A stretch of 64,000 nucleotides of DNA, taken from positions 13,625-77,624 of the forward strand of contig JBGSTS010000106.1 of NCBI GenBank assembly GCA_041736435.1, in the 5' to 3' direction. The notes under the pieces are model-generated. The model had not been told where the DNA came from, made no database searches, and saw only the letters and a list, made by a program, of their open reading frames with translations. Every line of letters starts with the position of its first letter. Positions within the stretch are counted from its first letter, which is position 1. Made by a program: the position numbers and the translations under genes. Source of the stretch: Desulfobacterales bacterium (GTDB taxonomy: Bacteria > Desulfobacterota > Desulfobacteria > Desulfobacterales > SpSt-501). This document shows, in pieces, positions 1 to 64,000 of the stretch.

Positions 1-2
1 GC

Positions 3-125
3 CTGCCCGTTCACGACAGCGTCATCGTTCAGCGCGAGCACGAGGAGGTCTTGCGCGAGATCATGATGCGGGAATACGAGGCCGTGATGGGCTTCAGGCC
101 AAGGCCACCGGAGAGGAAGGGGTAA
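3..125 (+). CDS. C-terminal fragment of an ORF entering from the left window edge; function unknown, probable island cargo
   Basis: Frame 3 is open from the edge to TAA 123-125 (...LPVHDSVIVQREHEEVLREIMMREYEAVMGFRPRPPERKG*). Third codon positions are GC-rich. No diagnostic motif. Confidence 0.3.
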   Translation: MPVHDSVIVQREHEEVLREIMMREYEAVMGFRPRPPERKG

Positions 126-361
126 AGTTTCAGGGATTCCAGCCGATTTATCAAAGTTGGGAAGCCAGAATCTTGAGGGCTTCTCGGTCTCAAATCTATG
201 ATAAGGAGGTGGTGGAGAGGTTTTTTGAAATCGATGAGTAGGAGGTGTAGTATGGTTGTCCAAAATCCCAGGAGACTCGTTATAGGCCCAATGGGAGTCG
301 GGATTCGATCGTTTGACAGCAACGCCAAGGGGCTGCCCAACGAGAGGAGCCCCGGCGACAC

Positions 362-628
362 ATGGGCAGCGAGGCTGACAGGTATTGGACGCAGGCGGAG
401 GTAGCCGAGAGATGGAGATGCTCGGAGGCCAACATCAAGAATCTTCGTGAGCGTGGCCTCATCGGTTTTTTCCAGTTCGGACGGTCCATCCGCTATCTCC
501 AACAGGACATCGTCGAATTCGAGAACCAACACACCAAGCAAAGGAAAGGAGGTGCGCCACCCAAGGCGAGAAGCGCTGTAAGAAAGCCTGATGTATCGCC
601 CGCCTCGCCACGGCAATGGAGGATTTGA
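362..628 (+). CDS. Excisionase/AlpA-like helix-turn-helix DNA-binding protein
   Basis: 88-aa ORF. AEVAERWRCSEANIKNLRERGLIGFFQFGRSIRY looks like an Xis/MerR-type HTH. It ends 2 nt before the integrase ATG. Confidence 0.6.
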   Translation: MGSEADRYWTQAEVAERWRCSEANIKNLRERGLIGFFQFGRSIRYLQQDIVEFENQHTKQRKGGAPPKARSAVRKPDVSPASPRQWRI

Positions 629-629
629 C

Positions 630-1793
630 ATGGCGAAAAAGAATCATCACCTGGTTCGGCGGGGTGATGTTTGGTATTTAACCGTGGTGGCAGGGGGGCG
701 GCGCATAAAAAAGGCGCTGTCCTCCTCCATCACGGAGGCCAGACAACTCCGCAACGAACACCTTGAGCAGATACGGATCACCGGGGACATCCAGAAACCG
801 GAGCCTGCCAAGCCATGCCCTTTGTTCGGGGAGGTGGCGCAGAAATGGGCGAAGGTGAAGGAGAAGAAGGTGAAGTCCTCGACGCTGAAGGACTACCGAT
901 CTGCGATGAACATTTACGTCCTACCGCGATTCGGGAACGTCCCTATTGACAAGATTTCCTACGGGGATGTCGAGGTGTTCATCAGCGAGTTGAAGTGTAG
1001 CGCCAAGCGGATCAACAACATCCTGGTGCCCATGCGGGCGTTGATGAAGTTCGCGTTCAAGGACGGGCTGATCGAAAAGAACCCAATGGCGTTGGTGGAG
1101 AACCTGAAGGTCGTGAGGCCATCCATCAACCCGCTGTCCATGGACGAGGTCCATAAGTTCCTGGCTGCGGTCAGGCCGTTCTACAATCCGTTCTTTATCG
1201 TCGCCTTTTTTACCGGGATGCGCTTTGGCGAGATGGCCGGGCTCAAGTGGCAGAACGTGGATTTCAAACTCGGCGTGGTGAAGGTTCAGGAGACACGAGT
1301 GAGAGGAGAGGAAGGCCGGCCCAAGACCAAGGGGTCGGTGCGGGACATCAAGATGCTTCCGCCGGTCGTTGAGGCGTTCAGGGAGCAGCGCAAAATCACG
1401 ATGGGACGCTCGGACTACGTTTTCCTGAACAAGTTCGGACGGCCGCTTCTGCCCAACTCGATCCACTTCCACGTCTGGAAGCCAGGTCTCAGGAAAGCCG
1501 GCCTCAAGGTGCGGTCCCTCTACCAGACACGGCACACCTTCGCCACGCTGATGCTGGATGGCGGTGAACTTCCTGGATGGGTCCAGAAGATGATGGGCCA
1601 CGAGAGCCTGAAAATGATTCTGGAGCGATACTACTCGTACATCAAGAACTATGAGCGCGATGACGGCCTGGCGTTCATGGAAAAGGTCTACAGGCCGAGC
1701 CAGAACCACCAGAAGCAGGAAGAGGGGGAAAAGGGAACAGCGAAAAATCTGACCCCAAATTTACCCCAAAATGAAAAACGGGAATCGGCTTGA
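630..1793 (+). CDS. Tyrosine-type site-specific recombinase (phage integrase family)
   Basis: Catalytic-domain signatures FFTGMRFGE, TRHTFATLMLDGG and GHESLKMILERYYSY (R..HxxR..Y). GGAGG lies 7 nt upstream of ATG 630. The track ORF from 591 is probably an over-extension. Confidence 0.9.
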   Translation: MAKKNHHLVRRGDVWYLTVVAGGRRIKKALSSSITEARQLRNEHLEQIRITGDIQKPEPAKPCPLFGEVAQKWAKVKEKKVKSSTLKDYRSAMNIYVLPRFGNVPIDKISYGDVEVFISELKCSAKRINNILVPMRALMKFAFKDGLIEKNPMALVENLKVVRPSINPLSMDEVHKFLAAVRPFYNPFFIVAFFTGMRFGEMAGLKWQNVDFKLGVVKVQETRVRGEEGRPKTKGSVRDIKMLPPVVEAFREQRKITMGRSDYVFLNKFGRPLLPNSIHFHVWKPGLRKAGLKVRSLYQTRHTFATLMLDGGELPGWVQKMMGHESLKMILERYYSYIKNYERDDGLAFMEKVYRPSQNHQKQEEGEKGTAKNLTPNLPQNEKRESA

Positions 1794-1835
1794 TTCCCAT
1801 CTTCCTGTAATCATTTATTATTTTTTTCTAAATAA

Positions 1836-2192
1836 TGGTGGAGGCGGCGGGAGTCGAACCCGCGTCCGAAAACATTCCACCCAAGCATCTACGTGTGTAT
1901 CCCGGATATTAAGTCTCGCCTCATGTGACTCCTCCAGGCGGGATGCACAATCGGCCAGCCCACTAAGGTTCGCCGTCCCGGCCGCAGGCGCACCGGAACC
2001 GCTATCCCGCTAGTCGACGCCCTTTACCGGATCTGCAGGAGAGGACCCGGCAGGACGGTAGCTGCGCTAGGCAGCTACGGCGTACGCATAATCGTCTGCG
2101 ATTATGTTTAGCCCCATCAGGATTTACGAGCCGACAGGACGCTCGACACGCAGCTTGAATTTCATTGTCCCCGTCGAAACCGTATCGCCCCC
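1836..2192 (-). ncRNA. ssrA: tmRNA (SsrA), 357 nt
   Basis: Minus strand reads 5' GGGGGCGATACGGTTTCGACGGGG ... GGACGCGGGTTCGACTCCCGCCGCCTCCACCA 3' (tRNA-Ala-like acceptor/T-arm with encoded CCA). Internal tag frame GCA GAC GAT TAT GCG TAC GCC GTA GCT GCC TAG gives ADDYAYAVAA*. It lies directly downstream of smpB. Confidence 0.95.
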
Positions 2193-2364
2193 AATAGCAC
2201 AAGCATTACGCTCGAGGCTGAAAGCTGGACGACGACGTCCTCGTCCAGCTTTCAGAAATGGGAGAGTATTTAAAAGAACGTTTAAATAGAAAATAATGTA
2301 TTCCTGAGGGTTTGTCAACATAAGGGGGCGTATCGTCAGGGCTTTGCTCAAGGCAGCTAAAGGA

Positions 2365-2823
2365 TCAGCGCTGTTTGCGGGCGCGGTCGACCTCGCGTTT
2401 CTGCTCGCGCTCACGGATGCTGTGGCGCTTGTCGAACTCGCGCTTGCCCTTGACCAGGGCGATGACGACCTTGGCCTTGCCCTTTTTGAAATAGATCCGC
2501 AGGGGCACCAGAGTGTGGCCCTGCTCGTTGACCTTGGCGTAGAGGCGCATGATCTCGCGTTTGTGCAGGAGCAACTTGCGCACCCGCAGCGGTTCGTGAT
2601 TGTTGTAGTAGGCGAACGGGTAGGGGCTGATGTGAACCTGGTAAAGCCAGACCTCCCCGTCTTTGACTTTGGCGTAAGCGTCCTTGAGGTTCACCTTGCC
2701 CATCCGCATGGACTGGACCTCGGTGCCGGTCAGCATGATCCCCGCTTCGTATTGGTCGACGATGGTATAGTCGTGGCGGGCCTTGCGGTTTTCCGAAACG
2801 ATTTTGATGGGGGAAGTGTCCAT
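2365..2823 (-). CDS. smpB: SsrA-binding protein SmpB
   Basis: 152 aa. IVSENRKARHDYTIVDQYEAGIMLTGTEVQSMR and the basic C-tail are typical of SmpB. Adjacent to ssrA. Confidence 0.95.
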   Translation of the reverse strand: MDTSPIKIVSENRKARHDYTIVDQYEAGIMLTGTEVQSMRMGKVNLKDAYAKVKDGEVWLYQVHISPYPFAYYNNHEPLRVRKLLLHKREIMRLYAKVNEQGHTLVPLRIYFKKGKAKVVIALVKGKREFDKRHSIREREQKREVDRARKQR

Positions 2824-4596
2824 TTACGTCTTCAGAGCCTGCCGGTGGTTGGTCATGAATTCCCCGAAAGCGCTGCGCACGACGCCGAGAACTTTCAAAG
2901 CGGTCGGCTGCTTCAACACTTCCTGCACCGCCTCACGGCTGTCAGCGGCGCTGATCGCACGCACCATGCGTTTGACCACGGGGATGGCCGCCGGGTTCAT
3001 GCTGAGCTCATCGAAGCCCATGCCGAGCAACAGGGGGGCATAGAGCGGGTAGCTGGCCATCTCCCCGCACATGCACACCTTGATGCCCCGGTCCCGGCCC
3101 ACGTCTGCGGTGTGCTTGATCAGGCGCAGCACCGCCGGGTCCAGCGGCTGGTAGAGATGCGACACTTGCTTGTTGCCGCGGTCGATGGCCAACGCAAACT
3201 GGATGAGGTCGTTGGTCCCGATGCTGAAGAAATCCACCTCCCGCGCCAGCAGGTCCGCCATGACCACCGCCGATGGCACCTCCACCATGATTCCCACCGG
3301 GATGTCGCGTCGGTAGGGCAGGCCGTCTTTTTCAAGCGACTCGGCTGCTTCGTCCAACAGGCGCTTCGCCTCGCAGATTTCGAAATAGATCGAGATCATC
3401 GGAAAAATAATGCGCACCTCGCCCAGCACGGCTGCCCTCAGAATGGCCCGCAGCTGAACCTTGAACACCTCCGGCCGCCGCAGGCAATAGCGGATGGCGC
3501 GCAGGCCGAGGGCGGGGTTTGCTTCGGCGGGACCGGTGTCCAGGGACATGGCCTTGTCGCCGTTGATGTCCAGGGTGCGGAAGGTGACCGGCCGGGGCGC
3601 CATGACCTCGATGACATCCTTGTACCCCTCGAGCAGTTCGTTTTCGGAAGGGAAGGTGGCGCGGTTCAGATACTGGAACTCGGTGCGGTACAGACCGATT
3701 CCGTCGCCGCCGTAGTTCAGGACCGAGACGACCTCCTCGGGCAGCTCGATGTTGCCCATGATGTCGATGTGCAGACCGTCGCGGGTTCTGGCCTCCAGGT
3801 GGCTTTCGCGGGTGAGCACGGCGCGATAGCGCTCGTAGCCGATCTGGAGTTCCTGATAGTCGATCAGGGTGCCCTCGGAAGGCCGTGCAATCACCACCCC
3901 GGCCGTGCCGTCGACGATGATGATGTCGTCGTTGCGGATCTCGCGCGTGGCCGTCTCCAGGCCGACCACGGCCGGAATTTCCAGGCTGCGGGCGATGATG
4001 CCGGTGTGGGAGGTCTTGCCCCCCAAATCGGTGATGAAGCCCTTGATGCGCTCGAGGTTGATCTGGCTGGTGTCCGCCGCCGAGAGGTCGTGCGCCACCA
4101 GGACCACGCGCTTGTCGATGCTGCCGATGCTCTCGACCTTGGCGCCGGTCAGGTTGCGCATGACCAGGTTGGAAACATGCGTGATGTCGGACATTCGTTC
4201 CTTGAGATAGGTGTCCGGCATTTCATGGAAGACGGACATGATCTGGTTGACCACGGTCTTGAGGGCCCACTCGGCGTTGACGCTCTCCTTTTCGATGGTT
4301 TCGATTGTCCGGCCATAGAGCAGCTTGTCGTTCAGGAGCACCACGTGGGTTTCGAGGATGTGGCCCTTTTGAAGCTCCGGCGGGCTGTTTTCGATTACGG
4401 ACTGAAGCTCGTGCTTGGCGGCCTGAACGGCGGATTTGAAGCGCTTGATCTCGCTCTTCACCTTGTTCGCAGGCAGGGGGTAGCGGTCGATCACGTCCAC
4501 CCCTTCGCGGTCGACGTGATAGGCCTTGCCGATGCAGATGCCCGGCGAGGCATTGATGCCTTTCAACACGAGCTCTTGGGTTCGGGGTCTTTTCAT
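2824..4596 (-). CDS. ptsI: Phosphoenolpyruvate-protein phosphotransferase (PTS enzyme I)
   Basis: 590 aa. Contains GICIGKAY, GGKTSHTGIIARSLEIPAVVG (phospho-His region) and FFSIGTNDLIQF, CGEMA (PEP-utilising TIM barrel). Confidence 0.93.
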   Translation of the reverse strand: MKRPRTQELVLKGINASPGICIGKAYHVDREGVDVIDRYPLPANKVKSEIKRFKSAVQAAKHELQSVIENSPPELQKGHILETHVVLLNDKLLYGRTIETIEKESVNAEWALKTVVNQIMSVFHEMPDTYLKERMSDITHVSNLVMRNLTGAKVESIGSIDKRVVLVAHDLSAADTSQINLERIKGFITDLGGKTSHTGIIARSLEIPAVVGLETATREIRNDDIIIVDGTAGVVIARPSEGTLIDYQELQIGYERYRAVLTRESHLEARTRDGLHIDIMGNIELPEEVVSVLNYGGDGIGLYRTEFQYLNRATFPSENELLEGYKDVIEVMAPRPVTFRTLDINGDKAMSLDTGPAEANPALGLRAIRYCLRRPEVFKVQLRAILRAAVLGEVRIIFPMISIYFEICEAKRLLDEAAESLEKDGLPYRRDIPVGIMVEVPSAVVMADLLAREVDFFSIGTNDLIQFALAIDRGNKQVSHLYQPLDPAVLRLIKHTADVGRDRGIKVCMCGEMASYPLYAPLLLGMGFDELSMNPAAIPVVKRMVRAISAADSREAVQEVLKQPTALKVLGVVRSAFGEFMTNHRQALKT

Positions 4597-4602
4597 CCGC
4601 TG

Positions 4603-4881
4603 TTATTCCTCAAAACCGGTTTCGATCAGCCGAGCCAGGGTCTCGAGCACCAGGCGATCGGCCGGGTCCTCGGCCGCCAGGGTCAGCCGTGCCCCCCGGG
4701 CACACCCTAAAGCGAGCACGTCCATGATGCTCGTGGCGTCGGCCTTCTCTTCACCGAAAACGACCCAGATGCGTGATCTCGCCTCTTGCGCGGCCCGGGC
4801 GAACCGGGCCGCCGGCCGCGCGTGGAGCCCGAGTTCGTTCACGACGGTGACGTTTCTGGTCAGGTGGTTGCTGAGTGCCAC
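4603..4881 (-). CDS. ptsH: HPr-family phosphocarrier protein
   Basis: VTVVNELGLHARPAARF is the active-site His motif. The start is placed at GTG 4881, giving a ~92-aa HPr-sized protein. The track start ATG 4938 lies inside repeat copy A1 and would add 19 atypical residues. Confidence 0.8.
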   Translation of the reverse strand: MALSNHLTRNVTVVNELGLHARPAARFARAAQEARSRIWVVFGEEKADATSIMDVLALGCARGARLTLAAEDPADRLVLETLARLIETGFEE

Positions 4882-4928
4882 GCGGCTGCCTGCATCATCG
4901 ATGCCGTCGCGCCCGATTCGACCGTTTA

Positions 4929-5074
4929 CAGTGTCCATCCGGCAATGGTGGATTATGGTTCATGTCAAGGCCGCAGCGATTTTGCAACCGGAGGCGCAGT
5001 GGGTCACCGCCGAGGATTGCGACGAGCGAGAACGCCGGCCTGGGCCGAAAGGCGCCGTTATTGGATGGACACTA
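4929..5074 (+). repeat. Family-A structured intergenic repeat, copy A1 (~146 nt long imperfect hairpin)
   Basis: cAGTGTCCATCC...ATGGTGGATTATGG...GCAACCGGAGGCG...CGCCGAGGATTGCGA...GGCGCCGTTATTGGATGGACACTa. The terminal arms are complementary. Homologous to the copies at 7225, 15098, 17832(-), 34721 and 56916. Confidence 0.85.
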
Positions 5075-5197
5075 TTAGTTGACCCCTTTATCGAACGAGT
5101 TGCGTAAATCTATAGATCAATCCGTGCGCGTTGACAAGACTTCAGGCGGCTGCTACTGCTTGATGATTCAGATTGAACCGACAACCGTGGAGGTTTT

Positions 5198-5416
5198 ATG
5201 AGCGAAACGGTGTTGATTTTCGGCAAAGACAAGTGACCCTTTACCCGTTCGGCTCGTGAAGCCTATATCAAAGAAGGCCGCCAGGTGAACTACGTCGATG
5301 TTCTGGGCAATCCGCAGAGCCTGCAGGAGATGCTGCGTCATTCAGGGGGTAACCGTCGCGTGCCGGTAATCGTCGACCGGGGCAAGGTGTCGACCGGCTT
5401 CGACGGCGGTTCCTGA
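5198..5416 (+). CDS. Glutaredoxin-like (NrdH/YruB-type) protein with in-frame UGA at the redox-motif position; candidate selenoprotein
   Basis: GGAGG lies 4 nt upstream of ATG 5198. Codon 13 is TGA (5234-5236). Read-through gives MSETVLIFGKDK-U-PFTRSAREAYIKEGRQVNYVDV...RRVPVIVDRGKVSTGFDGGS*, a complete Grx fold with U where the first Cys of CPYC sits. Confidence 0.65.
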
Positions 5417-5468
5417 AGGGTTTGAACTGTTTCGGCGGGACGCCGAAACCCGACTCGGAAAGAACGCT

Positions 5469-7055
5469 ATGGCGGCAAGCTCCTCGGAACGAAGCGGTCG
5501 GCTGCGGCGGGATGCGGGCCGCGATGCGTCCCCGCGGCAGGTGCCTGACGGCATGGGCGCGCTGCAGCGCCAAAACGAGTATCTCTGGGCCCTGCACGAG
5601 ACCTCGCTGGGGTTGATCGACCGGCTGGACAAGGAGGAGCTGCTCGAAGCCGTGCTGCACCGGGCCGCGCGCATGACCGGCACCGAGCACGGGTTTATCT
5701 ACCTGCTCGACGCCGACGAGAACCGTATGCAGATGCGGGTGGGCATGGGGTTCTTCAAGGAGCAGCTGGGCCTGAGCGTGCGCCCGGGGGAAGGCCTGGG
5801 CGGCCGGGTGTGGCAGGATCAGACCGTTCTCTTGGTGGACGACTATCACCGTTGGCCCGGGCGGCTGGCGGGCAAGTCTTTGGATCGGCTGCGCAGCATC
5901 GTCGGCATTCCCTTAAAGTACCGGGGCCGGGTGGAGGGCGTGATCGGCCTGGCGCACGTGGAGGTGCACAAGGGTTTCCAGGCCGAGGACATCGTCGTGC
6001 TCGAACGGTTCGCGGAGCTCGCCACCGTGGCCCTCGACAAGGCACGGCTTTACGCGGAGGCCCGCTGCGAGCTGGCTGAGCGCAAGCGCACTGAGGAGAT
6101 CCTGCGGGATAGCGAGGCGCGCTACCGTCTGCTGCTCGAGTCCTCGCCGGACCCGGTGGTGGTGTACAGCACGCAGGGCGAGGCCCTTTACGTGAACCCG
6201 GCCTTCGAACAGACGTTCGGGCTCCGGCGCGAGGAGCTGCTGGGCAAGCAGATCGATTTTGTGCCCGAAGAAAACTGGCCGGAGACCCGCGCGGCGATCG
6301 AGAACATGATGCAGGGCGAGAAGATCCAGCTGTTCGAGACCCGCCGCCGCACCCGTGACGGCCGCACCCTGGACGTGCAGCTGAGCTCTACTCTGTTCTT
6401 CGACCACGACGGCCGACCGGCCGGTAACATCGTGACGCTGCGGGACATCAGCGCCCTGAAGCGCGTCGAGCACGAGCTGCTCAAGTACCAGACGCAGCTG
6501 GAGGACCTGGTGGCGGCCCGCACGACGGAGTTGGCCAGTGCCAATGCCCGCATGGCTCAGGAAGTGGTAGGGCGCAAGCGCACGGAAGCCAATCTCCGCA
6601 AACGGGAAAGGGAGCTCAAGGCCCAGTCCATGCATTTGCAGGAAGTCAACACCGCCTTGAAGGTTCTCTTGCGGCAACGCGAGGGCGACCGCAAGGAGTT
6701 CGGCGAGATGGTGGTGTCCAACACCCGTGAGCTGATCAGCCCCTACCTCGAACAACTGAAAAAGAGCCGCCTGACGTCGATGCAGCGCGCCATGGTCGAC
6801 ATTCTGGACGCCAATCTCGAGAACATCATCTCCCCGTTCATCAGCAAACTCTCCAGCCGCTACGCCAACCTCACCCCGACCGAGATCCGTGTGGCCGGCC
6901 TGGTCAAGGAGGGCAAGACCAGCAAGGAGATCGCCGAGCTGCTCTATCTTTCCAAGAACACCATCCTCTTCCACCGGCACAACATTCGCACCAAGCTAGA
7001 TCTTCGAAAAAGCAAGAAAAACTTGCGATCTCACCTGCTCGGGCTCGAAAAATAG
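5469..7055 (+). CDS. GAF/PAS sensor, LuxR-family transcriptional regulator
   Basis: GAF-like N-terminal half, a PAS region (PDPVVVYSTQGEALYVNPAFEQTFG), a coiled coil, and a C-terminal LuxR HTH (LTPTEIRVAGLVKEGKTSKEIAELLYLSKNTILFHRHNIRTKL). The start is uncertain; ATG 5553 is an alternative. Confidence 0.85.
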   Translation: MAASSSERSGRLRRDAGRDASPRQVPDGMGALQRQNEYLWALHETSLGLIDRLDKEELLEAVLHRAARMTGTEHGFIYLLDADENRMQMRVGMGFFKEQLGLSVRPGEGLGGRVWQDQTVLLVDDYHRWPGRLAGKSLDRLRSIVGIPLKYRGRVEGVIGLAHVEVHKGFQAEDIVVLERFAELATVALDKARLYAEARCELAERKRTEEILRDSEARYRLLLESSPDPVVVYSTQGEALYVNPAFEQTFGLRREELLGKQIDFVPEENWPETRAAIENMMQGEKIQLFETRRRTRDGRTLDVQLSSTLFFDHDGRPAGNIVTLRDISALKRVEHELLKYQTQLEDLVAARTTELASANARMAQEVVGRKRTEANLRKRERELKAQSMHLQEVNTALKVLLRQREGDRKEFGEMVVSNTRELISPYLEQLKKSRLTSMQRAMVDILDANLENIISPFISKLSSRYANLTPTEIRVAGLVKEGKTSKEIAELLYLSKNTILFHRHNIRTKLDLRKSKKNLRSHLLGLEK

Positions 7056-7104
7056 TGGGTAATTACCGCTATTAAGCTACTATTTTATCTAATGCAATAA
7101 AGTA

Positions 7105-7133
7105 TTGACTAAACATAAAACATCTTATAGAAA
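7105..7133 (+). promoter_or_regulatory. Putative sigma70-like promoter with no protein gene downstream
   Basis: TTGACT (7105-7110), then TATAGA/TAGAAA after a 15-17 nt spacer, inside an AT-rich island between convergent genes. It points into palindrome 7145-7161 and repeat copy A2. Confidence 0.25.
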
Positions 7134-7144
7134 TCACTTTACGA

Positions 7145-7161
7145 AATGAATTCTATTCATT
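7145..7161. promoter_or_regulatory. 17-bp AT-rich palindrome AATGAAT-TCT-ATTCATT (Fur-family-box-like)
   Basis: Perfect 7-bp arms with a 3-bp spacer, seen directly in the sequence. Confidence 0.3.
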
Positions 7162-7224
7162 CAAATGCCCGGTTATTTTACCCATTTTACAAAATCGGAT
7201 CAGGGGTTCAGGCGCATCGTGAAG

Positions 7225-7369
7225 AGTGCCTATCCAAACATGGTGGATTTCGGTTCAGGCCATGGCCGCAGCGATGTCGCAACCGGAGGCGCAGTTGAGC
7301 ACCGCCATGGATTGCGACGCAAGAGAACGCCGGCATGGGCCGAAAGACGCCGTTTATGGATGGGCACTA
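7225..7369 (+). repeat. Family-A structured repeat, copy A2
   Basis: AGTGCCTATCC...ATGGTGGATTTCGGTTCAGGCCATGGCCGCAGCGATGTCGCAACCGGAGGCG...GGATGGGCACTA. Its last 3 nt are the complement of the phnD stop codon. Confidence 0.85.
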
Positions 7370-8377
7370 GTTGTATTTTTCGACGAATTTCACGTAGGAC
7401 TGAATGTCCGCAAGCTTCTTTTCGATGTCCGCAAGCTTTTTAGCCTTGTCGGCGGCGGCCATCGTATCGTTGCTCTGGAGTTTCATCCTCTCCTTGGCCA
7501 TGTCGATCTCCATGATCGGCAGCAGCTGGTGGTTGGACGAATCCTGGAAGGGCGCCCAACCGGAGCTCATACCGGCCAGCACCGTGCGCTCCTTCTCCTT
7601 GTCGGTCCCAATGCGGCCGTAGGCCAAGAAGAACCCCTTGATCTTGCTCTTCCACTCCTTGGAGAGGTCCTTGCGCCACACCATGGGGTCGCTCGGGATC
7701 AGAGGGCTTTTCCAGATGGCGCGGACGTTCTTGATCTGCTCAGGGTGGGCCTTCGCAAACTTATCCCAGTTCTCGGTGTTGTTGGTGGCGAAATCCACCT
7801 GCTTGTTGGCCACCGCCATCAGGTTGGTCTCGTGGTTGGCGCTGCGCATCAGTTTGAAGTGCTTGGCCGGGTCGATCCCGCGCTGGCCCCAGATATAATA
7901 GGTGGGGATGAGGTTTCCGGAGGTGCTGTTGGGGTCCCCGTTGCCGAAGGTGAGGTTCTTGCCGTCACGGAGGATCTCGTCGATGCTCTGGTAGGGGCTG
8001 TCCTTGTGTACAACAATGAGCGACCAGTACCCCGGGTTGCCGTTGACATCCACGGTCTGGACGAAGACCTCCCCGCCGGCACGGTTGACGGCCTCGATCG
8101 CGGATTTGTTGCCGAACCAGGCGATCTGAACCTTGTTGAAGCGCATGGCCTCGATCACGCCGGCATAGTCGGGGGCGATGAAGAGCTTGACCGGGATGCC
8201 CAGATGCTTTTCCATGTCTGCCCGGAAAGGCTCGAACCCCTTCATCGCGGAGGAGGTCGATTCGGTGGGGATGATGCCGATCGTAATCTCCTTCAGCTCT
8301 TCGGCCGCGCGCGCGGCACCGGCCGCCAGCACCAGCGCAGCCACCATTCCAACCAACAGCCAACTCAGTTTTTTCAT
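7367..8377 (-). CDS. phnD: Phosphonate/phosphite/phosphate-type ABC transporter substrate-binding protein (PhnD family)
   Basis: Signal peptide MKKLSWLLVGMVAALVLAAGAARA. TIGIIPTESTS...FIAPDYAGVIEAMRFNKVQIAWFG is typical PhnD. The C-terminal coiled-coil tail carries an in-frame 21-nt tandem duplication (KKLADIE/KKLADIQ). Confidence 0.8.
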   Translation of the reverse strand: MKKLSWLLVGMVAALVLAAGAARAAEELKEITIGIIPTESTSSAMKGFEPFRADMEKHLGIPVKLFIAPDYAGVIEAMRFNKVQIAWFGNKSAIEAVNRAGGEVFVQTVDVNGNPGYWSLIVVHKDSPYQSIDEILRDGKNLTFGNGDPNSTSGNLIPTYYIWGQRGIDPAKHFKLMRSANHETNLMAVANKQVDFATNNTENWDKFAKAHPEQIKNVRAIWKSPLIPSDPMVWRKDLSKEWKSKIKGFFLAYGRIGTDKEKERTVLAGMSSGWAPFQDSSNHQLLPIMEIDMAKERMKLQSNDTMAAADKAKKLADIEKKLADIQSYVKFVEKYN

Positions 8378-8457
8378 TTTCGGGCTCCTTCTCGTTTGGG
8401 TGATGGGTCAATTCCGATTCAACCGGCAACGGTAGAACCGATAGGGAAAAAAGAGGG

Positions 8458-9312
8458 TTATGCCCCCGCAGCAATGGCGGCGGGCTGCCTGCAGACGCCA
8501 AGATCCAGCGGAGTGGTCCCGTCGAGATCGATTTCGGCGGAAGGGATATTATAGATGTTGCGCAGCGCCGTGGGGGTGAGATCGGCGCTGGGGCCGTCGT
8601 ATACCACCCGGCCCTCCTTCATGGCGATCGACCGCGGGCAATACTGCAACGCGAACTGGACCTGGTGCAGGCTGACCAGAACGGTGACCCCGTCCTGCTG
8701 GTTCAGGGCCGTGAGGCATTCCATGACGCAGCGGGCAGACTCGGGATCCAGGGAGGCGATGGGCTCGTCGGCCAGAATGATCCGGGCACGCTGCTCCATG
8801 GCGCGGGCGATCGCCGCGCGCTGCTGTTGACCGCCCGAGAGCGTGCTGGCTCTCTGGGCGGCGTATTCCGCGAGGCCGACACGGCCCAGGGCGTTCATGG
8901 CGCGCAGTTTCTCCTCGCGGCTAAACCAGGCCAGCAGGCTGCGCCAGGTGCCCACGCGGGCCAGCATGCCGGCCAGCACATTGGTGATCAGCGGCAGTCG
9001 GCCCACCAGGTTGAACTGCTGGAAAATAAATCCGACCTCGGAGCGGATGCTGCGGATGTCGGGGGATACGACACCGTTTTTTTGGACCTCACGGCCGAAA
9101 ATGCGGATGACCCCCGAGCCGCGATCTCCCGCGAGCAGCCCAGAGACATGCCGCAGCAAGGTCGACTTGCCCGAGCCGGAGGGGCCGATCAGGGCCACCA
9201 TCTCGCCCGGGGTCACGCGAATCCCGACTCGGTTTAGCGCCCGGCGTTTGCCGAAGGTTTTGTTGACGGTTTCAATCTCGATGGCGGCCGGCTGAGAGTC
9301 TGAAATCCGCAT
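8458..9312 (-). CDS. phnC: Phosphonate-type ABC transporter ATP-binding protein (PhnC family)
   Basis: Walker [13 protein letters not shown], signature [14 protein letters not shown], Walker B ILADEP. Confidence 0.85.
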
Positions 9313-9370
9313 GGTCTATATCCTTCCTGAAAGGGTGTCGCCGATGACAGGGTGAGTGTGACCACCCCAA

Positions 9371-9387
9371 ATTAGGTGCATATTAGG
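9371..9387. promoter_or_regulatory. Two ATTAGG hexamers phased 11 bp apart (possible OmpR/PhoB-type direct-repeat site)
   Basis: ATTAGGTGCAT-ATTAGG lies in the divergent phnC / pst intergenic region, about 60-75 nt upstream of the phnC start. Confidence 0.15.
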
Positions 9388-9587
9388 ATTCAGTGTTTTT
9401 TCGGTTGAATTTTATGCGTGAGCGGGAGAGGTTCGACGGGAGATCGTACGATTGCAGTTTTTTAACCCGCGGCTAATTCGCTGGTAACAGAGACGAACTA
9501 TCGTGTGCATCCAATGCCGGTCCGCCGGGGCGGGCCGTTCACTCCAGCCGGGCTGCTTGTGGGCCCACCTGTGGAAGGAAGGACATC

Positions 9588-9809
9588 ATGACCAGCAATC
9601 CCTGCCGTCTCTGCTCCCTGGGAAACTCGGACAAGAACAACTCCACCTGCCTCAAATGCGTCAAGCGGGTCGCCTACGTGGCCACAATCGATCGGGAGCT
9701 GAACTTCGCCGCTTGCCGATCCGAGCTGCACGCCACAGCGCCGCGCTGCCCGATAATTTCCCGTCAGGCCTATTTTCTGTCGGTGAGTCCCGAAATATAC
9801 TATGAATGA
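9588..9809 (+). CDS. Small Cys-rich (CxxC...CxxC zinc-ribbon-like) protein, unknown function
   Basis: 73 aa. GGAAGGAAGGA Shine-Dalgarno-like run just upstream of the ATG. Third positions are strongly GC-rich. Contains CRLC...CLKC. Confidence 0.45.
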   Translation: MTSNPCRLCSLGNSDKNNSTCLKCVKRVAYVATIDRELNFAACRSELHATAPRCPIISRQAYFLSVSPEIYYE

Positions 9810-9964
9810 AATAGACCACCGGTCTGCAGCTATAGGAAATGGACACTGAAAATGGGCGAATGTCCGGGCTAACTCAATCTGAGTCTTATTCTAACGCCGC
9901 GCTAACACTTGCAGCTTAGGCTTCGTTCAATTTTTTCCTCGTTTCGAAAGGAACTTAGGGGACC

Positions 9965-11353
9965 ATGTCGCCTTTGACCCTGTTTACAGTTTTGATTCTG
10001 CTCTCGGTGGCCGGGTATTACTACGGCAAGCGCAGGGCGTTCGCCCTGGACGGGGGGCCGGGCGCGTCCGTCAGGCTCCACTCCCGGCCCACCTACCATG
10101 GGGCGCTGGCAGCCCTGTGGTGCGCAATTCCGGCGGTGTGCGTGTTTGCGGCTTGGCTGCTGTGTGAAACCCAGATCATCACGCATCTGGTCATATCCGG
10201 GCTGCCCGATGCCGTGCGCGGGCTGCCGGCGGACCGGATGAACCTGGTCGTCAATGACATCCGCAATATCGTGGCGGGCAACGTGGTCGCGGCCACGGTT
10301 GACCCGGCCATGCAGGCCGCCGCGGACCACTACCGCAGCCTCAAGGCCACCAGCCATGCCGGCCTGGCGGTCACAACACTGTGCGTGGGGATCGCCGCCC
10401 TGCTGATGGTTCGCAGCCGCATCGTGCCCACCCTGCGGGCCCGCAACCAGGTCGAGTCCATCATCACCGTTCTGTTGGTCGCCTGCTCCACCATTGCCAT
10501 CTTCACCACGCTCGGTATCGTGCTTTCGGTGCTCTACGAGTCGATCCTGTTTTTCCGTGTCGTCCCGGTGACCGAGTTCCTTTTCGGCCTTGACTGGAGC
10601 CCCCAGATGGCCATCCGGGCCGACCAGGTGGGTTCATCCGGGGCCTTCGGTGCCGTGCCTGTTTTTGTGGGAACGGCGCTGATCTCCGCCATTGCCATGG
10701 CCGTCGCGGTGCCCATCGGGCTGATGTCCGCCATCTATCTGTCGGAATATGCCGGCAAGCGCTTGCGGGCGGTCGTCAAACCCCTGATCGAAGTGTTGGC
10801 CGGGATTCCCACCGTGGTGTACGGGTTTTTTGCCGCCTTGACCGTGGCGCCCCACATCCGCGGGATCGGGCAGTGGGTGGGGCTGAATGTCGCATCGGAG
10901 AGCGCCCTGGCAGCCGGCCTGGTCATGGGGGTCATGATCATTCCCTTCGTTTCGTCTCTGTCCGACGATTTCATCAACGCTGTGCCCCAATCCCTGCGGG
11001 ACGGGGCCTACAGCCTGGGGGCCACCCGGTCCGAAACCATTCGCCAGGTGATCCTACCGGCGGCCATTCCGGGGATCATCGGCGGTGTTCTGCTGGCCGT
11101 GTCGCGGGCGATCGGCGAGACCATGATCGTGGTCATGGCGGCCGGGCTCTCGGCCAACCTGACGGTGAATCCGCTTCAGGCTGTCACCACGGTGACCGTG
11201 CAGATCGTCACCTTGCTCGTGGGCGACCAGGAGTTCGACAGTCCCAAAACATTAGCCGCTTTCGCCCTGGGGCTCGTGCTGTTCGTGATCACCCTGTGCC
11301 TCAACGTCATCGCCCTTTACGTGGTGCGCAGATATCGCGAGCAATACGAATAG
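9965..11353 (+). CDS. pstC: Phosphate ABC transporter permease PstC (long form)
   Basis: 462 aa, multi-TM. EAA-loop region (SLRDGAYSLGATRSETIRQVILPAA). Confidence 0.9.
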   Translation: MSPLTLFTVLILLSVAGYYYGKRRAFALDGGPGASVRLHSRPTYHGALAALWCAIPAVCVFAAWLLCETQIITHLVISGLPDAVRGLPADRMNLVVNDIRNIVAGNVVAATVDPAMQAAADHYRSLKATSHAGLAVTTLCVGIAALLMVRSRIVPTLRARNQVESIITVLLVACSTIAIFTTLGIVLSVLYESILFFRVVPVTEFLFGLDWSPQMAIRADQVGSSGAFGAVPVFVGTALISAIAMAVAVPIGLMSAIYLSEYAGKRLRAVVKPLIEVLAGIPTVVYGFFAALTVAPHIRGIGQWVGLNVASESALAAGLVMGVMIIPFVSSLSDDFINAVPQSLRDGAYSLGATRSETIRQVILPAAIPGIIGGVLLAVSRAIGETMIVVMAAGLSANLTVNPLQAVTTVTVQIVTLLVGDQEFDSPKTLAAFALGLVLFVITLCLNVIALYVVRRYREQYE

Positions 11354-11389
11354 CCCCAGCATTCGTTAAAAATTTTCCACCGCTCACAT

Positions 11390-12676
11390 GTGACAACCAT
11401 GAACGACAACGAGACTCGGCTTCGAACCATCGACATCGTCAAGCAGGGGCTGGCCAAGCGCTACCGCGCCGAGCGGCGCTTTCGCCTTTACGGGCTTTCC
11501 GCCATCGTGCTCAGCATCACGGCCCTGGCCCTGCTCTTCGTCAGCATCATCGGCAACGGCTACACGGCCTTCTGGCAGACCCGGATCCGCCTTGACATCA
11601 CCTTCGATGCGGAGGTGCTGCAGCGGGACACCCTGGCAGGCGCCGACTACGCCGCACTGGTTCGGACGGCGCTTCAAAAGATGTTTCCCGAGGTTAAAAG
11701 CCGGCAGGAGCGCCGCCTTCTCAACGGGTTGATCAGTTCGGGCGCGGCCTATGAACTGCGTGATTTGGCTCTTAAAGACCCCGATATCGTGGGGAAAACC
11801 GTGTCGTTGTGGCTGTTTGCCGACGACGACATCGATATGATCGTCAAGGGCCAGTTCAGCCGGGATGTGGCCGAGGAGAACCGGCGGGTCTCCGACCAGC
11901 AGCTCGCCTGGCTCGACCGGTTGAGCGCCGAGGGTCGGGTCGAGGAGCAGTTCAACCTCACCTTCTTCCGGTCGGGGGATTCGCGCGAGCCGGAGCAGGC
12001 GGGGATCTGGGGTGCGGTCATGGGGTCCTTTTTCACCCTGGTCATCACCCTGGTTCTCTCGTTTCCCATCGGCGTGGCGGCCGCCGTCTATCTCGAGGAG
12101 TTTGCCCGCAAGAACCGCTGGACCGACCTGATCGAGGTCAACATCAACAACCTGGCGGCGGTGCCCTCGATCGTCTTCGGCCTCCTGGGGCTTGCCGTCT
12201 TCCTCAATTTCTTCGGCCTGCCGCGATCGGCGCCGCTGGTGGGCGGGCTGGTGCTCACCCTGATGACACTTCCCACCATCATCATCGCCAGCCGCTCGGC
12301 GCTCACATCGGTGCCGCCCTCGATCCGCGAGGCCGCCCTCGGGGTGGGGGCTTCGAAGATGCAGATGGTGGTGCACCATGTGCTGCCCCTAGCGGTGCCG
12401 GGCATGCTGACCGGCACCATCATCGGCATGGCCCGGGCCCTGGGGGAAAGCGCCCCGCTGCTCATGATCGGCATGGTGGCCTTCATCGTGGACATCCCCA
12501 AAGGGGTCTTCGACCCGGCCACCGTGCTTCCGGTCCAGATCTTCCTCTGGGCGGACAGCCCGGAGCGGGCCTTCGTGGAGCGCACCTCGGCCGCCATCAT
12601 CGTGCTGCTGGGCTTTTTGCTGGTGATGAATGCGACGGCCGTCATCCTGCGCAAAAAATTCGAGCGGCGCTGGTAA
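11390..12676 (+). CDS. pstA: Phosphate ABC transporter permease PstA (long form)
   Basis: 428 aa. IREAALGVGASKMQMVVHHVLPLAVPGMLTG is the EAA loop. Start is GTG 11390 or ATG 11399. Confidence 0.9.
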   Translation: MTTMNDNETRLRTIDIVKQGLAKRYRAERRFRLYGLSAIVLSITALALLFVSIIGNGYTAFWQTRIRLDITFDAEVLQRDTLAGADYAALVRTALQKMFPEVKSRQERRLLNGLISSGAAYELRDLALKDPDIVGKTVSLWLFADDDIDMIVKGQFSRDVAEENRRVSDQQLAWLDRLSAEGRVEEQFNLTFFRSGDSREPEQAGIWGAVMGSFFTLVITLVLSFPIGVAAAVYLEEFARKNRWTDLIEVNINNLAAVPSIVFGLLGLAVFLNFFGLPRSAPLVGGLVLTLMTLPTIIIASRSALTSVPPSIREAALGVGASKMQMVVHHVLPLAVPGMLTGTIIGMARALGESAPLLMIGMVAFIVDIPKGVFDPATVLPVQIFLWADSPERAFVERTSAAIIVLLGFLLVMNATAVILRKKFERRW

Positions 12677-12811
12677 TCCATTCCTGAACCGAATTCAAAC
12701 GAGACGCTCATACGCGGCTAATAATACCCCCCTATTTTCCGGATCATCGATCGGAGATATCCGTTTCGAGTTATGTCAATTAAAAACAGCGCAACACCAC
12801 AAGGAGGAAGC

Positions 12812-13861
12812 ATGAAGAAAGCAGTCATCGTCACCCTGGCCGCAGTTTTTGTGGCGGCAACCCTCGGAACCGGCTTCGCCCAGCAGAGGGACTACATCAG
12901 CATCGTCGGGTCGTCGACCGTCTACCCCTTCTCCACTGTCGTGGCGGAAAAGTTCGGCAAGATGGGATCGTTCAAGACCCCCAAAATCGAATCCACCGGC
13001 ACCGGTGGCGGGTTCAAGCTCTTCTGCGGCGGTGTGGGCGTCCAGCACGCCGACGTCTCCAACGCTTCGCGGGCCATTAAAGCCTCGGAGTTCGAGACCT
13101 GCCAAAAGAACGGAGTAACCGACATCGTCGAGGTCAAGATCGGCTACGACGGGATCGCCGTGGCCAATTCCAAGAAAGCCCCGGTCCTGAAGCTCTCCCG
13201 CAAGGACCTCTTCATGGCCCTGGCCAAGGAGGTCCCCGACGCCCAGGGCGGCAAACTGATCCCCAACCCCTACAAAACCTGGAAAGAGGTGAACGCCGCG
13301 CTGCCGGCCGTTAAGATAGAAGTCCTCGGTCCTCCGCCGACCTCCGGCACCCGCGACGCCTTCCTCGAGCTGGCCATGGAAGCGGGGGCCAAGAAGTTCG
13401 AGATGTTGAGCAAGCTCGCCAATGAGGACGGCAAGAAATTTCAGGCGGTGGCCCATACCATCCGCGAGGATGGCGCCTACATCGACGCCGGCGAAAACGA
13501 CAACCTGATCGTGCAGAAGCTCGATGCCAACCCCAATGCGCTCGGGATTTTCGGCTTCAGCTTCCTCGACCAGAACCTGGATAAGCTCCATGGGTCGCTG
13601 ATTGACGGGGCCCAGGCGGAATTCGACAGCATCGCCAGCGGCAAGTACCCCCTGTCCCGGCCGCTTTTCTTCTATGTGAAGAAGGCCCACGTCGGTGTCA
13701 TCCCGGGCATCAAGGAGTTCCTGGCCGAGTTCACCAGCGAAAAAGCCTGGGGCAAGGACGGCTACCTGAGCGAAAAGGGGCTCATTCCCATGCCCGAAGC
13801 CGAACGCAAGCAGGTCGCCGAGAGCGTCAAGGCGCTGAAGCCCGTCACCAGCGCGAAGTAA
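12812..13861 (+). CDS. pstS: Phosphate ABC transporter substrate-binding protein (PstS family)
   Basis: AAGGAGGA just upstream of ATG 12812. Signal peptide MKKAVIVTLAAVFVAATLGTGFA. Contains IVGSSTVYPF and GTGGGFKLFC motifs. Confidence 0.9.
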   Translation: MKKAVIVTLAAVFVAATLGTGFAQQRDYISIVGSSTVYPFSTVVAEKFGKMGSFKTPKIESTGTGGGFKLFCGGVGVQHADVSNASRAIKASEFETCQKNGVTDIVEVKIGYDGIAVANSKKAPVLKLSRKDLFMALAKEVPDAQGGKLIPNPYKTWKEVNAALPAVKIEVLGPPPTSGTRDAFLELAMEAGAKKFEMLSKLANEDGKKFQAVAHTIREDGAYIDAGENDNLIVQKLDANPNALGIFGFSFLDQNLDKLHGSLIDGAQAEFDSIASGKYPLSRPLFFYVKKAHVGVIPGIKEFLAEFTSEKAWGKDGYLSEKGLIPMPEAERKQVAESVKALKPVTSAK

Positions 13862-13882
13862 AGTTGAACGGTTTAAAAAGAT

Positions 13883-13933
13883 CGGACGGGCTGGTCACTG
13901 AGACTGGCCTGTCCGGTTTATCATTTGGTCTTT
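13883..13933 (+). terminator. Hairpin plus U-rich tract between pstS and pstB (possible intra-operon attenuator/terminator)
   Basis: 14-bp stem CGGACGGGCTGGTC / GACTGGCCTGTCCG (three G-U pairs), 5-nt loop, followed by GTTTATCATTTGGTCTTT. Confidence 0.45.
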
Positions 13934-13974
13934 ACTTGAATGGTTGCTTTCATTAAATTCAGGGGTGTTCAGGG

Positions 13975-14877
13975 ATGTTGTCTCTCACACGATTGGGCGA
14001 AGCCGCCCTGGTAGGCACGATGGCTGAAACTGTTGATCAGACGACAAAAGCCGGGAGCACGGGCGCATCCGGCCGGGTCAAACGCGAAAGTCGCGAGACC
14101 GTGGGCCGGCAGTTCGTGGAAAACCCGCGGATGTCCTGCCGCCATGTCGACGTCTTCTACGGCGACAAGCAGGCGCTGCAAAACGTCGCCATCGACATCG
14201 GGCGCAACGAGGTGCTGGCCATGATCGGCCCCTCCGGCTGCGGCAAGTCCACCTTCATCCGCTGCCTGAACCGGATGAACGACACCATCGAGGGCTGCCG
14301 GGTGACCGGCGAGATCCTGCTGGACGGGCTCAATATCCACGACAAGAACGTGGATGTGGTGCCGCTGCGGGCCCAGGTGGGTATGGTGTTCCAGAAGCCG
14401 AACCCCTTCCCTAAGTCGATCTACGAAAACATCGCCTACGGGCCGCGTATCCACGGGCTGGCACGGAACAAGGCCGAACTCGACGACATCGTCGAAAACT
14501 CCCTCAAGAAGGCCGGGCTGTGGGAAGAGGTCAAGGAGCGTCTCTCTGAACCAGGGACCGGGCTCTCCGGCGGCCAGCAGCAGAGGCTGTGCATCGCCCG
14601 CACCATTGCGGTGAACCCGGAGATCATCCTCATGGACGAGCCCTGCTCGGCCCTGGACCCGATCGCCACCTCCGTGATCGAGGACCTGATCGGCGAGCTG
14701 CGCGCCCAGTACTCCATCTGCATCGTCACCCACTCCATGCAGCAGGCCGCGCGGGTCTCCCAGCGCACGGCCTACTTCCACCTGGGCGACCTGATCGAGG
14801 TCGGCTCCACCGAGCGCATCTTCACCAACCCGCGGCATGAGCTGACGCAGGACTATATCACCGGCCGCTTCGGCTGA
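13975..14877 (+). CDS. pstB: Phosphate import ATP-binding protein PstB
   Basis: [16 protein letters not shown]...[26 protein letters not shown]. The true start may be an internal Met (14020 or 14131). Confidence 0.9.
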
Positions 14878-14889
14878 CGCGGCACGGAT

Positions 14890-15030
14890 TGAATCGCAAG
14901 GCCAATGTCGGCGTTGCGCTTTCCCGCCAAGGCGGGACGGTCACTGCGGTCCCGCCTTGGCGGGATACGCCTCGTTCCGCGGGATTCGTGCGCCGTGCCT
15001 GCCCCGCTTCAGCGGGGATATTGGGCTTGG
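14890..15030. repeat. Family-B palindromic intergenic repeat, copy B1
   Basis: GCGTTGCGCTTTCCCGCCAAGGCGGGA...GGTCCCGCCTTGGCGGGATACGCCTCG...GCCCCGCTTCAGCGGGG. Shares the GTTGCGCTT and GGTCCCGCCwwGGCGGGATACGCCTCG blocks with 32270-32385. Confidence 0.7.
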
Positions 15031-15097
15031 GGTGCAGCCGGCGCTCCACGGTCGGTACGTCTGCTTGTGAGGAATTCCGCCGGAAGGGGGTCGCTCA

Positions 15098-15245
15098 TTC
15101 GTGGCCGGTCAGAAATGGTGGATTACGGCCCCGGCCAAGGCCGTAGCGATGTCGCCACCGCAGGCGGTGTGAGGCACCGTCGAGGATGGCGACGAGCGAA
15201 AACGCAGGCCCGGGCCGCAAGGCGCCGTTTCTGGATGCGCACGAA
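15098..15245 (+). repeat. Family-A structured repeat, copy A3
   Basis: TTCGTGGCCGGTC AGAAATGGTGGATTACGGCCCCGGCCAAGGCCGTAGCGATGTCGCCACC...GATGGCGAC...GGATGCGCACGAA. Ends 1 nt before the phoR stop codon. Confidence 0.85.
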
Positions 15246-15246
15246 A

Positions 15247-17034
15247 TCAGGCGGGGTTGGGGCCCCGGGGCAGGTGGATGGTGAAGGTGCTGCCCTCGTT
15301 CAGGGCGCTGGCGACGTCCACGTGCCCGCCGTGGGCCTGGGAGATGTGCTTGACGATGGCAAGACCCAGCCCGGTGCCTCCCATGGCGCGGCTACGGGCC
15401 TTGTCCACGCGGTAGAACCGCTCGAAAAGCCGCGGCAGGTGTTTGCGCTCGATTCCGATCCCGTGGTCCTGAACGCTGATTTGAATTTCGTCTGTGGTCT
15501 GCCGCGCAGCGAGCCGGATTGAGGTTTCGGTGTCGCTGTACTTGATGGCGTTGTCCAGTAGGTTCACCACGGCCTGTTCGATCAGAACCGGGTCCACGAC
15601 CGCCGCCAGGTTTTCATCACCGGCCAGCTCGATGCGGATGCGCTTTTCATCGGCCCCCGGGCGGCAGACCTGAAGCGCGTTCTGGAAGATCTCCCGCAGC
15701 CGGGTTTTTTCCTGCTTCAGTTCGCGGCGCTCCCCCTGGTCCTCGATCCGCGAGAGCATCAACAGATCCTCCACCACGGTCGTCAGCCGGTCGACATGCT
15801 TGGCCACGATCCCTAAGAACCGTTTGGCCTCCGCCGGGTTTTCGACGACCCCTTGGTTTAAAGTCTCCACAAAGCCCTTGATGGCGGTCAGGGGGGTCTT
15901 GATCTCATGGGAGACGTTGGCCACAAAATCGCGGCGCATGTTTTCCAGCCGGCGCAGCTGAGTGACGTCGTTGAACACGATCAGGGTGCCGATCAGCTCC
16001 TGGCCGGCATCCAGAAGCGGGGCGCTGCGGATGTTGAGGACGCGCTCGCCGCTCTGGTAGACGACGATGTCGTCCTCCATGGGCGCCCGGCTGCGCAGCG
16101 CCTGGATGATGAACTGCTGCATGGCCATGTTACGGATGGCCTCGGGGATGCTGCGTCCCCGGATCTTTTCGGGCTCCGTTTCGAACCATTTGGCCGCCGC
16201 CGGGTTCAGGCTGATCAGCCGCTCCTCGCGGTCCACCGCGATGACCCCCTCCAGCATGCTCGAGAGCACGGCCTCGAGCTGGTTGCGCTGGCTGATGACA
16301 GTCTGCATGCGCCCCTCGAGCTGCGCTGCCATGCGGTTGAGAGACTCGGCCAGCCCGGCCAACTCGCCGGAATCGGGGATGGGCAGCCGGTGGGCGAGCT
16401 CGCCCTGGGCGAAGCGGGCGGCGCCGCGCTGCAGCTCACCGAGCTTGCGGGCGTATTGACGCGAAATCAGAAGTGTCATCCCGAGAGCCAGCAGAGCGAT
16501 GGCGGCGCCGATCAGAAAAACCTCAAGGCGGATCCGGGAGAGCTCCGTTTGCACCCGGGAGAGCGGGATGGCGGCGCGGATGACGGCCAGCGGTTGCATT
16601 CCCAGCGGGACCGAGACCGCCTGATAGATGATTTTCTGCCGAAGCGTTTCACTGAATCGGGTGGTATGCGCCGACCCAAGGCGGAGGGCCGCGGCCACTT
16701 CCGGCCGGCCCGCATGGTTGTCCATGTTCCGGGGGGTGTCCCGCGAATCGCCCACAACCAGCCCGTCGGGGAGGATGACGGTAAAGCGGGTCTCCGAGTT
16801 TCGGCCGGCGTTTTTGCAGATCTCGTCGATGATGTCGGTATCGGGCGGGCTCAGGTGCTTTTCGATTTGGGACTCGAGCAGGCGGGCCCGCTGGGTCAGG
16901 TCGGTGGCGATCTGGTCGACCAGGAACTGCTCCAGCGAGCGCATGGAGTACCAGCCGGCCGCGAGGAGCGCTCCGAGCGTGATCAGAACGTAGGAGATGA
17001 ACAGCCGCCACACCATTGCCCGGCGTCGGTTCAT
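15247..17034 (-). CDS. phoR: Phosphate-regulon-type sensor histidine kinase (PhoR-like; TM-HAMP-PAS-HisKA-HATPase)
   Basis: FVANVSHEIKTPLTAI (H-box), DNAIKY (N-box), GGTGLGLAIVK (G-box). Overlaps phoB by 4 nt. Confidence 0.85.
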   Translation of the reverse strand: MNRRRAMVWRLFISYVLITLGALLAAGWYSMRSLEQFLVDQIATDLTQRARLLESQIEKHLSPPDTDIIDEICKNAGRNSETRFTVILPDGLVVGDSRDTPRNMDNHAGRPEVAAALRLGSAHTTRFSETLRQKIIYQAVSVPLGMQPLAVIRAAIPLSRVQTELSRIRLEVFLIGAAIALLALGMTLLISRQYARKLGELQRGAARFAQGELAHRLPIPDSGELAGLAESLNRMAAQLEGRMQTVISQRNQLEAVLSSMLEGVIAVDREERLISLNPAAAKWFETEPEKIRGRSIPEAIRNMAMQQFIIQALRSRAPMEDDIVVYQSGERVLNIRSAPLLDAGQELIGTLIVFNDVTQLRRLENMRRDFVANVSHEIKTPLTAIKGFVETLNQGVVENPAEAKRFLGIVAKHVDRLTTVVEDLLMLSRIEDQGERRELKQEKTRLREIFQNALQVCRPGADEKRIRIELAGDENLAAVVDPVLIEQAVVNLLDNAIKYSDTETSIRLAARQTTDEIQISVQDHGIGIERKHLPRLFERFYRVDKARSRAMGGTGLGLAIVKHISQAHGGHVDVASALNEGSTFTIHLPRGPNPA

Positions 17035-17723
17035 GGCTTTTCCTTGAAGCGGTATCCGACGCCGCGCACGGTTTCGATGTAGCTGCCGTGGGCGCCGAGC
17101 TTCTTCCGCAGCCCGACCACCTGGACGTCCACGCTGCGGTCGGTGACGGGGTAGTCCCCGCCGCGCACCGCGTCCACGATGTGGCCCCGGGTGAACACCC
17201 AGCCCGGGCGCCGCGCCAGCACGTGCAGCAGCTGGAATTCCGTGTAGGTCAGCTCCACCGGCTTGCCGCCCGCCAGCACGGTGCGCCGGCCGGGGTGGAT
17301 TTCAAGATCGTGGATGGTAATGAAATCGGATTCGCCGACCGGCTCCCGGGAGCGGCGCCGCAGGACGGTTTTGACCCGGGCGATGAGCACGCGTGGGCTG
17401 AACGGCTTGGTGATGTAGTCGTCGGCCCCGATTTCGAGCCCGGCAACCACATCCGCGTCTTCACCCTTGGCGGTCAGCATGATGAGCGGCAGGGTTTTGG
17501 TCTTGGCATCGGCTTTGAGTGCCTTGGCCACCTCGAGACCGTCGAGGCCTGGCAGCATGAGATCCAGGACCACCAGGTCGAGAGCTTCCCGTTTTGCTTT
17601 CTTCAGGGCATCTTCACCGCTGGCTGAGACAACCACCTCATAGCCTTCGCGGGCCAGATGATAGCGCACGAGCTCTAAAATATCCTCTTCGTCGTCGACG
17701 ACCAGGATGCGTTGTTTTGCCAT
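17031..17723 (-). CDS. phoB: OmpR-family response regulator (PhoB-like)
   Basis: Receiver ILVVDDEEDI...DLVVLDLMLPGLDG, and a winged-helix C-terminus (TYTEFQLLHVLARRPGWVFTRGHI...VDVQVVGLRKKL...IETVRGVGYRF). Confidence 0.88.
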   Translation of the reverse strand: MAKQRILVVDDEEDILELVRYHLAREGYEVVVSASGEDALKKAKREALDLVVLDLMLPGLDGLEVAKALKADAKTKTLPLIMLTAKGEDADVVAGLEIGADDYITKPFSPRVLIARVKTVLRRRSREPVGESDFITIHDLEIHPGRRTVLAGGKPVELTYTEFQLLHVLARRPGWVFTRGHIVDAVRGGDYPVTDRSVDVQVVGLRKKLGAHGSYIETVRGVGYRFKEKP

Positions 17724-17831
17724 GGGCAGACACCTCGCGAGAACCTAATTTGCAACATAACGAGTTTGTTCAACACTTTCAAATTATTTATGTTGCGTTG
17801 TTTTTGCGCTAGACCTGCGTTAGTTTTCAGT

Positions 17832-17977
17832 TAGTGCCCACCCATAAACGGCGCCTTTCGGCCCATGCCGGCCTTCTCGCTCTTCCCACTCCTCGGCGTA
17901 GACGCACTACGCCTCCGGTTGCGAAATTGCTGCGGCCTTGGCTTGGACCGAAATCCACCACTTCTGGATGAACACGG
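17832..17977 (-). repeat. Family-A structured repeat, copy A4 (inverted orientation)
   Basis: Reverse complement reads CCGTGTTCATCC AGAAGTGGTGGATTTCGGTCCAAGCCAAGGCCGCAGCAATTTCGCAACCGGAGGCGTAG...CTACGCCGAGG...GGGTGGGCACTA. Confidence 0.85.
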
Positions 17978-18006
17978 ATAGCTCTGATTGGAAAGTGAAT
18001 GGGCCG

Positions 18007-19095
18007 ATGAATCTTTTGCTCGACATGCTGCGCGAATCCTGGCATCTGCTGCTAGATGCCTCGGTGTACATCCTGTTCGGCCTGCTGGTGAGCGGGCTGT
18101 TCCGCGTGTTTCTCAACCCCGATACGATCGGCCGCCACCTCGGGACCGGGCGTTTTGCCTCGGTGTTCAAAGCGGCTCTGATAGGCGTGCCGATCCCGCT
18201 TTGAAGCTGCGGGGTGCTGACCGCGGCCGTGTCGCTGCGGAAACAGGGTGCCACCAAGGGCGCTACAACGGCCTTCATGATCTCCACGCCGGAGTCCGGG
18301 GTGGACTCCATTGCGGTGACCTATGCCCTGCTGGACCCCGTCATGACCGTGGCTCGGCCGCTGGCCGCGTTTGTCACGGCGTTCGCGGCCGGCATCGCAG
18401 AGAACCTCTTCAGCTACCGCGGCGGGGCCGTCGCCATTGTCGCCCATCACCCCTGCCCGGTGGACGGCTGCTGCGACGGCCGCACGTGCGACCCTGAAAC
18501 CCACCGGCATCACCATGGTTTTCTGGAAAAACTCGGCAGCGGGGTGCGCTACGCGGTGTCGGACCTGTGGGCGGACATCGCGGCCTGGTTTTTCGTCGGG
18601 CTCCTGCTGGCCGGAGCCATAACGGCTCTCATGCCCGAGGATGCCGTCACGCGCTATGTGGGATCCGGGCTCCCGGCCATGCTGATCATGCTGGTGGTAG
18701 GCATTCCGCTTTACATCTGTGCCACCGCCTCCACTCCAATCGCCGCAGCGCTGATTCTCAAAGGCCTGAGCCCCGGCGCCGCCCTCGTTTTTCTCCTGGC
18801 CGGCCCGGCCACCAACATGGCCACCCTGACGGTCCTGGTCAAAGTCCTTGGCAAGCGCGCGACAGGGATCTACCTTGCGGCGATCGCCATGTTCGCCGTG
18901 CTCTCCGGTTTGGCTGTGGACCAGGTCTATGCTCTGCTGGGGATTTCAGCCAAAGCCGCGGCCGGCCAAGCGGCCGAGATCCTGCCGGAGGCCGTGCGGT
19001 GGGGGGCGGCGGCGCTGGTGCTGCTCATCTCGATCAAGCCGGTGATCGCCGGGGTCCGAGGCTGGTTCAGCCGGTCCGCGGGTGTGCCGTCGTGA
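18007..19095 (+). CDS. COG0701/DUF318-type permease (SO_0444-like putative metal efflux permease) with in-frame UGA in the CSC motif; candidate selenoprotein
   Basis: Track ORFs 17938..18204 and 18214..19095 are in the same frame, separated only by TGA 18202-18204. Joined they read ...LIGVPIPL-U-SCGVLTAAVSLRKQGATKGATTAFMISTPESGVDSIAVTYALL...IPLYICATASTPIAAALILKG. A His/Cys-rich loop (HHPCPVDGCCDGRTCDPETHRHHH) is present. Start taken at ATG 18007, outside repeat A4. Confidence 0.7.
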
Positions 19096-19221
19096 GGGCC
19101 CGGCTTCTCCTTTAATGTGGAGACCCCGCATATGCGCAATAGGCCGATGCCATCCCAGCAACGGTCATTTAGCGGAGGGGCCACAAATTGACACCAGTAT
19201 AAAAAAGGGAGATTGAGATTT

Positions 19222-19442
19222 ATGAAAGCTAAGGAATTCGATAATAACTTCGACTCCGGCAAAAGCATCGTGCGCTATCTCGACCTGAAACATGCGGTTC
19301 GATCCGGCCAAGAGCAAAGAAGGGCCAATGTGGATTTCCCGTCCTGGATGATCAGCCGGCTGGATAACGAGGCCAAACGCTTAGGAGTTCCGCGTCAGTC
19401 ACTGATCAAAATAGGATCGCCGAGAAACTGCAGGGAATTTGA
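19222..19442 (+). pseudogene. BrnA/CopG-type antitoxin remnant, frameshifted, with no partner toxin
   Basis: MKAKEFDNNFDSGKSI...RRANVDFPSWMISRLDNEAKRLGVPRQSLIKI, then the frame is lost. One base later the sequence reads (R)IAEKLQGI* (TGA 19440-19442), the usual family C-terminus. Consistent with a 1-nt deletion near 19411-19413. Confidence 0.5.
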
Positions 19443-19516
19443 CCTGCGGCAAGACAAACAAGATCAATCGGCCATAAACGCTGATCGTCCCCACCTCCCC
19501 CGCCACATCCCGTCCC

Positions 19517-19559
19517 TAAAAATGAAAGCTCCGACCGCCGCGCTGGCGAGGGCCGGAGC
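19517..19559 (-). terminator. Rho-independent terminator downstream of dctP
   Basis: Minus strand: GCUCCGGCC-14 nt loop-GGUCGGAGC (9 bp, one G-U), followed by UUUCAUUUUU. Confidence 0.5.
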
Positions 19560-19582
19560 GTGGTAGCATCGATTGATGCGGA

Positions 19583-20626
19583 TTATTTGGATGCGGCTGC
19601 GATGGCGTCCATGAAGGCCTTCATCATGGCCTCGCCCTCGGCGCCGTGTTTTTCGGCGATGATCTGCTTGACCGCCGGCATGGAGGCGTCGCGGAACTTG
19701 ACCAGCTGCTCGGGTGTCAGGGCGTTCACCTTCATCTCCTTGCTCAGGCTGGCCAACCCGCGGTCGGAGGCCTCGATCGCCCGGCTGACGCCGCGGCCGG
19801 CCACGATGGCCGATCTGGCGGCATAGTTGACGACGTTCTGCTCGGCTGCGCTCAGGCTCTTCCAGAAATCCATGTTGACCACCCACACGTAAGGTGCGAA
19901 CAGGTGGCCCGAAAGGGTCAGGTACTTCTGGACCTCGTTGAATTTGGCGAAGGCGATGATCGGCACCGGGTTCATCTGGCCGTCGGCCACCCCGGTCTGC
20001 AGCGCCGTGTAGACCTCGGTCCAGGCGATAGCCGCCGGTTGACCGCCGAGAGAGCTTACGACCGCTTTGTGGGTGTCCAGGCCCATGGTGCGGATCTTGA
20101 GGCCCTTCATGTCATCCGGGCTGGTGATGGGTCGTTTGGAATTGGTGAAGTGGAAAAAGCCGCCGGAATCGCCGAAGCCCAGTACCTTGAGCCCGGTTTT
20201 TTTTTCGATGTCGGCCGCGAACGTGGCGCCGAAGGGGCCGTCGAAAACCGCATAGGTGACGCTGATGTTCGGGAAAGCGAAGGGCACGTCGATTACGCCC
20301 ATCATGGGATAGGCCGATGCAAACCCGCCGACCGAGTGGATCCCGGACTGGATCACGCCCGATTTGACCTGGGCCACCACGTCGTTGTCCTTGCCGAGCT
20401 GGCCGTTGGGGAAGGTCTGGACCACCACCGCTTCGTTCGTGCCGGCCTCTACCAGGCTTTTAAAAACGGTCGCCATGGCGCCTGTGGCGTTGTCGAAGGG
20501 GTCGTCCTTGTTCAGGTGGTGGAGCTTGATGGTCTTGGCGGCGTCGGCCGGCACCGGGATCAGTGCGACCGCAACAATGGCTGCCATGAGGAGGGCTGCT
20601 GCAAAAAACAGGCGTGAGGATTTCAT
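19583..20626 (-). CDS. dctP: TRAP transporter substrate-binding protein (DctP family)
   Basis: GGAGA lies 6 nt upstream of ATG 20626. Signal peptide MKSSRLFFAAALLMAAIVAVALIPVPADA. DctP-like body. Confidence 0.9.
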   Translation of the reverse strand: MKSSRLFFAAALLMAAIVAVALIPVPADAAKTIKLHHLNKDDPFDNATGAMATVFKSLVEAGTNEAVVVQTFPNGQLGKDNDVVAQVKSGVIQSGIHSVGGFASAYPMMGVIDVPFAFPNISVTYAVFDGPFGATFAADIEKKTGLKVLGFGDSGGFFHFTNSKRPITSPDDMKGLKIRTMGLDTHKAVVSSLGGQPAAIAWTEVYTALQTGVADGQMNPVPIIAFAKFNEVQKYLTLSGHLFAPYVWVVNMDFWKSLSAAEQNVVNYAARSAIVAGRGVSRAIEASDRGLASLSKEMKVNALTPEQLVKFRDASMPAVKQIIAEKHGAEGEAMMKAFMDAIAAASK

Positions 20627-20761
20627 CGGATGTCTCCTTTCCATGAGGGGGTTGGTTGCGATGTCGACCGTGTCGTAAGCGGGTGTCCACAACGGCGCTG
20701 ACATCTTAAAGCCTGAAAACCGTATTGTCCAGCAAGCAAAAGGCTTCAGGGGAGGATAAAG

Positions 20762-20827
20762 AAGGGTTCAGTCAGCTCTCTGCATTATCTTACATACCGC
20801 ATCCATTATTCTGAACCCCGAACCCTT
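20762..20827. repeat. GGGTTCA/TGAACCC-motif hairpin in the dctM-dctP spacer
   Basis: AAGGGTTCAG (20762-20771) is complementary to CTGAACCCcgAACCCTT (20811-20827). Same short motif as at 47207-47311 and 36814-36826. Confidence 0.45.
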
Positions 20828-20844
20828 TTTCGTACCCCAATCGG

Positions 20845-22128
20845 TCATTTGCCCAGGAGCAGGCCCGGCACGAACAGGGTCATGGCCGGCCAGAAGGCCA
20901 CCAGGAACAGAACACCCACTTCGAGCAGGATGAAGGGCCACAGATCGACGGAGATGCGCTCGATCCGCTCACCGGTGATCGAGCTGATCACGAACAGGCA
21001 GGCCCCGACAGGGGGCGTCATCAGGGAGATATTGAGCGATAGGATGATCATGACGCCGGCATGCACCGGGTCCATGCCGATGGTGGCCGTGAGGGGGCCT
21101 AGCACCGGCGCCAGAATGATCAGCGCGGCGTTGATGTCCATAAACATGCCGACGATCAGGAGCAGGGCGAGGATTAGGCTGATCACCACCTGGGGGTTGC
21201 GGGAGATCGACAGGAAGAGCGTGGCGATTTTCTGGGGGATCTGCATATAGGTCATCCACCAGCTGAGTATCGAAGCTGAGGCGATGATCAGGAAGACCAC
21301 CCCCGTGATGATGGAGGTTCGGATCAGGGTCTGGACAATGGCGTCGAAGGTAAGGCTGCGGTAGACCACCACCCCCAGGAAAAAGGCATAGGCGACCGCG
21401 GTGGCGGCGGCCTCGGTGGGGGTCACGATGCCGAAGATGATCCCTCCCAGGATGATAGCCGGCATGAGCAGCGCCAGGAAGCCCGACTTGAAACTTTTCA
21501 GGACCCGCTTCAGACTGAAGCCCTGGTCGCTGACGGGCAGGTTCTTGCGCTTGCCCACGGCCGCGATGTAGATCATGCAGACGATGCAGATCAAGAGGCC
21601 CGGCAGGATGCCGGCGGCGAACATGCCGGCGATCGAGACCCCCATGAGGGAGCCGTAGATGATCATCAGGTTGGACGGGGGGATGGTGGGCCCGATGATG
21701 GATCCGGCCACGGTGACCGCGCAGGAGAAGGAGCGGGAGTAGCCCTGTTTCACCATGGCAGGCACCAGGGTGTTGCCGAAGGCCGCAGAGTCGGAGACAG
21801 CGGCGCCGGTCATGCCGGCGAAAATCACCGAGGCCACCATGTTGGTGTGGGCCAGCCCTCCGCGCATGAAGCCCACCAGGGAGTCTGCAAACTCCACTAT
21901 TTTAGTGGTGATGCCGGTGCGGTTCATGATCTCGCCGGCCATGATGAAAAACGGCATGGCCATGAAGGTGAAGAGGTCCAAACCCTCGAAGAAGCGCTTG
22001 GGGGCCATGGCGAGGAAGTTCTCCCCGCCCACCTGGACCAGGCCGGCGGTACCGGCAACCCCCAATACGTAGCCGATCGGCAGGCCGACCAGCATCAGGC
22101 CGAAAAATATCAGGGCGACCAGGATCAT
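20845..22128 (-). CDS. dctM: TRAP transporter large permease (DctM)
   Basis: 427 aa with about 12 TM segments. Typical DctM N-terminus MILVALIFFGLMLVGLPIGYVLG. Confidence 0.92.
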   Translation of the reverse strand: MILVALIFFGLMLVGLPIGYVLGVAGTAGLVQVGGENFLAMAPKRFFEGLDLFTFMAMPFFIMAGEIMNRTGITTKIVEFADSLVGFMRGGLAHTNMVASVIFAGMTGAAVSDSAAFGNTLVPAMVKQGYSRSFSCAVTVAGSIIGPTIPPSNLMIIYGSLMGVSIAGMFAAGILPGLLICIVCMIYIAAVGKRKNLPVSDQGFSLKRVLKSFKSGFLALLMPAIILGGIIFGIVTPTEAAATAVAYAFFLGVVVYRSLTFDAIVQTLIRTSIITGVVFLIIASASILSWWMTYMQIPQKIATLFLSISRNPQVVISLILALLLIVGMFMDINAALIILAPVLGPLTATIGMDPVHAGVMIILSLNISLMTPPVGACLFVISSITGERIERISVDLWPFILLEVGVLFLVAFWPAMTLFVPGLLLGK

Positions 22129-22640
22129 GGGGCCACCTCACCGGTTTTCGGCGCCCAGTCCCGCAGCATGGTCACGACGATCTGAATGGAGGTCAGGAGT
22201 CCGCAGACCGGCACCGAGGCGAAGGGCACTACCATGGTCATGCCGAAAATGGCGGCATACTGGGTCCGGCCGCTGGCGGCCATGCCCACGCCGTAGCTGG
22301 TGAGAAACAGGAAAAAGGCCAGGCCGATCAGGTCCAGCACCCGGCGCAGAAGGCGGCGCCGGGCCGGGGGCAGCGCGTTGAGAGTGAACTCCAGGCCGAT
22401 GTGCTCCCGGCGGTAAGCCCCGACAGGCACAGCCATGAGCGCCGCCCAGATCATGACATAGCGGGAAAATTCCTCCCCCCAGGTGAACCCGAGGTGCAGG
22501 ACGTAGCGCTGCAGGACCTCGAACCAGATGACCAGGACCAAGGTGGCCATCAGCAGGGCGCAGATGCGCTCTACCACCCAGTTCAGCCGGCGCCCGAAGG
22601 CCTCCGCAACATCGGAGATGACGATCATCATAATGGGCAA
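22125..22640 (-). CDS. dctQ: TRAP transporter small permease (DctQ)
   Basis: 171 aa with 4 TM segments. 4-nt overlap with dctM. Confidence 0.85.
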   Translation of the reverse strand: MPIMMIVISDVAEAFGRRLNWVVERICALLMATLVLVIWFEVLQRYVLHLGFTWGEEFSRYVMIWAALMAVPVGAYRREHIGLEFTLNALPPARRRLLRRVLDLIGLAFFLFLTSYGVGMAASGRTQYAAIFGMTMVVPFASVPVCGLLTSIQIVVTMLRDWAPKTGEVAP

Positions 22641-22745
22641 GCCCGTTTCGACTTTCTGTTTGCGCTTGAAGAAATTTGATTCTTGTGCGTGAATAACCGA
22701 AAAATGTCAAGCGTGCGATTTCCGATCTTAAACGCGGGTGACCTC

Positions 22746-24221
22746 ATGACGATGCCGTTGCTCAAGTGCCGTGCCTGCCGCCGGGCCTACCCCGTCCGGC
22801 CAGGCCTCTTCGGCTGCCCCCATGCCCGCGCCGGCGAGGAGCATATTCTGGAGCGTGAACTCAACGCTGCCGGAAACCTCGGGATTAAGGTGCGCTCGGT
22901 CTGGTCGAGCGGCTCGCGGAGCACCTTCAAGGTGTTCGCCGATCTTCTCAGCGCCGGCCGGCTGCTCGGTCCGGCCCGGTATTCGAAGCTGCTGGGCCGG
23001 CTGACGGAGGGCCTCGATCGGCTGGAGGGCCGCAGCTTCGTGGCCACCCCGTTGGTTGCGGCTTCGGTCCTCTCCGATGCGATCGGTCGCAGCGGGCCCT
23101 TGTGGATTAAGAACGATACGGGCAACATCGCCGGGTCCCACAAGGGCCGTCACCTCATGGCCACGCTGCTATATTTGGAAGCCTTGCGGGAATTGGACGG
23201 GGGCGGCCCGAAAAACGTCCTCGCCATTTACAGCTGCGGCAATGCGGCTCTGGCGGCGTCGGCTGTGGCCCGGGCCGGCGGCTATGAGCTGCACGCCTTT
23301 GTGCCCGAGGAGGTTGATCCCGTTGTGGCTGGAAGGCTGGCGGACCGGGGTGCGTTTGTCGAGAAGATCGCCCGGTCGGCCACCGGCGGCGGCGACCCCT
23401 GCTACCTGGCTTTCCGGGAGGCCCTCGCGCATTCCGGCTGGCTGCCGTTTGCCTGCGCCGGAAACGACAACTGGTCGAACATCGAAGGGGGCTCCACCCT
23501 GGGCTGGGAGGCGGTGATGCAGCTGGCGGACCGGGCGGAGAGCCTGGACTGCGTGGTCCTTCAGGTCGGGGGCGGCGCATTGGCCCGGGCAATCTCCCAG
23601 GCCTTTGACGAGGCCCGGGCGCTCGGAGTCATCGAGCGGGTCCCGCGCATCCACGTCTGCCAGCCGGAGGGGGGCTTTCCCTTAGTGCGAGCCTACTACC
23701 TGGTGATGCAGGCGATCGCCCGCCGCAACGGGCTGCCCTTCGACCTTCACTACGATGCAAAAAGCCCGGCTGCGGTCCGACTCGAGGCGCTCAAGCAGTT
23801 CGCGTGGACCCGAAGTGACCAGATCCAGGCCCTGGCGGAGTTCGTCCAGCGGCATTTCGACACACCTGCGGTCCGGTCGGTCCTGGACGAGGTCCCCATC
23901 CACAGCGGCCGCTTCATGTGGCCCTGGGACGGTCCCGCGCCCCACAGCCTGGCCCACGGGATTCTCGACGACCTCACCTACGACTGGTATCCCCTGCTGC
24001 GGGCCGTGTTGCGAACCGGCGGGCGGGCCGAGGTGCTGCACGAAGAGAGCATCCAGCGCGCCCACAGTCTGGCCCATCAACACACGGTGATCCGGGTCTG
24101 CCCGACCGGGGCCGCGGGACTGGCCGGCTTGATTCAGCTCACGGAGGTCGGCGTCATCAGGCGGTCCGAATCGGCCGGGTTGTTCTTCACGGGGTTTGAC
24201 CGCAGCCGGCCCGAATGCTAA
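22746..24221 (+). CDS. Threonine-synthase-like fold-type-II PLP enzyme with N-terminal Cys-rich (zinc-ribbon-like) segment
   Basis: CRACRR...GCPH N-terminus. NDTGNIAGSHKGRH (PLP-Lys context similar to SFKDR). YSCGNAALAASAVA. VLQVGGGALARA. Confidence 0.7.
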   Translation: MTMPLLKCRACRRAYPVRPGLFGCPHARAGEEHILERELNAAGNLGIKVRSVWSSGSRSTFKVFADLLSAGRLLGPARYSKLLGRLTEGLDRLEGRSFVATPLVAASVLSDAIGRSGPLWIKNDTGNIAGSHKGRHLMATLLYLEALRELDGGGPKNVLAIYSCGNAALAASAVARAGGYELHAFVPEEVDPVVAGRLADRGAFVEKIARSATGGGDPCYLAFREALAHSGWLPFACAGNDNWSNIEGGSTLGWEAVMQLADRAESLDCVVLQVGGGALARAISQAFDEARALGVIERVPRIHVCQPEGGFPLVRAYYLVMQAIARRNGLPFDLHYDAKSPAAVRLEALKQFAWTRSDQIQALAEFVQRHFDTPAVRSVLDEVPIHSGRFMWPWDGPAPHSLAHGILDDLTYDWYPLLRAVLRTGGRAEVLHEESIQRAHSLAHQHTVIRVCPTGAAGLAGLIQLTEVGVIRRSESAGLFFTGFDRSRPEC

Positions 24222-24251
24222 TGGCTTCGTTAAACTTTCATGTCCTAAAGG

Positions 24252-25673
24252 ATGATAGACGGTATGACTGAAAAGCGACTCATCACCGGCCCGACCTTTG
24301 CCGAGATGCTCAACCCCGCCAAAATCCGATCGGACATACGGGAGCAAGCCTTGCGCACGCGGGCGGTCGACCCGCTCGACCCGATCAATCTCTACAACAT
24401 CTCCTGGAAGGACGCTGAAAACCGCATTTACCACGAAGTCCTGCCACGGCAGTTGACCGGGGTGGAGACCCCCATCGTGGTCCTCTACGGCAAGGAGTTC
24501 CCGACCGGAAGCCACAAGGTGGGCGCGACCTACTCGGTTTTGATCGAGAAGGCCATCAGCGGCGAGGTGGACCCGGCGCGGCACACCATCGTCTGGCCGT
24601 CGACCGGCAATTACGGCATCGGGGGCGCCTGGGTGGGATGTCGCATGCAGTTTGACTCGGTGGTGATCCTGCCCGAGGAGATGAGCCGGGAGCGCTTCGA
24701 GATCGTGCGGGGCTACGGGGCGCGCCTCGAGCTCACCCCGGGCTGTGAGAGCAACGTCAAGGAGATCTACGACAAGTGCCACGAACTGAAGTGCGCCGAC
24801 CCCGAACGGGTTCGAATCATGAATCAGTTCGAGGAGTTCGCCAACTACCGGTTCCACTATTACGTAACCGGCAACACCGTTATCGAACTGGCCCGCCAGC
24901 TGGAATCCCAGGGGGTCGGCCGGGGCGTGGTCTCGGCCTTCGTGTCGGCCATGGGCTCCTCCGGCACCATTGCCGCCGGGGACCGTCTTAAGCAGCAGTG
25001 GCCCGGCCGGCACCTGATCGTGGGACTGGAGCCCATCCAATGCCCGACCCTTTTCTGGAACGGCTACGGCGGCCACGACATCCAGGGCATCGGCGACAAG
25101 CACGTCACCTGGATCCACAACGTCATGAACATGGACGCCGTGATGTGCATCGACGACATCGAGTCCAAAATGGGGCTGCAGCTTCTGACCGAGGCACCCG
25201 GCTGGGAGCTGCTGAGCGGCAAGTACGGGGTTCCCGTGAGCCAGGTGAAACGGCTCTCCGAAATATTCGGCATTTCAGGGGTCTGCAACGTCCTGGGGGC
25301 CATCAAGACGGCACGGTACTACGGCATGGGCAAGGAGGATCTCATCGTCACCGTCTGCACCGATGCCATCGACCGCTACCCGTCGGTCATGCACTCGCTC
25401 ACCGAGTGCTTCGGGCCGATGGACGTCACCGCCGCCGAGGTGCGGCTGGTCAGCATCTTTCACCGCCAAAAGCTGGATTGGATTGCCGAGGGCACGCGCC
25501 AGAACCGCAACCAGTGGCACAATCTCAAGTATTTCACCTGGGTGGAACAGCAGGGCAAGCGCATCGAGGAGCTGAACGCCCAGCGCAGCCCGACCTACTG
25601 GGACGAAAAGCAGGCAAAAGTGCAGGAAGTGGATCGGTTGATCGAGGCGTACCGGGCCCAGAAAGCCGGTTGA
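24252..25673 (+). CDS. Cysteine-synthase/Trp-synthase-beta-like PLP-dependent enzyme (473 aa)
   Basis: FPTGSHKVGATY (PLP Lys), WPSTGNYGIGGAWVG, AMGSSGTIAAG. Confidence 0.7.
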   Translation: MIDGMTEKRLITGPTFAEMLNPAKIRSDIREQALRTRAVDPLDPINLYNISWKDAENRIYHEVLPRQLTGVETPIVVLYGKEFPTGSHKVGATYSVLIEKAISGEVDPARHTIVWPSTGNYGIGGAWVGCRMQFDSVVILPEEMSRERFEIVRGYGARLELTPGCESNVKEIYDKCHELKCADPERVRIMNQFEEFANYRFHYYVTGNTVIELARQLESQGVGRGVVSAFVSAMGSSGTIAAGDRLKQQWPGRHLIVGLEPIQCPTLFWNGYGGHDIQGIGDKHVTWIHNVMNMDAVMCIDDIESKMGLQLLTEAPGWELLSGKYGVPVSQVKRLSEIFGISGVCNVLGAIKTARYYGMGKEDLIVTVCTDAIDRYPSVMHSLTECFGPMDVTAAEVRLVSIFHRQKLDWIAEGTRQNRNQWHNLKYFTWVEQQGKRIEELNAQRSPTYWDEKQAKVQEVDRLIEAYRAQKAG

Positions 25674-25802
25674 TCCGCTGGTTGTTATCACTCCGGCAAA
25701 CACGTCAAACTCCGCACTGCTGGAATAGCCCGGTGGAGGGCGCGATTGCAACCGGCCGCAGACATGTTGCCGGAGCAATAACCACGACAAGGGGTTGATA
25801 GG

Positions 25803-26987
25803 ATGCAAGCGGCTGCCCGAATTTTGGAGCTCTCCCGGCGCTATCGCGACGACACTGCCGCAAACCTGTCCGACCTGGTCAAAATTCGGTCTCTGAGCTG
25901 CCGGGAAAAGGATGTCGCGCACAAGCTGGCCGATCAAATGAGACTTGCCCGATTCGACGAGGTCACCATCGACGGGCTCGGCAACGTGATCGGTCGCATC
26001 GGCCGCGGCCGGCGCGTCCTTGCCTTCGACGGCCACATCGACACCGTGGACGTCGGCAATCCCGCCAACTGGACGGATGACCCCTTCGGCGGCGCGATCC
26101 GCGACGGGTTCGTCCACGGGCGCGGTGCGGCCGACCAGAAGGGCGGCCCGGCGGCGATGGTGACCGCCGGCCGGATCCTCAAGGAGATGGGTTTCGACCG
26201 GGACCTGACGCTTTATTTCGTGGGCAGCGTTATGGAGGAGGACTGCGACGGGCTGTGCTGGAAATACATCATCGAAGAGGACGGCATTCGGCCGGAAGCG
26301 GTGGTCATCACCGAGCCGACGGACGGGGGCCTTTACCGCGGACAGCGCGGCCGCATGGAGATCGAGGTCGAATTCAAGGGGGTCTCAGCCCATGGGTCGG
26401 CGCCGGAGCGCGGCAAGAACGCTATTTACGCGGCCTCCCGGGCCTGCCTGGCCGCCCAGCAGCTGAACGAGCGGTTTCCCGCCGATGAGTTTCTCGGCAA
26501 GGGCTCCATCGCTTTGAGCCAGTTTGTCTCCGGCAGCCCCTCCCTGTGCGCCGTGGCCGACTATGCCCGGATCCACCTGGACCGGCGGCTGACCTGGGGC
26601 GAGACCAAGGAGTCGGCCGTGGCGGAGATCGAAGCCATCGTGCACGGCGAGGAGGCCAAGGTCTTCGTGCTCGACTACGAAGAAGCTGCTTACACCGGCA
26701 AGCGCTACGGTATGGAAAAGTACTACCCGACCTGGAAGTGGTCCGAGGACCATCCCGCGGTCCAAGCCGGCGCCCTGGCGTATGCGGCCCTTTTCGGGAA
26801 GCCGCCGCGGATCGGCAAGTGGACCTTCTCGACCAACGCCGTCACCATATCGGGGGTCTACGGCATTCCGGCCATAGGCTTCGGCCCCGGCGCCGAAGCC
26901 ATGGCGCATGCCCCCAACGAGAAAACGCCCGTCGAGGACCTGGTCAACGCGGCGGCGTTCTACGCCATGGTTGCCATCATTATCTGA
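25803..26987 (+). CDS. ygeY: YgeY-family M20 peptidase/deacylase (selenium-metabolism-linked hydrolase family)
   Basis: Long collinear similarity to E. coli YgeY as I recall it: EEDCDGLCWKYIIEEDGIRPE..ITEPTD...YRGQRGRMEIEV...GVSAHGSAPERG.NAI...RRLTWGET...KWTFSTNAV...GFGPG....AHAPNEKT. Confidence 0.9.
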   Translation: MQAAARILELSRRYRDDTAANLSDLVKIRSLSCREKDVAHKLADQMRLARFDEVTIDGLGNVIGRIGRGRRVLAFDGHIDTVDVGNPANWTDDPFGGAIRDGFVHGRGAADQKGGPAAMVTAGRILKEMGFDRDLTLYFVGSVMEEDCDGLCWKYIIEEDGIRPEAVVITEPTDGGLYRGQRGRMEIEVEFKGVSAHGSAPERGKNAIYAASRACLAAQQLNERFPADEFLGKGSIALSQFVSGSPSLCAVADYARIHLDRRLTWGETKESAVAEIEAIVHGEEAKVFVLDYEEAAYTGKRYGMEKYYPTWKWSEDHPAVQAGALAYAALFGKPPRIGKWTFSTNAVTISGVYGIPAIGFGPGAEAMAHAPNEKTPVEDLVNAAAFYAMVAIII

Positions 26988-26998
26988 AGGGAAAAGGC

Positions 26999-28189
26999 AT
27001 GACCTCCTTCACCAAATTGATGAAAGATATCGATGCCCTGCCGGGCAAACTCCACCACACCGACTTTCTGCTGACCTGGGATAAGTCCGTCGATGAACTC
27101 CGGAAGATCCTCGCCGTGGCCGAGGCGCTGCGCCGGCTGCGGCAGGACAACCGCTCCACGCGCTGCTTCGACTCTGGCCTGGCGGTGAGCATCTTCCGCG
27201 ACCAGTCGACCCGCACGCGATTTTCCTTCTTCTCCGCCGCCAACCTGCTGGGGCTGGGGGTCCAGGACCTGGACGAGACCCGCGCGCAGATCGCCCACGG
27301 GGAGACCGTGCGCGAGACCGCCAACATGATTTCGTTTTTCACCGAGGTCATCGGCATCCGCGACGATATTTTTCTCGGCGCAGGCCACGCCTATATGAAG
27401 CAGGTGGCCGCCGCCGTGGAGGACGGCTTCAATTCCGGGGTACTGGAGCAGCGGCCCTATCTGGTCAACCTCCAGAGCGACATCGACCACCCCACCCAGA
27501 GCATGGCCGACCTGATGCAGTTGGCCCATCATTTCGGCTCCGTGGAAAACCTGCGGGGCAAGAAGATCGCCATGACCTGGGCCTATTCGCCCAGCTACGG
27601 CAAACCGCTCTCCGTGCCACAGGGGGTGATCGGCCTGATGACCCGCTTCGGGATGGAGGTGGTGCTGGCGCACCCCGAGGGCTACCGCCTGATTCCCGAT
27701 GTGGTTTCCAAGGCCGGGGTGTTTGCCAAGGAAAACGGCGGCAGTTTCCGGGTGGTCAACTCGATGGACGAGGCCTTCGCCGGAGCCGACGTGGTCTACC
27801 CCAAAAGTTGGGCGCCCTACCACGTGATGGAAAAGCGCACCGAGCTGCTGCGCGACAACGACACCGCCGGGCTGAAGGAACTAGAAAAGTCCTGCCTGGC
27901 CCAGAACGCTCACTTCAAGGCCTGGGAGTGCAACGAGGCCAAAATGAAACTGACCGGCGACGGCCGGGCGCTTTACATGCACTGCCTGCCGGCGGACATT
28001 TCCGGGGTCTCCTGCGCCGCCGGCGAAGTTGGGGCGAGCGTCTTCGAGCGCTACCGGATCCCTACCTACATCCAGGCTGGGTTCAAGCCCTACATCATCG
28101 CCGCCGTCATGCTGACCAGCCGCTTCGAGGACCCCGTCAAGGTTTTGAGGGCGTTAAAGCGCCGGGGGCGACCCCGGGTGGGATTCTGA
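26999..28189 (+). CDS. ygeW: Knotted carbamoyltransferase YgeW
   Basis: Near-collinear with E. coli YgeW as I recall it: DFLLTW..., SIFRDQSTRTRFSF, QIAHGETVRETANMISFF, NLQSDIDHPTQSMADL, KIAMTWAYSPSYGKPLSVPQGVIGLMTRFGM, YMHCLPADISGVSC. Start at ATG 26999, not the track's 26546. Confidence 0.93.
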   Translation: MTSFTKLMKDIDALPGKLHHTDFLLTWDKSVDELRKILAVAEALRRLRQDNRSTRCFDSGLAVSIFRDQSTRTRFSFFSAANLLGLGVQDLDETRAQIAHGETVRETANMISFFTEVIGIRDDIFLGAGHAYMKQVAAAVEDGFNSGVLEQRPYLVNLQSDIDHPTQSMADLMQLAHHFGSVENLRGKKIAMTWAYSPSYGKPLSVPQGVIGLMTRFGMEVVLAHPEGYRLIPDVVSKAGVFAKENGGSFRVVNSMDEAFAGADVVYPKSWAPYHVMEKRTELLRDNDTAGLKELEKSCLAQNAHFKAWECNEAKMKLTGDGRALYMHCLPADISGVSCAAGEVGASVFERYRIPTYIQAGFKPYIIAAVMLTSRFEDPVKVLRALKRRGRPRVGF

Positions 28190-28206
28190 CAATTTTCATT
28201 TTTTTA

Positions 28207-28237
28207 TTGACAATATTCCCACATCATTTAATATTAT
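28207..28237 (+). promoter_or_regulatory. Sigma70-type promoter for rplU-rpmA-obg
   Basis: TTGACA (28207-28212), 16-17 nt spacer, TAATAT/AATATT (28229-28235), inside an AT-rich patch about 40 nt upstream of the rplU RBS GAGGAGG. Confidence 0.5.
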
Positions 28238-28275
28238 CCGGTTTTGGTAAGCTTATTTCGTTGAGGAGGCACACC

Positions 28276-28587
28276 ATGTACGCGGTGGTTCACACGGGCG
28301 GCAAACAATACAAGGTCCAGAAAGGCGAAACCCTGCGAATTGAAAAGATTCCGGGCGAGGTCGGCAGTGCGGTGACCTTTGACAAGGTGTTGATGGTGGC
28401 GGACGGCGAGGAGATCCGGGTCGGCCAGCCGGTCCTGGAGAATGTCAAGGTCCAGGCCAGCATCGTCGAACAGGACAGGGCCAAGAAGGTTCTGGTCTTC
28501 AAGTACAAGCGCCGCAAACGTTACCGCCGCAGGCAGGGCCATCGGCAACCTTATACCGCGATCCGCATCGACGGCATCGACGCCTAA
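28276..28587 (+). CDS. rplU: 50S ribosomal protein L21
   Basis: MYAVVHTGGKQYKVQKGETLRIEKI...KKVLVFKYKRRKRYRRRQGHRQPYT. Confidence 0.95.
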   Translation: MYAVVHTGGKQYKVQKGETLRIEKIPGEVGSAVTFDKVLMVADGEEIRVGQPVLENVKVQASIVEQDRAKKVLVFKYKRRKRYRRRQGHRQPYTAIRIDGIDA

Positions 28588-28602
28588 GCGTGAGGTGATA
28601 TC

Positions 28603-31001
<2,399 letters not shown>

Positions 31002-31005
<4 letters not shown>

Positions 31006-32261
31006 GCTCGATTGATGAAATGATTGCAGCGATGGCCCGGGATGCCCGGCGTGCCTCACGGGCCACGGCCCGCTGTTCGACAGATGCCAAAAACGCAGCG
31101 CTGAGAAGCATGGCCGCGGGGATCGCGCGGGAAGCGGACGGGATCCGTGCCGAAAACCAAATAGATGTTCAGACCGCACGCGACGGAGGCTTGTCCGCGG
31201 CCATGATCGACCGCTTGACCATCGGCCCGGGAACCATCGCGGCCATGGCGGCCGGGCTGCAGGAGGTCGCCGATCTGCCCGACCCGGTCGGCAGCTGCGG
31301 ACCGAGCTGGGTGCGGCCAAATGGACTGCAGATTGCGCGGATGCAAATCCCGCTGGGCGTGATCGGGATCATTTATGAATCCCGGCCGAACGTGACGGTT
31401 GACGCCGCCGCGCTTTGCCTCAAGGCCGGCAATGCCGTCCTGCTGCGCGGCGGCTCCGAGGCGCTTAACTCCAACCGGGCCCTGGCGGCCGTCATCGGCC
31501 GTGCGCTCGAGGAGGCCGGCCTGCCGAAAACCGCCGTTCAGGTCTTGCCGGTCGCCGAGCGCGCCGCGGTCAGCGCCCTGCTGCAGCAGGAGGAGTCGAT
31601 CGATTTGATCATCCCCAGGGGCGGCGAAGAGCTCATCCGTTTCGTGGTGGCAAACTCCAAGATCCCCGTTCTCAAGCACTACAAGGGGGTTTGCCACGTC
31701 TACGTGGACGAGGGTGCCGACCTCCCCATGGCCGAGGCGGTGTGCTTCAATGCCAAGGTGCAGCGGCCGGGCGTGTGCAACGCCATGGAAACCCTGCTCG
31801 TGCACCGGTCAGAGGCGGTGCGCTTTCTGCCGGGGATGGCCGGTCGTTTCGCCGCGGCCGGGGTGGAGCTGCGCGGTTGCCCCGAGACACGGTGCATTCT
31901 GCCGGGGGTTGTCCCGGCAACGGATGCGGACTGGCCGGCTGAGTTTCTGGACCTAATCCTGGCGGTCAAAGTGGTCTCCGGAATGGACGAGGCGATCGAG
32001 CACATCGCCGCCCATGGCTCGTGCCACACCGAGGCGATTGTGACGCGGGATTACGAGCGGGCCCGGCGCTTCGTGCGCGAGGTGGACTCCTCGGTGGTGC
32101 TGGTGAACGCCTCCACCCGGTTCAACGACGGCAGCCAGCTCGGGCTGGGCGCTGAGATCGGCATCAGTACCTCCAAGCTGCACGCGTTCGGCCCGATGGG
32201 ATTGGAAGAGTTGACTACGACCAAGTTCGTGGTGTACGGCAGCGGCCAGATCCGGCTGTGA
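31002..32261 (+). CDS. proA: Gamma-glutamyl phosphate reductase
   Basis: [63 protein letters not shown]. Confidence 0.93.
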
Positions 32262-32269
32262 CGACTTCG

Positions 32270-32385
32270 TGTAAAGCCCAACCTCTGCGTTGCGCTTCAT
32301 TTCGCACTTGCTGTGGTCCCGCCATGGCGGGATACGCCTCGCGAGGCGTAATTGGCGCGCTTTGACCTTGGACTTTGCACAAAGC
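32270..32385. repeat. Family-B palindromic intergenic repeat, copy B2
   Basis: TGTAAAGCCCAACCTCTGCGTTGCGCTTCATTTCGC...GGTCCCGCCATGGCGGGATACGCCTCGCGAGGCGTA...GCGCGCTTTGACCTTGGACTTTGCACA. The outer arms are imperfectly complementary. Confidence 0.7.
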
Positions 32386-32440
32386 CGTCTGTAGCAGTGA
32401 CCTTTTCCAAGGCGTCGAGTAGGGTGGTTTTATTAAGGCG

Positions 32441-33100
32441 ATGAAGATAGGTTTATTCGGCGGCACCTTCGACCCGATCCACTTCGGCCACCTGCGCCCG
32501 GCATTGGAAGTGCGGGAGGCGTGCGGGCTGGAGCGGGTGGTCCTCATCCCGGCCGCCGTGCCGCCGCACAAGGGGCGGGGGGCTATGGCCGCGGCCGCCG
32601 ACCGCCTGCGGATGATCGAGCTGGCCGTCGCCGGCGCACCCGGGTTGACCGTGTCGGACGTGGAAATCCGACGCGCGGGTCCTTCCTACACCATTGATAC
32701 GGTTCGGTATTTTCAGGGTGAGATCCCCGGCGGCGAGATTGCCCTCATCATGGGTGTGGACGCTTTTCTCGAAATCGATACCTGGAAATCCTTTCGGGAA
32801 ATCCTGTCCATCGTTGCAGTGATCGTGATCTCCCGCCCCCCTCCCCGTGGAGACCGGACCGGGAGCGACCGGGGGCGGGTCAAGGGCGTTCTTGCCACCA
32901 TCGTTTCGCCTGAAACCATCACCGAGACTCCGGAGGGGTTTCAGGCCGCCGGGCTTAAACCGGTAGCCGTTCAGCCGGTCACGGCGCTCGATATTTCCAG
33001 CACGCGGATCCGGGAGATGGTCGGTGCAGGCCGCTCGATCCGATACCTGGCGCCCGCCGCCGTGGTCGAACACATTCGAACCAAAGGACTTTACGCATGA
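32441..33100 (+). CDS. nadD: Nicotinate-nucleotide adenylyltransferase
   Basis: GLFGGTFDPIHFGHL (HxGH), SSTRIR. Confidence 0.9.
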   Translation: MKIGLFGGTFDPIHFGHLRPALEVREACGLERVVLIPAAVPPHKGRGAMAAAADRLRMIELAVAGAPGLTVSDVEIRRAGPSYTIDTVRYFQGEIPGGEIALIMGVDAFLEIDTWKSFREILSIVAVIVISRPPPRGDRTGSDRGRVKGVLATIVSPETITETPEGFQAAGLKPVAVQPVTALDISSTRIREMVGAGRSIRYLAPAAVVEHIRTKGLYA

Positions 33101-33504
33101 CCGAGGAGATGGAAGCGACCCTGAAGCCCTACATCGATGCCGTCCAGGGTAGAAAGGCTGTCAACGTGGCGGTTCTGGACGTGCGGGGTCTCACGTCGAT
33201 TGCCGATGCCTTCATCATCTGCAGCGGGCGCTCCAACCGCCAGGTGTCCGCCATTGCCGAGCATGTCGAGCGCGAGCTGCGCAAACAGAAGATCAAGCCG
33301 CTCAGTGTGGAGGGCGCCAAGGACGGCCAATGGGTGCTCCTGGACTACGGCAGTGTGATCCTTCATGTCTTTTTCGAATCGGTGCGCGAGTTCTACGACC
33401 TTGAAGGCCTTTGGACGGACGCCCGCCGCTTGAAGCTCACAGGCCCGAAGCGAGCCAAAAGCGGCCATGCGCCGGCGCTGCGCTCCCGCAGCACGGAAGA
33501 GTGA
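33097..33504 (+). CDS. rsfS: Ribosome silencing factor RsfS
   Basis: AVLDVRGLTSIADAFIICSGRSNRQVSAIAEHV...WVLLDYGSVILHVF. Confidence 0.9.
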   Translation: MTEEMEATLKPYIDAVQGRKAVNVAVLDVRGLTSIADAFIICSGRSNRQVSAIAEHVERELRKQKIKPLSVEGAKDGQWVLLDYGSVILHVFFESVREFYDLEGLWTDARRLKLTGPKRAKSGHAPALRSRSTEE

Positions 33505-33519
33505 CCCGGAGAGCGGCGC

Positions 33520-34068
33520 ATGCCCCCCACCCTGAAACCCTTTTCGACCCTGGTTGATTTTGTCACGGGAAAAGAGATCCCGAATATCGGCGCTGAGGAA
33601 AACCGCCAGGCCGTCGAGCGCCTGCTCGTCGAACAAAAAGGGTACGGCCGGCCGGAAATCGAAGTCGAGGTGCCGATCGAGATGGTCATCGACGCTGAGG
33701 CCTATCGATCGGCGGTCGACTTGGTGGTGGCTGTAAACGGGCGTCGGGTGATGGCCTTTCGGTGCGCCGCAGGGTCGCTGGCCTCCTATGAGCGCGAAAT
33801 AGTGGCTGCCGCGCGCCTGGTGGGCCGGCATCAGGTCCCGATCGCCGCCGTTTCGGACGGCAAGACCGCGCTGGTGTTCGACACGCTCTCCGGCCGGCCG
33901 ATCGGCGAAGGCCTGGATGCGATTCCAGTCAGGTCGGAATTGCTTGCACGCTTTAAAAACCTGGAGTTCAGGGAGCTGTCCGGGGAGCGACGCCGGCGGG
34001 AGGAGCTGATATTCCGAACCTATGACCGTGAGCGGGTCAACTCGGCCCGGTGGGGCGGGGGACGTTGA
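33520..34068 (+). CDS. HsdR-N-terminal-like (PD-(D/E)xK-type) domain protein
   Basis: 182 aa. Family resemblance only (FVTGKEIPN.GAEENRQAVERLLV..., DLVV). Function unknown. Confidence 0.5.
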   Translation: MPPTLKPFSTLVDFVTGKEIPNIGAEENRQAVERLLVEQKGYGRPEIEVEVPIEMVIDAEAYRSAVDLVVAVNGRRVMAFRCAAGSLASYEREIVAAARLVGRHQVPIAAVSDGKTALVFDTLSGRPIGEGLDAIPVRSELLARFKNLEFRELSGERRRREELIFRTYDRERVNSARWGGGR

Positions 34069-34109
34069 CAGTTTCTCTAACTTAGGATAAACTTTATTAT
34101 TACTGGAGG

Positions 34110-34709
34110 TTGACGCGCGTTTTGTCGATAGCCCAGCGATCCACGGACGTCTGCCAAGCCGCTGCCCGCATTCGCCGCCGCCGGTTTCTTCGGTTGGGGC
34201 TGCTGGCAGCGTCCGCTTTTCTCCTGCCGAGATCCCTGTGCGCCGGTGTTCAGGGGTCGGCCGCAACCGATCGCCGACTGGCATTTTTCAACACGCACAC
34301 GGGTGAAACGCTGAAGGCCTGCTATTTCAGGTCAGGCTGCTACGATTCAAGCGCGCTGCGTGCGATCAACCACATTCTGAGGGATCACCGCAGCGGCGAG
34401 GTCCACCCCATCGAGGGGCGCTTGCTGGATCTTCTGCACGCGCTTGCCAGCAGGTTTGAAACCCCGTGCCCGTTTCACGTCATCTCCGGGTACCGTTCCC
34501 CCAAGACCAACGCCATCCTTCATAACCGAAACCGCGGCGTGGCATCCCAAAGCCTGCATCTCCATGGCAAGGCGATCGACCTCCGCATACCGGGCATCCG
34601 CACCAGCGAGTTGAGGGATCAGGCCCTGTCGCTGGCTGCCGGCGGGGTCGGCTACTACCCCAGGTCCGACTTCGTGCACGTGGACATCGGCCGCGTGCGT
34701 GCCTGGTAA
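34110..34709 (+). CDS. YcbK/DUF882 (peptidase M15A-like) protein with Tat-type signal
   Basis: RRRFLRLGLLAASAFLLP. SGYRSPKTN...SLHLHGKAIDLRIPG...GGVGYYPRSDFVHVDIGRVRAW. Exact start uncertain (TTG 34110 or downstream). Confidence 0.85.
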   Translation: MTRVLSIAQRSTDVCQAAARIRRRRFLRLGLLAASAFLLPRSLCAGVQGSAATDRRLAFFNTHTGETLKACYFRSGCYDSSALRAINHILRDHRSGEVHPIEGRLLDLLHALASRFETPCPFHVISGYRSPKTNAILHNRNRGVASQSLHLHGKAIDLRIPGIRTSELRDQALSLAAGGVGYYPRSDFVHVDIGRVRAW

Positions 34710-34720
34710 CCTTCTCTTCT

Positions 34721-34866
34721 CAGTTTCCATACAGAAACAGTGGATTTCGTTTCAGGTCAAGGCCACAGCGATTTCGAACCCGGAGGCGCAGTCAACCTAC
34801 GCCGAGGATTTCGATGAGCGAGAACACCGGCATGGGCCGAAAGATACCCTTTTTGAATGGAAACTG
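34721..34866 (+). repeat. Family-A structured repeat, copy A5 (most diverged)
   Basis: CAGTTTCCATAC AGAAACAGTGGATTTCGTTTCAGGTCAAGGCCACAGCGATTTCGAACCCGGAGGCG...CGCCGAGGATTTCGA...GAATGGAAACTG. Confidence 0.8.
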
Positions 34867-34873
34867 CTTAGGT

Positions 34874-36634
34874 TCATGGGCGCCGCGGCGGCTTCTGCCT
34901 CAACGCACGGTCGAGGGCTGCGTCCCGTTGATAGATGTCCTGCCGGAACTCGACCCTGCCTTCCGCATCCACCCCGGCCGTCATGTAGACCAAATGCACG
35001 GGGATTTTTTGCTTCAGGCGGACCGTGCGAAGCCGGCCGGCGTCGATGGCGGCGGTCACGGCCTCGCGCGACCATTCGGGCGAATCCTTTAATACGTAAA
35101 CAGCCAGTTCCAGGGGCTTTTCGATGCGGATGCACCCGGAGCTGAACCCGCGCATGCTGCGCTCGAAGAGACTCTTGGAGGGGGTGTCGTGCAGGTAAAC
35201 GGAAAACGTGTTCGGGAACATGAATTTAATCCGGCCCAGGTCGTTGTGAGGGCCGGGGTCCTTCATCAACCGGTAGCGAAAATTCCCGGGGCTGACCTGG
35301 CTCCAGTCGATTTCATCCGGATCAAGCTCAGCGGCGTTGCGGTTCCAGCTCTCGAAAACGCGGATTTTTTGGCGGCGCATGTGACCCGGGTCTTTGCGGG
35401 CCTTGGGCAGGATGTCCTGAACCGCGATGCGGTTGGGAATGTTCCAATCCGGATTGAAAACCAGGTGATCCATTAGACTGCTGAATACCGGGGTGCGGCG
35501 ATAGTGGCGCCCCACGACCACGCGCATGTCAAGGACCGACAACCCGTTCTCGACGGCGCTCAGCGTGAAATGGGGCACGTTGACCCATATGTGGCGTGCT
35601 CCTAAATCCTGCGGGAGCCAGCGCCAACGCTCCAGGTTCAATTCGATCTGGCGGATGCGCTCCCTTAGCGGTACGTTCAAGGCTTGAAGGGTCTGGGGGC
35701 CCATCCGGCCGTCGACTTCCAGACCGTGCCGGGCTTGAAACCGGCGCAACCCCTCGTATAGCTCCAGATCGGTATCGGTTTCGGATTTGTGCGGAGGGTG
35801 CGGCAGGTCGCCTGAACGGTCCAGACGCTCGCGCAGCAGGTCGGCGATCTCCCCGGTTTGCCAACGGTCCCAGGTGGATTTTTCCGGCAGCTGCGGCCAT
35901 TCACCGTCTGCGGTCAAGGTGCGATAATACGCCAAGGCGTTTCTCAGGGAGCCGTAGTCCGGGTGGGGTGGGGAAAAACCATCTAAAGCCTCCCCGATGC
36001 GGCCGGTTTCGATCGCACGCTCGAGAAGCTGTGCGATATCGACCTCCGGGTCCATCTGGACCACCCATTCGGCGTGCAGGGTCTCCGGGTTGACCCGCCC
36101 GGCCCGCAGGTGCGAGGCGATCAACAGGAAGGCATCTGTGAGCAGAAAGTCCAGGTCTACGGCCAGGGACGTATCAAGCGTGCGGCCGGAGGCCTGCTCA
36201 ATCTGATCCTGATCCAACAACCGGCGGATCGCCTCGAGGTGGTAGGCCTGCGGGTTCAGCCCATGCTCAACCGCGCGTTCGATGTGCCGGAGGAGATCAG
36301 TGGCCGGCGAAAACGACCTATCGGCAGCCTGCCAGGCCGGCCGATACTCCCGCAGCGCATAGAATCGCGGCAGTTCGGCAATTCCGCAGACCAGCTCTCC
36401 CTGACAGACCATGTAATCGGCTGCCTGGGCGGCAGCCACTTTGGCCCGCATCGCCTCTGCGAAGGGCCCGTGACCCGCAGAGCTGGCAGAGTCCGCCGGC
36501 CCCAGACCCAAGATACATATCAGGATGAAGACGGCGAGGCAGAACAAGCGCGGAGGGAGCGCCAACGCAATTGCCGGGGAAACGCTCTGGCTCGGCCGGC
36601 CACGCGGCGCCCTGAACTTAAATGACAAGTGCAT
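34874..36634 (-). CDS. L,D-transpeptidase, YcbB/LdtD-like (PG-binding plus YkuD domains)
   Basis: 586 aa. C-terminal YkuD signature HDTPSKSLFERSMRGFSSGCIRI. Signal/TM at the N-terminus. Convergent with the ycbK-like gene, as in E. coli ycbB-ycbK. Confidence 0.85.
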   Translation of the reverse strand: MHLSFKFRAPRGRPSQSVSPAIALALPPRLFCLAVFILICILGLGPADSASSAGHGPFAEAMRAKVAAAQAADYMVCQGELVCGIAELPRFYALREYRPAWQAADRSFSPATDLLRHIERAVEHGLNPQAYHLEAIRRLLDQDQIEQASGRTLDTSLAVDLDFLLTDAFLLIASHLRAGRVNPETLHAEWVVQMDPEVDIAQLLERAIETGRIGEALDGFSPPHPDYGSLRNALAYYRTLTADGEWPQLPEKSTWDRWQTGEIADLLRERLDRSGDLPHPPHKSETDTDLELYEGLRRFQARHGLEVDGRMGPQTLQALNVPLRERIRQIELNLERWRWLPQDLGARHIWVNVPHFTLSAVENGLSVLDMRVVVGRHYRRTPVFSSLMDHLVFNPDWNIPNRIAVQDILPKARKDPGHMRRQKIRVFESWNRNAAELDPDEIDWSQVSPGNFRYRLMKDPGPHNDLGRIKFMFPNTFSVYLHDTPSKSLFERSMRGFSSGCIRIEKPLELAVYVLKDSPEWSREAVTAAIDAGRLRTVRLKQKIPVHLVYMTAGVDAEGRVEFRQDIYQRDAALDRALRQKPPRRP

Positions 36635-36852
36635 CAGTTAAATATCCAACCGTTTGAGATGTCATCTTTAGCGGGGACTGGGGGAAAACTTTACCTTCAG
36701 GTGAAAATGTCAATCCGATTATGGCCGCAATGCATCTAGCTACTCTTTAGTGACAAGGTCGCAGGGTGAAAAGGCTTTCAGGCGATGTTAACTCTGGCGC
36801 TTAAACCTTCGGGTCCTTGACCCCTTGCCACCGGCTTCGGCCGGCGCGCGGC

Positions 36853-37527
36853 TTATTTGCCCGTTACGTCCTTGCCGCAGTGCTTGCAAACGTTGGCCCG
36901 TTGCTTGATGATCTCTGCACAGAACGGGCATTCGCGCGTAAAGTGCCGCTCGTGGATCTTGGCGATGGCCTCATCGACTTTTTTCTGGATGATCTCGTTG
37001 GGGAAGTGCAGATTTCGGAGCGGTTCGACAGCCTCGATTTCACCGATATCGCCGAGCATCTCGGCGGCTTTGAGCCTGACCCGCGCCGGCTGCAGCGGAT
37101 CCAGCAAAAGCTGCAGGATGGCCGGCCCCTCCCGGGTGGTGTAGTAATCGGCAAGCAAGTTGAAGCCGAGTTTGATCGCCTCCTTGGAGGCTTCCAGCTC
37201 GGCCACGGCCTGCTCGTCAACGATCTGTCCCCGCATGCCCATGTCGCTGAAAACCGGCACGCACTCGAACACATCGCTGCCCGGATAGTTAATGCAGCGA
37301 TAGGATGCCCGGTGGGCATAGGATTCCTCGATGTGCTTCCAGCCGGATTGGTACAGGGAGCACTCGTCATTGAAGCATACGAACAGGTAAGGGGTCCCCC
37401 AGCCCAACCCGTCGCCGAAACGCATCGGCGGCTCTTCCCACAGGTTCATCTCCACCCCGCAGTGCGGGCACTTGGGCCGCGGCAGGGCCATCACCTTTTC
37501 CAAAACCTCTTCGCGGGTCTCAAACAT
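36853..37527 (-). CDS. HEAT-repeat protein flanked by two zinc-ribbon motifs
   Basis: CPHCG...C.NDEC at the N-terminus, HEAT-like RLKAAEMLGDIGEIEAVEPL, C-terminal CPFCAE...CKHCG. Start at ATG 37527. Confidence 0.6.
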   Translation of the reverse strand: MFETREEVLEKVMALPRPKCPHCGVEMNLWEEPPMRFGDGLGWGTPYLFVCFNDECSLYQSGWKHIEESYAHRASYRCINYPGSDVFECVPVFSDMGMRGQIVDEQAVAELEASKEAIKLGFNLLADYYTTREGPAILQLLLDPLQPARVRLKAAEMLGDIGEIEAVEPLRNLHFPNEIIQKKVDEAIAKIHERHFTRECPFCAEIIKQRANVCKHCGKDVTGK

Positions 37528-37784
37528 ACAGATTATCCTTTGGCTGAGTGTCGGTTGCAGTCGTTTTAAGGGCGGATAGTAAGGGGTGGGCAGATGGTTG
37601 TCAAACCGGCAGAATGGACCGGGCCAACGGTCATAGCGCGACGAGAGCATGTCAGAACTGGGATAAACCCTAATGAACAACGGTCGCCGGGGCAACCTAT
37701 CGCCCTGCAATTGCTTGGAAATTTAAGAATTTAAGCCGAAGTCGTGCGTTGACAGCACAAATCGGGAGTGGTAGGACATCCCGC

Positions 37785-38519
37785 ATGAGCAACACGGTAT
37801 TCGACCGGGTGGTGCGCGACTACGAAAAGATCCACAACCGCAGCCTGCCGCCGGGTGTCAGCAGCGATGAGTTCGTTCGCCAGAAGGCCGAACACGTCGT
37901 CCGGTGGATACGGGAAAGCGCCGGCGCCGGAGAGTTCTGCTATCTAGACTTCGGCTGCGGCAACGGCCGGCTCTTCCGGCTTCTGCTCGATTCGAGCACG
38001 CTGTCACCGCTGTTGGCAGGAGGCCGTCTGCGGCTCTTCGGCGTCGAGCCCTCGGCGGAATCGCTCGTTGAGGCCAAGAGAATAGCGGGCGATGGCAGGG
38101 TTTGCTTCGCACGCCGCTTGGAAGAGCTCCCTGCAACCGTCCGGTTCGACTTGGTCATCAGCTGCAATGTTTTCCATCACATTCCGCCCTCTGAGCGTGC
38201 GGCGACGGCTGGCGCGTTGCGGGTGCGGATGAAACCGAATGCAAACCTCGTCATCTGGGAGCACAATCCGTTCAACCCATTTTCGCGCCTGCTCGTGAAG
38301 TTTTGTCCGTTTGACGAAGACGCCTGTCTGCTGACGCTGGCCGGCGCCAGGCGCCTTCTCGCAGAGAACGGATTCCGCTATGTGAAGCATGCCTACGTGA
38401 ATCTCTTTCCCCCCAGCTGGCAGCAGTTGAAATTCGTCTCACGCGTCGAGTCCAGGCTGGCGGGCCTGCCCGTCGGGGCGCAATACTGGGTGATGGTGGC
38501 CAGCCATGAAGTGCGATAG
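37785..38519 (+). CDS. Class I SAM-dependent methyltransferase
   Basis: YLDFGCGNGR motif I, followed by DLVISCNVFHHI. Confidence 0.75.
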   Translation: MSNTVFDRVVRDYEKIHNRSLPPGVSSDEFVRQKAEHVVRWIRESAGAGEFCYLDFGCGNGRLFRLLLDSSTLSPLLAGGRLRLFGVEPSAESLVEAKRIAGDGRVCFARRLEELPATVRFDLVISCNVFHHIPPSERAATAGALRVRMKPNANLVIWEHNPFNPFSRLLVKFCPFDEDACLLTLAGARRLLAENGFRYVKHAYVNLFPPSWQQLKFVSRVESRLAGLPVGAQYWVMVASHEVR

Positions 38520-39168
38520 GGCGGCCTGGACCCTCTACGGCAGGGAGCCGACTATAACGCGCCTGCACGTCCTCGTGCGCGCGTTGACCTGCCCTTTCGC
38601 CCCGCTCCTTGAGCGCTTCCCGTCGCAGGGGACGGCGCTGGACGTGGGCTGCGGGCACGGCCTGCTGATCAACCTCCTTGCCCGGGACCCAGCACGTGCC
38701 GGGCTGAAATTGTGCGGCATCGACCACGATGCGGCCAAGATCGAACAGGCCCGGCGTTGTGCGCCGGCCGGGGTTGAGTTTTCGACCCGTCGGTTGGGGG
38801 AACTCCCTGGGTGCTCCTTCGATGTGGTCTCCGTGGTGGACGTGCTGTACACGGTCCGGCGGGAGGCCTGGGACGAAATCCTGGAGGGGTGTTTCCGCGT
38901 GCTTCGGCCGGGGGGCCGGCTCATTTTGAAGGAGGTGGTCGACCGGCCGCGCTGGAAATACTGGGCGATCATGGCCCAAGAGGCCCTTTCCGTGACCGTG
39001 TTCGGCATCACCAAGGGGGAGCGGCCGCACTTCGAATCGCCTGCGGACTACTGCCGGGCGGCGGAGCAGGCCGGCTTCACCCTTCTCGATGCCCAGCCTC
39101 TCTCTTCCGCAACCTGGATCAGCCACTACCTTGTAGTCGCCCAAAAACCCATCAGTGTCCATCCTTAA
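38506..39168 (+). CDS. Class I SAM-dependent methyltransferase
   Basis: ALDVGCGHGLL motif I, LRPGGRLILKE. Overlaps the upstream methyltransferase by 14 nt. Confidence 0.75.
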   Translation: MKCDRAAWTLYGREPTITRLHVLVRALTCPFAPLLERFPSQGTALDVGCGHGLLINLLARDPARAGLKLCGIDHDAAKIEQARRCAPAGVEFSTRRLGELPGCSFDVVSVVDVLYTVRREAWDEILEGCFRVLRPGGRLILKEVVDRPRWKYWAIMAQEALSVTVFGITKGERPHFESPADYCRAAEQAGFTLLDAQPLSSATWISHYLVVAQKPISVHP

Positions 39169-39184
39169 TGATTCAGCCCCGCCG

Positions 39185-40063
39185 TTAGCGGCGGGGCTGA
39201 ATCATAGACAAATCGGCGAAACGGCAGGGCCGAATTCCCCTTGCGGCGATCTCGGCGCGAAGCGAAGGGTGGGTTAGAGCGCGCAATTCCTTCTCGTGTT
39301 CGTAGCCCCAGCTGCGGATCTCCGGATCATCGGGAGAGAGCCCAGGGTGGCACATGAGCTCATAAATACCCCCCGGTTTCAGCTCTCTTATCAGGTGCTG
39401 CAGCCGTTCGAGGTTCAACCGGCCCCCATCTCGAAAACCCAGGAATTGTAAGGGCGGGTGGTTCGTCGGTCCCGAGCCGGTAAGCCGCGCCAGGGCCCAG
39501 GCAACCCGCAACGACGCGGCCCCAAAGAGGCGGTTCAGCCCGTGCAGGCTCGGCGGCCGATCCAGCGCCAACCGCTCACAGGGGATCCGCACGAAGGGGA
39601 TGCCGAAGCGGGCGGCGAGCTCCCGGCAGATCCTCGCCAGCCCCGGCAGGACGTGCACGTGCTGGTGGCTGTCCAGATGGCTGACCGCGATCCCCTGATT
39701 GAGGACGCGCTCGATCTGGGTCGACCACTCGGCGCGGACCTCTGAAAGTTTGATGCCGCCGGTGAGGTATCGTTGCAGCAGGGCACCGGCGCCGGCTGGA
39801 AACCGGCCGTTTGGCCCTGCGAGAGAAGAGCCCGGCCGCAGCGGCCTCTCGGCCACCAGCGTCAGGTGCACGCCGACATCCAGGCCGGGGGCGGACCGGC
39901 AGCAGTCGATGGCATGCTCGAAAGCCCTGCCCACCGCCATCAGGGAGGTTGCCGTGACGATCCCCCACCGATGGGCGAAGAGGATTGCTTCGTTCATTGA
40001 CTCGGAGAGACCGAAGTCGTCGGCGTTGACCACCAGCCGGATCTCTGGATCTGGCCCGTTCAT
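39185..40063 (-). CDS. YdjC/ChbG/HpnK-family carbohydrate deacetylase
   Basis: LVVNADDFGLSESMNEAILFAHRWGIVTATSLM, VGVHLTL, LDSHQHVH. ATG 40063 overlaps the GT2 stop (ATGA). The track's longer ORF overlaps the GT2 gene and is rejected. Confidence 0.85.
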   Translation of the reverse strand: MNGPDPEIRLVVNADDFGLSESMNEAILFAHRWGIVTATSLMAVGRAFEHAIDCCRSAPGLDVGVHLTLVAERPLRPGSSLAGPNGRFPAGAGALLQRYLTGGIKLSEVRAEWSTQIERVLNQGIAVSHLDSHQHVHVLPGLARICRELAARFGIPFVRIPCERLALDRPPSLHGLNRLFGAASLRVAWALARLTGSGPTNHPPLQFLGFRDGGRLNLERLQHLIRELKPGGIYELMCHPGLSPDDPEIRSWGYEHEKELRALTHPSLRAEIAARGIRPCRFADLSMIQPRR

Positions 40064-41061
40064 GGACCGGGGCGAGGGTCGTTGCGTTTGGGCATGCCGG
40101 CGGTGTCGCTCACGATGAATCGGGGCCGCCGCCGGACCTCGACGACGATGCGGCTGATGTATTCGCCCAGGATGCCAAGGTAGACGAAGAGCAGGGAGAA
40201 CAGCAGCGAGACCACCATCAGAGTCGAGGCCCAGCCGGGAACTGTGCCGTAGCCGAAGATTTTGCCGAAGAATGCGTAGAACACCCCCGCAGCCGAGACC
40301 AGGCTGCCGATCAGCCCGAGTACGATGCCGATGCGCAGCGGCAGGATCGAAAAGGAGCTCACCCCTTTCCATGCCAGGCTGACCATTTTGCGGAGGCTGT
40401 AGGCGGATCGCCCCCGGGCGCGCTCTCCGGGGCGGTAGGGTACCGCACAGGAGGGGAACCCGATCCATTCCACCAGGCCGCGCAGAAACAACCCCTCCTC
40501 CCTGAAACGCATGAGCTCGTTCAGCGCCTGGCGGTCGAGCAGCCGGAAGTCCGCCATACCCGGTTGCAGGTTGACCCCGCTGAGATAGGAGAAGAGCCGG
40601 TAGAACCCACGTGAAGTCCAGCGCTTGAACCACCCGACCTTGCGATCATTCTGGCGTAGGGTTTTCACCACCTTGTAGCCGGCACGCCACTTCTCGATCA
40701 GCACCGGCAACATCTCGACCGGATGCTGCAGGTCGCAGTCCATATTGATCACGGCATCTCCCACCGACATCTCCATCCCGGCCATGAGCGCGTATTGGTG
40801 GCCGAAATTGCGCGACAGGCGCGCTCCCTTTACATACGGAACTTCCGCAGCCAATCCGGTGATCACCGACCAGGTGTCGTCGCGGCTGCCGTCGTCGATA
40901 AAAATCAGCTCCCAGTCTCCGGGAACCGTTTCGTCCAGCACCGCGGCGACGCGTTCGTGAAGCAGCGGAATGTTCTCCGCCTCGTTGAAGGCGGGCACGA
41001 CCACACTGACAAGCGCTCGGCGCTCGGCGCTCTTTTCGGGTGAGGCGGTCATGGGGTTCAT
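40060..41061 (-). CDS. GT2 polyprenyl-phosphate glycosyltransferase (ArnC/GtrB/DPM1-like)
   Basis: VSVVVPAFNEAENI, IFIDDGSRDDT, MDCDLQHP, plus two C-terminal TM helices. Confidence 0.88.
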   Translation of the reverse strand: MNPMTASPEKSAERRALVSVVVPAFNEAENIPLLHERVAAVLDETVPGDWELIFIDDGSRDDTWSVITGLAAEVPYVKGARLSRNFGHQYALMAGMEMSVGDAVINMDCDLQHPVEMLPVLIEKWRAGYKVVKTLRQNDRKVGWFKRWTSRGFYRLFSYLSGVNLQPGMADFRLLDRQALNELMRFREEGLFLRGLVEWIGFPSCAVPYRPGERARGRSAYSLRKMVSLAWKGVSSFSILPLRIGIVLGLIGSLVSAAGVFYAFFGKIFGYGTVPGWASTLMVVSLLFSLLFVYLGILGEYISRIVVEVRRRPRFIVSDTAGMPKRNDPRPGP

Positions 41062-41081
41062 TTATGCTCGCGGCCGATGGG

Positions 41082-42242
41082 TCAACCGGCCCAGTAGTGG
41101 TGCACGAACCGGGTGATGTTCAGGGCCAGCAGAAGGCTGGACGCAAATACCCAGGCGCTGCGGCCGACGGGGGAGCGGATTCCGGCCGCGATCAGGTAAA
41201 TGGGAAACATTACCATGGCGTAGCGGGCAATCCCCAGCGCCGTTCCTGTGCTCAGCGCTACTGCCAGTGAAACCAGCATGTAGAGACCATAGGAGAGCCG
41301 GAAACGCTTGAGCGCAATACAGGCGAAGACGATTGCGAGCAGGGTGAAGGTCAGGTCGAGCAGGGTGTGGGCCAGGTCGGGGTTGTTGCGGATGACCAGG
41401 TAGTCCTGCAGATCCGCATGGAAATCGCGCCCGAACATTTTTTGAACTTTTAGATAAAGGAAAAAATCGTCGAACACGATCCAATGGTGCAGGAAAAAGG
41501 CGGTGATGCCGATCGGCGCCAGGAGCAGGGGCCAGACCCGGGTGGTGAAGAGTGTCCGCCAGCCATAGGCCTGAATGAACTCGACGAACAGCACGACGAA
41601 CAGAAACACGCCGGCCACGCGGGTGGCGGAGGCCAGGGCCGTACAAACCCCGGCCATTATAAAATTGCGCTTGAGCGCAAAAAACACCACGGCCAGGGAG
41701 AGAAACAGGAACAACGATTCGGAGTAGACGGCATTCAGGAAAAAGGCCGTGGGAAAAACCAGCAGGAAAAGCGCCGGCCGCGCCGGGTCGAGGTCGGGAT
41801 GGAACTCCTGGGCGAGCCGGGTCAGCATGGCGACGGCCAAGGCCAGAAACACACTGCTGACGATCCAACCGGCAAGGATTAGGTTCCCGCCGGTCAGGTA
41901 CCCCGCCAGGCGCACCAGCATCGGGTAGAGCGGGAAAAAAACCACGTTGGCCTGGCTGCTTTCGCCGCGCAGGTAGTAGCCCTTCTCGGCGATGTCGAGA
42001 TACCAGGCCGCATCCCAGCGGTTGTGCAGGGCGATGATGTCCCAGCTGGGTTTGATCGTGTAAATTTCGGGTGAGATCCACCCCAGGGCGGTGTCAAGTG
42101 TGAGGTTCAGGCGGTTCAGCGCCATCAGGGCAAAGATGTTGACGATGACAAGCCAGACCGCGACCAGGGCCAGGTTCTGGCGGACCGGCGGGGCAAAAAA
42201 AAACGACCGCAAGGCGTTTTTGGAGGAATGGACCATGTTCAA
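41082..42242 (-). CDS. Polytopic GT-C-type glycosyltransferase (PIG-V/mannosyltransferase-like)
   Basis: 386 aa with about 10 TM segments. WDAAWYLDIAEKGY periplasmic-loop motif. Confidence 0.65.
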   Translation of the reverse strand: MNMVHSSKNALRSFFFAPPVRQNLALVAVWLVIVNIFALMALNRLNLTLDTALGWISPEIYTIKPSWDIIALHNRWDAAWYLDIAEKGYYLRGESSQANVVFFPLYPMLVRLAGYLTGGNLILAGWIVSSVFLALAVAMLTRLAQEFHPDLDPARPALFLLVFPTAFFLNAVYSESLFLFLSLAVVFFALKRNFIMAGVCTALASATRVAGVFLFVVLFVEFIQAYGWRTLFTTRVWPLLLAPIGITAFFLHHWIVFDDFFLYLKVQKMFGRDFHADLQDYLVIRNNPDLAHTLLDLTFTLLAIVFACIALKRFRLSYGLYMLVSLAVALSTGTALGIARYAMVMFPIYLIAAGIRSPVGRSAWVFASSLLLALNITRFVHHYWAG

Positions 42243-42298
42243 TGATTTTGTCCCATAACGCGTGACAAACCCTCATCGGAAGCAGGCACCCGAGGCGC

Positions 42299-42312
42299 AC
42301 GTGATCACGTGT
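42299..42312. promoter_or_regulatory. Perfect 14-bp palindrome CACGTGATCACGTG
   Basis: Seen directly in the sequence, 57 bp upstream of the GT-C gene start, in the divergent region shared with pckG. Confidence 0.3.
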
Positions 42313-42617
42313 CGAGGCAAAATAGCGGAAAGGGTTTCGCGAGTCAACGCCCATTCAGCAAAGCTGTGTCATTGCTTCGGGAACCAAACTCCCCAAAAAC
42401 GATAACAACCGGGGTGGGTCCGATTGCGGCGGCGTCCCCCAACAGGCCTTTCAGCGGCTGGTCGCGCCCCATGTTTACTACTTCTTAGGCAATAGCTCTG
42501 TTTTCCGCCGCCTTTTTCTTGACATCCCCATGGCTGTAAAATAACATCGTCACGGGACATGACGACTTTCTTGGAAGCCGCCGATTCCGGGAGCCAACTT
42601 CTGACGAATGGAGATCG

Positions 42618-44411
42618 ATGCCCATGAAAGCACCTACGGACAACCCCAAACTCACCCAGTGGGTCCAGGAATGCGCCCAGAGGTGCGAACCCGACCACAT
42701 CCACTGGTGCGACGGTTCGGTGGATGAGTACAACACCCTGATGAAGCAGATGGTGGCCGATGGCGCGACCATCGCGCTCAAAAAGCGCCCGAACAGCGTC
42801 CTTTTCCGCTCCGACCCGAGTGACGTTGCCCGGGTCGAGGATCGCACCTTCATCAGCACACCCAGCCGGGTCGAGGCCGGCCCCACCAACAACTGGGCCG
42901 ACCCCGGCGAACTCAAGAACACCATGCGTGGGTTTTACAAGGGCTGCATGCGCGGCCGCACCCTCTACGTGATCCCTTTTTCCATGGGCCCCATCGGTTC
43001 GCCGCTGGCCAAGATCGGTATCGAGATCACCGACAGCCCTTACGTGGTGTGCAACATGCACGTCATGACCCGCGTGGGCACAAAGGTTCTCAGCGTTCTG
43101 GGCAAGGACGGGGATTTCATCCCTTGCCTGCATTCGGTCGGCGCCCCGTTGGCCAAAGGGCAAAAGGACGTGCCCTGGCCCTGCGCGCCCATCGAGCAGA
43201 AATACATCAGCCACTTTCCGGATGAGAACCTGATCTGGTCCTACGGATCGGGCTATGGCGGCAACGCCCTGCTCGGGAAAAAATGCCTGGCGCTGAGAAT
43301 CGCTTCGGCCATCGCCCGGCGCGAGGGCTGGATGGCGGAGCATATGCTGATCCTGCGACTGACGAACCCGGAGGGCCGGCGCTTTCACATCGCCGCCGCA
43401 TTTCCCTCAGCCTGCGGCAAGACCAACCTGGCCATGATCCATCCCACCATTCCGGGGTGGAAGGCCGAGTGCATCGGCGACGACATCTGCTGGATGAAGA
43501 TCGGCCCGGACGGCCGGCCCTATGCCATCAACCCCGAAAGCGGCTTTTTCGGGGTGGCCCCGGGGACTTCCTATGACTCCAACCCGGCGGCTATGGACAG
43601 CCTCAAGGAAAACATCATCTTCACCAACTGCGCTTTGACGGACGACGGCGACATCTGGTGGGAAGGGATCGACGGCCCGCCCCCGGCCCACGCCATCGAC
43701 TGGAAAGGAAAGGACTGGACGCCGGCCAGCAAGACGGACGCGGCCCACCCCAACGCCCGGTTCACGGCGCCGGCGGCGCAATGCCCGATCATCAGCCCGG
43801 ACTGGGAGAAGCCCGAAGGGGTGCCGATCGACATCTTTGTTTTCGGCGGCCGGCGGGAGAGCGTGGTGCCCCTGGTGCACGAAGCCTACGGGTGGGACCA
43901 CGGGGTTTTTCTGGGGTCCACCGCCGCCTCAGAGACCACGGCGGCCAACATCGGCGCGGTGGGCAACCTGCGGCGCGACCCCTTTGCCATGAAGCCCTTC
44001 TGCGGATACAACATGGGCGACTACTTCCAGCACTGGTTCGACATGGGCGACCGGCTCGGGGACAAGGCCCCGCGCATCTTCTATGTCAACTGGTTTCGCA
44101 AAAGCCCGCAGGGCAAGTGGCTGTGGCCGGGCTACGGCGAAAACAGCCGCGTGCTCAAGTGGATGTGCGACCGGGTGAGCGGGAAGGTCGGCGCCCGTGA
44201 GACGCCGATCGGCCGGGTTCCCCTGGAGGGCGACCTCGATCTGACCGGGCTCTCCATTCCACCCCAGGATCTCAAGGAGGTCATGACGGTCGACACGGCG
44301 GCGTTCAAAGCCGAGGTCCCCGACATCGAGAAGCATTTCAAGCAGTTCGGCGACCGGCTACCCGCGCGCCTAAACGCCCAGCTCAGGGGCCTGGCGGAGC
44401 GGCTGGGGTGA
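42618..44411 (+). CDS. pckG: Phosphoenolpyruvate carboxykinase (GTP)
   Basis: 597 aa. [12 protein letters not shown] (kinase-1a), [16 protein letters not shown]. Confidence 0.93.
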
Positions 44412-44535
44412 AAAACGGCGCCTCAGGCCGTGATCCATTGTTGCGCTTCATCGCGGAGTCGCCGCGGCGTACTTGAGTACGCCTCGCTCCCCGCTCTTCG
44501 CGCGCCTCGGCTGACAGCCTGAGGCGTCGTTTTTC
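44411..44535. repeat. Family-B palindromic intergenic repeat, copy B3 (terminator-like)
   Basis: AAAAACGGCGCCTCAGGCC...TTGTTGCGCTTCATCGCGG...GGCGTACTTGAGTACGCC...CGCTCTTCGCGCGCC...GCCTGAGGCGTCGTTTTT. The outer arms pair, and A/T runs sit on both sides. Confidence 0.7.
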
Positions 44536-44733
44536 GAGGCCTTACCCCGCCAGGGCTTTATTTTGGATGTCGGACACCCGGTTGTCGGACTCCGCCTCGA
44601 TCCGCCGCGCGATTTCGGAGACGAATCCCGTGTCGAAACAATGGTTGGGTTGCCAACGGTGGAGCGTATAACGATGCATGATTTTGATTTTACTCAGTGA
44701 ACACGCTTAAGTAGACACCTCAAGGAGGATCAG

Positions 44734-45252
44734 ATGGAAGGGATCGAAATTGCCGCCAAATTGATGGAGTTGGCGGCGGTGACCGCCCCGAAGAGCAAGG
44801 GGGTGAGTTTCGTCCAGACCCGGGTGCTGACAGGCGCCGTCCTGAACGACTTGGCGGCCGAAATGGTGCGGTTCGGCGAGCGCACCGGGAAAAAGGACTT
44901 CGATCGCGACGCGAAGGGGGTTGCCCGCTCCGAGGCCGTGGTCTTGATCGGAATCAAGGACGCCCAGCCGGTGGGCCTCGATTGCGGGGCCTGCGGGTTT
45001 TCCGACTGCAAGAGTTTTCAGAACCAGGCCAAGAAAGAGGTCGAATTCGTGGGGCCGGTGTGCGCGTTCCGGCTGCTCGACATGGGCATCGCCCTGGGGT
45101 CTGCCGTCAAGACCGCCAGCCTGCTCAACCTGGACAACCGCATCATGTACCGGATCGGTGTCGTCGCCCGCTTGACGGGGATGGTGGACTGGGATTTCGT
45201 CATGGGGATCCCCCTGTCGGCCACGGGCAAGAACATCTTCTTCGACCGATAG
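44734..45252 (+). CDS. DUF2148-family ferredoxin-domain protein
   Basis: 172 aa. AVTAPKSKG, GLDCGACGFSDC, DLGIALGSAV-like core, GIPLSATGKNIFFDR. Confidence 0.7.
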   Translation: MEGIEIAAKLMELAAVTAPKSKGVSFVQTRVLTGAVLNDLAAEMVRFGERTGKKDFDRDAKGVARSEAVVLIGIKDAQPVGLDCGACGFSDCKSFQNQAKKEVEFVGPVCAFRLLDMGIALGSAVKTASLLNLDNRIMYRIGVVARLTGMVDWDFVMGIPLSATGKNIFFDR

Positions 45253-45326
45253 AAACGGCAAATGATTAAATTCACCGCCCGCTTCGCTCGAGGCGCAGAG
45301 ATCGCAGAGAGTGGACTCTTTAAATG

Positions 45327-46043
45327 CTAGAGACCGAACGGGGTTCTCGCTAGTGCTGAGTGCACATGGCGGATCAACGTGACGATGTCGTAGACCGGCA
45401 GGCCGACCGCCGCTTGCACGGCCGCGGCGTAGGGCGGCAGGTTGGCGCACTCGAAAAGCAGGGCGCGGATGGCGGGGTCTGAGGCCGCCATCCGGCGTGC
45501 TGCCGCCACCACTTCGGTTTCAATCCCCTGTCGGTTCAACCGCCTTCGGCCCCCGAAGATCGCCTCGCGAAAATGAGGTTGGTCTTCCAAGCCGCAAACG
45601 GCCAGCCGGGCTGCGTCCGCTCCGGCCCTCCGCAGGTGTTCTGCGGTCAGGTTTGCGGCATCCGCCGTGATCACCCCGATCCGGTCGCGCGGGGTAAGCA
45701 TGCGCTGAAGGAAGGGCAGCTGCAGCAGGCTCGAGGTGAACACCGGCACCGGCAGTCGGGCGGAAAGCTCCTCCTGGAAGAGGACCATGAAACCGCAGGT
45801 GGTGGTGAGCGCCCGGGTCCCCTCGCGGACGAGGTCCAACCCCGCCTCGACGAACGGCGTAAGCAGGGACGGGTCGCACTTTCGGATCAGGCGGTCGAGG
45901 GTGGCGCCGGGAACTTGGCGGCAGCGCACCGGGAATGGGAACGTGGCCGGGTTGCCGGCATCGCCGGGGATGCGTTCGATGGGGGCATCCATTACGAGAA
46001 TTCCAACAAGGGGCCTGGGGCTGGCGGAGCTCGGATCGCTCAT
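45327..46043 (-). CDS. Asp/Glu/hydantoin racemase superfamily protein
   Basis: Two Cys-containing active-site-like motifs (TTCGFMV and LFECANLPPY). Start at ATG 46043. Confidence 0.7.
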   Translation of the reverse strand: MSDPSSASPRPLVGILVMDAPIERIPGDAGNPATFPFPVRCRQVPGATLDRLIRKCDPSLLTPFVEAGLDLVREGTRALTTTCGFMVLFQEELSARLPVPVFTSSLLQLPFLQRMLTPRDRIGVITADAANLTAEHLRRAGADAARLAVCGLEDQPHFREAIFGGRRRLNRQGIETEVVAAARRMAASDPAIRALLFECANLPPYAAAVQAAVGLPVYDIVTLIRHVHSALARTPFGL

Positions 46044-46079
46044 GGGGCTCCTGCATACCACCGGCTGCGGCAAATCACA

Positions 46080-46147
46080 ACGCAGACGAAACATTGTCTT
46101 GACACCTCTCTTTTCGCGCTGCTATGGCCTGATCGTTTCATCTGCGT
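46080..46147. promoter_or_regulatory. 13-bp inverted repeat pair bracketing a TTGACA box upstream of the TAXI-TRAP operon
   Basis: ACGCAGACGAAAC (46080-46092) versus GTTTCATCTGCGT (46135-46147), 12 of 13 complementary. TTGACA at 46099-46104 lies between them. Confidence 0.3.
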
Positions 46148-46196
46148 GGATCCGCGGAAAACCATCACTCACAACCATCTACCTGGGAGGTGACAA

Positions 46197-47177
46197 ATGA
46201 AGGGCTACGTTAAGGCATTGGCTGCAGTCTGCGCGCTTGTCGTCATGGCGGCCCTGCCGCTGCAGGCTCAGCAGGTCACGCTGACGTGGACGGCCGGCGG
46301 GGCCGGCGGCGGCTGGTACAGCATCGCCGGCGGGATCGCTGCCATCGTCAAGGAAGCCGACGCGGACATCGTGATCAAGGTCGTTCCAGGCGGCGGCTTG
46401 CAGAACCCGGCCGTGGTGGCCAGCAAGGGGGCCGAGATCGGCTGGGGTCTGCCGTTTCTGAACGCGGCCGCTTACAAGGGCATGGCGCCGTTTGAAAAGC
46501 CTCTCGTTGAGCTGCGGGCCCTGGCTGGGGGTATGAGCATGAATTACTTCCACTTTTACGTGGATGCGGGATCGCCCCTGAACACGATGGACGAGATCTT
46601 CGGCCAGAAGAAAAAAGTGCGGCTGGCCATCTCCCAGGCCGGCAGCTCCGACACCTGGGTGTTGGAGCGGGTGCTCGATTCCTACAAAACCAGCATCCCC
46701 GATCTCGAAAAGGCCGGCTTCACGTTCCTGCGTGGCAACTATGCCTTTCAAGCGAACCAGTTCAAGGACAAGAATGCAGACGGGGTTTTCACCTTTCTCG
46801 CCATCCCCGGTGCCGCGGTGACCGAGGCCTCGGTCGGCCGCAAGCTCAAGCTGATCGATTTCTCGGAGAGCGCCCTCAAGCATCTCGATCAGTTCGGCAT
46901 CACCAAAGGTAAAATCCCGGCCGGAACTTATGAAAAAGCGGCTAACACCAAGGATGTTATGACCGCGGTAGCCGGCAGCGTCATCACCGTCCACAAGGAG
47001 ATGAGCGAGGATCTGGCCTATCGGCTGACCAAGGCCTTCAACGACAGTTATCTGAAGGTCCGGAAGGTCCACTCCAGCATGGAGACCTATGAGATCAAAG
47101 ACGGCCCGACCGGCTTAGGAGTTCCGCTCCACCCGGGGGCCATCAAATACTACAAGGAAAAGGGTGTTTTAAAATAA
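46197..47177 (+). CDS. TAXI-family TRAP transporter solute receptor
   Basis: Signal peptide, then TAGGAGGGWYSIAGGIA..., typical of TAXI receptors. Confidence 0.88.
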   Translation: MKGYVKALAAVCALVVMAALPLQAQQVTLTWTAGGAGGGWYSIAGGIAAIVKEADADIVIKVVPGGGLQNPAVVASKGAEIGWGLPFLNAAAYKGMAPFEKPLVELRALAGGMSMNYFHFYVDAGSPLNTMDEIFGQKKKVRLAISQAGSSDTWVLERVLDSYKTSIPDLEKAGFTFLRGNYAFQANQFKDKNADGVFTFLAIPGAAVTEASVGRKLKLIDFSESALKHLDQFGITKGKIPAGTYEKAANTKDVMTAVAGSVITVHKEMSEDLAYRLTKAFNDSYLKVRKVHSSMETYEIKDGPTGLGVPLHPGAIKYYKEKGVLK

Positions 47178-47206
47178 CCTGCTACCGGTCAAAGGCGATG
47201 ACCTTA

Positions 47207-47311
47207 GGGGTCAAGGGGTCGGGTTAAAATGGCCTCCGCGTCCTTTCCTTTTTTCCCTTGACCCCTGGAACCCTTGACTCCTTGAACCCTGTTGCGCCCA
47301 CCATTTTAACC
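47207..47311. repeat. CCCTTGA-motif repeat cluster with two perfect 11-bp complementarities in crossed order
   Basis: GGGGTCAAGGG (47207-17) pairs with CCCTTGACCCC (47256-66). GGTTAAAATGG (47222-32) pairs with CCATTTTAACC (47301-11). Three tandem CCCTTGAC/CCCTTGAC/CCTTGAAC units at 47256-47290. Confidence 0.6.
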
Positions 47312-47403
47312 TCTTCGTCGAAAGGCGAGGGTATTTCTCCCATCTCCGAGGGAGACAAAAAAACGCCTGCGGCGTTCATGAAGCGACGGGAGCTTTTTAT
47401 CGC

Positions 47404-49296
47404 ATGCGCCAGCTGACACTTCCCTGGAAGCTTCCCATCCTTGTGGTGGCGGTGATTGCCGGGGTGTTCCATTACTACTGCGCGGGGTTCGGCTCGCCCG
47501 AACCGCGCACGTTCAGGGGCCTGCACCTGTCCATGCTTCTGCCGTTCGTCTTCCTGCTCTACCCGGCCCGCCGAACATCGCCGAAACAGCGGCCAAGCGT
47601 CCCGGATCTCTTGGCCGCATTGCTGTGCCTGGTCGCCTCGCTCTACACGGTCGTTTTCGCCGACCGCCTGAACCTGCGCTTTATCGGCTTCCATGCGGTG
47701 CGACCGGAAGAGGTGGTTTTGGGAGGGCTGTTGGCGATCGCCGTCATCGAGGCCTGCCGGCGGTCGATCTCCAAGTGGTTTGCTGCGACCGTCGTTATCG
47801 TCCTGGTCTACCTCGCCACCTGCCAGTACTGGCCCGGGTTGTTTCACTACCGGGCCTTCACCCTCGACCGGGCGGTCGAGATTCTCTATCTTCCGAACGA
47901 CGAGGGCATGTTCGGCTTCCTCATGGGGATTTCGGCCGACATTCTCTACATCTACATCCTGTTCGCCGCCGTGCTGATCAAGACCGGGGCCGGGGACTAC
48001 CTGATCGATTTCGCCAGCTGGGCGGCCGGCTGGTCGCGGGGCGGCGCCGCCAAGATCTCCGTGGTCTCGTCGGCCTTTTACGGCACCGTCTCCGGATCGA
48101 GCGTAGCGAATGTTTACGCCACGGGCTCCTTCACCATCCCCATGATGAAGCGCAGCGGCTACACCCCGAAGCAGGCGGCGGCCATCGAGTCGGTTTCCGG
48201 CGTCGGCGGGCAGATCATGCCGCCCATCATGGGGGCTGGCTCCTTCATCATGTCGGAGGTGACCGGCATCCCCTATTTCACCATCATCAAGGTCGCCGTG
48301 ATCCCGGCCGTGCTCTACTACCTGGGCATCTTCTGTATGGTGCACTTCATCGCCCTGAAACGCGGGATCAGGGCGATCGACCCCAGTGATCGGCCGCCGT
48401 TTCGGAAGCTGTTTCGCCGCAGCTATTTTTTTCTGCCCTTTCTGATCGTCGTCAGCCTGCTGGCATACGGGTACTCTCCTTCCAAGGCCGCGTTTCACAC
48501 GATCTGGGTGACCCTGCTTTTGAGTTTTCTCGACCGGGCGACCTGGCTGACCCCCAAAAAGATGCTCGATACCCTGTTCAGCGCCATGGTCAACTGCGCC
48601 ATGATCGCCGCTGTTCTGGCCGGCTCGGGCATGGTGGTGGGGGTTCTGACCCGCACCGGCGTCGCTCTGGCCTTTGGTTCCATCCTCGTCTCGGTCTCGT
48701 TGAACTCGCTTTTGCTGATGCTGATTTTCGTTTTCCTTGTCATCAGCGTCCTGGGGACCGGCATCCCCACTACACCAGCCTACATCATCGCCGTGACCGT
48801 CGGCTCCTATGCCCTGAGCAAGTTTGGGGTTTCACCCTTGGCCGCCCACCTGTTCGTGTTTTACTACGCCGTTCTGGCCGATCTGACGCCGCCGGACGCC
48901 GTGACCTCCTTTGCCGCCGCCAACATTGCCGGCGCCGAACCCATGGCCACCGGCATCGAGGGCTTCAAGGTGGGATTAGCCGGCTTTCTGGTGCCCTTCG
49001 CCTTTGTGTTCCAGCCGGCGCTGCTGCTTCAAGGCAGTTTTGGGGAAATTGCCGTCAGCGTCGCCTTGACGACTATCGGCGTGGTCAGCCTGGCGGCGGG
49101 CGTGATCGGCTATCTGCTTGCCCCCTTGAGCGCGCTGCAACGTGCGCTTCTTCTCTGCGCTTCCGGCCTTCTGGTATTTTCCGCTCAAACCGTTGAGATT
49201 GTAGGGTTGATTATCGTGATCGGGGTTTCTGCCTGGTCATTTTTCGATCGCCGGGCGGCGGGGCTGCGCCGGGTCACTGCCGATCCGCAAACCTGA
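47404..49296 (+). CDS. TRAP transporter fused permease (TAXI-type)
   Basis: 630 aa, polytopic, immediately downstream of the TAXI receptor gene. Confidence 0.88.
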   Translation: MRQLTLPWKLPILVVAVIAGVFHYYCAGFGSPEPRTFRGLHLSMLLPFVFLLYPARRTSPKQRPSVPDLLAALLCLVASLYTVVFADRLNLRFIGFHAVRPEEVVLGGLLAIAVIEACRRSISKWFAATVVIVLVYLATCQYWPGLFHYRAFTLDRAVEILYLPNDEGMFGFLMGISADILYIYILFAAVLIKTGAGDYLIDFASWAAGWSRGGAAKISVVSSAFYGTVSGSSVANVYATGSFTIPMMKRSGYTPKQAAAIESVSGVGGQIMPPIMGAGSFIMSEVTGIPYFTIIKVAVIPAVLYYLGIFCMVHFIALKRGIRAIDPSDRPPFRKLFRRSYFFLPFLIVVSLLAYGYSPSKAAFHTIWVTLLLSFLDRATWLTPKKMLDTLFSAMVNCAMIAAVLAGSGMVVGVLTRTGVALAFGSILVSVSLNSLLLMLIFVFLVISVLGTGIPTTPAYIIAVTVGSYALSKFGVSPLAAHLFVFYYAVLADLTPPDAVTSFAAANIAGAEPMATGIEGFKVGLAGFLVPFAFVFQPALLLQGSFGEIAVSVALTTIGVVSLAAGVIGYLLAPLSALQRALLLCASGLLVFSAQTVEIVGLIIVIGVSAWSFFDRRAAGLRRVTADPQT

Positions 49297-49313
49297 CAGA
49301 GGTGTTCCTTTTC

Positions 49314-50474
49314 ATGGGGTCCGAAACGGCAGATGCCGTCATCATTGGCGCCGGCGTCATCGGCGCATCCATCGCGTTTCATCTCGCGCGCTTGGGGATC
49401 AAACCGCTGGTCACCGAGAAGAACGACCCGGCCGCCGGCAGTTCGGGGGCCTGCGACGGGCTGGTGTTTCTGCAGTCGAAGAAACCCGGCCTCCATCTAA
49501 AGCTCGCCCTGGAAAGCCGCCAGCGCTTCGACGGCCTAGTCGATCCCCTTGGGAAAAGCATCGAATTCAAAAACCCGGGCGGCATGTGCCTCATCGAAAG
49601 CGATGCGGAACTCGCCGCCATGCAGCTTTTTTTGGCGGAGCAGCGCGCCTCCGGCCTCGATGTCGAGCTGCTCGACGGCGATGAGGCCCGGCGCCGCGAG
49701 CCGTGCCTTTCGAGAAAAGTGATCGCGGCGACGTTTTCGGCACTGGACTCCCAGGTCAACCCGTATGCGCTCACCTTCGCTTTTTTGCGCGCGGCGGAAT
49801 CTGCGGGGGCGCGGATTCTGACAGGGGTGGAGGTCAAGGGGATCGAGGTGGTTGCGGGTAAAGCCACAGGGGTCCTCACGTGTGCCGGCCGAGTCAGCGC
49901 ACCTTTCGTCGTCAATGCAGCGGGGGCGCTAGCGGCTGAGGTGGGGCGCCTGGCCGGCCTTAACATTCCGATCACGCCGCGCCGCGGGCAGATCCTGGTT
50001 ACCGCGGCGGTTCCGCCGTTGCTGCGGCACTGCCTGATTTCCGCCCAGTACGTGGCGGCCAAGTTCAACCCAGACCTGGCGGCTCAGGGAGGCATGGGTT
50101 TTTCCGTCGAGCAGAGCGACAGCGGCAATATCCTGATCGGTTCCACCCGCGAGTTCGTGGGTTTCGACCGGCGCACCACTTTCGACGGCGTCCGTACGAT
50201 CGCAAGCCGCATCGCTCCGGTGATTCCAGCCCTCGCGCGCGTGCCGGTGATCCGCACCTTCGGGGGGCTGCGACCCTACACGCCGGACGGCTTGCCGATT
50301 CTGGGGAAGGTCGCCGGGTTGGAGGGGTTCATCATGGCGGCCGGCCACGAAGGCGACGGCATCGCGCTTTCCGCCATCACCGGCGAGCTCATTGCCGACC
50401 TGATTGCCACGGGCCGAACGCAATTCCCGCTGGACGCCTTCCGCCTGGAGCGGTTCCGGGAGGGTGCGGCATGA
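49314..50474 (+). CDS. FAD-dependent oxidoreductase (sarcosine-oxidase-beta / HcnC / opine-oxidase-B-like)
   Basis: DAVIIGAGVIGASIAFHLAR dinucleotide fold. DAO-family body. Start is ATG 49314 or GTG 49302. Confidence 0.85.
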   Translation: MGSETADAVIIGAGVIGASIAFHLARLGIKPLVTEKNDPAAGSSGACDGLVFLQSKKPGLHLKLALESRQRFDGLVDPLGKSIEFKNPGGMCLIESDAELAAMQLFLAEQRASGLDVELLDGDEARRREPCLSRKVIAATFSALDSQVNPYALTFAFLRAAESAGARILTGVEVKGIEVVAGKATGVLTCAGRVSAPFVVNAAGALAAEVGRLAGLNIPITPRRGQILVTAAVPPLLRHCLISAQYVAAKFNPDLAAQGGMGFSVEQSDSGNILIGSTREFVGFDRRTTFDGVRTIASRIAPVIPALARVPVIRTFGGLRPYTPDGLPILGKVAGLEGFIMAAGHEGDGIALSAITGELIADLIATGRTQFPLDAFRLERFREGAA

Positions 50475-50761
50475 GTGGAATACGAATCAATACCCACCGC
50501 CGAGGAAAGCGGCTGACGCTGCGGGTAGACGGAAAGCCGGTCACGGCTTACGCCGGGGAAACACTTTTCGCCGTGCTGCTTGCGGAGGGCATCCGGGCCC
50601 TTCGGCACCCGTCTGAGGGCTCAACAGAAACCGCCAGAGGCGGCTTCTGCGGGATGGGGGTCTGCCAGGAGTGCCGCGTAACCATCGACGGGATGCCCGA
50701 CCGCCGCGCCTGCATGACCGAGGTCCGCGAAGGCATGGAGGTCCTCACCGATGGACGATAG
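50471..50761 (+). CDS. (2Fe-2S)-binding subunit (HcnA-like)
   Basis: 96 aa. GGFCGMGVCQEC.V.IDG....AC. Confidence 0.8.
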   Translation: MSGIRINTHRRGKRLTLRVDGKPVTAYAGETLFAVLLAEGIRALRHPSEGSTETARGGFCGMGVCQECRVTIDGMPDRRACMTEVREGMEVLTDGR

Positions 50762-52157
50762 GAAGGTGGATGTCGCCATCGTCGGCGGAGGACTCGCCGG
50801 TGCCGCCGCGGCCGAGCTGCTGGGCCGCCACGGGATCGGGGTATTGATATTGGACGACAATCTGCACCCGGGAGGGCAGTACCTGCGCGGGGGCCGCGGG
50901 GCCGGGGTCGGCTGGACGGACGTGGTAAGGCGGCGCGGCTTAAAGATGCTCGACCGCTTGCCCCGGGAAGCAGTTGAGGTAAAAAACCGCGTTGAAGTCC
51001 TCGGCATCGAACCGGGCTTCGAGTTGCTGGTGGCGGATGGAGACGGCGACATCTTCACGGTCGAGGCGAAGCACGTTCTGCTTGCCACTGGGGCCCGGGA
51101 GCGGTTTCTCCCATTCAACGGATGGACGCTGCCGGGTGTGCTGGCCACCGGTGCGGTCCAGGTGCTCATCAAGCAGTCCGGGATCCTGCCGGCGCGAAAC
51201 ACGCTTGTGGCCGGCGCCGGTCTGTTTCTGACCACCGTGGCCGGCGACATACTAAAGAGCGGGGGGCGGGTGACGGCCGTTCTGGACGAGGCCCCGCTTC
51301 GCCGACGGATTCCGCCGCTGTTCCCTCTCGCCGGTCAGCTCCTCAAGTTCGCGCAGGGCGGAATGCTGCTGGCCAGGCTTCTTTCCGCCGGAACCCGTGT
51401 GCGTCATAACACCCGTATCATCGAGGCCAGGGGAGAGGGGCGGGTGCGCGAGGTGACGGCGGCTCGCGTCGACCACCGGGGTGCCGTGGTTTCCGGCAGC
51501 GAGGCCGTTTTCCCCGTCTCGTGTCTAGCGGTGGGCTTCGGCTTCACCGCCAACACCGAGCTGGCCCAGCTGGCAGGATGCCGCATGTCCTTCGACGCCG
51601 CCCTGGGCGGGTGGGTGGTGCAGGTGGACGAGGGGTTCGAAACCAGCGTCGCCGGAATTTATGCCGCCGGCGAAATCACGGCCATAGGCGGCGCCGCCAA
51701 GTCTCTGATCGAGGGGAGGCTGGCCGGGCTCTCGATTCTGCGGCGGATGGACGGGCGGCGCCCCGGCAGTCCGGTGCCGGAGGCGGCCGCGCTGTTGAGG
51801 ACACGACGGCGGCAGCTGGTTTTTGCGCGCTACTTCAACGCCCAGCACACCTGCGAGCCGGATTGGATGCGCCGGTGGATATCCGGTTTAAGCGATGAGC
51901 TTATCATCTGTCGCTGCGAGGATGTACGCCTGGGCGATGTGAGGCGAGCGGTTGCTGCGGGCTTCGATTCCCCGGCCGGGCTCAAAAAGGCCACGCGCTG
52001 CGGCATGGGCATCTGCCAGGGCAGCACCTGCAAGACCATTCTCCTGGATGTGCTGGCGGCCTTGACCGGACAACCGCTCGCCCGCCTTCCGCTTCCATCC
52101 GTGCGCATGCCGATCAAGCCGGTCACCCTGGGGGAACTCGCTGGGGGCGGGCTTTAG
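50751..52157 (+). CDS. NAD(P)/FAD-dependent oxidoreductase subunit (HcnB / opine-oxidase-A-like) with BFD-type [2Fe-2S] segment
   Basis: VAIVGGGLAGAAAA, YAAGEITAIGG, ICRCEDV...RCGMGICQG. Confidence 0.82.
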   Translation: MDDRKVDVAIVGGGLAGAAAAELLGRHGIGVLILDDNLHPGGQYLRGGRGAGVGWTDVVRRRGLKMLDRLPREAVEVKNRVEVLGIEPGFELLVADGDGDIFTVEAKHVLLATGARERFLPFNGWTLPGVLATGAVQVLIKQSGILPARNTLVAGAGLFLTTVAGDILKSGGRVTAVLDEAPLRRRIPPLFPLAGQLLKFAQGGMLLARLLSAGTRVRHNTRIIEARGEGRVREVTAARVDHRGAVVSGSEAVFPVSCLAVGFGFTANTELAQLAGCRMSFDAALGGWVVQVDEGFETSVAGIYAAGEITAIGGAAKSLIEGRLAGLSILRRMDGRRPGSPVPEAAALLRTRRRQLVFARYFNAQHTCEPDWMRRWISGLSDELIICRCEDVRLGDVRRAVAAGFDSPAGLKKATRCGMGICQGSTCKTILLDVLAALTGQPLARLPLPSVRMPIKPVTLGELAGGGL

Positions 52158-52159
52158 CC

Positions 52160-53050
52160 ATGGACCTGTTGCCATCGCAGGCCCCCCGCCGCAATCGACC
52201 CGTGGCGGGAGGACTCCTGGTGCTCATCTCGGCGCTGCTGTTCTCGGGGGTCGGGGCGCTGGTCAAGGCAGCATCGGCCGAACTCCCATCGGAGGTGGTC
52301 GTTTTTTTCCGCAATGCCGTGTCGATGGCGTTCCTGCTGCCCTGGATTCTAATCCGACAACGCAACCTCAGCTTAAAGACCAGCTGCCTGCACCTGCACC
52401 TGCTGCGATCAGCGGCCGGCCTGTCCGCCATGTATTGCTTTTTCATCGCCTTGAAGCTTTTGCGGCTGGCCGACGCCATGCTGCTCTGCTACACCTTGCC
52501 GATCTTCGTCCCTATCATCGAGCGGTTCTGGTTGAAGGAGCCGGTCAGCCGTCAGACCCAGATCGCCGTCGCAGTGGGTTTCGTCGGAATCGCCCTGGTT
52601 CTCAAGCCGGGATTCGGAGTGTTCCAGGTTGCCGGACTGGTGGGCTTGGCGAGCGGCCTGCTCTCGGCCCTTGCCATCGTCGGCATCCGCCGCATGACCG
52701 TCACGGAGCCGGTGGTGCGCATCGTTTTCTACTTCACGCTGTTCGGCACTCTCGTTTCCTCCTTTCCCCTCGCATGGGCCTGGGAAAATCCGGACGGCCG
52801 CCTGCTGGGGGTGCTCGGGCTGCTGGGGGTGCTGGCGATCATGGCCCAGATGTGCCTGACCAAGGGGTACAGTCTGGCGCCGGCCGGCCAGGTGGGCCCG
52901 TTCAGCTACGGCACGGTGGTGTTCGCGGCCCTGCTGGGTTGGCTCTTCTGGGGAGAGACCCTGGACGCCTTGACCCTGGTGGGCGCCGTCCTTACCTGTT
53001 CGGCAGGAATCATCGCCACCTATCACAGCGACCGGCATCCCCCACCGTAG
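52160..53050 (+). CDS. DMT-superfamily (EamA) transporter
   Basis: 296 aa with 10 TM segments and two EamA-like halves. Confidence 0.8.
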   Translation: MDLLPSQAPRRNRPVAGGLLVLISALLFSGVGALVKAASAELPSEVVVFFRNAVSMAFLLPWILIRQRNLSLKTSCLHLHLLRSAAGLSAMYCFFIALKLLRLADAMLLCYTLPIFVPIIERFWLKEPVSRQTQIAVAVGFVGIALVLKPGFGVFQVAGLVGLASGLLSALAIVGIRRMTVTEPVVRIVFYFTLFGTLVSSFPLAWAWENPDGRLLGVLGLLGVLAIMAQMCLTKGYSLAPAGQVGPFSYGTVVFAALLGWLFWGETLDALTLVGAVLTCSAGIIATYHSDRHPPP

Positions 53051-53068
53051 ATTGGAGGTCAAGACGTC

Positions 53069-53428
53069 ATGAAATGCGCGCGCTGCGACAATCTTGTTCC
53101 TCCCGGCCAGGAGCGAGAGCACCTGGGGCAGACTCTTTGCGAGGACTGTTACATGGACGTGCTGTCGCCGGCCAAGACCTGCGACCCTTGGGCGGTGCAC
53201 AGCGCCAAAACATTGGGGAAAGAGACGGGCGGCAAGTTCGACCTGACCGAGCCGCAGCGAAAGATACTGGAGATATTGAATGAGACCGGCGGCGTCCCGC
53301 CCGAGCACTTGGTGGAGCGTCTGAAAATTCCCCCCATGGACCTCGAGCGCGAGATCGCCGCCCTGCGGCACATGGAAAAGGTCCGTGGCGAACTCCGGGA
53401 GGGGAAAAAATACATTCGGTTGTGGTAG
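53069..53428 (+). CDS. Zinc-ribbon plus winged-helix small protein, unknown function
   Basis: CARCDN...CEDCY N-terminus. The C-terminal LTEPQRKILEILNETGGVPPEHLVERL looks like a wHTH. Confidence 0.5.
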   Translation: MKCARCDNLVPPGQEREHLGQTLCEDCYMDVLSPAKTCDPWAVHSAKTLGKETGGKFDLTEPQRKILEILNETGGVPPEHLVERLKIPPMDLEREIAALRHMEKVRGELREGKKYIRLW

Positions 53429-53434
53429 GAACCG

Positions 53435-54292
53435 TCATTTGTGTTTGATGAAGGTTCCGTTGCGGTATTCGTCGAAGGCGGTCTTCAGCTCCTCCTGGGT
53501 GTTCATCACGATGGGGCCGCGCCAGGCGATAGGCTCCTCAATGGGTTTGCCCGAGATCAACAAGAACCGGACGGACTCGGCCCCTGTCGCTACAGCCACC
53601 TTTTCGCCATCCGAGAAGAAGATCAGGTTCTCGCTCGTCACGGGTGTTGCGCCAGGCCCCTCGAATCTGCCGTTGCCTTCGAAAACATAGGCAAACGCCT
53701 TGTCCCCACGACTCAAGGGGTGAACGAACTCCGATTCACGCGGGATGAAGATGTCGAGGAACTGCGGATCGATGACAACGTCCTGCACGGGGCCTCTCTT
53801 CCCTCTGACCTTGCCGCAAATGACCCGGATCTCCACCCCGTTCTCCAGACGGACCAGCGGGATGTCCTCTTTCTTGACCTCTCGGTAGCGCGGGTCCATC
53901 ATCTTATGCGCCGCGGGAAGGTTGGCCCAGAGCTGGAAACCCCCCATCCGGCCGTCGGAATCGCCCCGCGGCATCTCCTGATGGATGATGCCGCTGCCCG
54001 CAGTCATCCACTGGACCTCTCCGGGGCGGATCACCCCCTTGTTCCCCAGGCTGTCGCCGTGCTCCACCTCGCCGTGCAGCATGTAGGTGATGGTCTCGAT
54101 GCCGCGGTGCGGGTGCCAGGGAAAGCCCTTGATGTATTGGTCGGGTTTGTCCCCGCGGAAGTCGTCAAGCATCAGGAAGGGGTCGAACAGCGGCAGTTCG
54201 CTGAAACCGAAGGCCCGCCGCAGGTGGACCCCGGCGCCCTCGATGGCGGGTTGACTCTCAAGGACTTTTTTCACACGCCTTGTATCGGTCAT
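53435..54292 (-). CDS. Pirin-family protein
   Basis: GFPWHPHRGIETITYMLHGEVEHGDS (cupin metal site). Bicupin length. Confidence 0.9.
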   Translation of the reverse strand: MTDTRRVKKVLESQPAIEGAGVHLRRAFGFSELPLFDPFLMLDDFRGDKPDQYIKGFPWHPHRGIETITYMLHGEVEHGDSLGNKGVIRPGEVQWMTAGSGIIHQEMPRGDSDGRMGGFQLWANLPAAHKMMDPRYREVKKEDIPLVRLENGVEIRVICGKVRGKRGPVQDVVIDPQFLDIFIPRESEFVHPLSRGDKAFAYVFEGNGRFEGPGATPVTSENLIFFSDGEKVAVATGAESVRFLLISGKPIEEPIAWRGPIVMNTQEELKTAFDEYRNGTFIKHK

Positions 54293-54304
54293 CGGGGTTC
54301 TCCT

Positions 54305-54964
54305 TCACATGGAATTGAGCCTTTCCATCAAATAGCTGAACCGATTCTGAGTATAATAGGTCCGTGTGCGGCTGTCCACGATGGACCCCAGTTTGACTTT
54401 GAAATCTTTTTCTTTGAACCCAGCCGCTTTTTCTCGAAGATCAGTAACTATTTGGATTGAGAGCTCCGGCAGGGCGGTCCCCCGCCGAAGCATGAATTCG
54501 ATGTCGAAACAGTCTCTGACTTCGCCCCGGTCGAGAAGCGCTTCGATTTTGTTTTTCATTGTTTGCTCGAGGGTGTGGGCCTGAAGAAGAACCTGCGTTG
54601 TGCTGAAACGTGAAAAGGCGATCTTGGCCTGAAAATCACAATCTTTTTCTTCTCTTCTGATTTCGATTTTAAGCCGTTTCGGATAGTGGCCGGTCCGAAC
54701 CTCGACGAGCAGCGTGAAATGTTTGATTTGCGCATCGGTGATCTCATAGTTCTGATCGAGGGTTTTCAGAAGCCTGTTGAAAAAAGCCTGTTGCGGGACC
54801 TTTCGGATAAACCAGAAATCGAGGTCGACGGAATAGCGGTTGAGTTCGTGGCAGAGGCGCAGCATCGTGCCGCCACCAAAAACCAAGGGGCCAAGCAGTT
54901 TGGCGCTGCTCAGCTGGTCGAGCACTTCGATTTCGAAAACTTCATGGCGACCCAAGATATCCAT
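54305..54964 (-). CDS. abiEii: AbiEii/AbiGii-family nucleotidyltransferase toxin (type IV TA)
   Basis: LVFGGGTMLRLCHELNRYSVDLDFWF NTase motif. 23-nt overlap with the upstream antitoxin. Lower GC than its surroundings. Confidence 0.85.
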   Translation of the reverse strand: MDILGRHEVFEIEVLDQLSSAKLLGPLVFGGGTMLRLCHELNRYSVDLDFWFIRKVPQQAFFNRLLKTLDQNYEITDAQIKHFTLLVEVRTGHYPKRLKIEIRREEKDCDFQAKIAFSRFSTTQVLLQAHTLEQTMKNKIEALLDRGEVRDCFDIEFMLRRGTALPELSIQIVTDLREKAAGFKEKDFKVKLGSIVDSRTRTYYTQNRFSYLMERLNSM

Positions 54965-55535
54965 GTTTTTCGAGCAGTTTCCTTGTCTTGAGCGGGTAGC
55001 TGCGGCTAAGGCGAGCCACCTCTTTGCGGTTAAGCTTCGTCTCGTCGATGGAGGTAAGGTCTAACGCATAGCGGCCGAAAGACATCAGGTAGGCGGCATC
55101 GACAAATGCCTTTTCCGGGGTTGCGATAAAAACCCCTTGCTGCCGGATGAATCCGGCAAAGAGAGTGCCTCGAATTTTGGTGTATCGGAATATGCAGCCA
55201 TTCAACGACAATTCCTTTGTGCGTTTGATGGCCACCGACTCGATGAGCTCCCGCTGAACCTGAGTGGTGATCTCGTGATAGTCAAGGGCCGTCATCAGCG
55301 ATATGTAAGAGGGGCTTTGTCCCAGGTTGGCCAGTGTGAACCGTTCTTCCCGGCTTGCCGCCCGCCAACGTTCCTTCAGCACATAGATATTGGGCTTCAA
55401 CCGCAACAGGAGCCCGCGATGAACGTAGCGGCTTGCGCTCACTTTGGCCGAGTCAGGGCTGATCCTTAAAGCTCTGGCAATGTCCCGGTAGCTGAAATAT
55501 AGTCGTCGTATCGAATTGAGGTCGGTGATTTTCAT
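54942..55535 (-). CDS. abiEi: AbiEi-family antitoxin/transcriptional regulator
   Basis: N-terminal wHTH-like FSYRDIARALRISPDSAKVSASRYVHRGLLLRLKPNIYVL. Paired with abiEii. Confidence 0.8.
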   Translation of the reverse strand: MKITDLNSIRRLYFSYRDIARALRISPDSAKVSASRYVHRGLLLRLKPNIYVLKERWRAASREERFTLANLGQSPSYISLMTALDYHEITTQVQRELIESVAIKRTKELSLNGCIFRYTKIRGTLFAGFIRQQGVFIATPEKAFVDAAYLMSFGRYALDLTSIDETKLNRKEVARLSRSYPLKTRKLLEKHGYLGSP

Positions 55536-55710
55536 CAGGGATACCTGATAAACACTATTGTTAATTTAATATATTCTACAATACTTGGGGTGTCAAGTCG
55601 TCGCAGGCGCAGCGGGCTTTCGCGGCATGGCATGAACGGTGATGGTGAGGGTGTTTTCTTCAGGTCATCCTTACGAATCGACTCAAAACATAAAAAGTGA
55701 CGGATGCCTT

Positions 55711-56136
55711 ATGCTTTCATGCAGCGAAATAGAGGATGCCTTGTGCAAATGGTTCAATGCCTGGGCCGAGTATGACCTCGATGGGGTGATGGAGCTGTTC
55801 CACGAGGATGTCCTCTTCGAAAACTGGACCGGCGCAAAGGCGGAAGGCAGGGAGAACCTTCGCCGGGCGTGGTCGGAGTGGTTTGCCTGCCCCGGCGGGT
55901 TCCGCTTCATCGCGGAGGAGACCTTCGTCGACGAATCCCGGCAGAGGGTCCTCTACCGCTGGCAGCTGGAATGGCCATCAGTCGAGAAAGGCTTTGAGGG
56001 CAAACCCGAAAAACGCCGAGGGGTCGATGTGATGCATTTCGCGGACGGTAAGATCATCCGAAAGCTGACCTATTCGAAGACGACCCTGGAGATAGACGGG
56101 CAGATAGTCTGCCTTCGGCCGGAGCGTTTGAAGTGA
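55711..56136 (+). CDS. SnoaL/NTF2-like fold protein
   Basis: IEDALCKWFNAWAEYDLDGVMELFHEDVLFENW. Confidence 0.65.
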   Translation: MLSCSEIEDALCKWFNAWAEYDLDGVMELFHEDVLFENWTGAKAEGRENLRRAWSEWFACPGGFRFIAEETFVDESRQRVLYRWQLEWPSVEKGFEGKPEKRRGVDVMHFADGKIIRKLTYSKTTLEIDGQIVCLRPERLK

Positions 56137-56165
56137 CCGCTGTGACGTTTCGGTTGCATATCATT

Positions 56166-56879
56166 TTACGCTGTTGATTGCGCGTGTTCCCAGTACGGTT
56201 TCGCTGTGCGCGCGGTCTCCTCGGGTGCGGTGAAGGTGGTCATGTCGCCCAGCATGACCTCGAAGCCGGTGTGGTCGCTGCGCACCCAGGGGGCGTAGTT
56301 CGACCGGGCGAGGATGACGACCCGCAACTCAAGCCGGCTCGCCTCCTCCGCGATCGCCAGGATTCCCAGGTTGTAGCCGTTGCGGTTCAGGCTGCGGTAA
56401 TACCTCTGGGTGTTGAGTACGCCCTGTGCCAACCCTCTCCAGCCGTCGGCCGTCACCTGGGAAAGAGAGGTCGCTCCCGGCAAAATCCCCCAGATTTCGA
56501 AGAACCCCTCCGGCGCGAACGCCGCCAGCCACTCCCAGCCGCCGTTAGCGCCGATGGTTCGCCTGCCCTCCCGCCGCTCACGGTCCAGGTAGTCGGAGAA
56601 GAGAAGCCGGCCGGTTTTCTCGAAGTGGCCGGCTGCCCGAGCCTTTAGGAAGCGCTGGTGGTTTGCGGCGATACGATCCGCCTGGATTTGAAGGTGCGGG
56701 TGCAGGAGGGATCCGCCGGCGGAGGGCAGGTGGTTCTGGGTGATCGCCATGTAAACGGCATCGGGGTCCTGGGCGCGCACGCGCCGAAGGTACTCCGCGC
56801 AGTTCAGAAAGCTGTTGGTGTAGGACTCAACGGAGGCGGTCCCGATCTCCACGAAATGCCGGTCGTCGAACAAACTCAC
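56166..56879 (-). CDS. GalT-branch HIT-superfamily nucleotidyltransferase-like protein; appears to lack the usual N-terminal ~100 aa
   Basis: LLHPHLQIQ is the HxHxQ motif of the galactose-1-P uridylyltransferase / Ap4A-phosphorylase branch. It occurs about 60 aa from the start, versus about 165 in E. coli GalT. Confidence 0.6.
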   Translation of the reverse strand: MSLFDDRHFVEIGTASVESYTNSFLNCAEYLRRVRAQDPDAVYMAITQNHLPSAGGSLLHPHLQIQADRIAANHQRFLKARAAGHFEKTGRLLFSDYLDRERREGRRTIGANGGWEWLAAFAPEGFFEIWGILPGATSLSQVTADGWRGLAQGVLNTQRYYRSLNRNGYNLGILAIAEEASRLELRVVILARSNYAPWVRSDHTGFEVMLGDMTTFTAPEETARTAKPYWEHAQSTA

Positions 56880-56910
56880 CGCTCAAAGCAGATCACCGGG
56901 AGCCTCATTC

Positions 56911-58473
56911 CTAAATAGTGTCCGTCCAGAAATGGTGGATTTTGGTCCAGGCCAAGGCCGCAGCGATTTCGCAACCGGAGGCGTAGTTGAATCCACGCCG
57001 AGGATTGCGAAGAGCGAGAACGCCGGCATGGGCCGTAAGGCGCCGTTTGCGGAACCCGAGGCGGATCAAGGCTATGGCGTCGGGGTCGTCCTTGAGCAGA
57101 AAATAGAAGTCGCTTTTGTTGGTCAGCTTCTCGACGGAGGTAAACGGCTTGAGTTCCACCGCGAAGAGCGTGGCGGCCAGGTTCACGATGGCGGTGATCG
57201 TCTGGTTGGTGCGCTCGGCCAGGTCTAAATAGATGGCTTCCAGGGAATCGGCCAGTTTGCGGGCGGCCTGCTCGCGGAAAACCGAGAAGGTGTCCAGAAT
57301 CTCCTGGTAGAGCAGCTCCTCGAGCTCGGATTCGAGGTTTCGGCTATCGGCGCCGGAGCGGGTTTTTTCCCTGAAATGGCTTTCGATGGCGGTCAGCAGC
57401 GGGAGCACGCGCTCGCGCTTCAGCGCATTGAGGTCGCGGTCCAGGACATCGTGCATTTTACGGATCTGTCCGGTCAGGATGAAGTGGTGCTCCTCCGCGT
57501 CTTTTTCGGTCCGGCGCACGAACTTCTCGAACTGGGCGGCCTTGGCGCGCAGCTCATCAAGGCTCAGCTTGGCGGCTTCCTGCTCCAGCTGCCAGGCCAT
57601 GCTCTCATCGGAGACATAGCGCATGAGAGACGCCGCCATGGTCTGGAGAAAGGTTTTGCTCTTCTCTTTGTGCAAAAACTGGCGCAGGTGCTCCTCGAAA
57701 GCGGGCAGACCGGAGCGATCCAGTTTGTTCTTGTCTTTCTCCAGCCGCCCCTCCAACGCCAACCGGGCCGATATCGGCCAGACCGTGACGGAGCGTTTCA
57801 GGTCCTCCTGCAGGATATCGGCGGTGAACGCCAGTGCCTCGGCGAGGTCCTTCTCCCCGACCGTGTCGATCTTGTTCAGCACGAAAAACAGGTTGTCCAC
57901 GTAGCCTCGGACCTCCTTGAGAAAGCGGTGCTCCGAGGCGCTCAGCGGCGGGTCCGCGGTGACCACGAAGATGCCGGCGTCGACATTGGGCAGATAGGCA
58001 TACGCCACCTCCGTGTTGTGGTCGAAGACCGAGCCCACCCCGGGGGTGTCGATGATCCGGACCCCGTCCTTAAGGTGCGGGCACGGGTAGAACACCTCCA
58101 CCTCTTTGACATTCAGCCGGTTTTTGGGGTTTGCCTTTTCGGTCACATAGCGGTGGATTTCGGAGATGCCGGTCTCTTCACTGTGCCCATCCAGGAAGTG
58201 GACCACGCTTTTGGGCTGGGGCCCGAAGCAGAGCAGGGTGACGATCGAGGTGAGCGGCACGATGGCGGTGGGGACGATTTCTGTTCCCAGCAGGGCATTG
58301 ATGAAGGTGGACTTGCCCCGCTTGAACTGCCCCATGACCACCAGGTTGAATTGCTGCTGAACGAGCTTCTCCTGCAGCTCCTGCAACCGCCGGCTCCCAT
58401 CGAGGTCTCGGCCCGAAAGCTCCCCGATCACTGCGAGCAGCCCGTCCTTGATCGATGTGTAGTCTGAAGCCAT
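56911..58473 (-). CDS. Bacterial dynamin-like GTPase
   Basis: G1 GQFKRGKSTFINALLG, G3 DTPGVGS, G4 LNKID, then a long helical stalk. The last ~47 codons are antisense to repeat A6, so the native C-terminus is doubtful. Confidence 0.8.
   Translation of the reverse strand: MASDYTSIKDGLLAVIGELSGRDLDGSRRLQELQEKLVQQQFNLVVMGQFKRGKSTFINALLGTEIVPTAIVPLTSIVTLLCFGPQPKSVVHFLDGHSEETGISEIHRYVTEKANPKNRLNVKEVEVFYPCPHLKDGVRIIDTPGVGSVFDHNTEVAYAYLPNVDAGIFVVTADPPLSASEHRFLKEVRGYVDNLFFVLNKIDTVGEKDLAEALAFTADILQEDLKRSVTVWPISARLALEGRLEKDKNKLDRSGLPAFEEHLRQFLHKEKSKTFLQTMAASLMRYVSDESMAWQLEQEAAKLSLDELRAKAAQFEKFVRRTEKDAEEHHFILTGQIRKMHDVLDRDLNALKRERVLPLLTAIESHFREKTRSGADSRNLESELEELLYQEILDTFSVFREQAARKLADSLEAIYLDLAERTNQTITAIVNLAATLFAVELKPFTSVEKLTNKSDFYFLLKDDPDAIALIRLGFRKRRLTAHAGVLALRNPRRGFNYASGCEIAAALAWTKIHHFWTDTI
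56916..57048 (+). repeat. Family-A structured repeat, copy A6 (3' arm missing), embedded in the 3' end of the dynamin-like ORF
   Basis: TAGTGTCCGTCC AGAAATGGTGGATTTTGGTCCAGGCCAAGGCCGCAGCGATTTCGCAACCGGAGGCGTAG...CGCCGAGGATTGCGAAGAGCGAGAACGCCGGCATGGGCCGTAAGGCGCCGTTTGC, after which homology is lost. Confidence 0.8.
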
Positions 58474-58695
58474 TCCTAAACCTCCCTAAAAAAATGACCT
58501 CTACCGAGAGCACAACGCTCAAAGCAGAGGTCATCATCCCACTCTTTAAGGTGTATGGGCGGTTGCGGCTGACCTCATAGCCCGCAGAATCAATCATACC
58601 CTTTCCGAGCCCTCACCGAGTGTCAAGACATTCAGATTTCGGCGCTCGACCGACCTAAGGCTTTCGGCTCAAATAAAATGTTATTAAAATCCGTG

Positions 58696-58725
58696 TTGAC
58701 TTGTAACTACTGTTACATTTAAACT
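58696..58725 (+). promoter_or_regulatory. Putative promoter with embedded GTAAC-N4-GTTAC palindrome upstream of the ChrB_N gene
   Basis: TTGACT (58696-58701), spacer containing TGTAACtactGTTACA, TAAACT at 58720-58725. The ATG at 58733 has no Shine-Dalgarno sequence, so the transcript may be near-leaderless. Confidence 0.25.
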
Positions 58726-58732
58726 TAAAGTC

Positions 58733-59275
58733 ATGGAAATCACAACATGGCTACTTTTCACCTATAAGGTTCCCCCGGAACCGGCCCGCAAGAGAGTCGC
58801 TCTGTGGCGGCGGCTTAAAAGCATGGGCGCGGTGTACCTGCAGAACGGGGTTTGCCTTCTCCCCAGAATTGGCGACCATGCGCGCCGCCTGAAGATTCTG
58901 CAGAACGACGTCGCCGAAATGGGGGGCGAATCGGTGATCCTGGAAACGGCGGCGCTCGACCGTCCCCAAAAGGAAAAGGTCATCTCCCGCTTCATGGCGG
59001 ACCGCAAAGAGCAATACCGCGAGTTCATCTCCAAATGTGAGGACTTTGAAGCCGAGATCGCAAAAGAGACGAAAGCGCGCCACTTCAGCTATGCCGAAAT
59101 CGAGGAAAACGAGGTGGACCTGAAAAAGCTCGAAGCCTGGCTGGCCAAGATCCGAAAACTGGATTTTTACGGGGCGACCCTGGCGGGTGAGGCTCAAAAA
59201 CGCCTGCGGGGCTGCGAGGCTTTGCTTGAAACCTACGCCCAACGGGTTTTCGAGGTGCATGATGGCAACCACTGA
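58733..59275 (+). CDS. ChrB N-terminal-domain protein (putative regulator)
   Basis: TWLLFTYKVPPEPARKRVALWRRLKSMGAVYLQNGVCLLP matches the ChrB_N pattern. Confidence 0.7.
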   Translation: MEITTWLLFTYKVPPEPARKRVALWRRLKSMGAVYLQNGVCLLPRIGDHARRLKILQNDVAEMGGESVILETAALDRPQKEKVISRFMADRKEQYREFISKCEDFEAEIAKETKARHFSYAEIEENEVDLKKLEAWLAKIRKLDFYGATLAGEAQKRLRGCEALLETYAQRVFEVHDGNH

Positions 59276-60524
59276 AAAAGTGACGGCCGTCGCAAGCCAA
59301 AATCAGAGGATGGAACCCCAAAAATGGCTGAATCGAACGGTTGCCGGTGCCGGCCTGACCAGTGCGCTAGGGGACTTCTGCTACGAAACCACCACCGTCA
59401 TCCTGCCCGGTTTCCTGGCCGTGCTGGGGATCCCGGCGGTGGTTCTGGGGATTATCGAGGGCGTTGCCGATGCCATCGCCAGTTTCACGAAGATGATCTC
59501 GGGGTACATCGCCGGCAAACTCGGTCATAGGAAGCTGCTGGTGGTGGTCGGCTACGGGCTGACCCCGCTCGGACAGGTTCTGATCGCGATGGCGGCCGGC
59601 TGGCCGCTGCTGCTGGCAGGCCGGGTGGTCTCCTGGTTCGGCAAGGGGCTTCGCGGCCCGCTGCGGGACGCGATCGTCACCCAAGCCATCCGCCCCGAAA
59701 CGCGCGGGAGGGCGTTCGGTTTTCATCGGGCGATGGACACGGTGGGGGCGGTCGTCGGCCCCCTGCTGGGCGTTGCGCTCCTCGGTTGGGCGCAGGGGCG
59801 GTCCTTGGAAGATCCCGACGGGCCGTTTCGCCTTGTCCTGTGGCTCGCCGTTGTCCCCGGGGCGCTGGCCGTCTTGGCCTTCCTGACGCTGGTGCAGGAC
59901 CCCGAGCACTCCCCGAACCCGGCCCTGAAATTCTTCCGGGCCCTGAAAGGGCTGCCGTCGCGGTTCAAACGCTATTTGAGCGCCGTGGGCCTTTTCGGCG
60001 TCGGCGATTTTTCGCACTCCTTGCTCATCCTGGCAGCCACCCAGCTGCTTACGGCTCAGATGGGCGTGGTCCGGGCCGCCCAGGTGGCGGGCATGCTCTA
60101 TGTGTTACGCAACATCGTGCAGGTCGCCTTGTCCTATCCGGTCGGCGTGCTGGCGGATCGCCTCGGATCGCTGCCGGTCCTGATGGCCGGCTACGTGCTG
60201 GGTGTCCTGACGGCCGTCATGACCGCGCTCGCCTTCTGGTTCGGCATCGACAGTGTGTTTGCCTTAAGTGCGATTTTTTCTATCGCCGGCTTGTACACGG
60301 CCGTGCAGGAGGCGCTGGAGTCGACTGTGACCGCCGGGATGGTGAGTGGGGAGATGCTCGCCATGAGCTTCGGCGCGCTCGGCACGGTGAACGGCACCGG
60401 CAAACTCGTCTCCAGCAGCCTGGTGGGTGTGCTGTGGACGGTTGTCTCGCCCGTCTTCGGCTTCGGCCTGGCCGCATTGCTGATGGCCGCCGGCACGCTT
60501 GGCTTGGCGCGGGTGCGAAGGTAA
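59259..60524 (+). CDS. MFS transporter
   Basis: About 12 TM segments. GKLGHRKLLVVVGY resembles MFS motif A. Overlaps the end of the ChrB_N gene. Confidence 0.85.
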   Translation: MMATTEKVTAVASQNQRMEPQKWLNRTVAGAGLTSALGDFCYETTTVILPGFLAVLGIPAVVLGIIEGVADAIASFTKMISGYIAGKLGHRKLLVVVGYGLTPLGQVLIAMAAGWPLLLAGRVVSWFGKGLRGPLRDAIVTQAIRPETRGRAFGFHRAMDTVGAVVGPLLGVALLGWAQGRSLEDPDGPFRLVLWLAVVPGALAVLAFLTLVQDPEHSPNPALKFFRALKGLPSRFKRYLSAVGLFGVGDFSHSLLILAATQLLTAQMGVVRAAQVAGMLYVLRNIVQVALSYPVGVLADRLGSLPVLMAGYVLGVLTAVMTALAFWFGIDSVFALSAIFSIAGLYTAVQEALESTVTAGMVSGEMLAMSFGALGTVNGTGKLVSSSLVGVLWTVVSPVFGFGLAALLMAAGTLGLARVRR

Positions 60525-60546
60525 CAGCAGGCCCTAACGGTGCCCC

Positions 60547-60942
60547 ATGGCATTCGAAGGATGGAAAGCAAAGGCCCGCAAGTTAAAGTTGGAAGTGCAC
60601 GCGCTCTATCTTGCCTCCAAAGACCGACGGGTTCCCTGGCATGCGCGGGTGCTGGCGGTCGTGGTGGTGGCCTATGCCTTTAGCCCGATCGACCTGATTC
60701 CCGACCCCATTCCGGTGCTCGGCTACCTGGATGACCTGATTCTCATTCCCCTTGGAATCGCCCTGGTGATCAAGCTGGTACCGGCCGACGTCCTGCGGGA
60801 GTGCCGCGAGAAAGCCGCTTCGGCCCGGACGGAGGGTAAGCCCAGGAACTGGGTTGCAGGCGGGATCATTATCCTGATCTGGCTGGGCATATTCGGGTTC
60901 ACTTTCTATTATTTGAGTGCTATGTTCTCCGCCTCTGACTGA
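60547..60942 (+). CDS. YkvA/DUF1232 membrane protein
   Basis: YAFSPIDLIPDPIPVLGYLDDLILIP. Confidence 0.85.
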   Translation: MAFEGWKAKARKLKLEVHALYLASKDRRVPWHARVLAVVVVAYAFSPIDLIPDPIPVLGYLDDLILIPLGIALVIKLVPADVLRECREKAASARTEGKPRNWVAGGIIILIWLGIFGFTFYYLSAMFSASD

Positions 60943-61060
60943 GCTGCCGGATTTTCGGCAGACCAGCGAGGGGATGGAGTCCCCCCTACAACCGCCCATC
61001 TTGGGCTGATGACTCCTGCCGTGCCCCCATCCCGCGGCGGAGCCGTCTGCCCTCGACGAT

Positions 61061-61084
61061 GCCCGCCGCCAGGCGGGCTTTTTT
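61061..61084 (+). terminator. Rho-independent terminator
   Basis: GCCCGCC-GCCA-GGCGGGC followed by TTTTTT. Confidence 0.7.
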
Positions 61085-61124
61085 GTGCAGATCCCGATTA
61101 ACTTTTTGAAAGGAGTTTTCCGAC

Positions 61125-62345
61125 ATGGAGCAGTTCTTCGCCACCGCCGCCGTCTGGTTGTCGCTTGCCGTCCTCTCCTCGGTCATCGCCTACCACCTGC
61201 GCATTTCAATCGCCCTGATCGAGATCTGCGTCGGTGTGGCTGCGACCGCAGCGGCCACCTACCTGGGGATGTTCGAGGCGTTGGGCGCAAACGAGGAGTG
61301 GCTTCGGTTTCTGGCCTCCTCCGGGGCGGTGCTGCTCACCTTCCTGGCGGGCGCGGAGCTCGAGCCCGAGGTGATCCGCAGGAAATGGAAGGAGGTGAGC
61401 CTGGTGGGGGTCGTTGGCTTCCTGGCGCCTTTTTTCGGCTGCGCGGCCCTGGCCTATTTTGTTCTTGGGTGGGACCCGCGCGCAAGCTGGCTCGGCGGGA
61501 TCGCTCTCTCCACGACCTCGATGGCGGTGGTTTACGCGGTGATGCTGGAGACCGGCTTCAACCGCACCGATTACGGCAAGGGGATCCTGGGAGCCTGCTT
61601 CATCAACGATCTGGGCACCGTCCTGGCGCTGGGGCTCATCTTCGCCCCGTTCACTTACAAGACCATCATTTTTTTGGTTGTGACCGTAGCGGTCCTCGGC
61701 CTGCTGCCGTTTTTAACGAAGCTGCTGACCCGGCGCTACGCCCACCGCACGGCGGCCATCCGCACCAAGTGGCTGCTGCTGGTCCTGATGGGGCTGGGCG
61801 CGCTGGCGCTCTGGTCCGGGAGCGAGGCGGTCCTGCCGGCCTATATCGCCGGCATGATTTTGGCCGGCAGCGCGGCGCAGGATGCGTTCTGGGTGCGCCG
61901 GATCCGAACGCTCACCGTCGGCTTTCTCACCCCCTTCTATTTTCTGAGGGCCGGGACCCTGGTCTCCTTGCCGTCGCTGGTGACCGCCCCACTGGTCTTG
62001 ATCGCCCTTTTGGCAGGCAAGGTAGCCTCCAAGATTTTCGGTCTTTTTCCGATCATTGCGATCTTCCGCCGCGAGCGCAATGAACGCTGGTACTACACCC
62101 TGCTGATGTCCACCGGCCTGACCTTCGGCACTATCTCCGCCCTCTACGGGTATTCGAACGGGATCGTGACCCAGGAGCAATATTCGTTCCTGGTGACGGC
62201 GGTGATCGCCAGCGCCGTCATCCCCACCCTGATCGCCGGCATCGCCTTTCTGCCCCGCCACCTGCTGCCGCCTCCTGCCCCCGAAACGCGGCAGACCAAA
62301 GTAGCCGGCCCCGAGCCTCAAAACGGAGGGTTGGCCGAGGAGTGA
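61125..62345 (+). CDS. Cation:proton antiporter (CPA1/CPA2, Na+/H+-exchanger family)
   Basis: 406 aa with about 11-12 TM segments. FLAGAELE and STTSMAVV motifs. Confidence 0.85.
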   Translation: MEQFFATAAVWLSLAVLSSVIAYHLRISIALIEICVGVAATAAATYLGMFEALGANEEWLRFLASSGAVLLTFLAGAELEPEVIRRKWKEVSLVGVVGFLAPFFGCAALAYFVLGWDPRASWLGGIALSTTSMAVVYAVMLETGFNRTDYGKGILGACFINDLGTVLALGLIFAPFTYKTIIFLVVTVAVLGLLPFLTKLLTRRYAHRTAAIRTKWLLLVLMGLGALALWSGSEAVLPAYIAGMILAGSAAQDAFWVRRIRTLTVGFLTPFYFLRAGTLVSLPSLVTAPLVLIALLAGKVASKIFGLFPIIAIFRRERNERWYYTLLMSTGLTFGTISALYGYSNGIVTQEQYSFLVTAVIASAVIPTLIAGIAFLPRHLLPPPAPETRQTKVAGPEPQNGGLAEE

Positions 62346-62439
62346 AAAACAGCAACCCCGGCGGCCGGCCCCTTTTAAACCGGAGGTGACGCGGTTATAT
62401 TGGTAGTCAAAAACCCTATCAGCCGGGGGGGATCCATCA

Positions 62440-63462
62440 ATGGACACCGTGACGCAAATCGGGTTGGGCGCCGCTGTCGGTGAAGCGGTTCTGGGGCGCC
62501 GGATCGGCCGCCGCGCCATGCTCTGGGGCGGCATCGGCGGACTGCTGCCCGACCTGGACATACTGGTGCCGCTGGGGGATGCCGTCCGAAACGTCACCTA
62601 TCATCGCGGACCCAGCCACTCGCTCTTCGTTCTGGCGGCCCTTACCCCTTTTATGGTTTTTCTGATCCTGAAGATCCACCCCCAGACCGCCGTCTACCGG
62701 GCGCGCTGGCTCTGGTTGGTGTTTCTCGCCTTCGTTACACACGTGCTCCTGGACTGCCTGACCGTCTACGGCACTCAAATTTTCTGGCCGCTCTCCACTC
62801 CGCCGGTGATGTGGTCGACCCTCTTCATCATCGACCCGGCCTATTCGCTGCCGCTTCTGGCAGGCGTCATGGCGGCGCTCGTCATGTCCCGCAGCACGGG
62901 CCGGGGTCACCATCTCAATTCGATTTGCCTCGCCCTCAGCACACTTTACATCCTCTGGAGCATCGGGGCCAAGCTCCATGTGGAGCAGGTGGCGCGTTAC
63001 TCCTTGCGGCAGCAAGGCATCGCCCATAGCGCCTTGCTGACGACCCCGACGGCGTTCAACACCCTCCTGTGGCGCGTTTTGGCCATGGGTGATGACGGCT
63101 ACTATGAGGGCTATTATTCGCTTGTGGATGGAAACCGGGGAGTCAAGTTGATGCGCTACCCCGCCAACCGGAACCTTTTGGCGGGCCTGGAGGAGCACTG
63201 GCCGGTCAAGCGGTTGCAGTGGTTTACCCACGGGTTCTACGCCGTGGAGCGAGTCGGCGATGGGATTGTCATGACCGACCTGCGCATGGGCATGGAGCCC
63301 GATTACACCTTCCGCTTCCGGGTGGCTTCAGCGGGCAACCCGCATCCGGTGCCGGCTGCGCCGCTTCGCGTCAGGGAACCTCGTAACTTTGCGGTGCTGG
63401 ACTGGGTCTGGCAGCGAATTTGGACCGATTCGGCGGGTGTCTCTCCCCCAGACGCGGCATAA
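62440..63462 (+). CDS. Membrane-bound metal-dependent hydrolase (YdjM/DUF457 family)
   Basis: MDTVTQIGLGAAVGEA...LLPDLDIL...HRGPSHSL...HVLLD. Confidence 0.8.
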   Translation: MDTVTQIGLGAAVGEAVLGRRIGRRAMLWGGIGGLLPDLDILVPLGDAVRNVTYHRGPSHSLFVLAALTPFMVFLILKIHPQTAVYRARWLWLVFLAFVTHVLLDCLTVYGTQIFWPLSTPPVMWSTLFIIDPAYSLPLLAGVMAALVMSRSTGRGHHLNSICLALSTLYILWSIGAKLHVEQVARYSLRQQGIAHSALLTTPTAFNTLLWRVLAMGDDGYYEGYYSLVDGNRGVKLMRYPANRNLLAGLEEHWPVKRLQWFTHGFYAVERVGDGIVMTDLRMGMEPDYTFRFRVASAGNPHPVPAAPLRVREPRNFAVLDWVWQRIWTDSAGVSPPDAA

Positions 63463-63496
63463 CGCCTCCTGCTATGAGGAACGACAGGGGCGTTGC

Positions 63497-64000
63497 TTAG
63501 CCGAGCGCCAGGGCGATGATGCCGGCGACGATCGCTAGAGCCGCGGGAACGCGGCGTCGGGCCTCTTCCTCCAGCAGCCAGCGGGTGCCCATGACGGTGC
63601 CGATCAGGATGCTGACCTCCCGCGCCGGGGCGATGTAGCTGACCGGGGTGGTCACCAGCGCGGTGAGCACGAGAATGTAGGAGAGGGGGCAGAGGGCTCC
63701 CACGGCGATGATCGAATTGCGTTTCTCGCGCCATTGCCGCCGCACTTCAGCCCATTTTTTCAAGGCGATGGGGCTGAGCAACAGGACGCGGCCGGCGTCG
63801 ATCGCCCAGACCAGAATCAGCGGGGGGATCAAGTAGGTGCTCACGGCAAGTTTGTCCCAGAGGGTGTACATGGCGATGACCGAACCGGTGAGCAGCCCAA
63901 AGACAATCGCCGGCCGGCGGTTTTCCCCAGGTCCGGCCGACCCGCCGGCCAGGGCGAACACACCAACCGCCACCATGATCCCTCCTGCGACCGCGAGCGC
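63497..64000 (-). CDS. DMT/EamA-family transporter, 5'-partial (continues beyond the right edge)
   Basis: The frame is open from the stop at 63497 to the window end (ALAVAGGI precedes the track's Met). Consists of hydrophobic EamA-like helices. Confidence 0.7.
   Translation of the reverse strand, partial: ALAVAGGIMVAVGVFALAGGSAGPGENRRPAIVFGLLTGSVIAMYTLWDKLAVSTYLIPPLILVWAIDAGRVLLLSPIALKKWAEVRRQWREKRNSIIAVGALCPLSYILVLTALVTTPVSYIAPAREVSILIGTVMGTRWLLEEEARRRVPAALAIVAGIIALALG

Follow-up and report, generated by a model that had tools for sequence, protein, structure and literature searches.

A previously unnamed mobile hairpin of sulfate-reducing Desulfobacterales with the probable character of a MITE

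The repeat that we call family A is a previously unnamed element, a mobile hairpin of sulfate-reducing Desulfobacterales. It is probably a MITE-type, non-autonomous DNA transposon whose range is restricted to Desulfobacterales and Desulfosarcinaceae. MITEs are defined by terminal inverted repeats, a target duplication, the lack of a transposase gene and a long stem-loop at the RNA level, and they often lie at the 3′ ends of genes (PMC3184786). The partner transposase aside, family A has every structural feature of this class (PMC3184786): it is smaller than the ~400-bp limit for MITEs, carries no transposase gene and is flanked by a 6-bp duplication of a palindromic target. Two features are nonetheless without explanation under a MITE model. 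The proliferating lineages maintain base pairing on one strand only, and in retained copies that strand is antisense to the gene which the element abuts.

Six copies are found in the window, by which we mean the whole 64-kb stretch of DNA that was analysed. With their limits set as GTG...CAC, these are A1 (4931-5072, + strand, full length at 142 nt), A2 (7226-7367, +, 142 nt), A3 (15101-15242, +, 142 nt), A4 (17834-17975, −, 142 nt), A5 (34723-34864, +, 142 nt) and A6 (56918-57053, +), from which the final ~9 nt are gone. An earlier reading of the sequence without database searches (the sequence-only reading) had placed six copies at these sites, and searches with defined patterns bear it out. 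A 22-nt core pattern with up to three mismatches matches five of the six sites, against a chance expectation of 0.00, and an nhmmer profile built from the six copies recovers each of them in full (E = 1e-39 to 1e-46) and otherwise matches the window only in weak reverse-strand echoes of the same copies. Mean column identity across the alignment of the six is 77%. The same reading had described A6 as having lost its 3′ arm; the copy is indeed truncated, but the loss was overstated, as it lacks no more than the ~9 nt that make up the 3′ half of the terminal stem.

Other structured elements occur in the window. A standard one-piece tmRNA gene lies near the first copies (1836-2192, − strand; RF00023, 204 bits), and two fluoride riboswitch aptamers (RF01734) are found less than 2.5 kb apart on opposite strands, at 60961-61025 (+, 55.9 bits) and 58518-58591 (−, 37.2 bits). 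There is also a second short intergenic repeat of 50 nt, with copies at 14944-14993 and 32311-32360 that are 80% identical and form a hairpin TCCCGCC...GGCGGGA; it may represent another repeat family. The first of these copies is just upstream of A3.

Full copies of family A are 142 or 143 nt long, with GTGYCC at the 5′ end and GGRCAC at the 3′ end. The whole element is a near-palindrome (GTGYCCATCCA.../...TGGATGGRCAC) in which the first 11 nt are essentially identical between the arms and constitute terminal inverted repeats. Two subterminal blocks, CAGGCCAAGGCCGCAG and GAGAACGCCGGCMTGGGCCGAAAG, are nearly invariant, unpaired bases included, and the same holds for the apical ACCGSAGGCGTAG...CTACGYCGAGGAT; in the terminal and middle stems the sequence is free to vary while pairing is kept, as judged from an alignment of 67 copies. 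Conservation is highest in the internal blocks and unpaired loops and lower at the extreme termini, which is unusual for a MITE or for any transposon driven by its terminal repeats. The 142-nt and 143-nt subfamilies are split by a 1-nt indel in the middle stem (alignment column 96), the 143-nt form with TTGAAACC...TTTCAA being dominant in Desulfosarcina genomes, and several copies reach 151-176 nt through additional sequence near the apical loop. An ATG at position 15 opens a reading frame through the element, but the two subfamilies shift that frame and a coding function was ruled out on this ground. A consensus scan for promoters and terminators found no sigma-70-like promoter or intrinsic terminator consistently in or beside the copies.

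The sequence-only reading had anticipated a high genome-wide copy number for this intergenic hairpin repeat and had not recognised a named family, and both expectations held. In a collection of species-representative genomes, more than 114 loci match a degenerate pattern of the 3′ conserved block, nearly all of them in Desulfobacterales, Desulfobacteraceae or Desulfosarcina, and nhmmer finds at least 147 non-overlapping copies in 0.91 Mb (the window and 118 fetched loci). Complete genomes with copies include those of D. alkanivorans PL12 (AP021874) and D. widdelii PP31 (AP021875). The hosts of the family span 46% to 62% GC, and the GC-rich core of the element is kept throughout. No Rfam 15 family reaches its gathering score for any copy, and a search with A1 at an E-value threshold yields only noise with E > 1. 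No match was obtained in 5,426 E. coli genomes (20,395 records; blastn, word size 11), and no copies were found in viral contigs or in PLSDB plasmids. A scan of the genome collection for the conserved block when not followed by ACCG gave just chance 16-mer matches in unrelated bacteria.

Two loci carry labels from outside the host group. The copy nearest to the consensus is at 2637-2783 of locus L025, which lies on a 1.17-Mb contig (CAVUOA010000009.1) labelled Ignavibacteriota; the 8-kb region has 60.7% GC and the contig shares its sample of origin with the burst genome described below. Either the taxonomic label or the binning is wrong, or the copy was transferred there very recently. Locus L019 (CAVRBK010000004.1), labelled Gammaproteobacteria, is 85-99% identical at the DNA or protein level to the Desulfosarcina loci L031, L053 and L073 and has an orthologous copy common to all of them; this contig is probably mis-binned. 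Other single loci bear on how the element is arranged and on how it is assembled. In D. alkanivorans PL12 (L089, 3531-6474) three successive copies each follow a gene, two of these genes being P-II-like and one encoding a 555-aa protein, in a gene-element-gene-element pattern. An exact-protein look-up for the protein encoded next to A2 recovered a sole other public contig (L119, Logan SRR28170473), which breaks off where the repeat begins, 26 nt beyond the stop codon. Assemblies of short reads and of metagenomes appear to be interrupted by the element.

Each window copy folds end to end as a single rod, with z-scores of −2.8 to −6.8 on the given strand, and the alignment of many copies provides statistical support for that structure. 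RNAalifold applied to the 67 full copies yields a 45-pair rod in which compensatory changes occur at 26 pairs. Covariation was assessed on a MAFFT alignment of these 67 copies against 500 shuffles on a 50-pair structure: 94.7% of cells are paired compared with 89.6±0.2% after shuffling, and 26 pairs show double changes compared with 12.4±2.0, none of the 500 shuffles reaching 26. Slid registers leave 33-41% of cells paired. The covariation claimed in the sequence-only reading is thus statistically supported, and the compensatory examples cited there are visible in the six-copy alignment and found again among the 67 copies. They include GTGTCC/GGACAC versus GTTTCC/GGAAAC in the terminal stem, TCGCAA/TTGCGA versus TCGCCA/TGGCGA versus TCGAA/TTCGA in the inner stem, and GGCGTAG/CTACGCC versus GGCGGTG/CACCGTC in the apical stem. 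One example was misplaced: the TTCGTG/CACGAA pairing of A3, given as a terminal stem, sits in the flanks, outside the element.

The rod is strongly strand-specific, as the G-U pairs noted in the six copies had suggested. Minimum free energies for A1 to A6 are −65.2, −75.6, −83.5, −77.1, −51.3 and −53.8 kcal/mol on the given strand, compared with −54.0, −61.3, −75.6, −48.2, −48.9 and −47.7 kcal/mol on the reverse strand. In the larger set all 67 copies, the most divergent third included, have a + strand that is 17-22 kcal/mol more stable than its complement, and the written strand has 472 G-U cells compared with 55 A-C cells. The polarisation to G-U is limited to variants common to many copies, and variants present in three copies or fewer are strand-symmetric (38 G-U and 37 A-C). 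Since only the widely shared variants are polarised and the rare ones are not, we infer that pairing of the + strand is needed or selected in proliferating lineages and that inserted copies then decay without strand preference. Known C-to-T or deamination biases of the coding or leading strand would yield A-C mismatches on the + strand. This polarity is the opposite of that observed, which makes mutation bias an unlikely cause of the pattern; it was rejected on this reasoning. A transposase that binds double-stranded DNA leaves the one-strand G-U polarity of every lineage unexplained.

The evidence for transposition comes from the flanks. The 6 bp on either side of GTG...CAC are identical in 9 of 89 copies, compared with a mean of 0.2 and a maximum of 3 when the pairings are shuffled, and they agree at five or more of the six positions in 21 of 89 (shuffled mean 2.5, maximum 8). 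An excess of this order is confined to the 6-bp length. Agreement between the flanks extends to the two variable middle positions of the duplication (z = 6.0 and 3.5). Exact duplications are limited to the most consensus-like copies, which is what a decay of duplications with age would produce. Base counts in the flanks define a palindromic target, YTANNTAR, and the base preceding the flanking TA is a G in just 13 of 89 copies. DDE-type transposases that work on double-stranded DNA are recognised by exact ends, a stagger of constant length and a target site that is symmetric, and the data therefore point to a staggered-cut, DDE-type enzyme acting in trans. Target repeats of 6-7 bp are left by elements of the ISDol1 group or by IS481-like elements. 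The sequence-only reading had set its view of a structured RNA or single-stranded DNA against that of a plain MITE, bounded by target-site duplications and accompanied by a conventional transposase. Duplications, 6 bp in length, do occur; a conventional transposase was not found in the fetched 0.9 Mb.

The search for a partner covered several kinds of evidence. No transposase, RAYT or reverse transcriptase gene lies beside copies or between inverted pairs of copies in the 118 loci, no autonomous insertion sequence with the same terminal repeats is present in the fetched 0.9 Mb, and a fuzzy search for the terminal repeats outside known copies revealed no paired ends, the open reading frames beside solo ends being housekeeping genes. 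An all-against-all comparison of the loci at DNA and protein level detected only orthologous synteny and no multi-copy transposase, and the recurrent neighbour clusters identified with Pfam are ABC transporters, response regulators, P-II proteins, dehydrogenases and similar families. A clean pair of empty and filled sites was not recovered from the look-up of the A2 neighbour or from the comparisons of L111 with L010 and of L114 with L069, the last pair being too diverged for a clean reading of the site. The one usable absent ortholog is that of the 176-nt copy at 6237-6412 of L111, which is accompanied there by a further 50 nt and a solo CTGTCCAT fragment; the orthologous position in L010 (4446-4450) has only GTGTCCAT. 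This difference looks like a complex deletion between two terminal-repeat starts, or else an excision footprint.

To place the copies with respect to genes, genes were called from codon usage, with a Pfam check on ten window genes. Among copies with genes close on both sides, 55 lie between tandem genes and antisense to both, 9 lie between tandem genes in the sense orientation, 19 are between convergent genes and 8 between divergent genes. Where the element faces an opposite-strand gene, the stop codon of that gene is a median of 1-3 nt from the 3′ end of the element. An opposite-strand open reading frame of at least 80 codons ends at the 3′ junction in 68 of 111 copies, and the equivalent arrangement at the 5′ end is seen in just 28 of 103. 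The commonest stop at the 3′ junction (26 copies) is a TAG made up of the flanking TA and the terminal base of the element. Target availability was ruled out as the cause of this adjacency, as overlap with a stop codon is seen at only 1% of unoccupied YTANNTAR sites and at 3% of TANNTA sites.

Three of the window copies follow this rule. The TAG stop of the phosphonate-binding protein gene at 7367-8377 (−) is formed from the last base of A2 and the flanking TA (7367-7369, CTA on the + strand), the stop codon of the histidine kinase gene at 15247-17034 (−) occupies 15247-15249, 4 nt from the 3′ end of A3, and the stop codon of the YkuD L,D-transpeptidase gene at 34874-36634 (−) is 9 nt from the 3′ end of A5. 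A5 has an ortholog in MAG JAWOHH01 (L020, 1649-1794) and is therefore older than the split between that genome and the source genome. A1 and A4 are in divergent intergenic regions, the former between the gene at 4603-4938 (−) and a PAS/GAF/LuxR regulator gene at 5469-7055 (+), the latter ~110 nt upstream of a response-regulator gene at 17031-17723 (−). A6 is read through: the reading frame of a dynamin-family GTPase (56911-58473, −) traverses all of it on the opposite strand. The final ~45 codons of this frame come from the complementary strand of A6, and its TAG stop (56911-56913) falls 5 nt past the element. Apparently, the insertion of A6 together with a small deletion created a C-terminal extension of the GTPase.

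One genome appears quite different in this respect. The MAG MFD02416.bin.1.144 (CAWAUC01), from the Microflora Danica sample MFD02416 and here termed the burst genome, holds near-identical copies with intact duplications, in contexts that are sense for 7, antisense for 9, divergent for 5 and convergent for 3. All other genomes together have 51 antisense, 7 sense, 19 convergent and 6 divergent copies, and the share of copies that abut a stop codon climbs from 25% in the most consensus-like third to 75% in the least. We read the orientation bias as differential retention and not as a preference at insertion, although differences between lineages in target choice could contribute, given that the comparison is one between genomes and not between dated insertions. 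Stop-abutting copies persist at orthologous positions where the flanking proteins are 82-99% identical, in a set of loci that is biased because presence of the element was the reason for retrieving them. Orthologous copies have diverged by 0.14 on average, compared with 0.23 at fourfold-degenerate sites (~60% of the fourfold rate), and the differences at paired sites comprise 38 of the G-U type, 26 A-C, 24 other mismatches and 12 double changes that keep the pairing. Such slow divergence indicates mild constraint or gene conversion, and the latter is favoured because one ortholog difference reproduces the middle stem of a common subfamily.

On the basis of these observations we propose the following model. 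A transposase supplied in trans would insert the element into palindromic YTANNTAR sites with a 6-bp stagger, which would leave the 6-bp target-site duplication, and this step would have no orientation preference. Over evolutionary time the host would then mainly keep those copies whose 3′ end lies against the stop codon of an opposite-strand gene, the junction of TA and G often being used as a TAG stop codon. In the copies that are kept, the mRNA would bear the weaker-folding complementary strand as the first sequence of its 3′-UTR, and we infer that such copies act as, or are tolerated as, 3′-UTR hairpins. A plausible link between the one-strand pairing and the antisense position of retained copies, offered here as a hypothesis, is that a + strand RNA rod of such stability would do harm immediately behind a stop codon, perhaps by attracting nucleases or by hindering ribosomes, and that the mismatched complementary strand would be tolerated there or be useful as a 3′ hairpin.

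Other readings were also considered. In one, proliferation would pass through a single-stranded intermediate of fixed polarity (folded + strand ssDNA or RNA) and yet yield the 6-bp duplication of a staggered cut; alternatively, stop-abutting copies would have been exapted as structured elements of the antisense strand at the 3′ ends of genes. We consider either of these rather unlikely. To our knowledge, no described bacterial transposition pathway joins a single-stranded intermediate of fixed polarity with a staggered-cut duplication of 6 bp.

A REPIN or REP-type origin, which the sequence-only reading had named as one of two possibilities, would have the + strand ssDNA hairpin cut and pasted by a RAYT, an IS200-like Y1 HUH transposase encoded by one gene per genome. 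This would account well for strand-specific pairing that tolerates G-T wobble in all propagating lineages, for stems that vary in sequence while they keep their pairing and for the failure to find a DDE partner; the position of copies downstream of genes, with termini that give TAG stops, also recalls the GTAG REPs (PMC3733652). However, family A carries the 6-bp duplication with its variable middle bases, and neither of its ends, GTG.../...CAC, bears a GTAG or CGTC tag. By the published mechanism of the IS200 family, no target duplication is expected on insertion. Furthermore, the arms pair with each other in a single rod instead of forming a doublet of self-folding REP hairpins, and no RAYT-like gene is found between or beside copies in 0.9 Mb. 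The REPIN reading accordingly fails on several counts, and we think it quite unlikely. Because a 6-bp duplication at a palindromic target is the signature of a staggered-cut transposase, the element is MITE- or ERIC-like and not REPIN-like.

The second possibility raised from the sequence was a structured non-coding RNA whose + strand is transcribed, for instance as an antisense or 3′-end-associated transcript, with the rod under host selection and its spread secondary. Covariation above all controls, the conservation of unpaired blocks, a G-U polarity that extends to the most divergent copies, the divergence of orthologs at ~60% of the rate of fourfold sites and the 12 double changes that preserve pairing between orthologs are all in keeping with it. 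The proposal is weakened, however, by the finding that most old, retained copies have their better-folding + strand antisense to the gene that they abut, by the strand symmetry of rare variants and the fact that half of the ortholog differences break pairs, and by the lack of a consistent sigma-70-like promoter or intrinsic terminator in or next to copies or of any Rfam match; gene conversion among copies could also account for the slow divergence. An RNA gene of this kind is, in our view, quite improbable.

Far less probable again is an RNA-mediated, SINE-like retroelement, whose folded + strand RNA would be reverse-transcribed into staggered nicks and so give rise to the duplication. It would explain why strand-specific G-U pairing is confined to proliferating lineages, why a target-site duplication is present and why no DNA transposase partner was found, but the ends are precise, the duplication is essentially fixed in length, the target consensus is palindromic, there is neither a series of 5′ truncations nor an A-rich tail, and no reverse transcriptase gene is near the copies. 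We know of no SINE-like retroelement system in bacteria. Finally, integron attC sites are known to fold in a strand-specific manner, to start at the stop codon of a cassette and to combine conserved boxes with a variable paired stem. Family A resembles such structure-specific, single-stranded sites of a tyrosine recombinase in that it folds on the complement of the coding strand, starts at a stop codon and has conserved boxes on either side of a paired stem of variable sequence, but the RYYYAAC/GTTRRRY core sites are absent (the ends are GTGYCC/GGRCAC), the copies are single and scattered among housekeeping genes of both orientations without arrays beside an integrase, they carry the 6-bp duplication and they are randomly oriented in the burst genome, all of which makes this idea barely credible.

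A MITE-type transposon therefore remains our preferred explanation, and it has several implications. Host genes gain stop codons and C-terminal extensions from the element, as is seen for A2 and A6. The contrast between the burst genome and older genomes offers unusually clean material on how hosts filter mobile hairpins at the 3′ ends of genes, and the polarised G-U pattern of the proliferating lineages poses a concrete question about single-stranded steps in the mobilisation of MITEs. The work also describes, in a form that can be tested, a repeat that probably occurs in large numbers in Desulfosarcinaceae, which are important marine sulfate reducers and alkane degraders.

Among described elements, the closest parallel is with ERIC (or IRU), a 127-bp MITE of the Enterobacteriaceae, and the label 'ERIC-type' used in the sequence-only reading is fair as a functional analogy. 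Both are dispersed imperfect palindromes of ~130-140 bp with a long hairpin at the RNA level, both have terminal inverted repeats and TA-containing flanks, both are often located at the 3′ ends of genes and in both the consequences for the upstream mRNA depend on orientation (PMC3184786). There is no sequence similarity between the two (the 5,426 E. coli genomes contain no match) and the host clades are different; family A has a 6-bp duplication (TANNTA) where ERIC has a TA motif at both termini (PMC3184786), and it shows, unlike ERIC, a strong retention bias for one orientation right at the stop codon. Correia elements (NEMIS) of Neisseria, RUP of Streptococcus and Chunjie of Geobacter are likewise small elements without coding capacity that have terminal inverted repeats and a target duplication, occur in many copies with bursts in single genomes and form a stable stem-loop (PMC3184786). 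Family A differs from these in that the whole element forms one rod, the invariant parts are internal and not terminal, the mismatches are G-U-polarised on one strand and no parent insertion sequence was found in the fetched DNA. REP and REPIN sequences also form hairpins, lie downstream of open reading frames between tandem and convergent genes and have termini that can provide a TAG stop (PMC3733652), and their hairpin is thought to matter for mobility (PMC3116915); family A is set apart from them by its lack of a GTAG/CGTC tag and of a doublet of short hairpins, by its 6-bp duplication and by the fact that no RAYT is seen at its loci (PMC3116915, PMC3733652). In comparison with integron attC sites, it has no core sites, arrays or nearby integrase, it carries a duplication, and its young copies are randomly oriented.

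Follow-up and report, generated by a model that had tools for sequence, protein, structure and literature searches.

The locus at position 5198 of the sequence analysed here, a 64-kb stretch of Desulfobacterales DNA referred to below as the window, raises the question of how a small reading frame with a TGA at its thirteenth codon is translated and where the resulting protein ends. The initial annotation had described a candidate selenoprotein preceded by a GGAGG ribosome binding site, starting at ATG 5198, carrying TGA at codon 13 (5234-5236) and staying open to the TGA at 5414-5416, and all of these elements were found as claimed upon re-reading. In the standard reading this frame yields MSETVLIFGKDK, a stop, PFTRSAREAYIKEGRQVNYVDVLGNPQSLQEMLRHSGGNRRVPVIVDRGKVSTGFDGGS (that is, PFTRSAREAY...GFDGGS) and a further stop at TGA 5414-5416, and the standard ORF listing accordingly offers just a 43-aa fragment (5285-5416) at the selenoprotein locus. 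The protein had been considered complete at 5416, which it is not: the TGA at 5414-5416 is most probably a second Sec codon, beyond which the same frame continues with AGG GTT TGA (5417-5425), giving the tail S-U-R-V-stop and placing the true stop at 5423-5425. The selenoprotein CDS spans positions 5198..5425 of the plus strand, with 75 codons and a stop, two Sec residues (U13 and U73) and the layout MSETVLIFGKDK-U-PFTRSAREAYIKEGRQVNYVDVLGNPQSLQEMLRHSGGNRRVPVIVDRGKVSTGFDGGS-U-RV-stop. With high confidence, it can be assigned to the double-Sec form of UXX-star selenoprotein family 1, each UGA having its own hairpin, while the actual insertion of Sec at both UGAs is predicted from the nucleotide sequence. 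The elements of the gene are as follows.

5189..5193, plus strand: ribosome binding site GGAGG, 4 nt upstream of ATG 5198, read directly from the sequence
5234..5236, plus strand: Sec codon 1 (UGA), at the nucleophile position of the [C/U]-P-[F/Y]-T motif, aligned with Cys in 75 of 81 loci
5251..5263, plus strand: candidate SECIS-1, a 4-bp stem GGCU/AGCC with the loop CGUGA, inside the coding region
5414..5416, plus strand: Sec codon 2 (UGA), the U in "UXX-star" by which the family is defined, three codons from the end
5423..5425, plus strand: true stop (UGA); across loci the final stop is TGA in 41, TAG in 25 and TAA in 15
5429..5449, plus strand: SECIS-2, a 9-bp stem GUUUCGGCG/CGCCGAAAC with the loop GGA, in the 3' untranslated region

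Species-representative genomes were scanned twice, which yielded 80 distinct homologous loci; together with the window these make up a set of 81. Alignment of this set supported the earlier placement of the first UGA at the position of the nucleophilic Cys of a gene with a glutaredoxin fold, as the active-site codon is Cys (TGC/TGT) in 75 loci and TGA in the remaining six, all of which belong to Desulfobacterales (the window and five Desulfobacterales/Desulfobacteraceae MAGs). The tail codon is TGA in 80 of the 81 loci and TAA or TAG in none, the sole exception being a locus with Cys (GGACGV-stop). Two codons follow the tail TGA in 79 loci and three in one, after which comes a stop whose mixed type (TGA, TAG or TAA) indicates a genuine terminator. 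In the window this stop is again a UGA (5423) and sits 3 nt before the hairpin 5429-5449; since the stem would have been opened by the time this codon occupies the ribosomal A site, the hairpin appears too close to prevent termination, which is consistent with TGA being the real stop in 41 of the 81 loci. Purine-rich sites similar to GGAGG are found 5' of the start codon in homologous loci too, and the residues invariant in an alignment of 110 sequences are G9, K10, P14, T16, those of the cis-Pro segment (V-P) and, ahead of the tail, G67 and G70.

In the proteins obtained from two database searches, W occupies both Sec columns in 71 of 124, and the DNA of two such W/W proteins has TGA at both columns. 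These make up at least 71 database clusters, on top of the six loci above, with TGA at both Sec columns mis-called as Trp, and the double-Sec form is therefore common in metagenomes. Faulty public gene calls were noted for P0002, P0003, P0007 and 68 others and for loci L088-L091: in many members TGA is read as Trp, and where the real stop is also TGA, calls of this kind run through it and gain spurious C-terminal extensions. Other members of the family are cut at the tail TGA in public calls and bear the name "glutaredoxin 3".

Two in-frame TGAs within 75 codons, and the public translation of TGA as Trp in many homologues, could also be accounted for by a decaying glutaredoxin pseudogene, by a sequencing error or by TGA serving as an ordinary amino acid codon. 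Decay, which the initial annotation itself had named as a reading to be checked, is contradicted by the comparison of the window with five U-form relatives, in which the gene displays neither frameshifts nor further stops and the dN/dS ratio stays below 1 (0.2-0.5 for codons 14-72 and 0.17-0.37 for codons 1-12). An error in the sequence is opposed by an independent Logan assembly of another run, identical over 4963-7293 (2,331 nt), and by four runs (three DNA metagenomes, from hot spring and biofilm, and a metatranscriptome) with zero variants at 5234-5236, 5414-5416 and 5423-5425. As regards the genetic code, TGA terminates 29 of the 57 long ORFs of the window (TAA 18, TAG 10) and Trp is encoded by TGG; the code is standard, TGA being the commonest ordinary stop, and it is Cys, not Trp, that is aligned with both TGA columns in homologues. 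This group of explanations is effectively refuted and can be given hardly any weight. A search for other single-TGA-interrupted genes in the window returned 44 candidates, all of which look like off-frame noise or ordinary N-terminal extensions.

The locus is transcribed, with the caveat that metatranscriptomes can contain DNA: a metatranscriptome contig covering 5190-5670 takes in the complete gene together with its 3' hairpin, reaches 200 nt into the gene that follows and preserves every TGA, so that the selenoprotein gene and the downstream gene are probably co-transcribed. Four substitutions separate this RNA contig from the window, namely two synonymous changes and L42M within the CDS and a fourth change in the adjacent gene, and the TGAs thus persist in a slightly diverged strain. 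As for the Sec machinery, ARAGORN detected no tRNA-Sec in the 64-kb window, and selA, selB and selD were absent among its size-matched ORFs; Desulfobacterota are among the most selenoprotein-rich bacteria (PMC13326102).

The main and strong SECIS of the gene, missed when the protein was taken to end at 5416, lies past the true stop at 5429-5449. According to criteria of the bSECISearch type, the loop of a bacterial SECIS is located 16-37 nt from the UGA, comprises 3-14 nt and has G in its first two bases, on top of a stable upper stem. Both the geometry and the stability of the element after UGA-2 agree with this description, the spacer being 12 nt, the loop starting at +24 and the extended hairpin reaching -14.8 kcal/mol. 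When SECIS-like hairpins were defined by dG <= -7.5 kcal/mol, a loop position between +16 and +30 and a G as the first or second loop base, they were found after the tail UGA in 67 of 80 loci (84%) versus 26 of 154 random TGA triplets taken from the same loci as controls (17%; Fisher p=1e-23). RNAalifold analysis of the 24 sequences that are unambiguously alignable revealed a 7-bp stem with double compensatory changes in 6 of its 7 pairs. The hairpin lacks a T-run and was not called by the terminator scan. A search against Rfam, run in gathering mode for the whole window and in E-value mode for 4700-5500, gave no SECIS family, just a noise match to isrG. Judging by geometry, stability and covariation, the hairpin 5429-5449 is predicted to be the SECIS of the second Sec; with just two codons and the stop left after U73, it falls in the 3' untranslated region and is free of coding constraint. 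A precedent for a bacterial SECIS after the stop is provided by SaoC, in which UGA-UAG precedes a stem of 7 bp capped by a GGU loop (10.1101/2022.07.06.499078). Both genes are bacterial and have a UGA at the extreme C-terminus, then a real stop and a hairpin just downstream, the UXX-star gene having a 9-bp stem and a GGA loop; SaoC, however, belongs to an unrelated lipoprotein-like family, contains a single Sec (Cys-Sec-COOH) and resides within the SAO gene cluster (10.1101/2022.07.06.499078).

In the case of U13, the small hairpin at 5251-5263 had been put forward as a possible, if weak, part of a SECIS, and this suggestion is supported by comparison, not by energy. All four of its pairs can form in 6 of 6 U-forms versus 3 of 75 Cys-forms (Fisher p=3e-7, uncorrected for phylogeny, the pairing counts across loci being phylogenetically non-independent), and two of the three fully paired Cys-forms are the nearest Cys-form relatives. 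In L003 and L004 the outer G-C pair is replaced by U-A via synonymous third positions, which amounts to one compensatory change, and two more metagenomic U-forms retain 4/4 and 3/4 of the pairs. The geometry comprises a 14-nt spacer after UGA-1, a loop starting at +21 and G at the second loop position. The stem, however, has just 4 bp, the extended hairpin reaches -6.5 kcal/mol, the region folds no better than its shuffles (z = -0.40), and the same stretch in Cys-forms folds as well as the UGA-1 region of the window. A lower stem, seen in L001, L002 and L006, is missing in the window. Folding of 5234-5300 to minimum free energy produced a long alternative hairpin (the one with z = -0.40), which is unconserved in other U-forms and was set aside in favour of the mini-hairpin. 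Taken together, the hairpin 5251-5263 is probably the SECIS for U13, weak in the gene of the window, and its weak energy implies that insertion at U13 may be inefficient.

The weakness of this element, together with the fact that gene callers report just the 43-aa fragment 5285-5416, would also be compatible with decoding of the C-terminal UGA alone, UGA-1 being a nonsense codon of the subclade and the gene either dead or reduced to a fragment restarted at GTG 5285. Such a fragment would be devoid of strand b1 and the active site. Moreover, TGA is kept at the UGA-1 column in six divergent genomes and in at least 71 metagenomic clusters, the mini-hairpin is specific to U-forms, and the 12 codons upstream of UGA-1 are conserved along with the start codon and ribosome binding site, evidently under purifying selection, as the dN/dS values of codons 1-12 indicate. 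A dead or restarted gene is therefore very improbable, and decoding of both UGAs as Sec is the reading retained below.

The identity of the family was established by profile comparison, with U written as C. The 72-residue reading scored 96.3 bits (E=9e-28) against NF041114 (NCBIfam, UXX-star selenoprotein family 1), for which the curated (equivalog) cut-off is 72 bits, and addition of the U-R-V tail raised the score to 103.6 bits, with profile positions 1-70 of 70 matched. The Pfam Glutaredoxin model PF00462 was matched with 35.8 bits (E=9e-9); E-values of this order for the two models place the match far beyond chance. All defining features of NF041114 that can be tested in silico are present in the 5198-5425 gene, namely the U-X-X-star ending (TGA AGG GTT TGA at 5414-5425), a glutaredoxin-like fold with the [C/U]-P-x-T motif (as judged from PF00462, the invariance of P14 and T16 in the 110 sequences and the AF2 model of a homologue) and, for the C-terminal UGA, a SECIS beyond the stop, the hairpin 5429-5449. 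The architecture of the gene is already encoded in the family name.

The initial annotation had assigned the product to NrdH/YruB-type glutaredoxins, an assignment that has to be abandoned, since the scores of 16.6 bits versus 85.75 (TIGR02194) and 29.3 versus 88.55 (TIGR02196) are far below the cut-offs, the C-terminal helix is lacking and the motif is U-P-F-T, not CxxC. The same is true for the classical dithiol glutaredoxins (TIGR02181 GRX_bact; 29.4 bits versus 90), as the second Cys of CPYC is replaced by Thr and the model ends after b4, without the C-terminal helix that in this class goes with the GSH-binding GG-x-DD segment; the gene belongs to none of these groups. Neither is the U-x-x-T arrangement unusual, as had been supposed: [C/U]-P-[Y/F]-T is the invariant motif of the family, and its two-Sec UxxT form has already been tabulated, a 2026 review listing UXX-star family 1 as UxxT with 2 Sec (PMC13188914). 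The review refers to the NF041114 family as "Distant Grx-like protein 1" and credits it to its reference 61, Zhang and Gladyshev 2008, naming Haft and Tolstoy 2025 as the source of the related UXX-star families (PMC13188914). A profile search of the protein database revealed at least 2,237 family clusters at E<=1e-5, spread over Desulfobacterota, Acidobacteriota, Planctomycetota and others, and the NCBI names of the Cys/U forms already read "UXX-star (seleno)protein family 1". The feature was rediscovered correctly: its family, experimentally uncharacterised, had been catalogued before and holds nothing new to specialists.

Compared with UXX-star family 1 as a whole, the copy in the window is above the cut-off over the full profile and possesses [C/U]-P-x-T, the cis-Pro segment GNRRVPVIVD, the U-x-x-stop tail and the SECIS after the stop, and nothing essential is different. 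The active-site Sec is a minority state among species-representative genomes (6 of 81), and the GAF-PAS-LuxR regulator downstream of this copy is clade-specific. UXX-star families 2 and 3 and the HUGP/GUXX-star fusion (NF041211, NF047338 and NF045501) share the glutaredoxin-like scaffold and the C-terminal U-x-x-stop, yet the window protein scores 40-52 bits against their cut-offs of 97-325, which corresponds to a sister-family relationship, not membership.

Structural modelling was performed for the double-TGA homologue P0027, which is 60% identical and recorded with W in both Sec columns, on the basis of an alignment of 109 sequences. The AF2 model (mean pLDDT 85) has the topology b1(4-9)-a1(14-24)-b2(29-34)-a2(39-48)-b3(57-60)-b4(63-66); the C-terminal helix is absent, and the tail is placed in beta-bridges with a pLDDT of about 75. 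The Foldseek search with this model retrieved glutaredoxins, with TM of 0.79 for 3ic4, followed by cGrx1 (7c10, 7c12) and NrdH (1h75, 0.73). A sequence profile search of the PDB returned distant glutaredoxins only (best E=4e-6), so the family has no member with a solved structure. According to the model, the protein is a minimal thioredoxin-fold domain of the glutaredoxin type in which the C-terminal helix would be replaced by the tail G-G-S-U-R-V. The GG motif of glutaredoxins, the segment that directly follows b4, lies next to the active site. With classical and Sec glutaredoxins (CPYC or UxxC; PF00462, TIGR02181) and with NrdH/YruB the protein shares the thioredoxin-fold core, a nucleophile placed at the start of helix 1 and a cis-Pro loop, the Foldseek TM values for 3ic4, 7c10 and 1h75 ranging from 0.73 to 0.79 (P0027 model). 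Unlike these proteins, it has Thr for the second Cys of CxxC and a Sec-bearing tail for the C-terminal helix, its TIGR scores amount to 17-29 bits against cut-offs of 86-90, and there is no nrdEF neighbourhood.

A Sec close to the C-terminus is also known from mammalian thioredoxin reductase, the GCUG tail of which is short and flexible, with Sec a few residues before the stop and the SECIS necessarily in the 3' UTR. The likeness consists in a tail Sec that acts, presumably also in the UXX-star protein, with another redox-active residue. The mammalian enzyme, however, is a large flavoenzyme with a eukaryotic SECIS/SBP2 system and an adjacent Cys partner, whereas here the reader would be bacterial SelB, the protein has 75 residues and the presumed partner is the distant active-site residue. 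Another parallel is offered by the SelL-type UxxU redoxins of Shchedrina et al. 2007, which reportedly have a thioredoxin fold and two Sec proposed to form a diselenide; both Sec of SelL are located in one UxxU motif, whereas those of the UXX-star gene are 60 residues apart in sequence.

In the family, the position of the resolving Cys of CxxC is always Thr and the tail Sec is almost always present. In the proposed mechanism, SelB would read two UGAs as Sec, each directed by its own hairpin, with the in-frame hairpin 5251-5263 serving U13 of U-P-F-T and the strong hairpin 5429-5449 serving U73, while the third UGA (5423), too near the hairpin for recoding, would bring about termination. U13 would be the nucleophile attacking the substrate, and U73 on the tail would be its resolving partner, as the motif has Thr instead of the second Cys. 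The protein would then cycle between a diselenol and an intramolecular U13-U73 diselenide, the equivalent in the Cys-13 majority forms being a selenenylsulfide. A diselenide redox centre formed by U13 attack and U73 resolution is the best account at hand, though a tentative one, slightly short of an even chance. Somewhat less probable still is its fuller version, in which the protein would rank among the smallest diselenide oxidoreductases in nature, its redox potential being very low and its resolving residue being delivered by a tail in place of the C-terminal helix.

The same two Sec could, on the other hand, act as soft ligands for a metal or metalloid (e.g. Hg, As, Cu or selenium itself), the protein being a chaperone or sensor; binding of metals or metalloids has been suggested for UXX-star family 1 (PMC13188914). 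Two selenolates on a tiny scaffold make a good chelator, and the regulator directly downstream fits a sensing module. The evidence of gene context and fold points elsewhere: the fold, the [C/U]PxT motif and the cis-Pro "VPV" are features of thiol-disulfide oxidoreductases, and in any clade examined the gene is adjoined not by metal-resistance or transport genes but by ptsH-ptsI-smpB, a LOG-family protein, a ThyX-like protein or the regulator. Metal binding, though the chief rival, is rather unlikely, and the diselenide redox centre is the reading preferred here. The surroundings of the gene in the window are the following.

1836-2192, minus strand: ssrA/tmRNA, with the tag ADDYAYAVAA
2365-2823, minus strand: smpB
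2824-4596, minus strand: ptsI
4603-4938, minus strand: ORF of ptsH/HPr, with the HMM match from residue 27
5469..7055, plus strand: GAF-PAS-LuxR(HTH) regulator (Pfam GAF_2, PAS and GerE), starting 19 nt after SECIS-2

The selenoprotein gene is divergent from the minus-strand ssrA-smpB-ptsI-ptsH genes, and this gene order recurs in 10 Desulfobacterales loci, comprising both U- and Cys-forms; the shared pts/smpB order looks like inheritance rather than a functional link. The GAF-PAS-LuxR regulator is found downstream only in the window and in L001, L002 and L006, its closest relatives. In many other Desulfobacterales the downstream gene is a LOG-family one, and in Acidobacteriota it codes for a 533-aa ThyX-like protein. 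Among the loci examined there is no partner conserved across phyla, and the context consequently gives no function. The 533-aa ThyX-like protein (PF02511, two matched stretches) is encoded ~155 nt past the UXX-star gene in 26 loci, mostly of Acidobacteriota (L005, L015, L018, L020 and others), and on the same strand as the UXX-star gene in 21 of 27 copies; a link to flavin-dependent thymidylate synthesis in Acidobacteriota is possible. Between the window and L001, protein identity amounts to 73% for the selenoprotein versus 86-96% for PtsI, SmpB, HPr and the regulator, so the small redoxin evolves much faster than its neighbours, with dN/dS still below 1.

Several further features of the window were recorded. 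The plus-strand ORF 2344-4710 (788 aa), which has 81% identity in relatives and no Pfam match, was rejected as an antisense shadow of minus-strand ptsI and smpB; it is betrayed by its composition, rich in L/A/V/G/D/H and poor in K. Two other familyless ORFs likewise lie opposite genes, 7226-8554 (plus strand) opposite PhnD (7367-8377, minus strand) and 11384-12379 (minus strand) opposite PstA (11390-12676, plus strand). A tyrosine recombinase/integrase gene (591-1793, plus strand) abuts the 3' end of the tmRNA gene (1836-2192, minus strand), an arrangement typical of genomic islands integrated at ssrA; the island would run towards lower coordinates and out of the window. Between ptsH and the selenoprotein gene lies a 144-nt MITE-like repeat (4930-5073) with 11-nt terminal inverted repeats AGTGTCCATCC ... 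GGATGGACACT; a second copy, degenerate at its right end, is located at ~56917-57080, inside the 3' part of ORF 56911-58473. The depth of this repeat in metagenome contigs is ~30-80x the local background (1940 versus 30 in X1), many contigs contain it, in either orientation, assemblies break there, and it has no Rfam match.

Phosphonate/phosphate uptake genes occupy 7367-13861 (a PhnD-like binding protein, a PhnC-like ATPase, PstC, PstA and PstS), and a PhoR/PnpS-type histidine kinase is encoded at 15247-17034, which together suggests a phosphate-starvation regulon beside the selenoprotein locus. Two fluoride riboswitches were detected, at 58518-58591 (minus strand) and 60961-61025 (plus strand). 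The latter is upstream of a CPA2-family cation:proton antiporter gene (61125-62345), and the former precedes the 520-aa ORF 56911-58473, whose sole matches are dynamin-like/small-GTPase models and which would be unusual as a fluoride-regulated gene.

With regard to annotation, the gene described here is missed by standard ORF callers, and public databases contain either the 43-aa fragment or a protein with Trp at both Sec positions. Three UGAs are found within 190 nt, two of them predicted to be read as Sec and one as stop, and the gene is a clean natural example of a post-stop bacterial SECIS. Should the diselenide reading be true, an in-frame stem of no more than 4 bp would be enough for a bacterial SECIS to function for U13, and the diselenide protein might convey a signal of redox or selenium status to the GAF-PAS-LuxR regulator.

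Follow-up and report, generated by a model that had tools for sequence, protein, structure and literature searches.

The window that we analyzed, a stretch of 64,000 nucleotides (64 kb) of Desulfobacterales DNA, hosts on its forward strand a complete gene for a membrane transporter of the SO_0444 family (ArsP_1 superfamily) at positions 18007 to 19095. The gene is composed of 362 codons, and selenocysteine (Sec) is predicted at residue 66. The sole interruption of the frame between 18007 and 19095 is an in-frame TGA at positions 18202 to 18204 of the same strand, which is the predicted Sec codon and the first position of a U-S-C motif encoded by TGA AGC TGC (18202 to 18210). The preliminary description of this DNA had reported two open reading frames (ORFs), 17938 to 18204 and 18214 to 19095, lying in the same frame and split only by this TGA, and our check of ORFs and frame bore this layout out. 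When it is read through, the product reads ...KAALIGVPIPL*SCGVLTAAVSLRKQGA.... The start codon is likely ATG 18007 (MNLLLD...), since full-length Cys homologues with 62-69% identity begin at the same methionine, and counting from this ATG the TGA is codon 66. The gene's own terminator is also a TGA (19093 to 19095), and TGA is therefore an ordinary stop codon in the host organism. We sought other TGA-split genes across the window, with a scan that is blind to Sec codons near protein termini, and found no credible second selenoprotein among genes of the kind that it detects.

A 283-bp intergenic region (17724 to 18006) separates the transporter gene from a divergent gene for a PhoB-like response regulator. 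The neighboring genes are pst/pho phosphate genes, a BrnA antitoxin gene and a TRAP transporter, with no ars genes among them.

The read-through product, with U replaced by C, matches the NCBIfam profile NF033936 with 409.2 bits (cutoff 300) over profile positions 1-349 of 351. This full-length match is obtained only from the joined ORFs and hence both halves are needed, in agreement with the earlier proposal of a single COG0701/DUF318 permease. The score against Pfam PF03773 (ArsP_1) is 136 bits, which indicates superfamily membership only. The closest described sister family is SaoE (NF040736), whose conserved CSC tripeptide aligns with the USC of the window protein. However, the window protein scores 181.8 bits against NF040736 (cutoff 325) and is therefore not a member of SaoE; in addition, SaoE never contains Sec, and there are no SAO genes near the transporter in the window.

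Two further features of the family were already noticed downstream of the UGA in the preliminary description, and we found both of them to be invariant or nearly so in 60 homologues. The first is a conserved loop, rich in Cys and His, that lies between the protein halves, HHPCPVDGCCDGRTCDPETHRHHH (18445 to 18516, forward strand; residues 147-170). In an alignment of 61 sequences, its residues C150, D153, C156, C161, H166, H169 and H170 are invariant and C155 is nearly so, and the loop is a probable metal-gathering segment. The second is the family hallmark Y-I-C-A-T-A-S-T-P (18712 to 18738, forward strand; residues 236-244), in which Y236, C238, A239, T240, A241, S242, T243 and P244 are invariant in the same alignment, and which corresponds by pseudo-symmetry to the P-L-U-S-C-G segment. 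We relied on the AlphaFold model of a Cys homologue (P0004; pLDDT 81.8) that is 69% identical to the window protein to look at the structural context of these segments. The P-L-U-S-C-G segment and the Y-I-C-A-T-A-S-T-P hallmark each fall where one short helix breaks off and another begins (51-60 and 67-79 for the former, 221-235 and 239-251 for the latter), and the region of the Cys/His-rich loop is non-helical. A Foldseek comparison of this model with the PDB gave nothing significant (SiaQM, a TRAP transporter, ranked first with E = 0.1 and TM 0.37), and a sequence-profile search of the PDB for a solved relative gave no matches.

The column occupied by the TGA is an invariant cysteine in 60 out of 60 aligned full-length homologues, and the UGA thus stands in place of the first Cys of P-L-C-S-C-G, as originally suggested. 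We compared the codon at this column among 76 related loci, which were drawn from species-representative genomes and metagenome contigs and which represent the closest relatives, mostly Desulfobacterales. The codon is TGA in 55 of them and TGC or TGT in 21, and Sec forms are hence commoner than Cys forms among the closest relatives sampled. When species-representative genomes were scanned with a relaxed motif, at least 119 loci with the TGA form were detectable. Other UGA-containing members, which the preliminary description had proposed to look for, thus do exist. The TGA is kept in metagenome relatives at 91% and 85% identity, and the 55-70 codons upstream are conserved in frame; the closest match to the window copy in a genome is 83% identical. 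The Sec form also occurs in cultured Desulfobulbales of the genera Desulforhopalus, Desulfopila and Desulfosediminicola, namely in the strains Desulfopila aestuarii DSM 18488, Desulforhopalus singaporensis DSM 12130 and Desulfosediminicola flagellatus IMCC35005. That an in-frame TGA recurs at this one column in so many loci is far beyond chance. It is very likely that this TGA is read as selenocysteine, within the metal-binding U-S-C motif of a membrane protein for metal efflux.

Downstream of the UGA, we identified a predicted SECIS upper stem-loop, CCGCGGC-CGUGUC-GCUGCGG, at positions 18221 to 18240 of the forward strand and within the codons for T-A-A-V-S-L-R (hairpin B). It is composed of 7 bp and of a 6-nt loop, CGUGUC, whose second and third positions are G-U. 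Downstream of the UGA, it is 16 nt to the start of the stem and 23 nt to that of the loop, and the folding energy is -12.8 kcal/mol. An extended lower stem is possible and would span about 18211-18252. Hairpin B shares with the fdhF-type SECIS of Escherichia coli the location in the coding sequence 3' of the UGA and the G-U in a small apical loop, and it differs from it in primary sequence and in spacing, since the distance from the UGA is 11 nt for the minimal fdhF element and 16 nt for the stem of hairpin B. Hairpin B satisfies the published rules for bacterial SECIS elements (PMC13188914), which are a loop of 3-9 nt with a G among its first two positions, a stem of 4-16 bp, a distance of 16-37 nt between the UGA and the loop, and a minimum free energy of -7.5 kcal/mol or lower. 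At gathering thresholds, Rfam returned no match at the transporter locus, and elsewhere in the window it found one tmRNA and two fluoride riboswitches.

When folded as a single sequence, the region resembles its shuffled versions (z = 0.17; GC-rich coding sequence), which is uninformative, and the support for the SECIS is therefore entirely comparative. At least six of the seven pairs of hairpin B are formed in 52 of the 55 Sec loci and in 2 of the 21 Cys loci (P-value = 7.6e-13, Fisher test, not corrected for phylogeny), proportions that overstate independence because the loci share ancestry. The codons GCC GTG TCG CTG are fixed in 52 of the 55 Sec loci, whereas they vary freely in the Cys loci. 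Compensatory changes are detectable at pairs 20/39 and 21/38, with U21 present in all four sequences that have A38, and this covariation was matched by none of 500 shuffles. Hairpin B is kept in two Cys-form genes (L025 and L042), which is consistent with a recent reversion from Sec to Cys. In Desulfobulbales another hairpin, at nt 13-31 and with loop GGC, accompanies the same UGA and is equally conserved; sister orders thus use two non-homologous SECIS hairpins to serve the same UGA. Overall, this comparison predicts that the functional SECIS is the stem-loop at 18221-18240, which is Sec-specific and conserved.

The preliminary description had instead assigned a SECIS-like role to a hairpin adjacent to the UGA, GCUGCGG-GGUGCUGA-CCGCGGC, at 18206 to 18227 of the forward strand (hairpin A). 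The hairpin itself is real: in the window sequence it forms a perfect 7-bp stem of -14.0 kcal/mol, slightly stabler than hairpin B (-12.8 kcal/mol), and its loop GGUGCUGA starts with GGU. The arm CCGCGGC at 18221-18227 is common to both hairpins, which are therefore mutually exclusive. It is nonetheless very unlikely that hairpin A is the functional SECIS. Its loop begins 8 nt past the UGA, compared with the 16-37 nt of the consensus, and when the UGA occupies the A site the position of hairpin A is inside the ribosome. Its pairing is alike in the two types of genes (on average 5.6 out of 7 pairs in Sec loci and 4.8 out of 7 in Cys loci), as is explained by the codons TGC GGN ... CCN GCN. Moreover, no pair of hairpin A shows a double-sided change, and the two outer pairs exist only with an AGY serine codon and are unpaired in most members of the family. 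We therefore rejected hairpin A as a SECIS on three grounds, namely that it lacks Sec specificity, that its pairs do not covary and that its spacing is outside the published range.

We also looked for further signs of selenium use. ARAGORN identified no tRNA-Sec in the 64-kb window, and NCBIfam scans of about 50 window ORFs identified no SelA, SelB or SelD. The window does host a gene for YgeY, a 'selenium metabolism-linked hydrolase', which hints indirectly that selenium is used. Thermodesulfobacteriota, to which the host belongs, is one of the clades richest in selenoproteins, and the Olavius Delta 1 symbiont, with at least 57 reported selenoprotein genes, has the same motif. The main text of the 2007 paper on its selenoproteome makes no mention of COG0701, of a permease, of a transporter or of a membrane protein.

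The fact that Sec machinery was not seen within the 64-kb window would fit a UGA that is read through without Sec-tRNA(Sec), by a near-cognate Trp or Cys tRNA or by a suppressor tRNA, with the hairpin acting as a generic stimulator of read-through. We also found no experimental report of selenium in any member of the SO_0444 family. We nevertheless give this explanation little credence, because the UGA always stands for a metal-ligand Cys, which is the classic signature of a Sec/Cys pair, and because the hairpin fits the bacterial SECIS rules in loop size, loop G and spacing. The richness of Thermodesulfobacteriota in selenoproteins, the occurrence of the motif in Olavius Delta 1 and the validation of the SO_0444 family as a selenoprotein by NCBI curators all point in the same direction. 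Finally, a genuine stop, with either a pseudogene or a 65-88-residue N-terminal peptide followed by a 293-residue protein starting at GTG 18214, would account for the 293-residue fragment called by gene callers in public collections (P0001, P0002 and P0026) and again for the machinery not found within the window, but it is scarcely credible, because 55 of 76 loci, and at least 119 in the wider scan, have this TGA at the identical codon between flanks that are both conserved as protein, whereas a pseudogene would not be maintained in this manner, because the split would cut the invariant C-S-C motif and GTG 18214 lies within conserved sequence, and because the nucleotides downstream of the TGA are under a constraint peculiar to TGA-bearing genes.

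We thus read the locus with confidence as a single gene of the SO_0444 family (ArsP_1/DUF318), whose product is a polytopic metal-efflux permease of the inner membrane and whose UGA at codon 66 is proposed to be decoded as Sec. Our analysis establishes the continuity of the gene, its family membership, the alternation of Cys and Sec, and a Sec-specific, covarying and correctly spaced hairpin, and from these we infer the actual insertion of Sec at residue 66. The decoding of UGA 66 would follow the usual route of bacteria, in which the stem-loop at 18221-18240, inside the coding sequence, would bring SelB-GTP-Sec-tRNA(Sec) to a ribosome that has paused at this codon. The upstream hairpin at 18206-18227 would by then be melted in the mRNA channel of the ribosome, leaving the shared arm CCGCGGC free for the SECIS. 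In the protein, the selenolate of Sec66 and Cys68, probably together with Cys238 of YICATAS, would form a binding and translocation site for soft metals, placed at the helix breaks in the membrane core, and the Cys/His-rich loop 147-170 would probably deliver metal ions to this site. These residues are thus the putative metal ligands, and transport is presumably directed outward.

As for the substrate, the founding member of the family, SO_0444 of Shewanella oneidensis, belongs to the same equivalog family as the window protein and carries Cys instead of Sec. Its mutant does not grow when stressed with ZnSO4 or CuCl2, a defect that was complemented, which led to the proposal of copper and zinc efflux. 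By analogy with the phenotype of this one distant homologue, copper and zinc would be the substrates also of the window protein, and the ArsR/SmtB regulator found in its relatives suggests soft metal(loid) substrates in general. The regulators differ, in that the SO_0444 operon has a ZntR-like MerR protein, the relatives in Desulfobacterota have ArsR/SmtB, and the window gene has none adjacent. ArsP of Campylobacter jejuni is in the same Pfam superfamily (PF03773) and is likewise a thiol-dependent efflux permease with a soft metalloid substrate. In contrast to the window gene, which has no flanking ars genes, it is found in ars operons, and it exports methylarsenite and roxarsone(III), not copper or zinc. 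To our knowledge, no Sec forms of ArsP have been reported.

In 50 of the 76 loci, a gene for an ArsR/SmtB regulator of about 124 amino acids (93 bits against NF033788) lies directly upstream of the transporter gene on the same strand. No homologue of arsR is present anywhere in the 64-kb window, and the ArsR/SmtB gene is also absent upstream of the transporter in two other loci, L002 and L004. The response-regulator gene and the transporter gene are about 280 bp apart in the window, in L002 and in L004, whereas in L005, L006 and L071, which have arsR, the distance is about 770-1100 bp. The comparison of these loci indicates that the upstream ArsR/SmtB gene was lost in the lineage of the window. 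We considered the divergent two-component system as a metal sensor and rejected it, as the pair is PhoR/PnpS-PhoB-like and adjoins pstSCAB. With arsR lost and two mutually exclusive hairpins that share the arm CCGCGGC after the Sec codon, production of the full-length transporter could be gated post-transcriptionally instead of by transcriptional metal sensing, through a structural switch that responds to the supply of selenium or to the availability of SelB. We consider such gating improbable, and it is weakened by the AGY serine codon, which strengthens hairpin A and is found also in relatives that retain arsR (L005, L006, L071, L015 and L016).

The reading that we favor, a Sec-containing permease of the SO_0444 family, has clear precedents. 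USC selenoproteins of this family are described in the Haft 2022 preprint (bioRxiv 10.1101/2022.07.06.499078) and in the NCBI PGAP reference data, and a 2026 review lists them as 'GenBank annotated' only (PMC13188914). The exemplar in both publications is WP_014809615.1 of Desulfomonile tiedjei, which is of the same NF033936 family, has U-S-C for C-S-C, comes from Thermodesulfobacteriota and shows no essential difference from the window protein. None of the 83 exact matches to the SECIS sequence of the Desulfobacterales clade, GCCGUGUCGCUG, is a Desulfomonile record. Compared with the known Sec members, the window copy, which is from an uncultured organism resembling Desulfobacteraceae, is distinguished by the missing ArsR/SmtB gene upstream, which is found in most relatives. 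The Sec form of the SO_0444 family is therefore already known and routinely annotated in sulfate-reducing bacteria, and the case in the window is correct but ordinary. Since the selenoprotein reference set of NCBI and the literature already contain both the family and the motif, the window adds a member and is not a discovery.

For annotation, these results mean that a single selenoprotein gene should take the place of the two ORFs and that the SECIS belongs at 18221-18240, not at the hairpin adjacent to the UGA. The position of the SECIS, the second SECIS class in Desulfobulbales and the loss of the ArsR/SmtB gene in the lineage of the window are minor additions to what is known of the family. 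The cultured strains with the Sec form could serve for experimental proof of selenium incorporation. The preliminary description had called a selenocysteine in a membrane transporter unusual, which holds as to its rarity, although this exact family and its USC motif were already documented. Selenocysteine is nearly always a redox catalyst, and a selenocysteine that serves as a metal ligand along the permeation path of a membrane transporter is therefore rare and mechanistically interesting.

The transporter gene at 18007..19095 (forward strand) has 362 codons, of which the UGA is codon 66. The preliminary description had placed the ORFs 17938..18204 and 18214..19095 in one frame, with the TGA at 18202-18204 as the sole stop between them, and on re-reading the layout is exactly that. 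Around the UGA the read-through product reads ...FKAALIGVPIPL-U-SCGVLTAAVSLRKQGA..., and ATG 18007 (MNLLLD...) is the probable translation start, since full-length homologues begin at the same point. The gene itself terminates with TGA (19093-19095), which is thus an ordinary terminator in this organism, so that the internal TGA calls for a special explanation. We joined the two ORFs, replacing U by C, and found that the product matches NCBIfam NF033936 ('SO_0444 family Cu/Zn efflux transporter') at 409 bits over profile positions 1-349 of 351, the curated cutoff being 300 bits, and also carries the Pfam ArsP_1 domain. This nearly end-to-end match bears out the proposal that read-through yields a single permease. 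The Cys/His-rich loop (residues 147-170, 18445-18516) and the second family hallmark YICATASTP (residues 236-244, 18712-18738) do lie downstream of the UGA on the same strand, and both show little or no variation across the family. We rejected an identity with SaoE, the sister family: the protein scores 181.8 bits, under the SaoE cutoff of 325, and is therefore not a SaoE.

A search of a large protein collection returned the window's own 293-residue C-terminal fragment, three similarly truncated relatives (85-92% identity) and thousands of full-length matches with at most 69% identity. Opposite the TGA, each of the 60 aligned full-length sequences has Cys, within an invariant P-L-C-S-C-G, as expected if the UGA replaces the first Cys of C-S-C. 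In two metagenome contigs encoding truncated relatives, this codon is likewise TGA and the 55-70 codons before it are conserved in frame. Scanning species-representative genomes yielded 80 loci, the nearest of which shares 83% identity; most come from MAGs with a Desulfobacterales or Desulfobacteraceae annotation. The motif is readable in 76 loci (the window, 74 genome loci and the two metagenome contigs), of which 55 have TGA (Sec form) and 21 have TGC or TGT (Cys form). At least 119 stretches matched a relaxed Sec-form nucleotide motif, and the matches listed include the cultured Desulforhopalus singaporensis DSM 12130, Desulfopila aestuarii DSM 18488 and Desulfosediminicola flagellatus IMCC35005. 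Both the conserved Cys and the further UGA-bearing members that the preliminary description had proposed to look for are therefore found. An internal TGA could also arise from a pseudogene or a sequencing error, but neither can explain a TGA that recurs across species, cultured strains included, in alternation with TGY. As read from the aligned sequences, this alternation is the classic signature of a Sec/Cys pair. In a neighbour-joining tree, one large Sec clade includes the window and has the Cys-form locus L025 nested within it, while a Desulfobulbales Sec group stands apart.

The SECIS element is a different matter. The hairpin originally proposed for this role (hairpin A, 18206-18227, nt 5-26 with the U of UGA as 1) and an overlapping one to which comparative evidence points (hairpin B, CCGCGGC-CGUGUC-GCUGCGG, 18221-18240, nt 20-39), both on the forward strand, are mutually exclusive because they share the arm CCGCGGC (18221-18227). 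Hairpin A pairs nearly equally in Sec-form and Cys-form genes (5.6 and 4.8 of 7 pairs, respectively), its loop begins 8 nt past the UGA and no compensatory change was found in it among the related loci; we therefore rejected it as the SECIS. Its outer two pairs are present only with an AGY Ser codon. The middle serine of U-S-C (18205-18207) is AGY in the window, L001, L002, L004-L006, L015, L016 and L071 and TCN elsewhere in the family, a codon-family switch that takes two base changes and gives hairpin A 7 bp instead of 5.

At least six of the seven pairs of hairpin B form in 52 of 55 Sec loci and in 2 of 21 Cys loci (P-value = 7.6e-13, Fisher test, uncorrected for phylogeny). The codons GCC GTG TCG CTG are fixed in 52 of the 55 Sec loci and vary freely in the Cys loci; directly upstream in Sec loci, Ser, Gly, Val and Leu are each written with four to six synonymous codons. 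Compensatory changes are seen at pair 20/39, from C-G to G-C, and at pair 21/38, which occurs as C-G, U-G and U-A, with U21 in all four sequences that have A38. This covariation was reached in none of 500 shuffles, and slid controls pair much worse. [quoted passage not shown] A lower stem, CUG/CAG (nt 16-18 and 43-45), appears in longer folds. Single-sequence folding of the region is uninformative (z = 0.17), and the support for hairpin B is comparative.

Two Cys-form loci, L025 and L042, keep the Sec-type hairpin GCNGCYGTGTCGCTGCG, L042 differing at the third base of the second Ala codon. Given the position of L025 inside the Sec clade, its hairpin looks like a 'fossil SECIS' of a recent Sec-to-Cys reversion; L042 keeps the hairpin yet is placed among the Cys forms. 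In Desulfobulbales (L075, L079, L080, L165-L229), the same UGA is followed by another conserved hairpin, GUGCUGCC-GGC-GGCAGCAU (nt 13-31); 63 distinct sequences have it and 80 have the window's type. This hairpin, in which wobble and compensatory changes are likewise seen, is a predicted second SECIS class serving one Sec position. This suggests that the SECIS was re-invented or shifted within the family.

Bacteria decode Sec through SelB-GTP-Sec-tRNA(Sec), which attaches to the loop of the SECIS and brings Sec to the A-site UGA. With the ribosome on the UGA, hairpin A would sit melted in the mRNA channel, and its melting would free the shared arm, allowing hairpin B to form at the channel entrance. 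The AlphaFold model of P0004, a Cys homologue with 69% identity (pLDDT 81.8, pTM 0.76), puts the C-S-C segment at the break of two short helices (51-60 and 67-79) and YICATAS at an equivalent break (221-235 and 239-251), a predicted arrangement typical of membrane-core substrate sites. Among solved structures none was significantly similar to this model, the best being the TRAP transporter SiaQM (E = 0.1, TM 0.37). Sec66 and Cys68, possibly with Cys238, may ligate a soft metal during translocation, and the Cys/His-rich loop would gather the ion. We infer a metal substrate by analogy with S. oneidensis SO_0444, which is needed for growth in Zn or Cu stress, and from the ArsR/SmtB metalloregulator gene upstream of the transporter in relatives.

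This regulator gene, with its EMCVCDL motif, directly precedes the transporter gene in 50 of the 76 related loci, and no arsR homologue was found anywhere within the 64-kb window. The gap from the divergent response-regulator gene to the transporter is about 280 bp in the window (17724-18006), L002 and L004, compared with about 770-1100 bp in L005, L006 and L071, where arsR is present. The gene has been deleted in the lineage of the window, L002 and L004. The response-regulator/transporter adjacency is kept in 18 Sec-form loci. We rejected a metal-sensing role for the divergent two-component pair, which is PhoR/PnpS-PhoB-like and adjoins pstSCAB and phnCD in a phosphate-acquisition block directly upstream (phnD, phnC, pstC, pstA, pstS-like, pstB and the pair itself, 7367-17723). 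Directly downstream of the transporter is a BrnA-family antitoxin gene (19222-19566, forward strand, 96 bits, cutoff 60); its ORF has 114 residues compared with a 70-long model, and the space upstream is too small for a BrnT toxin gene. A TRAP transporter is also found downstream of the selenoprotein gene. In L015 and 19 other loci, all 20 of them Sec forms, a minus-strand gene for FdhD (formate dehydrogenase accessory sulfurtransferase) lies just downstream, which may be clade synteny and not a functional link.

A search for selA, selB, selC and selD within the 64-kb window found none. Selenium use by the host has indirect support. Genes for a YgeY family 'selenium metabolism-linked hydrolase' (25803-26987, 519 bits, cutoff 321) and a YgeW knotted carbamoyltransferase (about 27000-28189, 671 bits), both on the forward strand, follow those of two PLP enzymes (22683-24221 and 24252-25673). 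YgeY/YgeW genes mark selenium-dependent molybdenum hydroxylase neighbourhoods, and therefore hint indirectly that selenium is used. Few phyla are richer in selenoproteins than that of the host, and the Olavius Delta 1 symbiont, for which at least 57 selenoprotein genes are reported, carries the same Sec motif.

Elsewhere in the window, two fluoride riboswitches are separated by 2.4 kb. The one at 60961-61025 (forward strand, 55.9 bits) stands ahead of a CPA2-family cation/proton antiporter gene (61125-62345), and the one at 58518-58591 (reverse strand, 37.2 bits) is followed by a dynamin-like GTPase ORF of 520 residues (56911-58473, reverse strand), a seemingly unusual target for such a riboswitch. 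A tyrosine recombinase/integrase gene (591-1793, forward strand) adjoins the tmRNA gene (1836-2192) and smpB (2365-2823), both on the reverse strand, a layout typical of an island integrated at ssrA.

The novelty implied for selenocysteine in a metal transporter does not hold, as the Sec-containing SO_0444 family is already described. [quoted passage not shown] The window gene fits the HMM and motif of this family and is thus one of its members. The preliminary observation is confirmed and its Sec interpretation supported, while its SECIS assignment is not; the gene very probably encodes a genuine Sec-containing SO_0444-family transporter. On three points, namely where the SECIS lies, its two classes and the loss of ArsR, we found no earlier publication; these are refinements of a known family.
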